Below are positions 1 through 49,410 of a stretch of DNA of 49,410 nucleotides, piece by piece; the first letter of the stretch is position 1; every line of letters begins with the position of its first letter. This stretch comes from Perkinsus chesapeaki ATCC PRA-425. Its lineage: Eukaryota > Protista > Perkinsozoa. The translations under genes were made by a program, and so were the position numbers. The stretch lies in contig JAAPAO010000229.1 in NCBI GenBank assembly GCA_013115145.1, positions 1 through 49,410 of the forward strand, in the 5' to 3' direction. Below the pieces are notes generated by a model that worked only from the letters and a program-made list of their open reading frames with translations, was not told the origin of the DNA and did no database searches.

Positions 1-482
1 TGGCCGTCTGCCATTTGTCCCGAATAATCTTCGTCCATCTAATAGTATCTATGACACAACCCTCATCGTCGGCTGATTCCAACGACACGCTTGGTAATCC
101 TTCACAAACTGACAAAACAGAAACTCGCCCATACAGCAAATGGAGGGATACCTATTAGGATGCCATCCGCCCAGCGTTTTCGCTTCTGTATTCGCTGAGC
201 GCTGAATTGACCTATCAGGGCGATTTAGACGGTCTCGCTATACTTCAGCTCCCTTCGTATCCTTTTCACTGATGTCTGCTCTTCGTCGTTTGAATCCGTT
301 GGCGTACAATCACTCGGTGGAGCAATGATGACGGCCCCCTTCTTGGCCGTCTTGTCAATGTCATCTCTTGTCGCTTTAACTGGGGATCTCTTCTCATGTG
401 AGGATGGTAAAAGGAAACAGTCATCATCATCATCCAGGATGTCACCAAGCAAGCCTTTTGTACAAGGGGATAAGGCAACCAT
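1..482 (-). CDS. Hypothetical protein, probably multi-exon and running off the left edge
   Basis: 85-aa ORF from ATG 482 (MVALSPCTKGLLGDILDDDDDC...), divergent from GOT1. Candidate GT-AG introns lie downstream of it. No family recognised. Confidence 0.3.
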
Positions 483-809
483 GGTGAAAGGGAACAGATG
501 TGAGAAGAAGATAACTTATGAGAATCTTCAAATAAGCGGGCGCGCGCAGATATTTCGAGCTCGTGTAATTTAGCAAAATTGTAGCTCGACGGTTACACTG
601 TACGGACGCTGTACGTGTTGGGCGGCGGGGGTGGCTAATGGGTGCATAGGCATCAGTCAAATGAATCGTAAAGAGGAAGGAGGAGAAGGGTATCCGAGGT
701 TGGAGGATGCAAGAATCAAAATAGGTCAATTTAGTTGTATAACGTGCATTGACTGCTTACGGTTAATAGGGTTTACCCTTCTGTTTTTACTTGTTAGACT
801 GTCCCAGAT

Positions 810-1581
810 ATGATTGATGATAACCGAAGTAAGATAACTTGTCCTTCTTCATTTCTCAATCATCATCTCAGAGATCGGTATAGGGCTGTGCCTCCTCGGC
901 CTTATGTGTTTCTTCTTCGGTGTCATTCTATTCTTCGATAGAGCATTGTTGGCTCTTGGAAATGTAATAAAAAGGGTTAAAGGTGGCTGCCGGGGTACAC
1001 AAAATCAATGAAGACGACTCTCAATTTATACCGACGTTCGTTATAACAGAAGTAGCCCATCGCCAGGAGCTTATTACCCCCTAAAGATTTAGCATCCGCC
1101 TTATCTGAATCCTTACTACTTGTTGTTATCAGATGGCGTTCCTAGTCGGCCTGTCCTTCCTGTTGGGTATACAAAAGACATCACGGTTCTTCCTACGGAA
1201 AGAGAAGGCTATAGGTACCATTCAGATGTCTGTCGTCGATCTCTGGTCATTCCATTCACAGGTTCAGTGTGCTTCTTTGCGGGATTCGCTTTGGTGATCT
1301 ACGGCTATGCCTTCGTAGGGTTCTTATTGGAGGCCTATGGTTTTTGGAAGCTCTTTGCGTAATGACATGACAGCTGCTGCTCTGTGTAACATATATTATC
1401 TTTAGGGCCTTCCTGCCCAACGTGATGCATTCCCTTAAGCTTATACCAGGCGTAGGATTCATTTTAAGTGTACCGCCATTTAAATGGGTAATACGGGATC
1501 GTGGCAGCACCATCTTGGGGGAATGAAGAGTATCTTTAGGTTGCGGATTATGCATATGACCAACGAAGACTTCCGTTGTAA
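810..1581 (+). CDS. GOT1: Got1/Sft2-family vesicle transport protein (multi-exon)
   Basis: Manual splicing (introns 829-871, 964-~1133 and three more short GT-AG introns) gives MIDDNRKIGIGLCLLGLMCFFFGVILFFDRALLALGN-MAFLVGLSFLLGIQKTSRFFLRKEKAIGSVCFFAGFALVIYGYAFVGFLLEAYGFWKLFAAFLPNV...DQRRLPL*. The IGIG, FD+ALLA.GN and E.YGF..LF motifs are typical of Got1. Confidence 0.93.
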
Positions 1582-1587
1582 GTTTGG

Positions 1588-1604
1588 ATGATGATGATGA
1601 TGAG
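1588..1604. repeat. (GAT)n trinucleotide microsatellite
   Basis: gatgatgatgatgatga downstream of GOT1. Similar short (GCA)n, (CCA)n, (GGA)n and (CAT)n runs are frequent in introns of the 31-48 kb block. Confidence 0.6.
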
Positions 1605-2195
1605 GGTCATTGCCGTTGCTGATGGCAGCAGCTACCGCCTTGCCTGTTAATTACCATCTGCTGGCCAAGATGATGTGTGAGGGACCATCATCTTTTTAGT
1701 GTATACTTGCCGTAAATCTGCGATAATGATCAGAGCAGCAATGCTGCTGGGGCAAATGATATACGAGTCGGGTTGGTTAATTAACAGTATCTACGGTTAA
1801 ACCGTGCAAGATACAAAGTAGGTCAAGCTTACGTCGCTCGAGGGTATATAATGTCAACTGATGATATTCGGTTATGGATAACAATAGAAAGTAAACTCCA
1901 AGATAAGTGTTTCAAACCCACAACAGTACGCAACACTCCGACATCACCCTTCATGATAGAACTCTCAGATTGAGTCTATTATAGAATATTCCTCCAAAAG
2001 GTTAGGGCGGTCGACAGTAGTGGGTGAGCAGGCAGCCACTCAACCAGGTCTGCAGCATCAACTTATCAGGTTACCGGAAGCTCCTGGTCGGCTCTGCTGT
2101 GATGGTAAAACGCAAGTGAGAGGTAGTTGATGCCTACTTTATGGTAGGCAAAAGCGAAACCAAAAGCAATCACCAAAACAGAACAGCTAAGGGAG

Positions 2196-3705
2196 ATGGT
2201 CGATGCTGTAGATGATCTTTATCATCTATTGGAAGAATCGTCACCTTCAGAACCCCAAGGGTTACCGGCTTGAGTTCGGCATGCCATTAAATGCATTACC
2301 GTCTGCTTTTGGACCACCACGCAGTCCAGTAAAGGTCCTATGTGGCCACCACGGTGCAGATTGCTTGATCCTATAATGTGACCGCAGTCAGTAACAGGTG
2401 ATAGAATTGTGATGAAATGGTCATGTAGTGATGATGACATCGGTGAAGGAGGGTGCCAAAACATACTCGTAAAGATGTAAGTCTTCAACAGTTCCCTTTT
2501 AAACCTCTCCCTGTGAGGTATGGCGTCGATCGGTCAGCGTGTGAGGGATTCTTCTATATAAAATGTCGACTGCAACATGAACGAGCACCAATACGGGATA
2601 TCTATTTTGAAGGTGTTGTTGTTTTTCATGTGGTCTACTCGATCACCACTCGCGCAGGTCAATGGCGACATCCAGTCACTGAAGGTGAAGTCGACCGGGA
2701 AAGAGTCCAACTGGATTATCACCTGAAGTACGTGCAAATGGAAGGTAGCTGATGAAGATGATGCGCTTGAGACACTTCGGCATCCTTCTCCCACTCAGAT
2801 GGCAGATTCAACTTGAACGTATTGAGCCTCAATTCGGTGGGAAGCCAAGCCTGGCAACTCTCCCAGCAGCGTTGAGTTTGACAGGTCCTCCGCGTTGGGG
2901 CTGGTGGACGGACATGTGGTGGACGACTTATGGCATCTACAGGCAAGGAAGTGTAGGTGAGGGAAAGTCCAAGGAGGAGAGGCTTTGGGCTGCTTTTAGA
3001 TGGCATTTCTGTACACTGTGTCGTGAGCCTGATGAGGTTATCGATGATGGTGTATTACGCGTAAACGAGGACAATGAAGTAAGTGGGACAACTCTTAGAT
3101 GCAGAGAATGCAAGCTTGAATGGTTCGTGAATTTAGGATAGTGAAGATACCGATGTAGACGAAGTGATCGTATCTGATTTACCCAAGGATCGACGTGGTA
3201 GCTTCTGTTCTCCCACGTTGGCTAGTTGTCCATCGTTCAGGTGGCGCACCGACTGTAGACGATTTCATACGGAAGCATACAAAAGGGATGAGGTCAGGCG
3301 AATAGGCCACCAGATGGGGGAAGAAGGCCCTTTTAGGGAAGAGTTGTGGAAGGAATCTCAGCAGTTCATTTCGAACGAAACAGAACGTCGAGCACGATTG
3401 AGGGAAGAGGCCAGGAGGCATGACCGCCCTCCTAAAGTCGTATCAGTCATTGGCCTGTTAGGATCATAGCTCCCGAAGTGGAGGCGTACTGGAAATCACT
3501 GGAGAGATCAGAACGCTCGAGGGCTCGTGGAATGTTGGTGTAGGCTATAAGTTGGCTATGTGATGGAGGCAACAGCTCATTCTACCTCAGCGGGATCTTC
3601 ATTGCGGTTGTTTTGATTGGCGCCTTGCATAGCTGGTTGAGCGAACGCCACCGTCATCTGGCATCTCGTGTCAGCTTTTCTAGCGATGGTTATGTCGACC
3701 TTTAA
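2196..3705 (+). CDS. Hypothetical multi-exon protein with a possible C-terminal transmembrane helix
   Basis: Series of short exon-like segments bounded by GT...AG, from MVDAVDDLYHLLEE to GIFIAVVLIGALHSWLSERHRHLASRVSFSSDGYVDL*. Exon phase was not fully resolved and no family was recognised. Confidence 0.4.
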
Positions 3706-3773
3706 CTGCCTTTATTGATTGCGTTGTTAATGTATGATGTGATGATGCTAGTAGTTTATTTATTCCCTGTCCC

Positions 3774-6081
3774 ATGTCCTCCACCGATGCGGGAAACGGG
3801 CTATTGGCCAGCAACGGTAGGGTTGAAATTGACCTTCGAATCCAACTTGTCTCTTCAGTCATCCTTCCTGGCGTGGAGATCCTCCCGAGGTATCAAGGGC
3901 CAGCTGTGAGCCCAGCAGTGGAGCAATACAATCAGCTCATGCAGAAGGCCAGGCAAGACCCGTTCGCTCACATGACTGTCGGGAGAAGAGGGCGATGTGA
4001 GGTCCTTCATCAACAGGACAGGCCTGAGGGCGACGTCACCATCACTTCGAGGTGAGCATGCACCGGATGAACGTTGTGGTGTATTTGGTGGCACTCAGGC
4101 GCAGTACTTGTGGATCCTCACGATCAGCGAGCTTGAAGAGCGCTTCTGTTAGCAGCGTTCGGGCGACTGCAGATGATTCGGCCTTGCAGAGAACTATCCC
4201 TTCGAGCAAGAGCCAGTCAGCGACGAGTCGCTCTTCGAAAGGGAACGAGGATCCGACGATTCTCGCAGGAAAATCGAGAGACGAACTGCGTAAGCTGTTC
4301 GACGGCAGAATGTTGATCAACGAGATCACTAACAGGTCGAATCGCTGGCATACCAACAGTTAATGATTTCCCATATCAATGTTGTGAAGGATGGAAGGCA
4401 AGGTGGGTTCATTGTAGCTTCGAGATTCGACGCAAAAGCCACTTCCAGAGCACCAGTGAGACCGGCGCAGTATTCCTTCAATCCGATACGACATACTGTT
4501 GATAAATTCGTAATCGATGAATCTAGCGGCGATATGAAACAATATAAAACGAAGAGGACCACAAGTTACCTGGAAGTAAGTCCAGTATAGCCTATATCGG
4601 CTAAGCCTGCTGTCAGCCATCAGCGTGTGACGCTGTGACGTACAACAGGAGGAAAGGAGTTGTTGAGTGGGGGGATCTGCAACGGTTAACCAACCCAAGA
4701 TGGAGCAGAGCGTAAGAGACTGAAGGGAAGGCAGGCTGTGGCAGCCCCTTGATTGTTAGATATCATCGCGACTTTACCAAGAACAGTAAAATTTTCCACC
4801 GGATAACAGGTAAGCTTGTCCGCTTCATCAACCAAGTAACTTGTGGTGGATTAGGGCCGATGTGCAAGGTTTACGACATCGCAGTACGTAACAAGGAACC
4901 AAACCCTTTCCGTGTTGGACGATGATGTGTTACATGCAATACTCGTTGTTCAGTAGAAAGTGTGTTGTTGTGTTTGCTATGCTATAGTGGGATATCACGA
5001 AAGCTTGAATTGCCATCCATGGCAAGAGAAACAGGGAAACTACCATCCGCAGCAGACTTCGCGCACACAGTAAGGCAACATGATGAGGCCAGTCATGCCT
5101 ACTGCTTTAGCCAAGCAAAAAGATAACATGGGAGAGGCTGATGGCTTTCCTGAATCCCTCAAGACTTGAGCACCCTCAAATAGCGCAACGATTGGCGCTG
5201 TTCGCCATGTAGGATTGAAACACCGAACCTATTATCGAAGCACTGTTATTGGTGTTTAGGTATGGGCCATCCGATGATGAAGGCTTCCTTAGAGCAGGCT
5301 ACCTTGGTCGACATAAATTGGCAGACTTCGAGGTGGACAGGATGGCAAGGGAATGTTACGAGGCGGAGCTCATCAAACTGCTCAATCGGCCCAAGGTGAA
5401 GGAGAGTAAACAGGAGAGGCCATGCACCTTGAACGTTAGGACATTTTGACGGTTATTGTGGCGGAGCTGCTGCCGAAGGCCCTCGACTTCCAGTATAAAG
5501 AGAAGGACGTTGAGGAGTTATTTGCCTGCATCACGCGAGACCCTGAAGGCTTCATGCATTTTTCGGATCTACAACGGTAAAATGCCGCTGTATGGTATAT
5601 TGGTTAGAACGATGGTTTAGGGTTATCACCACCGATTTCCACCGTCGATTGACATCCGTTATTGATAGTTCTAAAAGCCCAGCTAAGCCAGGCAACGATG
5701 GCCTTCCTTTCCAGAGCGCACAGGCTAGCCGCCTGTGAGTTGCCCCACCCATATTGTCTAGCGCACCGAATCCATTTCAGTACTGCTGTATGCCGGAAAA
5801 AGAAGCTGCTACCAAATCAAGAGTTCGAAGTGCTATCGAGCAAGCTTCATCGAGGAGCGACACTCATTGCTTCACTGGAAGAGCAGAATATGTCTGCATC
5901 CCTCTCCGCTAATGTAATACATTGGCAAGCATCGGCTGCTCATACACTTTGCAATCGTCAGGTGCAACTAATTCGGAGATTGGGGCCAACGCATGATCGA
6001 TGGGATCGGTATTGTGCTGTGAGGCAAGGGGCGGTGCTAACCACTCACAATAGGCGTTTGGCGAAGCTCAAAGCTCCTTGA
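3774..6081 (+). CDS. Hypothetical multi-exon protein(s)
   Basis: Chain of exon-like ORF pieces with GT-AG boundaries (MSSTDAGNGLLASN, VEQYNQLMQKARQDPF, FNPIRHTVDKFVIDE, KLADFEVDRMARECYEAELIKLL, KDVEELFACITRDPEGFMHFSDLQ). Could be one or two genes; function unknown. Confidence 0.4.
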
Positions 6082-6201
6082 AGTGCCGTTGTTACTCCTC
6101 TTACCTTATTGTTGTGTTAAGTGGAAACGCAAAAGATAGCTCAAGCAAAATGAGACAGTAACATACTGCTGGTGACGATGGAGGACAGCATGCCTCAATG
6201 A

Positions 6202-7813
6202 TCAATCAACAATATTGGCTGCTCCAAGCGCCACTAAAACGTCTGGGTCCAACTCCGTATGGAATCGAGGGTTAGCGTCCTCAAAGGCAGCATAAACAGT
6301 ATCCTGCACGATAGGCATCCGACTGGCCCCGCCAGCGAAGACAACGTCAGAGACGTATCTAAAACGAATGATTGCCTCTCAACTACGTAAGGCGAACCTA
6401 CTCCGGATCCAACATCACCAAACGCATGCTACGATGCATGGTATCGTATATCCGATCGAGTAACCCACTAGCTGCCTCTGCGAACTCATCTCTTGTGATC
6501 ACTTCACCGCCTAGTAGCACCGGATATTAGTCCAAACACACGAGTGTTGCCTTACCGCAAACCGTTGTGCTGTCGCGTTCAGTGAGCTCTCGCTTAACTC
6601 TCTCGGCCATCACGTTAGAGTAACTGCATCATCCAAAATTAACCGGGAGATACAGCGCTCAGTTTCCGACTGTTCAGGATGGTTTGGGTTCCGTTTCTTG
6701 CATTTAACATTGATGAGCTTGGCGAGGACTCGGTCGAAGTCCTGACCACCGAGCTGCTGGTCTCCAGAGGTAGACAAAACCTAATAACAGATCGGATGGC
6801 TTACAGAACCCCCATGCCAATCTCACATTGATGCTACCAGAGAAGGTAGCAACCTGTAAAACTGAAACGTCCAGAGTGCCTCCGCCAAGATCAAAAACCA
6901 CCACAACGCGAGAGCTTGCTCCTCCTGATCGCTGATGGAGATTGTACCTTCACACAGTGTTGGTAGATTGATTAGTTACACGGCACTCACGCCACAGCAG
7001 CTGCCACTGGTTCTTCGATTAGGCGAGTGACGGTGAGGCCGAGCTCTTCATATACTCGACGAGTAGCATCCCTTTGGGGTTGATTGAATTCAACTGGTAC
7101 GCAAATGACGACCTTCTTAGAAGCTCCCGAGCTGCCGACCACAGCCTCCACCTGGATTAATTTACTCGAAAAAAATAGTTCGTGGAGAAAGCCTTACAGA
7201 TTTCAAGAGCTCACCGACCACTTTGACGCCCACGTCCACTGGCGACACCGACAAAGAGTCATTCAAAACCAAGAAGCGAACTTCATCTGTGGAGTTCGGT
7301 GACGGAACCACTTTGAAAGGGTGTGCATCCGAATCGAAGGACCTAGCCGAGGCTACCTTGGAAGCTGAAGCTCGTATCGACCTACACTTCTTCAATTCCT
7401 TTCCCTATAAATCGCTTAGCGTGATATATTGTATCCTCAGGATACGACTCTTGCCGTGCTACTGCGGCATCACCAACCACACAGCTACCATTTGGAAGGT
7501 AACTCACTATAGATGGCACCAATGGTAACCCTGAAAGGGAGCAATATGATGCTTGAGGGGGGCTAACAAGAATCACCTGTTGAATAATGGTTTACGATGG
7601 TTGGGCTGACAGATTTATCAGATTCTGAGGGCTTGATCGCCACAACTGAGAAGGACGTCCCAAGGTCGATGCCCACCACCTGAAGGTCGTATTATAATTG
7701 AGGGCAGACTGTGACCGTACATAGCTCGGCGACCGGTAGCCAAAGTGGGCCAAGATCGCTGAGATGGCCGCAAGAAGGATGGCTATGACGAACAGGGCCT
7801 GGGGATCCAACAT
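6202..7813 (-). CDS. Hsp70-family ATPase, HSPA13/STCH-like: N-terminal hydrophobic leader, nucleotide-binding domain only (multi-exon)
   Basis: MLDPQALFVIAILLAAISAILAHFG leader, then VVGIDLGTSFSVVA, PSIVSY, YHAKRFIG, AVIAVPAKFN, EEPVAAAVA, VFDLGGGTLDVSVL, LGGQDFD, VVFAGGASRMP and DPDVLVALGAANIVD*. The stop TGA (6202-6204) comes directly after the ATPase domain. Confidence 0.88.
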
Positions 7814-9042
7814 CGTCGAGGAGGATCAGAAAACTGCCAAAGAGCAGGATCATCCCACCCAAACAGAAACGGAGAGGAACTGAAACGTGAAAGGAACAGT
7901 GGAAGGTCAAAGGTCTCGGAGGTGCTCCCATGGAGGCTTTGGGAATGCATTACGGGTGGCTAAGACTAGCGTCTTGAGCTCGTAGGATATATATCCCTGA
8001 AAGGTGACGCTCACTAAGCGCATCGAGATGTGCCGCTGTGAACTAGCAGCTCTCACCTTGCAATAGCCATAGAGTAGCAGCCTTGCCACGATGCCTTCAG
8101 CATAAGTATCACAGACATGGCCGTCCTCATTTACACCCTCACTGACCCTCAATGCTGCGGTAATTACTGGCATCGGTATTTGGTTAGAGCCGTAGATGTC
8201 CGTAGTGCGCTCCAATAGGTTTCTATCAGAATAGCTTAATTCAATTGAACATTATGCATCTTACCTATATACGCACCAAACAAGCATTCCGTCTAGAAAG
8301 AAAGGTAAGATCTGCCTTCCCGTCCCAGCCTCATCATCGAAGGTAAGAGCCTCTGTTCGGCAACGCTGAAGTAATAAAGCTGCATTACCATCGGAAGGGG
8401 ATCGGGCTGCTTACTTCATATTCTGCGAGGTTACCTTGCCTTATAGCGCTCAGTAGAGGCCCCCACCGTGCAGTCCTAAAAATAATTTGTAAGGTAGCGA
8501 CCGAGCGATAGTGACTGAAGCGTACAGCTGGGTCTGGTCTAACAGGTGCTTAGAAGGCAATACGCCTTTTCGGACTTTGCATGGAATGAGGAGGTTTAAT
8601 ATTCGTTGCTTGGCTTTTATGTGATGCGAAGGACAGTACCTGTAGGAACTCCACCGAGTTTATGTATCCACTAACCCGCCTACTTCAGTGCGTCCTCCAG
8701 TCTGTGTTCAGCATCGGCCATTCTGGATTGGAAGAGTCTATGCCGTGCCCAAAAGTATTGGGTTTTCACACGGATGGAATTGGGGCAGAGTCCAAGGTAT
8801 CGCTCATCGACATTCCTAACAAGAAGGTCATTGAGAACTAGCAGCGTCCGGTGGGCCATACCGAAGTATTGGTTCCAGAGCCGCGGGCTGCTCCATTGCT
8901 GTACATATTTGCATTATCTCTACCAGTATGACGAATAGACCAGGCATGAGGGCTTTATCATACCGTGTGTCTCGGCGAATTCGGATAAATCTAATCGGCA
9001 CACGACACTAGGGTAGGCCCTAGAGGGGGCCGCTAACGGTGT

Positions 9043-10049
9043 TTACTCTTCCCGAAGAGCGTCCAGCACTCGCTGTTGGTATCGGTGATAGTGCGAGCTA
9101 CCTCCAGCTCCGCTTCCCAGACCACCGGCACCTGACACTCGATTGACGTCGGCGGTCAGATGCGTAATAATACTATCATCAGCATCCGACTCTTCGCTGC
9201 TACCTGATACCCGATGGTGCGAATCCAAGTACTTGGCGAATCTATCCAGGGAATACAATGACGCTTATTTTCTGCAGGGCTCACTTCCTAGTGAAGGCCG
9301 CCACCTCCTGTAGAACTGGAAGCATGGTCGCCACCCGGTGGAGATTTCTGACATGACATTTGGATTTGGGGTACATGCCCTTTCTACTCTTCTTTTTCGT
9401 CTGCCTCCGCGGAACTGCTAATTTCGGAATCGCTGGGGGATGCCATGCTGCTGCTGGAAAATCCATTTATTCCAGGGCCAACCTCTCCTCGGTATATATC
9501 GGTCATCTCGCCTAGAGAGTGTTTCGCAATGAGATAAGTTCTACTAGGTACTACGTAAGAGTTTCAGACAGTACGTTATAGCCTCTGATGCGCTACGTCC
9601 GCTCCTGAGAGCTTCGGCGATCCGCTTGGACGATAGCATTGCCACCTTCACAACGTTTACTATGCAGGAAGGGTATTCCGCGAGCGTCTGGCCCCTAAAG
9701 CGTAATCAAGCTGTTTCATGAGCATGACAGAGTGACTACACAATAGTCTTTATATGCGAGTCCGACTGCCCATCTAAAGCTTCCAAGCCATGCAGGAAGG
9801 TCCTAATCTCCTGACGTGCAATATTTCCTGAAGGAAGAGCATCACGCGGAAACTCAAGCGATCGGGTTATGTTTAAGCCTTAGGATGTGCAAATTAAAGC
9901 TTTACTTTGTTTGAAGAACTGACCAACTTCGAATGATGGCGGTGGCTGGGTGTACCTTGGTTGTCCTCAGCTGCTGCCCAATCCAAGGCATTTCCTAGCT
10001 CCTCAGCGTACTCTTCTATTGATGGAGCATGTGATGGTGATGATGCCAT
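9043..10049 (-). CDS. Hypothetical multi-exon protein(s)
   Basis: Exon-like pieces MASSPSHAPSIEEYAEELGNALDWAAAED, ..KSKCHVRNLHRVATMLPVLQEVAAFTRK and YSLDRFAKYLDSHH...LDALREE*. Linkage into one gene is not established. Confidence 0.3.
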
Positions 10050-10446
10050 TCGATCGCGGGGGCCACGGGAAAATGGCTGCAGAAGCGATGACCGACGAAA
10101 CCTATCTGGAAACAACCTCTCTCCTAGCGGAATCCATGCTAAAGATTCAATGTGATATCTCGCCTGCTGAGGCTACCCAACCGACGTCGTCATGTCGCTA
10201 ATGTACCCGATAAAGTTTATTTGACCAGTGATTCGACTGATGACCCTTCAGTGATTAAGCGACTCTCCCCCGCAAACTTCAACTCAAACTTCGAACAGGA
10301 TCTCAACAGGATAAATTATTATACTCTATAAGGAGCGAACGGCAAAATTAATGTTGATAAACGAATAGTATGCCTATAGCTTTTCAGCCCAAGGCTACAA
10401 TAATGCTCAACGTGCACAATAGTACACTGGTAGTGAAGAAATAAAT

Positions 10447-13400
10447 TTAGTACACCTCAGGGCAGTAACGGTCATTATCAGCAAGGTCTTCGAAAATCTC
10501 CTTGGCCTTGTCCATGGAACAGTTCTCACCCTTAGCAATAGCACGATAGATGGCGCTCTTGATATCATTCTCAACCTGGCCAGCCTGTCCGCAAAGATAG
10601 AAGTAACCACCCTTCTTGATCAGATCCTCGTAAACACGAGCACTGTTCTCATCAATCTTGTTCTGGACATAGACCTTCTCCTTCTGATCACGAGAGAATG
10701 CGGGGTGGAGCTCAGTGATAGCGCCCTCCTTAGCGTAACCCTCGAGTTCGTCGTGGAAGATGTAATCCTTATCGTGATGACGGCAACCATAGAAGAGCCA
10801 CATGGGACCAGTCTCAATGCCTTGACGCTTCATCCAAGCGCGCTCTTGAGAGAAGGCACGGAATGGAGCAAGACCAGTACCAAGACCAGCCATGATCATG
10901 GGAGTCATTGGGCTCTCAGGGAACTTGAAGCTACCGGAAGTAACAGTGGAAGTAACCTTGTGACCGGGAACGATACGCTGGATGTAGTCAGTAGCGGTAC
11001 CAGTCCTCTTAACACCAGAAGGAGTAGTCCAGTTCACAACGACAACAGCAAGCTCAATGGCCTTAGGGCCAACGAACCTTGGAGAACTGGCGATGGAGTA
11101 AAGCCTAGGCTTAGTGCAAGGAACAAGGCTGATCAACTGATCAAGAGAAGGATGAGCACTTGTGTACTTGTTGAGAACATCAGCGAATGTAACAGTCTCA
11201 TTGGCAAGCTTGGTATAAAGCTCACGTCCCTTGGTGTCATCGGGGTTACCAATGGCAGAAAGTTCCTCCTTCTCCTTAGGATCCTGGGCGAACTTAGACA
11301 AAGACTTGTAGAAGGCTCTGTTAGGACGACCGAAGATATCCAAGGATTCCTCGAACACCTGAGAGATGGTACGAGGACGAAGAGCAGCAGCGCGCTTGCG
11401 GGCGTCGACGTTCTCAGCTACAGGGGTGATCTGGACCATCTCCTTGGGGTTGAGGCCGTAGGACTGAAGGAAAGCACCGACTCTACCGGCTTCGTTCATG
11501 GGGTGAATGTTGAGAACATCACCGAGAAGATAAGGAAGATCCTGACCATCCTCGAGCTCGAAACGCAAGTGACGGATATCTCTCTCGTAGTCGGAAGGAG
11601 TCAGACGATCGTTCTTTTTCAAGCCGAGCTGGATAGTTTGAGGAGGCATGATCCTCTCATAAGGAGCAACCACGGTCTCATCAGAATCAAGCTCACGGAC
11701 CTCGAATAAGGAATCAGGGACGGAACCATCATCAACGGGCTCAGGGGCCTTCACAGCCTTCCAGTAGCTCGGCATCCAATCCTCGAAAGCAGTCTCATAC
11801 TTATCATCATCCTGATCGTTACCAAGACCAACCGAGATAGTCCTCTGACCGCCCAATTCAGCAAGAAGCTCATCAATGCTCTTACCGGCAGTGCAGAAGT
11901 GATGATAACTGGAATCACCCAAGGCAAAGACACCGTACTGAACACCATCCAGGAGATGAGCATTCTGTGTGTCCTTGACGGCAGACTGCAATTGTGAAGT
12001 GAAATCCAGAGCTGTTCTGGGAGTTTCACCCTCACCGGTAGTAGAGCAAAGCACCATGAGGTTCTTGTTCTCCGGGAGCTCGTTAACATCCATCTCATCA
12101 CATTGCATGACCTTAACGGCATAACCACGCTGGCGAGCCAATTCGGCAACACGATAGGAGAGTGCCTCGGCAGTACCAGTCTCAGTACCGTACAAGAGAG
12201 TCAGTGGCACACCATCGGAGATGTTCTCTTGACCCTCGGAGGCCCACCTCTGATACTTGCTGTAACGCTCGTGGACCCAATCGGTAAGCTGGGACATGTA
12301 CTTGTTGTAGAGATCGGCATCACGCTTCTTCAAGGCACCGAAACGCATTTCGTTCTTAATAACGGCGTCCATGCTCTGAGTGAGCCTCTTAGTATCAAGA
12401 ACGAAGGGGTTCTTGCCCAACTTCTTCAACATGGGGTTATAACGATACAACGGGAAGTAGCCAGAGGCAGCAACAGTGGCCTGATGCTGCATAGTATGGC
12501 TCATGCCATCAAGATTCTTATGCTCAATGCAAGGGGCATAAGCGATGACAAGAGAGCATCCATCATAAGCTTCGGCCTCGGAGAAAGCCTTCAAAGTCTG
12601 CTGGTAGTTAGCACCCATGGAGACACCGGCAACATATACGGTACCATAGTCCATAGCCATCTCACCAAGATTCTTCTTCTCGACGTCGTGACCGAGGGTA
12701 GCAAACTTGGCAACAGCACCAAGGGGAGTGGCCTTAGACTTTTGACCTCCAGTGTTGGAGTAAGCTTCAGTATCCAAGACCAAAACGTTCAAATCCTGAC
12801 CAGAGGCAAGGACGTGATCGAGTCCACCATAGCCAATATCGTAACTCCAACCATCACCACCAATGATCCAGTTAGAGATCTTAGGAAGCAAGTCGGACAT
12901 ATCAAGGATGTCCTGAATAGCAGGGTCCTTGCTGGCCTCGGCCTTAAGAAGAGGAGGAAGTGACTTCGAAAGAGCCTCACAGATGGCGGGGTTCCTGAAG
13001 TTCTCAACCCACTCGTTGAGCTGAGTGTACAACTCAGGAGACAATGGGCTATCTTTTCCTTCAAGAAGTACCTCTTGGACACGAGCCTTAAGAGCCTTAC
13101 GGCGGACAGCGGTGGTCACAGCCATACCCATACCGTACTCGGCGGCATCTTCGAAAAGACTGTTAGCCCAGGCTGGACCGGTACCATCGGGTCTTGAAGT
13201 ATAAGGAGTAGAACCATAAGGAGCACCCCAGATACTAGAGCAACCAGTGGCATTAGCGATCATCATACGATCACCGAACATTTGAGTAAGAAGGCGAACA
13301 TAAGGAGTCTCACCACATCCAGCGCAGGCACCGTGGAACTCGAGGAGAGGTTGATGGAACTGACTGCCCTTAAGGGTAGTGGTATCAAACCTGGAAGAAC

Positions 13401-15939
13401 GATCAGGAAGGCCCATAGCATACTCCCAGTTCTTAGACTCGGTCTCGGAAACATCAGCCAAGTGCTTCATGGAGAGCGCATCATCAGGGCAAGCGTTGAC
13501 GCAGACCTCGCAACCAGTGCAGTCCAAAGGAGAGACCTGAATCCTGTAGTGGAGACCGGCAACTTCAGCACCACCCTTGGCCTTGCGAGTCTCGAAAGTG
13601 TCAGGCTTTGAGTCAACTTCAGCTTGAGACAGCAAGAAAGGTCTGATAACAGCGTGAGGACAAGACATGGAGCATGTATTGCACTGAGTGCACTTGTCCA
13701 TATCAACCATAGGGACCTCAAGAGCAACACCACGCTTCTCGACCTTAGCAGTTCCAAGAGGAACCTTACCGCCGACGATGGAGTCATCAGCGAAGGCACT
13801 GACAGGAATTTCATCACCATTCAAAAGAGCGATAGGAGCTTGGATGTTCTTAGTGAACTTAGACCTATCGATGGCGCTCTTTTCCTTGGCAAGACCGGGA
13901 ATGGCGTTGTCGTAAGTCTGCTCGTAATGCAGCATCTCATCAGTGAGGTTCTTCCACTCAGCGGGGACCTTGATCTCAGTAATAGCAGCAAGAGCCTTAT
14001 CAATCATTTCGTAGTTCTTCTGGACAACAGCTTCACCACGATGACCATAACTCTTCCTGATAGTGTTCTTGTAGAGTTGAATGCACTCCTTATAGTCCAT
14101 CACATTAGCAAGCTTGAAGAAAGCAGACTGCATGACGACGTTGATCATACGGCCCATACCGCATTCCTCAGCAACCTTGAAGGCATCAACATTGAAGACC
14201 TTGGCGTTCTTCTCAGCAAGAGCCTTACGGACACCAGCAGGAACATGCTTGTTCCACTCCTCAACAGTACTGAAGGGAGAGTTCAAGCAGAAAGTACCAC
14301 CCTCCTTCAAGTGATCAGTCATACGATACATATCCAAGTAGGTAGGGTTATGGCATCCAACGTAGTCTGCCTTACTGACAGCGTAGTATGACTTGATGGG
14401 CTCAGGACCAAATCTCAAGTGAGACATAGTCAAGCCACCGGCCTTCTGTGATCCATAAGCGAAATAAGCCTGGACGAAGAGATCGGTGTTATCGCCAATG
14501 ATCTTAGTGGCACTCTTGTTAGCACCGACAGTACCATCAGAACCATAACCGTAAATAAGACACTCAACGGTCTCTGGGTGAGAAACGTTGATCTCCTCGT
14601 CAAGAGGAAGAGATCTGTGAGTGACATCATCATCAATACCAACAGTGAAGTGATCCTTAGGGTACTGAGAGTAAAGGTTGTCAGCGACAGCAGCAACACA
14701 CCTAGGAGTGAACTCCTTCTGTCCGAGACCCCAGCGACCACCAATGACCTTGATGTTCTTGCGATCAGACTCCTGAATAGTACTGGCAACATCCAAATAA
14801 AGAGGTTCACCAAGAGAGCCAGGCTCCTTAGTCCTATCCAAGACAGCAATGCGCTTCACAGACTTGGGCAAAGATGCGAGGAAATCCTCAGAAGACCAAG
14901 GACGATAAAGACGAGGCTTCAGGACACCAACCTTCTTGCCTGACGAGTTGATGTAAGGAAGTGCTTCCTCAACAACACTGGCACCAGAACCCAACACCAC
15001 AACAGCAGCCTCGGCATCCTTAGGACCAGTCCACTGGAAGAGATCATAATGACGGCCAGTAACGGCACCAACACGCTCCATCTCCTCCTTAACAATCTCG
15101 GGGGTCTTATCATAGAAAGCATTAGAGGCCTCGAACTGCTGGAAGTAGACATCTGGGTTCTCATTGGTACCACGGACGTAAGGACGGTTGGGGTTGAGTG
15201 CTCTCGCGCGATGAGCATTTAATGCCTTCATATCGACCATTCTCCTCATCTGGTTGTACGGCAAAGTATCAACCTTCTCAATGCAATGAGAAAGGCGGAA
15301 GCCATCGAAGAAACTGACGAAAGGAACTCTGGCCCTAAGAGTGGCCAAGTGAGCGACAAGAGCCATATCATGGCACTCCTGGACGGTATCGGCATCGATC
15401 ATGGCAAAACCGGTTTGACGAACAGCCATGACATCTTGATGATCACCGAAGATAGATAAAGACTGACCAGCGAGAGCACGGGCAGCAACATGCATAACAC
15501 AGGGAAGAAGCTCACCGGCGATCTTATACATGTTGGGAACCATAAGGAGAAGACCTTGACTGGCAGTGTAAGTAGTGGCCAAAGAACCAGATGCTAAGGC
15601 ACCGTGAAGGGCACCGGCAGCACCGGCCTCGGATTGCATTTGAGTAATCTTAGGAACATCACCGAAAGCATTCTTGACGCCCAACATGGACCATTGCTCG
15701 GCAAGCTCGGCAGCAGGGGAGGAAGGAGTGATAGGGTAAATGAAGGCAGTATCCATCATACCATAGGACACGTTGCACACAGCAGTGCAACCATCCATGG
15801 TCTGCCATTCACCACCACTAGGAGAAGCCTTACCAGCGAAATGCCTCGAGCTGGCAGCAACCGCGGCAGTTTGTGCGGGTGCAGCGAGGCTACGAGCTGC
15901 GACCGCCAGCGAGCGGCCGTGATTCATTGTAGACAACAT
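10447..15939 (-). CDS. PNO: Pyruvate:NADP+ oxidoreductase copy 1 (PFOR-flavodoxin-FNR fusion), intronless, 1830 aa
   Basis: Single ORF; the first ATG is at 15939 (the ORF track starts at an upstream TTG). PFOR motifs: [74 protein letters not shown]. Flavodoxin motif: LLYGTETGTAE. FAD/NADP motifs: PRLYSIASS, GLGTGLAPFRAF, FYGCR, AFSRDQKEKVYVQ, YLCGQAG. Confidence 0.97.
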   Translation of the reverse strand: MLSTMNHGRSLAVAARSLAAPAQTAAVAASSRHFAGKASPSGGEWQTMDGCTAVCNVSYGMMDTAFIYPITPSSPAAELAEQWSMLGVKNAFGDVPKITQMQSEAGAAGALHGALASGSLATTYTASQGLLLMVPNMYKIAGELLPCVMHVAARALAGQSLSIFGDHQDVMAVRQTGFAMIDADTVQECHDMALVAHLATLRARVPFVSFFDGFRLSHCIEKVDTLPYNQMRRMVDMKALNAHRARALNPNRPYVRGTNENPDVYFQQFEASNAFYDKTPEIVKEEMERVGAVTGRHYDLFQWTGPKDAEAAVVVLGSGASVVEEALPYINSSGKKVGVLKPRLYRPWSSEDFLASLPKSVKRIAVLDRTKEPGSLGEPLYLDVASTIQESDRKNIKVIGGRWGLGQKEFTPRCVAAVADNLYSQYPKDHFTVGIDDDVTHRSLPLDEEINVSHPETVECLIYGYGSDGTVGANKSATKIIGDNTDLFVQAYFAYGSQKAGGLTMSHLRFGPEPIKSYYAVSKADYVGCHNPTYLDMYRMTDHLKEGGTFCLNSPFSTVEEWNKHVPAGVRKALAEKNAKVFNVDAFKVAEECGMGRMINVVMQSAFFKLANVMDYKECIQLYKNTIRKSYGHRGEAVVQKNYEMIDKALAAITEIKVPAEWKNLTDEMLHYEQTYDNAIPGLAKEKSAIDRSKFTKNIQAPIALLNGDEIPVSAFADDSIVGGKVPLGTAKVEKRGVALEVPMVDMDKCTQCNTCSMSCPHAVIRPFLLSQAEVDSKPDTFETRKAKGGAEVAGLHYRIQVSPLDCTGCEVCVNACPDDALSMKHLADVSETESKNWEYAMGLPDRSSRFDTTTLKGSQFHQPLLEFHGACAGCGETPYVRLLTQMFGDRMMIANATGCSSIWGAPYGSTPYTSRPDGTGPAWANSLFEDAAEYGMGMAVTTAVRRKALKARVQEVLLEGKDSPLSPELYTQLNEWVENFRNPAICEALSKSLPPLLKAEASKDPAIQDILDMSDLLPKISNWIIGGDGWSYDIGYGGLDHVLASGQDLNVLVLDTEAYSNTGGQKSKATPLGAVAKFATLGHDVEKKNLGEMAMDYGTVYVAGVSMGANYQQTLKAFSEAEAYDGCSLVIAYAPCIEHKNLDGMSHTMQHQATVAASGYFPLYRYNPMLKKLGKNPFVLDTKRLTQSMDAVIKNEMRFGALKKRDADLYNKYMSQLTDWVHERYSKYQRWASEGQENISDGVPLTLLYGTETGTAEALSYRVAELARQRGYAVKVMQCDEMDVNELPENKNLMVLCSTTGEGETPRTALDFTSQLQSAVKDTQNAHLLDGVQYGVFALGDSSYHHFCTAGKSIDELLAELGGQRTISVGLGNDQDDDKYETAFEDWMPSYWKAVKAPEPVDDGSVPDSLFEVRELDSDETVVAPYERIMPPQTIQLGLKKNDRLTPSDYERDIRHLRFELEDGQDLPYLLGDVLNIHPMNEAGRVGAFLQSYGLNPKEMVQITPVAENVDARKRAAALRPRTISQVFEESLDIFGRPNRAFYKSLSKFAQDPKEKEELSAIGNPDDTKGRELYTKLANETVTFADVLNKYTSAHPSLDQLISLVPCTKPRLYSIASSPRFVGPKAIELAVVVVNWTTPSGVKRTGTATDYIQRIVPGHKVTSTVTSGSFKFPESPMTPMIMAGLGTGLAPFRAFSQERAWMKRQGIETGPMWLFYGCRHHDKDYIFHDELEGYAKEGAITELHPAFSRDQKEKVYVQNKIDENSARVYEDLIKKGGYFYLCGQAGQVENDIKSAIYRAIAKGENCSMDKAKEIFEDLADNDRYCPEVY

Positions 15940-15964
15940 TAGCAAAAGGGCGCCTTAAAAAGTG

Positions 15965-15990
15965 CTGAAAATGAACAACAATAGAAAATG
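15965..15990 (-). promoter_or_regulatory. Pyrimidine-rich tract plus AG, 25 nt upstream of the PNO1 ATG (candidate splice or trans-splice acceptor)
   Basis: Minus strand reads ...ctattgttgttcattttcAG|cactttttaaggcgcccttttgctaATG. Comparable AGs lie at 22409-22410 (PNO2) and 28862-28863 (PNO3). Confidence 0.35.
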
Positions 15991-16800
15991 CTCATTCGTA
16001 AGGACCTTTCATCATCTCCCACAACAGATGTTATGCTAGTGTGAACACTAGGTATCGTGCAGTCCCGAGCTAATGATCTTTGTGTCAGCTTAGGGCTATC
16101 TGTCCCCGAAAATAATATCTTCCGTGCACGCAGGGAATAATCGATTTAAACTGCGCGAGCGGCCTATGGCTGATCCACAGGTGATGCTGCTTGCAAGGGG
16201 TGGTGATTTCTATATCACGCCACTGAGTTCCTCTCTGGCCTTTAGTGGTGAATGTCTGGACAGCAACGCTACTATTCTACCCATCAGCGGCTATGTAAAC
16301 GCTCCAAAGACGCAACCCTAATCAAGTATGGGTCTACACTCTTACTACCAGCTCTACTGGATGCATCCCTCAAGCACCGTTGAACCTCGTCACTTCAGTT
16401 AACACAACACATCGAGACTAACGTAAATGGAGACTGACGATCTGATCAGAAGTAGTCTGAAGAGTTGCATACAAGGCATTATCAAGCTATACAGACCCGC
16501 ACTTCAGACCCGACTTCGAACGATGAACTCGTTATACTTAGTAATCAATAAACAACGTAAGGGATCAAGTCGTCTAAACAGGATACACTACTTAACATCC
16601 GCTATACACATCCAGAATAAAGAGTAAACCAAACTGACTAAGACAGATAGATGTGAGTTTAAGGAGATGCACTCCTTTGATAATATTACACCGAGCTCAA
16701 AAGCTTCTATAAATGCGCTTGCACGCACAAAGCATGGCGAAGCATGCCACGCAAGCACGGGCTGCATCTTACAGATGCCTCATGCTCGATAGATTCATAC

Positions 16801-19800
16801 TTAGTAAACCTCAGGGCAGTAGCGACCAGCATCAGCAAGCTGTTCGAATATCTCCTTGGCCTTCTCCATAGAGACTCCCTCGCCAGCGGCAATAGCGCGG
16901 TAGATAGCAGTCTTGATGTCGAGCTCAACCTGGCCGGCCTGTCCGCAAAGATAGAAGTAACCACCCTTCTTGATCAGATCCTCGTAAACACGAGCGCTGT
17001 TCTCATCAATCTTGTTCTGGACGTAGACCTTCTTCTGCTGGTCACGAGAGAATGCGGGATGGAGCTCAGTGATAGCGCCCTCCTGTACAAAGCCTTCAAG
17101 CTCGTTACCGAAGATGTAATCCTTATCGTGATGACGGCAACCGTAGAAGAGCCACATGGGACCAGTCTCAATGCCTTGACGCTTCATCCAAGCGCGCTCT
17201 TGAGAGAAGGCACGGAATGGAGCAAGACCAGTACCAAGACCAGCCATGATCATGGGAGTCATTGGGCTCTCAGGGAACTTGAAGCTACCGGAAGTAACAG
17301 TGGAAGTTACCTTGTGACCGGGAACGATACGCTGGATGTAGTCGGTGGAAGTACCAGTCCTCTTAACACCAGAAGGAGTAGTCCAGTTAAGGATCACAAC
17401 AGCAAGCTCAATGGCCTTAGGACCAACGAACCTGGGAGAACTGGCGATGGAGTAAAGCCTTGGCTTAGTGCAAGGAACAAGGCTGATCAACTGATCAAGA
17501 GAAGGATGAGCACTTGTGTACTTGTTGAGAACATCAGCGAATGTAACAGTCTCATTGGCAAGCTTGGTATAAAGCTCACGTCCCTTGGTGTCATCGGGGT
17601 TACCAATGGCAGAAAGTTCCTCCTTCTCCTTAGGATCCTGGGCGAACTTAGACAAAGACTTGTAGAAGGCTCTGTTAGGACGACCGAAGATATCCAAGGA
17701 TTCCTCGAACACCTGAGAGATGGTACGAGGACGAAGAGCAGCAGCGCGCTTGCGGGCGTCGACGTTCTCAGCTACAGGGGTGATCTTGACCATCTCCTTG
17801 GGGTTGAGGCCGTAGGACTGAAGGAAAGCACCAACTCTACCGGCTTCGTTCATGGGGTGAATATTGAGAACATCACCGAGAAGATAAGGAAGATCCTGAC
17901 CATCCTCGAGCTCGAAACGCAAGTGACGGATATCTCTCTCGTAGTCGGAAGGAGTAAGACGATCGTTCTTTTTCAAGCCGAGCTGGATAGTTTGAGGAGG
18001 CATGATCCTTTCATAAGGAGCCGCCACAGCCTCGGTAGCATCAAGCTCACGGACCTCGAATAAGGATTCAGGGACGGAACCATCATCAACGGGCTCAGGG
18101 GCGTTCACAGCCTCCCAGTAGCTGGGCATCCAGTCCTCGAAAGCAGTCTCGTATTTGTCCTCGTCACGGTCATTACCAAGACCAACAGCGATGCTTCTTC
18201 CGGCACCTAGCTTAGTGAGGAGATCATCGATGTCCTTACCAGCGGAGCAGAAATGCTGATAGCTAGAATCACCGAGGGCGAAAACACCATACTGGACACC
18301 ATCGAGAAGGTTAGAGTTACCACTCTCCTTGGCGGCAGCCTCCAGCTGGGAGGTGAAGTCGATAGCGGTCCTGGGAACCTCGCCCTCACCGGTAGTAGAG
18401 CAAAGCACCATGAGGTTCTTGTGCTCGGGGAGCTCGGAAACATCCATCTCATCACATTGCATGACCTTGACGGCATAACCACGCTCGCGAGCCAAGTCGG
18501 CAACACGATAGGAGAGTGCCTCGGCGGTACCAGTCTCAGTACCGTACAAGAGAGTCAATGGTACGCCACTGGAGGTATTCTCTTCAACAGCAGCCCATCC
18601 ACGATACTTCTGATATCGCTCTCCAACCCACTCGGTCATCTCCTTCATGTAAGTGGCATACTTCTCAGCATCACGCTTCTTGAGAGCGCCAAAACGCATC
18701 TCATGGCTGATGACATCGTCAACACTGAGGGTTAACTTCTTGGTGTCAAGAACGAAAGGATTCTTGCCCATAGGCTTCAATGCAGGATTGTAGCGGAAGA
18801 GAGGGAAGTAACCAGAATTGGCAACAGTGTACTGGTGCAACATTGTGTGGCTCATTCCATCGACATTTTTGTGCTCGATGCAAGGAGCGTAAGCAACAAC
18901 CAATGAGGAGCCATCATAAGCCTCGGCCTCGGAGAAAGCCTTCAATGTCTGTTGATAGTTAGCACCCATGGAAACACTGGCGACATAAACTGTACCATAA
19001 GACATAGCCATCTCGGTCAAGTTCTTCTTCTCAACGTCGTGGCCCATAGTAGCAAACTTGGCGACTGCACCAAGAGGGGTAGACTTCGACTTTTGACCAC
19101 CAGTGTTGGAGTAAGCCTCGGTATCCAAGACCAAGACGTTGATATCCTGACCAGAAGCAAGGACGTGATCGAGTCCACCATAGCCAATATCGTAACTCCA
19201 ACCATCACCACCAATGATCCAGTTAGAGATCTTAGGGAGCATATCGGACATGGCCAAAAGCTCATCGATGGCCGGGTCCTTGCTAGCCTCGGCGGCGAGC
19301 AACTTAGGGATAGACTTCGAGAGAGACTCACAGACCTTAGGGTTGCTGAAGTTCTCGACCCACTGCTCCAACTGGGTGTAGAGCTCAGGGGAAAGCGGGC
19401 TGTCTTTACCTTCCAAGAGCATCTCCTGGACACGAGCCTTGAGGGCCTTGCGGCGCACAGCATTAGTCACAGCCATACCCATACCAAACTCGGCGGCATC
19501 CTCGAAAAGACTGTTAGCCCAGGCTGGACCACGTCCGTCGGGTGTGGTAGTGTAGGGAGTAGAGCCATAAGGAGCACCCCAGATACTAGAGCAACCAGTG
19601 GCATTAGCAATTACCATACGATCACCGAACATTTGAGTAAGAAGGCGAACATAAGGAGTCTCACCACATCCAGCGCAGGCACCGTGGAACTCGAGGAGAG
19701 GTTGATGGAACTGACTGCCCTTAAGGGTAGTGGTATCAAACCTGGAAGAACGATCGGGAAGGCCCATAGCATACTCCCAGTTTTCTCCAGAAGTTTCCAT

Positions 19801-22386
19801 GACGTCAGCGAGATGCTTCATGGAGAGAGCATCATCAGGACAAGCGTTGACGCAGACCTCGCAACCAGTGCAATCATAGGGAGACACCTGAATCCTGTAG
19901 TGGAGACCGGCAACCTCAGCACCACCCTTAGCAGGTCTGCAGTCGAAAATAGCGGGCTTGTTATCGACCTCGTACTGAGAGAGGAGGAATGGTCTGATAA
20001 CAGCGTGCGGGCACGACATGGCGCAAGTGTTGCACTGAGTGCACTTATCCATATCGACCTCCGGGACCTCAAGAGCCACACCACGCTTCTCGACCTTAGA
20101 AGTTCCAAGAGGGACCTTACCGCCAACCAACTCGTCGGAAGCGAAGGCGCTAACAGGGATGTCATCACCCTTGAGCAAGGCGATAGGAGCCTGGATATTC
20201 TTCGTGAACTCGGCAGTATTCATATGATATGCCTTGTCCTTAGCCAACCTACCAATAGCGTTATCGTAGGTCTTCTCATAGTTCAACATGCGATCAGAAA
20301 GGTTCTTCCACTCAGCGGGGACCTTGATCTCAGTAATAGCGTCAAGAGCCTTATCAATCATTTCGTAGTTCTTCTGGACAACAGCTTCACCACGATGACC
20401 ATAACTCTTCCTGATAGTGTTCTTGTAGAGTTGGATACTCTCCTCGAAGTCCATGACCTTGGAGAGCTTGAAGAAAGCAGACTGCATGACGACGTTGATC
20501 ATACGGCCCATACCGCATTCCTCAGCAACCTTGAAGGCATCAACATTGAAGACCTTGGCGTTCTTCTCAGCAAGAGCCTTACGGACACCAGCAGGAACAT
20601 GCTTGTTCCACTCCTCGACAGTACTGAAGGGAGAGTTCAAGCAGAAAGTACCACCCTCCTTCAAGTGATCAGTCATACGATACATCTCGAGATAAGTAGG
20701 GTTGTGGCATCCAACATAGTCAGCGTGCTCAACAGAGTAGTAGGACCTAATGGGCTCAGGGCTGAAACGCAAATGGGACATAGTCAAGCCACCGGCCTTC
20801 TGTGATCCATAGGCGAAATAAGCCTGGACGAAGAGATCGGTGTTATCACCAATGATCTTGGTGGCGTTCTTGTTAGCACCAACAGTACCATCAGAACCAT
20901 AACCGAAGATTAAACACTGAACAGTGTCGGGGTGAGAGACGTTGAGCTCCTTACCAAGAGGGAGTGAGAGGTGAGTGACATCATCCTCGATACCAACAGT
21001 GAATCTCTCCTTGGGATGGTCGGCATAAAGGTTGTCAGCGACGGCCGAGACGCAACGAGGGGTGAACTCCTTCTGGCCAAGACCCCAACGGCCACCAATG
21101 ACCTTGACGTTGCGGCCAGCTTCCTGAATGGTGCTGACGACATCCAAGTAGAGAGGCTCTCCGACGGAGCCAGGCTCTTTAGTCCTATCCAAGACGGCAA
21201 TGCGCTTGACTGATTTGGGCAAGGCCGCAAGGAAATCCTCAGAAGACCAAGGACGATAGAGACGAGGCTTCAAGACGCCCATCTTTTTGCCCTGGGCGTT
21301 AAGAATAGGCAATGTCTCCTCAACCACACTAGCTCCTGAACCAAGGACAACAATGGCACTGTCAGCGTCTTGAGGACCAGTCCATTGGAAGAGATCGTAA
21401 TGACGGCCAGTAACAGCGCCCACACGATGCATCTCATCCCTGACAATTCCGGGAACCCTGTCATAGAATGCGTTAGATGCCTCAAACTGCTGGAAGTAAA
21501 CATCAGGGTTCTGGTTAGTGCCACGGATATAGGGACGGTTAGGATTGAGAGCACGAGAGCGGTGAGCATTAAGGGCCTTCATATCAATCAACTTACGCAT
21601 CTCATTGTATGGCATAGTATCAATCTTTTCGATACAATGAGATAGACGGAAACCATCAAAGAAGTTAACAAAAGGCACACGAGCACGAAGAGTAGCCAAG
21701 TGTGCGATGAGGGCCATATCGTGGGACTCCTGTACAGTGTCGGAGTTGATCATGGCAAAACCAGTTTGACGAGCGGCCATAACATCTTGATGATCACCGA
21801 AGATAGACAAAGCCTGACCAGCGAGAGCACGGGCAGCAACATGCATAACACAGGGAAGGAGTTCTCCGGCAATTTTATACATATTAGGAATCATAAGGAG
21901 AAGACCTTGACTGGCAGTGTAAGTAGTGGCCAAAGAACCAGATGCTAAGGCACCGTGAAGGGCACCGGCAGCACCGGCCTCGGATTGCATCTGGGTGATC
22001 TTAACAACGTCACCGAAGGCGTTCTTGACACCGAGCTCCGACCACTGCTCAGCAAGCTCAGCAGCAGGAGAGGACGGGGTAATGGGGAAGATAAAGGCTG
22101 TATCGGTCATAGCATACGATACATGACAGGTAGAAGTGCAGCCATCAACGGCTTGCCACTGACCTCCGCCTGAAATAGACAACAATCCTCATCAACTGAC
22201 AAATATTGTCAAACGACGTGAAACGCGAAAGTACAAAATATCCACACTAATCCCTCCCGAACTACTTGGTGAAGTTTTTCCAGCAAAGTGCCTGGATGCA
22301 CTAGTAACAACGGCATTTTGGGCTGGTCTGATGGCGCTGCGAGCTGCCAATGCCGCGGTGCGGCTATTATGCATAGTCGACAGCAT
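16801..22386 (-). CDS. PNO: Pyruvate:NADP+ oxidoreductase copy 2, two exons (22266-22386, 16801-22169)
   Basis: Same full motif set as copy 1. Removing the phase-1 GT-AG intron 22170-22265 joins MLSTMHNSR...RHFAGKTSP to SGGQWQ, collinear with GKASPSGGEWQ in copy 1. Confidence 0.97.
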
Positions 22387-23207
22387 AGGTTAAGAAACGC
22401 AGTGCCAACTAAAACAACAGAGAATAACAAACCAAAGGCAGATAGTTAACTATATGAAGAACGAAGACCCTTCCTTAGGCAGTAAAAACCTCCAAAAGAC
22501 AGAGCGGCACAGCTCTTAAGCTCGGACACAAAAAGAGACAATGCTGGCCTGAGCCTATGTTACTAATTCACTACGCATGATAAGTAACTAGCCACAGGCT
22601 ATCCCTAGCCTAGCTCCACCATGATTCTTGATTCAATATGTCAATCTCCTTAATTATGCCTACACAAGTAACCAATCTCCTCCTAAGTGTTTGCACACCT
22701 TCCAGCTTTCGGGCGAGCGCGAATGACCGCTGTAGATGCACGCAAACCCTTTTTGTGCTTTGTCTGCGATCACACTGTGATTATGACAGGAGTAATACTT
22801 TTACAACTAAAAGTCGTTAATGCGAAGAAACATGAACTTCGTCATCGTTAAGGTGAAGCTCATTCCCTTATTCTCCACTAGCATTCACTCAGCGAAAGAT
22901 ACATAGCGTGAAGGCTTAGGATCCTGACACAAAAAATGGGGGAATTATTCCGACCATTGATCAACTTCTACAACGCAACTCCACTTCCCTGGATTATCGT
23001 CATTCACAGTACACAGACGTATGCCCAGCAAATGTGATGTACAGAAGAAGCGCTTCCGCAAGACTGTACGATGACCATGAGGCGAAGACTGGAATGAACG
23101 ATATGGGGCTGCTACCTTCACGATATAAACATAGACTGTTATTTATCTATTATGGAGTACGAAAAAATCTAAATAATGGCACAATGTGTACACAGATGAA
23201 GATTCAC

Positions 23208-28847
<5,640 letters not shown>

Positions 28848-29207
28848 ACGAAGCAAAATAACTAGGCAACTTATTAAACCTTACAAAAGCTCGTCCTATT
28901 TATACACCACTGCCGCTAGAATGAACGACACATTCGGCGTGGGACACTCGATGGAAGTAGCGCACGCCCAGAAACTCCTTGATCGAAGCACTTGAGAGAC
29001 GGGGACTACGGAAAGTGAGGGTCGATGGACATACTGCACAGATGCTAATATGATGCGAGTTGGGATGATCGATTTGCGCAACATGGGATTAAATTCGACC
29101 TTTACCGTATCTTGCACGCTTCAACCTTGGACGTAAGATATCTTGCGCTGCAGACAACCACGGTGCAATATCTCTATTACATTACCAAAAGCCACGATTG
29201 CTGTTTT

Positions 29208-31104
29208 ATGCCAGCAACGACACAACCTTCGTCTTTGAAGTATAACGACTATGAAGATCCCTTGAAGGTAGCAAACTTGCTCCTGGTTTCGCCAGTGCAA
29301 CACCCATCGCCTCAGGAGTCTTTATCTGAACCATTGCTTGCTGCTGATGATGATGAAGGGCGGCGTTCTACACCTTCAGGCGAAACATCTCATCTGAACT
29401 CCTCTCGGGCGTGTATTATCGTGTGTAAGTTGGAACCTTGAGAGGTTTGATTCACACATTTGAAGGTCTGTTCACATTTCTATTGGCATTTAAACCAAGC
29501 CAGCCTCACATGGCACAGTACTTACGACAAGTTAAAGGTTTCTCACAGGGCGACATCGTCCACTACATATTCCCTATTGCAGCGTAAGATCCTGCCAGCT
29601 CTATAAACAAGTACATCTCTCTTGTTAGTTACGCTCAATTTGTCTTTGTTATCTTACAAGGTTACATTTGTGAATTCCTCGGGTAAGTATCCTTGGTGAA
29701 ACTCAAGGCAGTGAGGCATCAGATATAAATATGCCATCATCATGGGAGCTGCTGGAAGATTGTGTACTCGTCTCTGCATGCTCTATGGCACGGAAATATG
29801 GCACTTTCAGCTCAGTGAGATTTGCTACAGTAAGATGGCCGCATGGTGGCGCTCTACTCGACATCGCGGCCATTAGGCATGGGCTCGGCCATGTTGATTG
29901 TATTTGGCGGTTATATATTCAATTTGGTAACCAAAGAGAACTATCAAAGGATAATAGCCTTACAACAAATGGCCACCCTCGGGGGGCATGTAAAGCATCT
30001 TCTTCACACTTCCTTATCATCATCTTACAGGTCTCAGCTGGATATGTTGGTGACATCCTTATTAATGTATTCAACTGTGACTTAATCGTCTTGATGTACA
30101 TCTCCGCAAGTAATAGTTACACTCTGCCTCCTAGCAATTGGTTTCCTTCCAGTATCGGTAACCTCTGGCTTTCTCTTATCGTTCTCCTTCCCTGAAGTAT
30201 CCTATACCAAGACTCCATCCCTAGTGAAGGTGTTCCGTTCAGTTAAGCGTGTATACTCCAATCCAGTATTCCTGCTCATGGTAAGACTTCCCCCGTCTAG
30301 ATCTCATTTATCGTTATATCAGTTGATGCTATGGTGTGTGCTCACATCTGTCCACTCACTCGTATGGGGCTACGAGACGTCCCTTTACGACTATCTGAAA
30401 GTTGAGCAACATTACGTTGGAGACTATAACGGTGTAGTGGCCAGCAGCGGCGTCCTCCTAGGTAGGTCCTCTCACCCTCCCCCCTACACCATGCCTCATC
30501 AGGTGCCCTCTGTGCAATGTTGTCGAATAACCCTTGGGTACTTGCCCAGCATATGACCTATCCTCACCGTTCCATGCTTCTCGAGGGAGCTGCCATAGGA
30601 GTATGCATCTTCCTAATGGGCCAGCCCTACATCGCCACCCTCAGTATTGGTTTTATATTATACTTTGGTACATATACCATCATGAACACTTCATTTATCG
30701 GGCACTGTGGAAGTAGCCAAGACCCTCGCAGATACATAGCTGTGACTTCCCCATTCTAGGATTCGGTGCATCCATCGAAGATGTCCCCTCTACAGCTCCA
30801 AAAGCCAGCAATGGCGGCGGTCACTTTGCAGCTCTTTTCACGGCCAATTTCCTCCTCTCACAATCTCTCCAAACAATACTAACTTGGCTAATCTACTCCC
30901 AACTAAAGCTCGATGTAATCCTCCTGTATGATCTACATGTCCTGCTGCACCATCCCTTCCACAGGTTCGTCAAGCTTGCCTGTGCATGTCGGTATACATT
31001 GGTGTGTCCATAGCCCTGGCCGCTGGGGCCGCTACGATAATGTAATCCTTGTTGATGCTCCTATATACTGTCTCTATTTCAGATACGCCACTAGGCGGCG
31101 ATGA
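29208..31104 (+). CDS. SLC19-family MFS transporter (reduced folate carrier / thiamine transporter-like), multi-exon
   Basis: Spliced product ...ACIIVCLFTFLLAFKPSQPHMAQYLRQVKGFSQGDIVHYIFPIAAYAQFVFVILQGYICEFLGYKYAIIMG...FQLSEICYSMGSAMLIVFGGYIFNLVTKENYQRI...DYNGVV...YATRRR*. It parallels SLC19 hallmarks as I recall them: RP.E.F...YL, YSYL...VFLLTDYLRY.PV, MQL.E.FY, YIFSLV....YQR, YNG.VEA. Confidence 0.85.
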
Positions 31105-31303
31105 TACTTCTTAATGTCTTTTCAATGCAACATTGCGAACTACTGTCTTCTTATTAACATGTGTTTGTTTATAAGTTAACAACTCATCTCCATGGAGGAT
31201 TTGAAACAGTATTTAATACGCTCATTCATCAATCGATCAACTCACTTCACTGCAGAGTATACCTGCAGTTGATGCATAATTACGTGGCGCGCGAGAATTA
31301 TCC

Positions 31304-32404
31304 TTACGGTATCTTATCAGCGTAGAGGCACTTCTCTGAGACTTCCTTCTCTGTTACAGTTGTAACACGAATCACGCCACCAGAGGAGCCATCACGAGCC
31401 ATGGCATGGGCGACAGCCTTCGCCACGAAATCCTAAACTAATCGATAACACCAAGTAGTAGCAGCAGGCGGTTGGTGACCTCAGCCTCCTCTCTGTTCAT
31501 GTCTGGACGATAAAGGTGATCCACTAGACCAGTGATATAGGTAGAACTGAGGAGGACGGGCAAATGATGGGAGAGCTGAGAAGAGCGGGGCCTACCCAGA
31601 GCCACCAGTGGCGATATCCTGCTTAAGGATGGTACCACCGAGCGGAATAGAATATACCTGTTGTCGATGATGATGATATAACAACGCTTGTGAGATATGT
31701 TACCTGAGGGCCCTCGGTCTGGTCCCAACCAGCCACGATAAGGCCAGCAGTAAGGAACTGTTTATTGTTGTAGGAGAGGAGCCTCATAAGATTGGCAGCT
31801 GTCTTGACCTTTGGTAGACGATCCAAAGGGAGATCATTCGAATGAGCATTAAGGAAGTACTTAACCTTTGAGCTCAGAGACTGAACAACATAAATAGCAA
31901 CATTCTATCAAGAGATAACGTACTTGAGTATCAGCTGCTGAACCACTGCGGCATACAAATATCCTATCATGAAGTCGAGTTACCTTACGGCTAACTCTAT
32001 TGGCAACATAACCACCTGCAATAACAACAACAACTGTTATCATCACAGCAGCAGCAGCAGTGGGCTGATGGAGGAGACCTACCAGTACTGGTCCTTGAAT
32101 CAGCTCCGAGGATTACACCATCCTTGAACTTCATGGCCATAATGGTCGTACCTATACCATACTGTAGACGAAGGATGCTGTTGTTGCTGCTGCCTACCTG
32201 TCTGGATGCCCTTAGCTGGGCCGTTGTCTGAATATCCCATATACTGCATCAGATCATCAATCTCATCATCGTTATTTTCAACAACTCCAGCGACTCTGAA
32301 GAGGAGGCCACCACTCGACTGGTCAAAGCAGCGACGATAACTTACCCCATATCCCCAGCATGCTGCTGTTTAGCGAACTGTTGCTCCGCGATAAAGGTGG
32401 CCAT
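31304..32404 (-). CDS. PSMB6: 20S proteasome subunit beta 1 (multi-exon)
   Basis: Propeptide, then G|[53 protein letters not shown], later GGSGSSYITG and [13 protein letters not shown], ending YADKIP*. Confidence 0.93.
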
Positions 32405-32518
32405 TATTTTTGATAGAAAAAACAACAATGAGATTTACTAACCAACCACACTAGATACCATAGCAACACTACCATATCAGATAGGATAATGTACTGAACA
32501 CATTTTAGAAACATATAG

Positions 32519-33316
32519 TCAAATAGCGCCCTCCTCTCGACGGCACTTGAACACTATGAATTCACCACCACCCTCACAAGGCCACACACTGCGGCCTGAC
32601 ACTTCAACTCCGCTAGGAAACGTCACCGTTTCCTCTTCAATGAGGAATCTCTTCGCCATCATAGCTCGTTTAAAATCATCCCGTGCCATGTTCTCATCCA
32701 GTCTGTCCATAGGGGCCACTAGAATGCCTGTACCGGTCCCGGTAAGGCACTCATCCAAGGCTACAGCGAGGCGGCGAGCCCCTTCTAGGGAATAAAACAG
32801 GTCGCTACCGATGACCAGATCGAACCGTTGCTGACCAGGGCATGGGTCCACACCCCATAACAGACGCTGGACAGTCGGTTTGGCCCCACAAGGAGAAGCG
32901 GGCAAATCAGCTACATTGTGTTTTAGATTCTTCACAGTGCGGTCATTGCCATCAGTAAGCACTATTCTAGAAGGAGCCAGATAGGCCGAGGCAGCCAAAC
33001 CAGCCACACCACAGCCAGAGCCAAGCTCCAAGATAGACAAGTTAGAGGGAAGGTCGAGGGAAAGAAGGTACCTGTGGGAAAGGGAACTGCAGGGGAGGCG
33101 AGCCAGAAGGCATACATTACCGTGCAAGGACTATGCCAGATTCCCATAATCGAAGGCCACACTGGGAATCCTGGAAAATATCACTACAGCGAAGATTGAG
33201 GACCTATCGAGAGAGATAGACGATTACGTGACCTCAGCCAACGGTACATGTGACTGGCCAAGATCCACTTCTCGGAGCTCTGGTTCTATTCGGTCTCCTC
33301 GGACATGTGACATCAT
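32519..33316 (-). CDS. Family-16 (METTL21/METTL23-like) SAM-dependent protein lysine methyltransferase
   Basis: GLRLWESGIVLAR, ILELGSGCGVAGL, IVLTDGN, LLWG and FDLVIGSDLFY motifs. The two 5' exons were reconstructed manually. Confidence 0.88.
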
Positions 33317-33469
33317 AAAATACTATCAAAAGTATTAATGCTTTATGAAGATAAACACAATGCCCAAATTGTGATCGAATAACACTCATAACTATGCAAC
33401 TAATGGTGGTGGTGGTGGTTTATACGTCTAGGGGTGGTGTTAAAGTGTCGTAGTACTAGTAGTATTCTT

Positions 33470-35916
<2,447 letters not shown>

Positions 35917-35996
35917 TTAACACTATACAATACAGTCTCATAGAGTCCCTCCCATCCACAACAACGAGAATTAAGGTAGGAAACTAATATTTACGG

Positions 35997-36696
35997 TTAC
36001 GTTTTCGAAGGTGCTTTCACCTCCTCCTCCAAGTCACCTTCCGCTTCCGCTGGTCGCCCTCGGAAGGTTCGAGCCAGATGCCTGAAGTCGCCATAGCCTT
36101 TTAACCCACACCTTCCTCTCACCTAAACTCCTTATCCTCTTCGGTAACATCCTCCTCTTCCTCTACCTCCCTCATTTGCTGTACAGCAGCTGCTGTGGGT
36201 GTAGTAGTTGCTAAGGTAACAGCAGTCGTAAGAATGACTATATTGTGTGGTAGTAGTACTCTCCTCATCAGAGGCACCTTCAGCCTTCCTTATCTCCGCT
36301 TGCATTAACCGCAAAAGGCATTGCTCCGTCTGTTTACTCAAATGACCTAATAGTCATGTAATAGCCCGACTGTAAAGGTCGACACAACGTCCTGTCCCCA
36401 TTTTAATAAAAAATAAAAACGCCTTCTCCGAGGATCGAACCCACGACCTACTCGTCCGTTCCGCATACATCCTTCTCAAATCCCAATTAGGACGTCGTGG
36501 CAGAATCGACGCTCGATTCTCCTACAAGGCAAATGAACCTCTCCACATCATCATCCATCAGTACCTCTATTTGAGCATAGTCCATCACCCTATCCAATTC
36601 AGCATTCAGTTCCTCTTCTATTGGCTCTGCTGACACTTGTTCCTTCTTCAAGTCCTTCAAGGACTCTGCCATTGGAGTGTAGGATTGGAACCTCAT
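35997..36696 (-). CDS. CCDC12: CCDC12/Cwf18 pre-mRNA splicing factor (3' end approximate)
   Basis: Splicing gives MRFQSYTPMAESLK...AQIE|ENRASILPRRPNWDLRRMYAERT|SHLSKQTEQCLLRLMQAEIRK. This matches the cwf18 pattern F+NY.P ... P++P.WDL+R ... L.++T..AI..L. It is not visible as one ORF in the track. Confidence 0.78.
36421..36451 (-). other. Degenerate tRNA 3'-half-like sequence (B-box) followed by a T-run, inside a CCDC12 intron
   Basis: Minus strand GTAGGTCGTGGGTTCGATCCTCGGAGAAGGC then GTTTTTATTTTTT. The GGTTCGATCC box is perfect and the T-stem imperfect; no matching 5' half was found. Confidence 0.3.
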
Positions 36697-36795
36697 TCAC
36701 GGAACCAGAAGCGGAAGAGGCAGCACTACGAAGATCAAATCTTTTCTACCCAACACAACCCCATCACAACCCTGGTAAAATATAACAGAAATACA

Positions 36796-39700
36796 TTATC
36801 GAGTGGGTGGAGGAGGAGGACGATTGCCTGCTTCCAATGCTTTTGATAACTTAGTTACTATCGGGTCCTCATTAGCTTTCTCTCTCGCTGTCGATGACGT
36901 GGTATCCAACAGCACCTGAAGGTAGTCACCATATCTCCCAAGTTGCTCAAGTGTATCTTGTCCTTTTACTACATCCGTAGCATGTATCCACCTCCTCAAT
37001 TCCTCCGCCTCCGGCATCTCCTCATCTGCTCGGCAGCCATTCCATAATGACAGTATAATCTTCAGTGAGTAACTAACATCAATAACACCTCCCCCTTATA
37101 CCCCACCTCACTTTAGATCAGCATTCATTTGCCTAAGTCCAGGCCTCGTCAGTGCATCTATACCATCAACTGAGGATATAACAGCCTGAGCTGCTCGCCG
37201 GAACACTGCTGGCACCCATTGAGATCGAAGGACCTGATTAGGCGAGGAGGTAAAGAAGATCAAGAAGGGGGAATCGACCGCTCATGACAGTCAGACCAAA
37301 CAGGAGTGATTGTCGAGGAAAGACTCTCCCAGTGGCCTCCTCCTCCAACTTATAATAATTCCACTTATACAGCCTCTGATTGCCTTCAGAGTGAAAAGCT
37401 AACAACATGCGACTAAGGCTTTATAAAGCGTTTCTGTGGCGGATGGAAAAATAAATATTATCCATATATACATTAAAGTAGCGGAACAAGATAAGAATGG
37501 AGTTAAAGTAATTACATAGAAGAAGTCCTCTGGTAACAATCCTCTATAGTGAGTGGTTACCATCCCTCCTCCAACTACTCACATCATCCCCTCCTCCTCC
37601 TTTCTCTGTCTCTTTACTTAGATAAGGCACATAAAGGAATAAATGCTCGGATAAAGCAGTAACAGGTGTTGAAGGCATCACCACACTTTGGGACGCCATA
37701 CCACTCCCTTCCTTTCGTGTCCACACAGACTGTGAACCTACACACAGCAATTGTCCCTGGTTCCCAGTGGACCGGTGTTACCGTAGTTCCTGAGAATCCT
37801 CTTACTAATAGGAGAACAAAGCCCTTCTACTATAAGCTTCTCAACACGTTGGCATACCTAAGTTCCAAATGCACTTCTGTCATCCAGTTTAATAATTGCT
37901 ATGGTGTAATCATTATTTTGCTGAGCACCTAATCTTGTCCATTATGTTATAAATTGGTTATCACTGACTGGATCTTATCCAGTCATAACAATATTCCAAA
38001 CCTTTACAGCCATTAGTGTCCTCCCAAATATATATTCTAATATAATAAAATGTCTATATATAATATAACAGTAATGAATATATAATGTACAACTTCAAGA
38101 GAAGGCCAGCCACGGTTGCCAGCCACTCCCGTCCTCCTCCCAGTGTGGTAACGGTCAGAGGTCCTCATTAGATTATATACATTAAACAACCCGAGTATTA
38201 TAGATAGCCCAGAACCCAAGCTACTTCATCCACTGCTGCTGCTGCATCATCATCCCCATCTGCCACAGTATTGCCAATACAAGGCAGTATGGCCACCACA
38301 GAGGCATCCTCTCCTTCCCCTCTCAAGGCCCTCTCACTAGCCTTCCCAGCAACACTCTCAACTTGACTATTGAATTCCTCAGCTCCAGCACGAAGTGACT
38401 GCACACTCTGATTGATTGACCTGATTCACCCCACCCCTTCCACCTTTCCCTCTTTCACCAGACATCCTACCGACAGTTCACCAACAGCGTTGATAGATCA
38501 GCATTATAGTCTCCCTGCTGTGTATAGGTCTTGAAGACCTTCGATACCATACTAGATATCGAACGGTTCACTGTAGTATACCAGAATGAGCCATATCTAA
38601 TACAAAAGTATGACCATCCACCATCACAGCGGCGGCGGCTCCTACAAAGTATCAACTTCCTTGACCCAAAGTGGAGCCAGAGCATCTGCTGGTAAGGACG
38701 ACTCCAACTGCAATGTACCAGACTTCAGTACTGCTGCCTGATACCTGAGCAGTGATTACTATCGCCGTCCAATGCCTCTATGAGATACTGTTCACAGCAA
38801 TAATCTACTAAACACGTTGAGTCATCTTTACGTACAGATTTCCTATTGCATGTCGGTCGGTGGTACTATACAACATAAAACCATACCGTATCAGTCCACT
38901 ATATAAAGAATCGTCACTACATTAGTAGACTAGGAGGAGCTCTACACTAGATACACTCTACTTCATCATCATAACTTTGGCTTACTTCATCACTCTTGTC
39001 TCAAGTGATATAAGACCATCCCCAAGACTCTGTGTACTCCTCCTTTTCTCTTCTTCTTCTATCTCCTCCTCGCTACTCAATGGATATCCCAGACCTCCAC
39101 CAGCCGCCTCCTCAGATGGCAGGAACAACCCAGGTACCAAACTCTCGACAAGCTTACTGTCCAATAGCTTTTCAGAACATATCCGTTCCCACCTCAACAG
39201 AAATGACGACAACTCCGTCACGCGCCATGAAATTCATTGCCTACTCGTCCTCTTCAAAGTGCATCTTTCTCTTGAGATGGTTGAACCCTCTCATGAGGGA
39301 ATGCAGGAACCTTTTTGGGCGATCAGGCAGAGAGTTGCAACTTGGCGCCCATGGGCCAAACAACTGACAAACGACCACCGCTGCGGTATACACCACGATT
39401 TCATCAGAACGGCAATCCTAAGTCGAGGCGTTGTTTATATAGTAACTATAATGTAGTGATAGAAAATGCATAATATCATACTTTATACAGTTATCTATCA
39501 AATACATACTGTATAATACAGTAGTAATTGGGCACAGTAAACATATAGGAAAATATATATAATATAATAGCGTAGCTCTATGCAACACGACCAAGCAGCG
39601 TAGGCGGAGGAGGAGGACGAGCTATTACTAACAACGGGTGTCGATTGCACTACAACCACGCCGCTGCCTATTATCCCCTCTGTCATCGGGGAGCCCTAGT

Positions 39701-41400
39701 AAACCGAATGGGTAATGTTGTTGATATACACCCATCACACCCCCTTCTATATTACCTCCTTCATAGCCGAATATATACATTTCCTCATCAACAAGCCAGC
39801 TCCATCTGGTACTGATGCCAATGTCTCCAGTCGTTCCTGTAGTGCTTCCGCCAATGCATGGAAGAATCCAGTCCTATAAATCCACCATCACCCCCCTCCA
39901 CCATACCATCATCTAACCTACACTCCATCATCATCATCCTTATCACCCCCTTCCTCTTCACTTTCCGATAACACTTCAACCATGCCTTCCTCATTTCCAC
40001 CAGAAGTGCTTGACGACGATTGCATCTGAACAGAGAGAGGGCTCCTCTGCCGTGTTGGAATATCTTTTCCCAGTTAAGCAGCTGCATTTCCATGTCCCCA
40101 ATTAATGCCCTTTAATGCTACGAAATGATCATGCTGGCGAGCCTAATTTCTCTCAACTTCCCTCGCCCGCCCTTCAACAGCGTAGCCAATGCCTATCCCA
40201 GCGTTCCTCATCCTCCTCCTCCATGCTACCGTGGCATTCCACTTCCGTTGGACCACAGTATTCATCGCCGCACAGACAGCTTCATTGAACTCCTCCAAAG
40301 GCTTCCCCTCTCCAACACTACTATTATCAATATACGCCTACACAGGTATCGTTGCCAACCTGTAAAGTATCTTTCTATTACATCATAGCACACCCTAAGC
40401 TGCTTGGGATTGCACCTGTCGATCGCCGAACCGACTTTCCTGACCAAACAGATGCTCCACTTTCATGGTGAGTATTTTCCTACCTTCTTACTTCCCTCTG
40501 TAAGCTCACTTCCATCGCTTCTATTTGTTCACATCGATCCTCGTAGTCCGGCAGCATCTTCAACCCGCCATTCAAAGCCTCTTTAACTTCACTCATCTTC
40601 CCTTTAAATTCAGTGAACTCCCCACTATGTAGGAGACTATCCAATTCTTGTATCTAGAAAGATACAAAATAGCTCAGAATGCCAACCTCCCTCTTACCCT
40701 CTTATCCCAATTGTAAGCCTCTCCCAATGCCGTCCTCGCCGCCTGTAGCTTCTCCTTACCAGCATCGACCTTTGATATGAACAGCAACGTCTGCCTCTGC
40801 TCCTCCTTATCTTTGCTTTCCAACTCTCCTATCAACTTAGATAGCCTATCCTCTCCATTTTTAACATCGACCTTCATCGATGCCAAATCATGTGTAATAG
40901 CCGGCAGTGAGGACATGAGCTGTGAACTCTGGCTATCTATCATCACCGAACTCTCTTGGATTAATGCATTCAAATTGGAATCTGATAACGACAGCAGCAT
41001 CCAAGAATCACTAAGGAAAGCAGCGACAAAGCGGTAAGGCCTATTGGGTAATATATTCCGTATAGCTCCTTCAACATTCCCATATCTCCTACGGACCTAG
41101 TACTACTGGAACTCATTATAAGCCAACTATAAGAAGAAGGCAGAAGGTTAATATCCGATTAACCACCACCACCTACTACTGTGGGTCTGGTGGTACTATA
41201 TAGCTACTTACTGCCCATTGCATACTCAATTTGGCCAGTGTAGCATCCATACTGGCATCTTTCCCTGCCTTCCCCAATTCCCCCATCAGCCACTGTACAG
41301 GGTCAAAATCCTGCGCTGAGCCCTTCTGCTCTCCGAGGCTTGATGCCAGCTCATGCATCATCACTTCCCTCGACGATGATGGCTTTGCCGAGATCGTCAT
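36796..41400 (-). CDS. COG7: Conserved oligomeric Golgi complex subunit 7 (multi-exon; start 41400 or 41361, end approximate)
   Basis: N-terminal AQDFDPVQWL..., LMSSLPAITHDLASMK and VDAGKEKLQAARTALGEAYNW resemble COG7 DFDVKEWIN, MPKVLRDVEALK and [21 protein letters not shown]. C-terminal SQWVPAVFRRAAQAVISSVDGIDALTRPGLRQMNADLK resembles WLGSIA...ILQIPEL....AKQLATDI. Middle exons were only partly traced. Confidence 0.75.
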
Positions 41401-41545
41401 TATAAAAAGCCACAACCTGCATTAGCTCCTCACAGCTGCATAAAGTGCTGCTAAGATGTAACCATCCACAATCTTCGGATTTCAATGCTCACCTTCGAGC
41501 AGCTCAACAACAAATGAAGAGAAACTAATCACTTAACAACACTCA

Positions 41546-44500
41546 CTATTCTTGTCGCCTCTTATATAGGTAGATGTATCCAAGGTCGAAGGGAGGATCA
41601 GCGCTGATTGCCACTTTCTCATCGTTAAAAATAACCCATTTCTTAGGGCCTCCTCCTGGTGTGACCTCCTTTAACATATGACACACATAATGGCCATGGG
41701 ACACATTACGGCCAACATGGCTGATAAAGCCTATAAGATCATATACCCCCTTCCCATCATGCTCGAACAGCCTGCTCTCATTAGATGCCCTAAATAAGCC
41801 ATACCACCACCATCATCATCATCTCCACATTGCTCAATCTTACCCCCCAACAGCAGCCCTCTGCTGCTGTTGTTGTCCCTCAGCCACCTCAACACCTTCC
41901 ACAGCAGCATCAAGATCATCAGTACGAGAGAATAGCCAATCCGCAGCTAATAAAGCCGATACACCTCACTCAAGCTGGTAGTACTACCCCTCTCAACGTT
42001 GTTGCCAGTGGCCTTCATGGCAGCCTTAGCCTGGCGATCAGTAAAGCCCATCGAGGTTAACATTATAAGACTATCTGAATCCACTGTGGCCCCCTCCTCC
42101 GCTGTCGTTTCAGCGTTGGTTGGTGTTGGTGGGTCATCCAAATGCTCCATTAACCATGAGGCAGCTGCGTCAGCTGAACTAAAGAGGATATGCATTATAC
42201 ATAATCCAATCAATTAGGCAGAGCTCAGCAGCAGCAGCAGCCCTCGCCCCCGCCGACACCACAATGCCCTCTCTATTACCTATTCCCAACCTTCAAGCAA
42301 GCTCTCTTAGACCTATCCTCATCAAAGCCCATAGACATCAGCATCACCATTATCTCTGCATCAGGCTCGGCTTGCTGCTCAGATGCTACCGCCGGTGAGA
42401 CTGCTGCTGCTGCTGAGGAATCTGGCATCGCCTTCTCCCCTTCCTGAAGGCCTGGGCTTCTGTTATGGTACTTCTCCAGGTTTAATTCCATTGGCATCGG
42501 CACCGAACAATTCAATTTGGCCAGTTGCCAGGAGGAATCCACATAGTATCTTAGGTTGAAGCAATGAATCACAACCAAAAGCTTGAATACCTCGAAACTT
42601 GTATCAAAAGATACTCCGGCATCGTGAGGAAGGTAAAGTTCTTCAGCGCTGTCACAACCTCGCCATTCTGATAGAAAAACAGGTAAATAACCGATTGTAC
42701 TGAGATAACCAGCTGAAAACCACTTATTGACGACCAGACACCCATTTTGTCCAGTTGCCCAAGTGCGAGGGAAAGAGGAAAATTCATCAACTGTGTGCAT
42801 TGTACTAGTCTAGAGCTTAGACAAGCTTTGCTCGTATTAACCCATGCTTTGGCTCTATCTACCAGCGCTGGGCTACGGAACCCCTCCACTTGTCCCGTTG
42901 CCATTGTCCTTCTTAAACACGCATCAAACGGTACAACTGGTGGAGGGGATTCCTTCTCATCCTTTTCGTCGTCTGTCGTCTTTAATCGCTTAGCTTCACC
43001 TATCACATACTAATACACCTCCTCATCGTCATCAACACTAGTACCCTCATCTTCATCAACTGCCTCACTGATGACTGGCACCATTGCATCATCCATACTA
43101 ACTATGAGAGGGAATAGACTCTCTCGACGAGTAGAGTACCTTAACAGACCAATACGGCAGGAAGAGTCACTCTATAGGCAACCAAACACCTAAATAACGT
43201 ATCTTATACCACACGATTCGGTTTGCGAACTTTGTGGCAGCAAGGCAGCCAAGGTAACATCAGACCACAGTAGAATTGAAATCTGTGCTCCTCTATGCCA
43301 CAGCAACCAAGCACTCTCATGAAACTTCCCTTTATAGACCTTCCCGAGCAACGTTGCCGAAAAACACACTTCAAAAAGTGTACATGGACCGCTAAGTATC
43401 CACAAAATCCATGATCGTCGTTGTGGCGATATAAACTAGCGTGTCTAGCCGTGAGCCGTGAAGTGCGGTGTACTTACTTAACTGTTCCCGATTTAGGGCA
43501 CTCTAACCTATCTTCCAATACATAACCAAAACGATCAGTACTATACCCCAGGCCATCATGGAAGCTATCATCAGTGGCCATCTCAGCTCTATTAAGCTTC
43601 TCCAAGAAATACAAAAGATACCTAAACCATAATATCACATCAACCCCTCACCACCACCCAGCTGATCAACCCTACTCTGCCGCGTCCTGCTGAGCTGATG
43701 ATGAGAAGTCTGGATGCCCCATACCAAAATGTTTCCGAAGGCTAACTGGCGCCACCATTCCTAATACCACTGAAGCTCATCCCCAAGCATATAGTTACCA
43801 TTGAACGGGTCCAGTTTCCTTTGCTCTTCCTCTTCCGGTATAGGTGGACAGTATCGATTGCCATTCAGAGCGTTCGCTAGCTTAGACACCTCCAATACAG
43901 TTCTTTGCGGTCTACCCTCATTTTCCAACTAAACAACAGCATCACTTGCCATATCAATCATCCCTTAGTACCGCTCCTTCGCCTGCCATTGCCCGCCTTA
44001 ATGCACCATCATCATCACGATACCTCCGACTTAGCGCATCCACACTACCTAAAGGAGGCAGCTCAGTCAACCACCCACAGCTATTTCCTACCGCTAAAGA
44101 CAAGCTGTAAAAAGCTGTTTATATAGCAGCTGTTGCCCAAGTTACGCAGGCCGACCATGCCTGGGCCACGGACTCTATCCAGCTCCTTCCCAGCCTCAGT
44201 GATCCGATCAAAGGCAAACTCCTTATTAAGCTCGACCTCCATCTCAGCCATTGACTTATCCGTCTTGGACATTTTCATCACATCAATTCCCCAATGAGCC
44301 AAATGAGCTGCCAATTGCCTAAAGCAACACACTACTATTGCTGCTGCTGCGGAGGGTTCCTTACGGATCGGTGACCATGCAATCCTCATCCTCAGCATAG
44401 GAGAATACATCAGCTCCATTAGGTGTTATAGTACCAAGTTTAACCACTAATGGATACACCTTACCATACTGCTGCTTCATATCAAGGTAATGCTCTAATG

Positions 44501-45752
44501 CGCCATTACTACCACCACTGCCATCCCAGTTACGACGACCTCCACCTGAAAGATATCATCCAGTTGCACTCTTAGCAACACACAAGGCCCTACAAGTGGC
44601 AATATACCATACGAATGGTAAGATATATTATATGTTAGCGTTTAGTTGTTTATTACCTATATAACCATCTGATAGGTTAAGCCAAAGATTCTCCCTGTCT
44701 CCGGACTTCTCACAATACCAATCAGATGGATTAGGGCTGATCTTCTTAGTCACCTCCTCCTGTGGTAAATCATTAGCGTATCTTTTAACAGCATCAATAA
44801 CCAGCATGAAGCTAATAATATCTTTACTTGCTAACAGCTCGTTCCTCCTCTCCAGCTTCCCATGCCATCACAGCAGCTTGGTCCTCCGCACCTTTATGGT
44901 CTATAATGGCTAATACAGTTTGGCCCATCACTTGAGGTAAGTCCGATAGTTCATCCAAAGGCAAATAAAACCATTCAGCTTCCAACTTCGGCTTGCCTTC
45001 TACACATGGAACCACTGCTATCTGGTACTCCTAAGAATATTGAGGAGGAGCTGGAGAGGGAATTCAAAGGTCTATGGTGAGGATACTATATCCCTGTAGT
45101 ACAACAGCAGATATACCAATTCTAGGAGGAGGAGGAGGTTTCCTATTCTCACCTTATACCCTCAGTAGTGCTCTTCGTATCACAAAGAAGACAATCAAAT
45201 GACCATATAGCGTTAGACATCCGTTCCCGTCAGCAGCAGCATTACATTTTCTTTCAGTATCCTCCTTATTACCTTAACCTCATCATAGTCCTTTCCACCA
45301 TCAAAACCGCCCTCCACTCCAACTGCCAGCTTAGTAGGCTCCTCCCCTTCCTCATCCTTCCTTTTAGGGACCTATCATCCCACCTCAACAACACCAACAG
45401 CCCACTCAAATGCAGCAGCAGCAGTAGTTGCTACCAAAGTAGTGTTAATATGCAAATACACCACAGCCTTTGCCGTCTCATGCCTCGCCACATCAACATC
45501 AACGAATGGCTTGCCGTATCCCTTCCAGCCATTCTCCAACGACACGTATAACCCTTCCTTAGGGAATAACGGTGTATCCATCGACATAACACAGCAATCG
45601 TTATGTACTGTATTACTTGGCTCTGGCACCTAATATATAAATACCATACCACAGCAGTGTATGGTATCCTCTTCCTCCACCACCACCACCACCTTTATCA
45701 AGCCTAGACTGGCGTATCCCCTAACCAACTCGAGTGTCTTATCTCGAGACAT
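41546..45752 (-). CDS. USP5: Ubiquitin C-terminal hydrolase USP5/USP13/UBP14 (isopeptidase T), multi-exon
   Basis: N-terminal [19 protein letters not shown]; Zn[36 protein letters not shown]; Cys box [16 protein letters not shown]; two UBA domains ([38 protein letters not shown]); His box SHGHYVCH...[10 protein letters not shown]...GYIYLYKR. Confidence 0.93.
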
Positions 45753-46070
45753 TATTATATTGGAAAGCCCTTTAACGACATCAGCATTTAACGACTCTTA
45801 ACCCAACAACAACACAGAGGAGGAGGAGAAAGCAGTGATGACTCTAGTAGAAAGTGGTGGTGACCAAGTAGCAAACATCATCACCTACTGCTGCTGCCTG
45901 TAGTGACTTACGTCACATTATCTCCCACAATACGAGGAGGAAATGACAAGGCCTATTGAGGCCTCCTTTAGCAGCAGCAGCAGTTTAAGCATGATGGTGA
46001 CACTTGCTTCACGACAGTAGCAGCAGCAGTAATAATAAGGATTATAACAAACTCGGAAAGGGCCTGCTTC

Positions 46071-48121
46071 TTAAGGGGTGAGACGCTTAGGGTCACGAGG
46101 GAACATTGAGGCGAATCTGAACAAGATTCACACTCACCTCACCGGCACTATATCGCTACTTACCTGATATTGGGGAGGCCGAGGAATAACATAACCACAC
46201 GTTCAAGGCCAACACCTGCACCAGCATGAGGCCATGAACCATACTTGAAAGCATCAATATAGGGTTGGATGGTCGATAGCTCAACACCAAGACGCTGAGC
46301 CTTCTCAGCCAACATATTAGCATCATGGATACGTTGGGCTCCAGAAGTGACCTCCTCACCACGAATGAATATATCATATGAGTTGGTCCACTTGGGATTC
46401 TCAGGATCGGGCATGGTATAGAAGGGACGGACAGATGCAGGGAACTTATCAATGATGTAGAAACTGATAGAAAAACCGTAAAATAGCACCATCGTCGACC
46501 AACTACTCCCTACTCAGTGTTATAAAGATCATGCATAATCCTTCCAAGAAGCTTCTCATCGCTGGTGCCCATATCCTCATCCTCTTCATGCTTCACAACA
46601 GTGGCCAAATGCTCCTCGATTTCCTCAACACGCTTTGTCTCACCAAGCTTTCTGTAATGGGCAAGATCACGTTCCAGCTGAAATTATAAAACATGCAAAC
46701 ACTATTATAACTACTCATTTTCCTCCCTACATAAGCGGGACCTTCCTTTCTGAGGATGCCCATTGCTTGAGCAAATGTGAACCGATTGCATGGCTTGGTC
46801 CAGATAAGGTCCTGGAAGGGATACTGGGCTCTCACAGCCTCAAGCTCAGACGAGAATCTCTCATTGAGTCCATGGAAGATATGATCGAATGTGCCATCAA
46901 TAACATCCAAGACTTCATGATAGTTATCGGTAAAGCGCATCTCCATATCAAGACCAACGAACTCGGTCATGTGTCGATGTGTGAGAGACTTCTCAGCGCG
47001 GAAAACAGGCCCGATCTCGAAAACTCCGGGAAGATCGGTCATGAGAGCCATTTGCTTGTAAAGCTGAGGTGACTGGGCCAAATAGGCGTTGCGGTCGAAG
47101 TACTCAACCTTGAACACATCGGCACCACCCTCGGATGCTGCACCCAAAAGCTTTGGAGTGTGAATCTCAACCAGACCTTGCTTGATAAGATACTCCCTGA
47201 TCAACAAAGATGTCACGAATCAACCTAAGATATTTCAGAGGTTACCTGAATAGCATAGAGACCCCCGATTGTATTCTGAGGATGGCCTGATTAGCCTTTG
47301 TCCTCAAATCGATGACTCTGTTATCCAGACGAGTATCCAATGACACTCTAGCACCCTCACCAGCCTCAATCTCAGCTTCAGTCCTAAACCATAGCTTTAT
47401 TATTAACAGGAAGCTTTCATACCGCTCTCACCTTTCCAAGTCTTCAAATTGAAGAGGTAGGGCTTCTGCTCGAGAGATGCAGTAGATCCTCTCTGCTTGC
47501 AATTCGACCTCAGACTGAGTTGTCGATCGAATGGGCTCCTCAGGCACGGTCACCGAACCATAAAGATCAACGACAGACTCCTTTGTAAGGTTGCCGGCGA
47601 ACTTTGCTATATCGCTGCCGTAGACGACAACTTGAACGGTACCAAGACCCTGTCTTAATGTGACAAAGGTCAACTTTCCACCCTGTTTACGAGTGTTCTG
47701 ACACCTTGCTCTAATCCAAACCTAATAAGAATAATCGATCGACAACCTAAACCACAGCCTAGCTCACCTTCTGATCCTTCATAGTGGCATCCAAATGAGT
47801 AACCTTAGTAAAGGTACGGCCAAGGGACTTCACTTGGGACTGGATGAAAGTATGACCAAATAGTTGTTCACCGTCAACCAAGTCCTTATATGGGACATCA
47901 GGACCTTCGAGACGACGCTTCTCCTCAGCTAGACGGGCTGCCTTTGCCTCCTCCTACATATAACACATCACCACACGAATTAGTTACATTCACTTCACCA
48001 CCACCTTCTGTCGCTTTGCTTCCTCTTTAGCACGCTTCTTTTCCAACTTAGCAAGCTCCTTTTCAGTCAACTCCTCTTGAGTTTTAGGGATCTGCTGCTG
48101 CTTATCTTCTGTACTAGACAT
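46071..48121 (-). CDS. DARS1: Aspartyl-tRNA synthetase, cytosolic type (multi-exon)
   Basis: Lys/Glu-rich N-extension; TFVTLRQG; [19 protein letters not shown]; [12 protein letters not shown]; [28 protein letters not shown]; [20 protein letters not shown]; GAGVGLERV; [11 protein letters not shown]. Confidence 0.96.
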
Positions 48122-48856
48122 TATCGTTCGTATGCCGGTAAAGGCCTTTAACAAGAACACATTTCCATATAAGCGCCAAGCCACTGCTGTGATCTACCTC
48201 CTCCCAATAAACCCTCTCTCGTCCCTGTAACAACCACTGCCCTACTAACTGAGGTGGTGGTCTTTTAAACCACCACAAACCACCAACAACAACCAAGTTA
48301 AAACGATTAAATACAGTACGTCCGAAATTAATTTTAATGATAACCCTGTATAAGCAGCATGCAAGCTAAAGGTCCCCGTCTAGTAGAAGAAAGAAACGCG
48401 CACGCCCAAACGATCGATTAAGATACGAACCGCGTACAAGAAATGGAGCGACAGACGGAAGGGTGATGAGCATTGAAGAACAATTGGTGTCTGTAACTCC
48501 GTCATGGTTCTTAAGCACTGAACATTCCTCGGGGATTTTAACTTACTTCTTCACTGAAAATCACATTAGAGCAAGCTTTCTTGATCTTGATCGGGGGGGG
48601 GGGAGAGAATTCACAAATTGCCGTTTACGTACTCGTACTGCATATCGTATATTGCTCCACGCTATTTTCGCTTAATGTAGGCCAAAGACTCAGTCATAGC
48701 ATTGAGTCAAGTGCAGTACTATCAACGCTCTGCAGTGAACTAAGAGAACTATCGAGGTTATTAACCACACACAGTTTATCCGGATATCCGTCGCCAACGC
48801 ACATTAGTCTTATCTACTACCCGATACGGACATGCTTTACACCAGCTTGCTAAATG

Positions 48857-49410
48857 CTAATATAAGAACATAGTGTTCCTGGTAGAATTTCGGCCATTTG
48901 TGCAAGGCTGAGGTTCAAGTTCTGGGAGATACGAGTTTAGGGCATCCAAACGTTTTGATTGACGAGAACCAGCGGCCGTCGTCGCGCGGGAGGAACCTTC
49001 CCGATTGCAATGTATTGCACAATGGAAATGCCGTATGATAATACGTTTGGCTAGAGCAGCAGCAGCATCCGACATTACGAATCTTGTAGCTGTGTTTCGA
49101 TAAACGTAAACTCTCTTGTTTATAATCTGTTGGCCTCTTTACTTTTTCGGGCCTACAGCATTTCACCTTCGGTAGATGTTCGGTTGAACTGATCCAAGTG
49201 TTACTAGTAGGAAGAGTACTCAATGGAAGTTGTGTGCGTCCCGCATGATTTTCTAATTGAACAGCAACCAGCAGATGATCCATTGAATCTGCGGTGGGTA
49301 TCTGCAAACATTGACTTCTCTTCAGTCCCCTCACTTTATACTCAATCCAACTCGACCAGTTCGAATGATACGTCTCTATATGGAGTGCTCGAAAGCCTTC
49401 ATGAAAACCG
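48857..49410 (-). CDS. Possible hypothetical gene, partial at the right edge
   Basis: Overlapping minus-strand ORFs (48915-49334, 48857-49075) with a candidate acceptor near 49305. No recognisable motif. Confidence 0.2.

Follow-up and report, generated by a model that had tools for sequence, protein, structure and literature searches.

Why should the gene for a putative vitamin carrier stand head to head with an array of genes for a thiamine pyrophosphate (TPP)-dependent enzyme? The question is raised by contig JAAPAO010000229.1 of Perkinsus chesapeaki, analysed here in its entirety (49,410 nucleotides; hereafter, the window). A sequence-only reading of this DNA had recognised three pyruvate:NADP+ oxidoreductase (PNO) genes facing an SLC19-like transporter gene, and had proposed that they form a functional cluster coupling cofactor uptake to the enzyme. 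The gene identities, the geometry and the linkage among perkinsids stood up to analysis; for the step from these to a functional cluster, no support emerged. Were the coupling true, it would join a vitamin transporter and a vitamin-using enzyme in one cluster, which is unusual among eukaryotes, and would point to a drug-accessible route in a genus of commercially damaging shellfish parasites, in which P. chesapeaki is an oyster-parasite relative; inhibitors of thiamine uptake, such as amprolium-type compounds, exist. As it stands, what the analysis documents is a negative outcome for the proposed cluster. The features concerned are the following (window positions).

10447..15939, minus strand: PNO1, single exon, ~1830 aa from ATG 15939 (ORF 10447-15945)
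16801..22185, minus strand: main exon of PNO2, an ORF of 1794 aa that lacks an initial ATG
23208..28847, minus strand: PNO3, four exons, 1808 aa, P0003, FOL47_003960 (long ORF 23208-28172)
28848..29207: spacer of 360 bp separating the divergent PNO3 and transporter genes
29108-29117 and 29139-29148, plus strand: pair of TATCTTGCRC copies, lying 60-100 nt before the ATG of the transporter gene
29208..31104, plus strand: SLC19/Folate_carrier-family MFS transporter, 12 exons, 472 aa (own model), TGA at 31104
31247..32404, minus strand: gene for a beta-type proteasome subunit, running towards the transporter gene, stop-to-stop distance 142 bp

The PNO array

That the locus holds three intact PNO genes is borne out by their domains and cofactor motifs. 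A domain search of the three ORFs found POR_N, PFOR_II, POR, EKR and 4Fe-4S together with Flavodoxin_1, FAD_binding_1 and NAD_binding_1 in each, so that PFOR domains I-VI, the TPP motif, three FeS motifs and the FMN/FAD/NADPH reductase domains lie in one ORF in 3/3 copies; GDG...N (TPP), both CxxCxxCxxxCP, CxGCGE and the FMN motifs are all kept. The tandem paralogues are intact TPP- and FeS-dependent oxidoreductases and probably work in the mitochondrion, where they would turn pyruvate into acetyl-CoA and yield NADPH. The N-terminus of PNO1 looks like a mitochondrial presequence and that of PNO3 is presequence-like. Domain order and cofactor motifs are identical to those of the PFOR-CPR fusion that constitutes PNO in Euglena gracilis, Cryptosporidium and Perkinsus marinus (Rotte et al., 2001, cited in PMC3879968).

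In P. marinus, P0002 (89% identical) is orthologous to PNO1 and P0001 (91%) to PNO2, the P. marinus copies as a whole being 84-91% identical to those of P. chesapeaki; PNO3 is the most divergent copy, with 75-77% identity to PNO1 and PNO2. Towards their 5′ ends the three tandem genes carry 0, 1 and 3 introns; in P. marinus, two complete copies are seen along with a 5′ fragment that adjoins the transporter gene. For PNO2, a short 5′ exon would lie at about 22260-22410, to judge from similarity to the 5′ region of P0001. For PNO3, tblastn of the annotated 1808-aa P0003 placed three introns between the main exon and ATG 28847 (exons 28847-28749, 28699-28412, 28353-28207 and 28103-23208, minus strand), one of which is supported by an RNA contig joint. 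To the left of PNO1 (window 1-10446), a Pfam search of the ORFs returned no matches.

The transporter gene and its family

The head-to-head geometry was described correctly, with ATGs at 28847 (minus) and 29208 (plus) separated by 360 bp. The start at 29208, the first in-frame ATG, is also to be preferred to that of the GenBank model P0121 (385 aa), which begins at 29510, is truncated N-terminally and misses TM1. Our model restores TM1, and its N-terminus MPATTQPSSLKY corresponds to MPSPPHPSSAKY in the P. olseni orthologue; this corrected model is a gain of the analysis. Its exons (plus strand) are 29208-29424, 29466-29583, 29629-29682, 29723-29829, 29877-29989, 30031-30109, 30153-30280, 30323-30461, 30503-30712, 30760-30914, 30965-31041 and 31083-31104, and all introns are GT..AG, of 40-50 nt.

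RNA evidence came from two runs of ~5 Mb each, used as contigs, in which both PNO3 and the transporter gene are represented; in these small runs no contig covered transporter exon 1 and no 5′ ends were seen. Contig joints exactly support introns 2, 3, 4, 5, 6, 7 and 9, and at intron 8 a loose RNA end runs directly into exon 9, giving eight confirmed introns in total. Intron 10 has loose support from the end of a variant-allele RNA near the exon 10/11 junction, and introns 1 and 11 were placed from frame and conservation only. The transporter gene is therefore a real, expressed and spliced gene. An extra in-frame intron of 48 nt (29268-29315) is possible within exon 1.

Whole-protein searches were run with P0121 and its P. 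olseni orthologue P0126, the 472-aa model being used in scripts only. The proposed HMM check placed the protein in the SLC19/Folate_carrier family (TC 2.A.48): P0121 scored 108.9 bits against PF01770 (cut-off 27; E 3.2e-31), and exons 2, 4 and 5 match collinear positions of the profile. Hydropathy gives about 10-12 segments; AlphaFold2 on a four-sequence alignment reached a mean pLDDT of 34, too low for the model to be of use. The protein, whose gene is transcribed divergently from PNO3, belongs to the SLC19/reduced-folate-carrier family and is probably an MFS carrier of 12 helices.

The closest solved structures are those of human SLC19A3, thiamine transporter 2 (PDB 8S4U, 8Z7R, 8XV2; profile E 2.6e-40 to 7e-39), which belongs to the same Pfam family and is collinear over both MFS halves, with profile scores of 113-118 bits for the N-half and 30 for the C-half. 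The carrier differs from SLC19A3 in its much shorter TM6-TM7 loop and in an acidic N-terminal extension of ~60 aa. The human reduced folate carrier SLC19A1 (PDB 7XPZ, 7TX6) follows with an E of about 1e-33. Homologue searches by word index, for which P0121 and the four-sequence profile served as queries, gave four Perkinsus proteins only, and for this reason relative profile scores to the solved structures stand in for a tree with SLC19A1-3. These scores (137-142 bits for A3, 113-120 for A1, 116 for A2) indicate no specific affinity to the thiamine pair. An exhaustive representative search with exon 9 returned the window's own protein and spurious repeat matches only. The carrier appears to fall outside the animal A1/A2/A3 split, being orthologous to no single animal SLC19 paralogue.

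Gene order in Perkinsus and beyond

The pair is adjacent also in P. olseni and P. marinus, and is thus found head to head in all three sequenced Perkinsus species. In P. olseni, 516 bp separate the PNO3 orthologue from SLC19, which is followed by the proteasome gene. Of the P. marinus SLC19 gene, the 5′ half adjoins a PNO 5′ end, and the 3′ half lies on a second scaffold, GG680784, collinear with the window from 29858 to about 48100. That the P. marinus orthologue lies on another scaffold might be taken to mean that it is unlinked; this reading was rejected: GG680784 overlaps the PNO scaffold inside the transporter gene (window 29858-30120), and both scaffolds are broken by 100-N gaps.

Collinearity in P. 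olseni and P. marinus extends to the proteasome, TIP49, COG7 and tRNA synthetase genes. Since the whole neighbourhood is collinear in the three species, the PNO-SLC19 linkage is no stronger than background synteny; the 35 kb or more around it are conserved at least as well. Outside the genus, where the linkage had also been looked for, no Folate_carrier gene lies within 10 kb of any of the five PNO loci fetched (0/5), which comprise three mutually syntenic metagenomic contigs, Durusdinium and one other contig, and represent three different gene neighbourhoods. The linkage, then, neither exceeds background synteny nor recurs at the five loci fetched from other lineages.

We consider it probable that the adjacency is incidental, that is, the ordinary gene order of a very compact genome, conserved across the genus and constituting no dedicated functional unit; the transporter would then have no functional coupling to PNO. 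Counted against this is the pair's presence in all three species, as well as a peculiarity of P. marinus: there the PNO copy beside the transporter is PNO2-like, not PNO3-like, which implies that the junction survived local rearrangement or gene conversion, and was kept despite the change of copy. One could imagine that selection has kept the SLC19-like carrier and the PNO array together as a co-regulated unit, in which a remodelled carrier supplies thiamine, or exchanges TPP, for a high-demand enzyme, with the junction kept through the turnover of PNO copies in P. marinus; we regard this as highly improbable.

The intergenic spacer

The 360-bp spacer had been taken for a short, shared control region. 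The neighbouring intergenic gaps on the contig measure 124, 154, 115 and 143 bp, so that it is not short, and it shows no blastn-level conservation with its counterparts in P. olseni (516 bp) and P. marinus (about 1.07 kb). What is conserved is the TATCTTGCRC 10-mer, whose position and orientation are the same in P. olseni and P. marinus, and this motif is confined to the transporter side. The pair constitutes a conserved candidate promoter motif, through which the transporter gene would probably be under its own proximal control element.

These data bear on the cluster hypothesis in its explicit form, namely that the carrier takes up thiamine, free or phosphorylated, and is co-transcribed with PNO3 from a shared bidirectional region. 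For a different spacer of P. marinus, promoter activity in both directions has been demonstrated (bioRxiv 10.1101/2021.06.11.447996), which speaks for this hypothesis and is counted against incidental adjacency, as the conserved head-to-head arrangement also is. Against it stand a pair conservation not above background collinearity, a linkage not seen at the five loci outside the genus, and a spacer that is unconserved, ranges in length between 360 and about 1070 bp and exceeds its neighbours. Besides, the association was spotted post hoc, with numerous TPP enzymes and numerous potential neighbours to choose from.

The predicted binding pocket and the transported solute

Residue states were mapped on human SLC19A3, whose numbering is used unless stated, with residue roles taken from PMC11447181 and PMC9794768. 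The carrier keeps F56, T93, E110 and Y113, the N-domain ring-binding core of the aminopyrimidine pocket, of which E110 and Y113 are the main contacts of the thiamine ring (E123 and Y126 in SLC19A1). The changes are E32Q, W59A, W94R, L97M, M106F, V109S, E120L (Arg133 in SLC19A1), N297G, E320A, K380F (Arg373) and M384T (Gln377); the positions of N297, E320, K380 and M384 come from the weak C-domain profile alignment (~30 bits) and are of lower confidence, a point that also counts against the incidental reading. With the ring-binding core kept and the charged residues that give specificity replaced, the solute carried would be a small, heteroaromatic, vitamin-like one.

For thiamine import, one may adduce the SLC19 family itself, the best solved-structure match (thiamine transporter 2), the four residues kept, the TPP motif in 3/3 PNO copies and the handling of TPP by SLC19A1 (PMC9794768); the retention of E110 and Y113 is likewise counted against incidental adjacency. 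Yet only those four residues remain of the SLC19A2/A3 thiamine site (E32, F56, W59, T93, W94, E110, Y113, N297, E320 and the discriminators E120 and M384): E32, W59, W94, E120, N297 and E320 have each given way to another residue, and the Arg at the W94 position recalls W94R, listed among the human mutations of biotin-thiamine-responsive basal ganglia disease (BTBGD; PMC11447181).

The carrier might instead transport a folate or pterin, unrelated to PNO function and adjacent to it by chance. The Pfam family is Folate_carrier, and the loss of the acidic thiamine-binding residues, with Arg at the W94 position, would be more in keeping with a neutral or anionic ligand than with thiamine, which is cationic. 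On the other hand, the residues that hold the folate glutamate tail in SLC19A1 (PMC9794768) are absent: the two folate-defining ones, Arg133 and Gln377, are Leu and Thr, the conserved Arg373/Lys380 is Phe, and Glu45 is also missing. In the human protein, R133E or Q377M abolishes folate transport (PMC9794768). We find this alternative rather unlikely. As to the solute taken by itself, another compound is mildly favoured, a folate or pterin is a minor candidate, and thiamine is a doubtful one.

A second carrier and thiamine regulation

Perkinsus has a second SLC19-family paralogue, P0128, which is unlinked to PNO and adjoins amino-acid transporters. It keeps E32, F56, W59 and E120, and so more thiamine-type residues than the PNO-linked carrier, which weakens the case for the latter as a thiamine supplier. 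Nor is there a regulatory signature of such a role: a search for the TPP riboswitch (RF00059) over 28000-31600 gave no TPP match at E<=10, and no Rfam family reached its gathering score in the whole window. The published TPP riboswitch of P. marinus sits on another transporter, SSSP (PMC4260697, Supp. Table S2), and it is this riboswitch-bearing protein that is the published candidate for a thiamine-related transporter in Perkinsus (PMC4260697). With a linkage at background level, most thiamine-site residues replaced and no TPP riboswitch, a cofactor-supply cluster is, in our judgement, very unlikely, and incidental adjacency remains the preferred reading.

A close parallel is found in prasinophytes: in Micromonas and Ostreococcus, SSSF stands beside TH1 and THIM (McRose et al., 2014; PMC4260697). 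There, as in P. chesapeaki, a putative vitamin-related transporter adjoins vitamin-dependent genes in a gene-dense eukaryote. The prasinophyte neighbours, however, make TPP, whereas PNO uses it; the prasinophyte transporters carry TPP riboswitches (PMC4260697), while that of P. chesapeaki lacks one; and those of Micromonas CCMP1545 respond to thiamine deprivation (PMC4260697). Perkinsus has two divergent SLC19-family carriers, with pockets unlike those of all characterised members.

The pyruvate:NADP+ oxidoreductase (PNO) array and the head-to-head SLC19 gene noted in the sequence-only reading were correctly observed, as the domains, the gene model and the adjacency in three Perkinsus species attest. 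The functional cluster that was built on them, coupling cofactor uptake to the enzyme, remains a post hoc association that passes none of the discriminating tests run (spacing, background synteny, loci outside the genus, spacer, residues and riboswitch).

The PNO Genes

Each of the three long minus-strand ORFs carries the full pyruvate:ferredoxin oxidoreductase domain series and, C-terminal to it, the Flavodoxin_1, FAD_binding_1 and NAD_binding_1 domains of a cytochrome-P450-type reductase. The TPP-binding GDG...N, both CxxCxxCxxxCP ferredoxin motifs, the CxGCGE proximal-cluster motif and the FMN motif are likewise retained (3/3 copies), bearing out the three genes proposed.

PNO genes of the window
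10447-15945, minus strand: PNO1, ATG at 15939, intronless
16801-22185, minus strand: PNO2 main ORF, no ATG at its head
ATG at 28847, minus strand: PNO3, three 5' introns, one confirmed by an RNA joint; 1808-aa protein P0003 (FOL47_003960)

Lacking an initial ATG, the PNO2 main ORF needs a short upstream exon, probably at ~22260-22410 judging from likeness to the P. marinus 5' region. PNO1 and PNO2 are the counterparts of the P. marinus proteins P0002 (89% identity) and P0001 (91%), the PNO copies of that species having been previously published (PMC3879968), and PNO3 is the most divergent of the three (75-77% identity). At their N-termini, PNO1 and PNO3 have sequence resembling a mitochondrial presequence. 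Since myzozoans are missing the mitochondrial PDH (PMC3879968), the "anaerobic" tag given to the locus is an assumption.

In the public annotation of the contig (annotated-contig coordinates L002 16474-18803 and 22921 onward), the intact PNO2 ORF appears only as a 128-aa product and PNO1 is merged into a 2716-aa product.

The Transporter Gene

The transporter model comprises 12 exons encoding 472 aa on the plus strand, from the ATG at 29208 to the TGA at 31104; its eleven introns all have GT..AG borders and measure 40-50 nt. Introns 2, 3, 4, 5, 6, 7 and 9 are each matched by an exact joint in RNA contigs of two small public runs; intron 8 is confirmed by an RNA loose end running directly into exon 9, and for intron 10 there is loose support from a variant-allele end close to the exon 10/11 junction. 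These contigs show the gene to be transcribed and spliced. Frame and conservation are the basis for introns 1 and 11, the last small intron being also backed by the annotated C-terminus ...IYATRRR, and an extra in-frame 48-nt intron at 29268-29315, outside RNA cover, is possible.

Exons 2, 4 and 5 match the Folate_carrier profile at collinear positions, and the annotated protein P0121, recovered by an exon-9 search, matches PF01770 with an E of 3.2e-31, in agreement with the SLC19 identity that had been proposed. The GenBank model (FOL47_003961) starts at 29510 and is missing the first two exons and TM1; the ATG proposed from sequence is corroborated by P. olseni, in which the orthologous protein opens with the same MP..PSS.KY pattern. 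The present model improves slightly on the public annotation. The hydropathy profile fits 12 helices.

Some RNA contigs (at 29735-29962, 30383-30463 and 28219-28281) are only 90-95% identical: C>T and T>C changes cluster in them, yet their splice sites are the same, a sign that the samples include a second allele or another, closely related strain.

Adjacency Within and Outside Perkinsus

The divergent geometry, with 360 bp between PNO3 and the transporter, stands, but its closeness is not special: annotated nearby gaps measure 124, 154, 115 and 143 bp, so that the spacing, two to three times that of its neighbours, is not unusually short. In P. olseni, the SLC19 orthologue and a PNO3 orthologue (93% identity, intron pattern unchanged) are arranged head-to-head with 516 bp between them, and a proteasome gene follows the former. 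In P. marinus, the transporter 5' half adjoins a PNO 5' end between two 100-N gaps on scaffold GG681386, and the 3' half opens scaffold GG680784, the two overlapping inside the gene. GG680784 then follows the gene order of the window between 29858 and about 48100 (proteasome, TIP49, COG7, tRNA synthetase). The proposed linkage thus holds in both species, but all the other junctions across at least 35 kb are kept as well, and conservation therefore carries no information specific to the pair.

Outside the genus, no Folate_carrier gene lies within 10 kb of PNO on three mutually syntenic metagenomic eukaryote contigs, which hold the closest non-Perkinsus PNOs (61-64% identity), on a fourth, differently arranged contig, or at the Durusdinium trenchii locus. 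Incidental adjacency, with a carrier of some vitamin-like, otherwise unspecified substrate, is the reading we consider probable.

The contigs bearing those closest PNOs (L005 among them) are compact, intron-poor and from eukaryotic metagenomes; their common neighbourhood comprises 2-Hacid_dh divergent upstream, RRN3 downstream, 3-HAO and Methyltransf_15.

The P. marinus PNO 5' fragment beside the transporter (L001 5076-6606) matches the 5' end of the PNO2 orthologue and the region upstream of it (9312-10845) at 97.5% identity. It is devoid of the PNO3 introns, and no full-length PNO3 orthologue occurs among the P. marinus matches, pointing to copy turnover, gene conversion or mis-scaffolded haplotypes. 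That the junction outlasted one of these is a small point for its retention; a coupled transporter-PNO system seems quite improbable to us.

The linkage is undescribed as far as our literature searches reach, none being reported in the titles and abstract openings of papers pairing "Perkinsus" with "thiamine"; this status does not make it meaningful.

The Intergenic Spacer

A shared control region had been proposed for the pair. Between species the spacer has no blastn-level similarity, while the flanking exons are 70-80% identical, and k-mer comparison yields one conserved element, TATCTTGCRC, which partly overlaps the palindrome AGATATCT.

Spacer copies of TATCTTGCRC
P. chesapeaki, 29108-29117 and 29139-29148, plus strand: two copies
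P. olseni, L003 (PNO3-transporter locus) 3004-3013 and 3075-3084, plus strand: two copies
P. marinus, L001 (GG681386.1) 4830-4839, minus strand: one copy

In each of the three species the spacer copies are on the transporter's strand and towards the transporter end of the spacer. The 49-kb window contains three exact copies where 0.3 would be expected, and PNO starts have none upstream. Strand and placement favour a putative proximal element belonging to the transporter over one shared symmetrically by both genes, and it is a candidate for a proximal promoter or TSS element. Bidirectional promoter activity exists in P. marinus (bioRxiv 10.1101/2021.06.11.447996), so a shared promoter would be possible in general terms, which is no evidence for the pair at hand.

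The Transported Substrate

No TPP riboswitch was found in the window (Rfam). The one reported in P. marinus belongs to the 5' UTR of a sodium:solute symporter gene, SSSP (PMC4260697, Supp. Table S2), a rival candidate for uptake of thiamine or a precursor.

A profile of four Perkinsus SLC19-family proteins, scored against solved structures, gave 137-142 bits for SLC19A3, 113-120 for SLC19A1 and 116 for SLC19A2; as the two human thiamine carriers score either side of the folate carrier, the transporter is not specifically thiamine-type. In a gap-free N-domain alignment to hSLC19A3, F56, T93, E110 and Y113 are kept, alongside the substitutions E32Q, W59A, W94R, L97M, M106F, V109S and E120L; the more weakly aligned C-domain shows N297G, E320A, K380F and M384T. 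E32, E110, N297 and E320 are key polar thiamine contacts, and W59R, W94R, Y113H and E320K are disease mutations placing positive charge in the pocket (PMC11447181). Folate specificity is decided by Arg133 and Gln377, which are Glu and Met in A2/A3, Arg373 being conserved (PMC9794768). With neither residue set present in the Perkinsus protein, neither substrate can be assigned. A folate or pterin substrate, independent of PNO, is an unlikely sub-case of incidental adjacency; the literature searched makes no mention of a Perkinsus folate transporter.

P. olseni has a second SLC19-family paralogue, P0128, intronless and of 456 aa (L006 and L007 6531-7901). It is 31% identical, keeps E32, F56, W59 and the AAEV motif with E120, has more hSLC19A3-type pocket residues, and lies between amino-acid transporter (Aa_trans) genes and Snf7, far from any PNO. 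If either protein is a thiamine carrier, this unlinked paralogue would be the better candidate.
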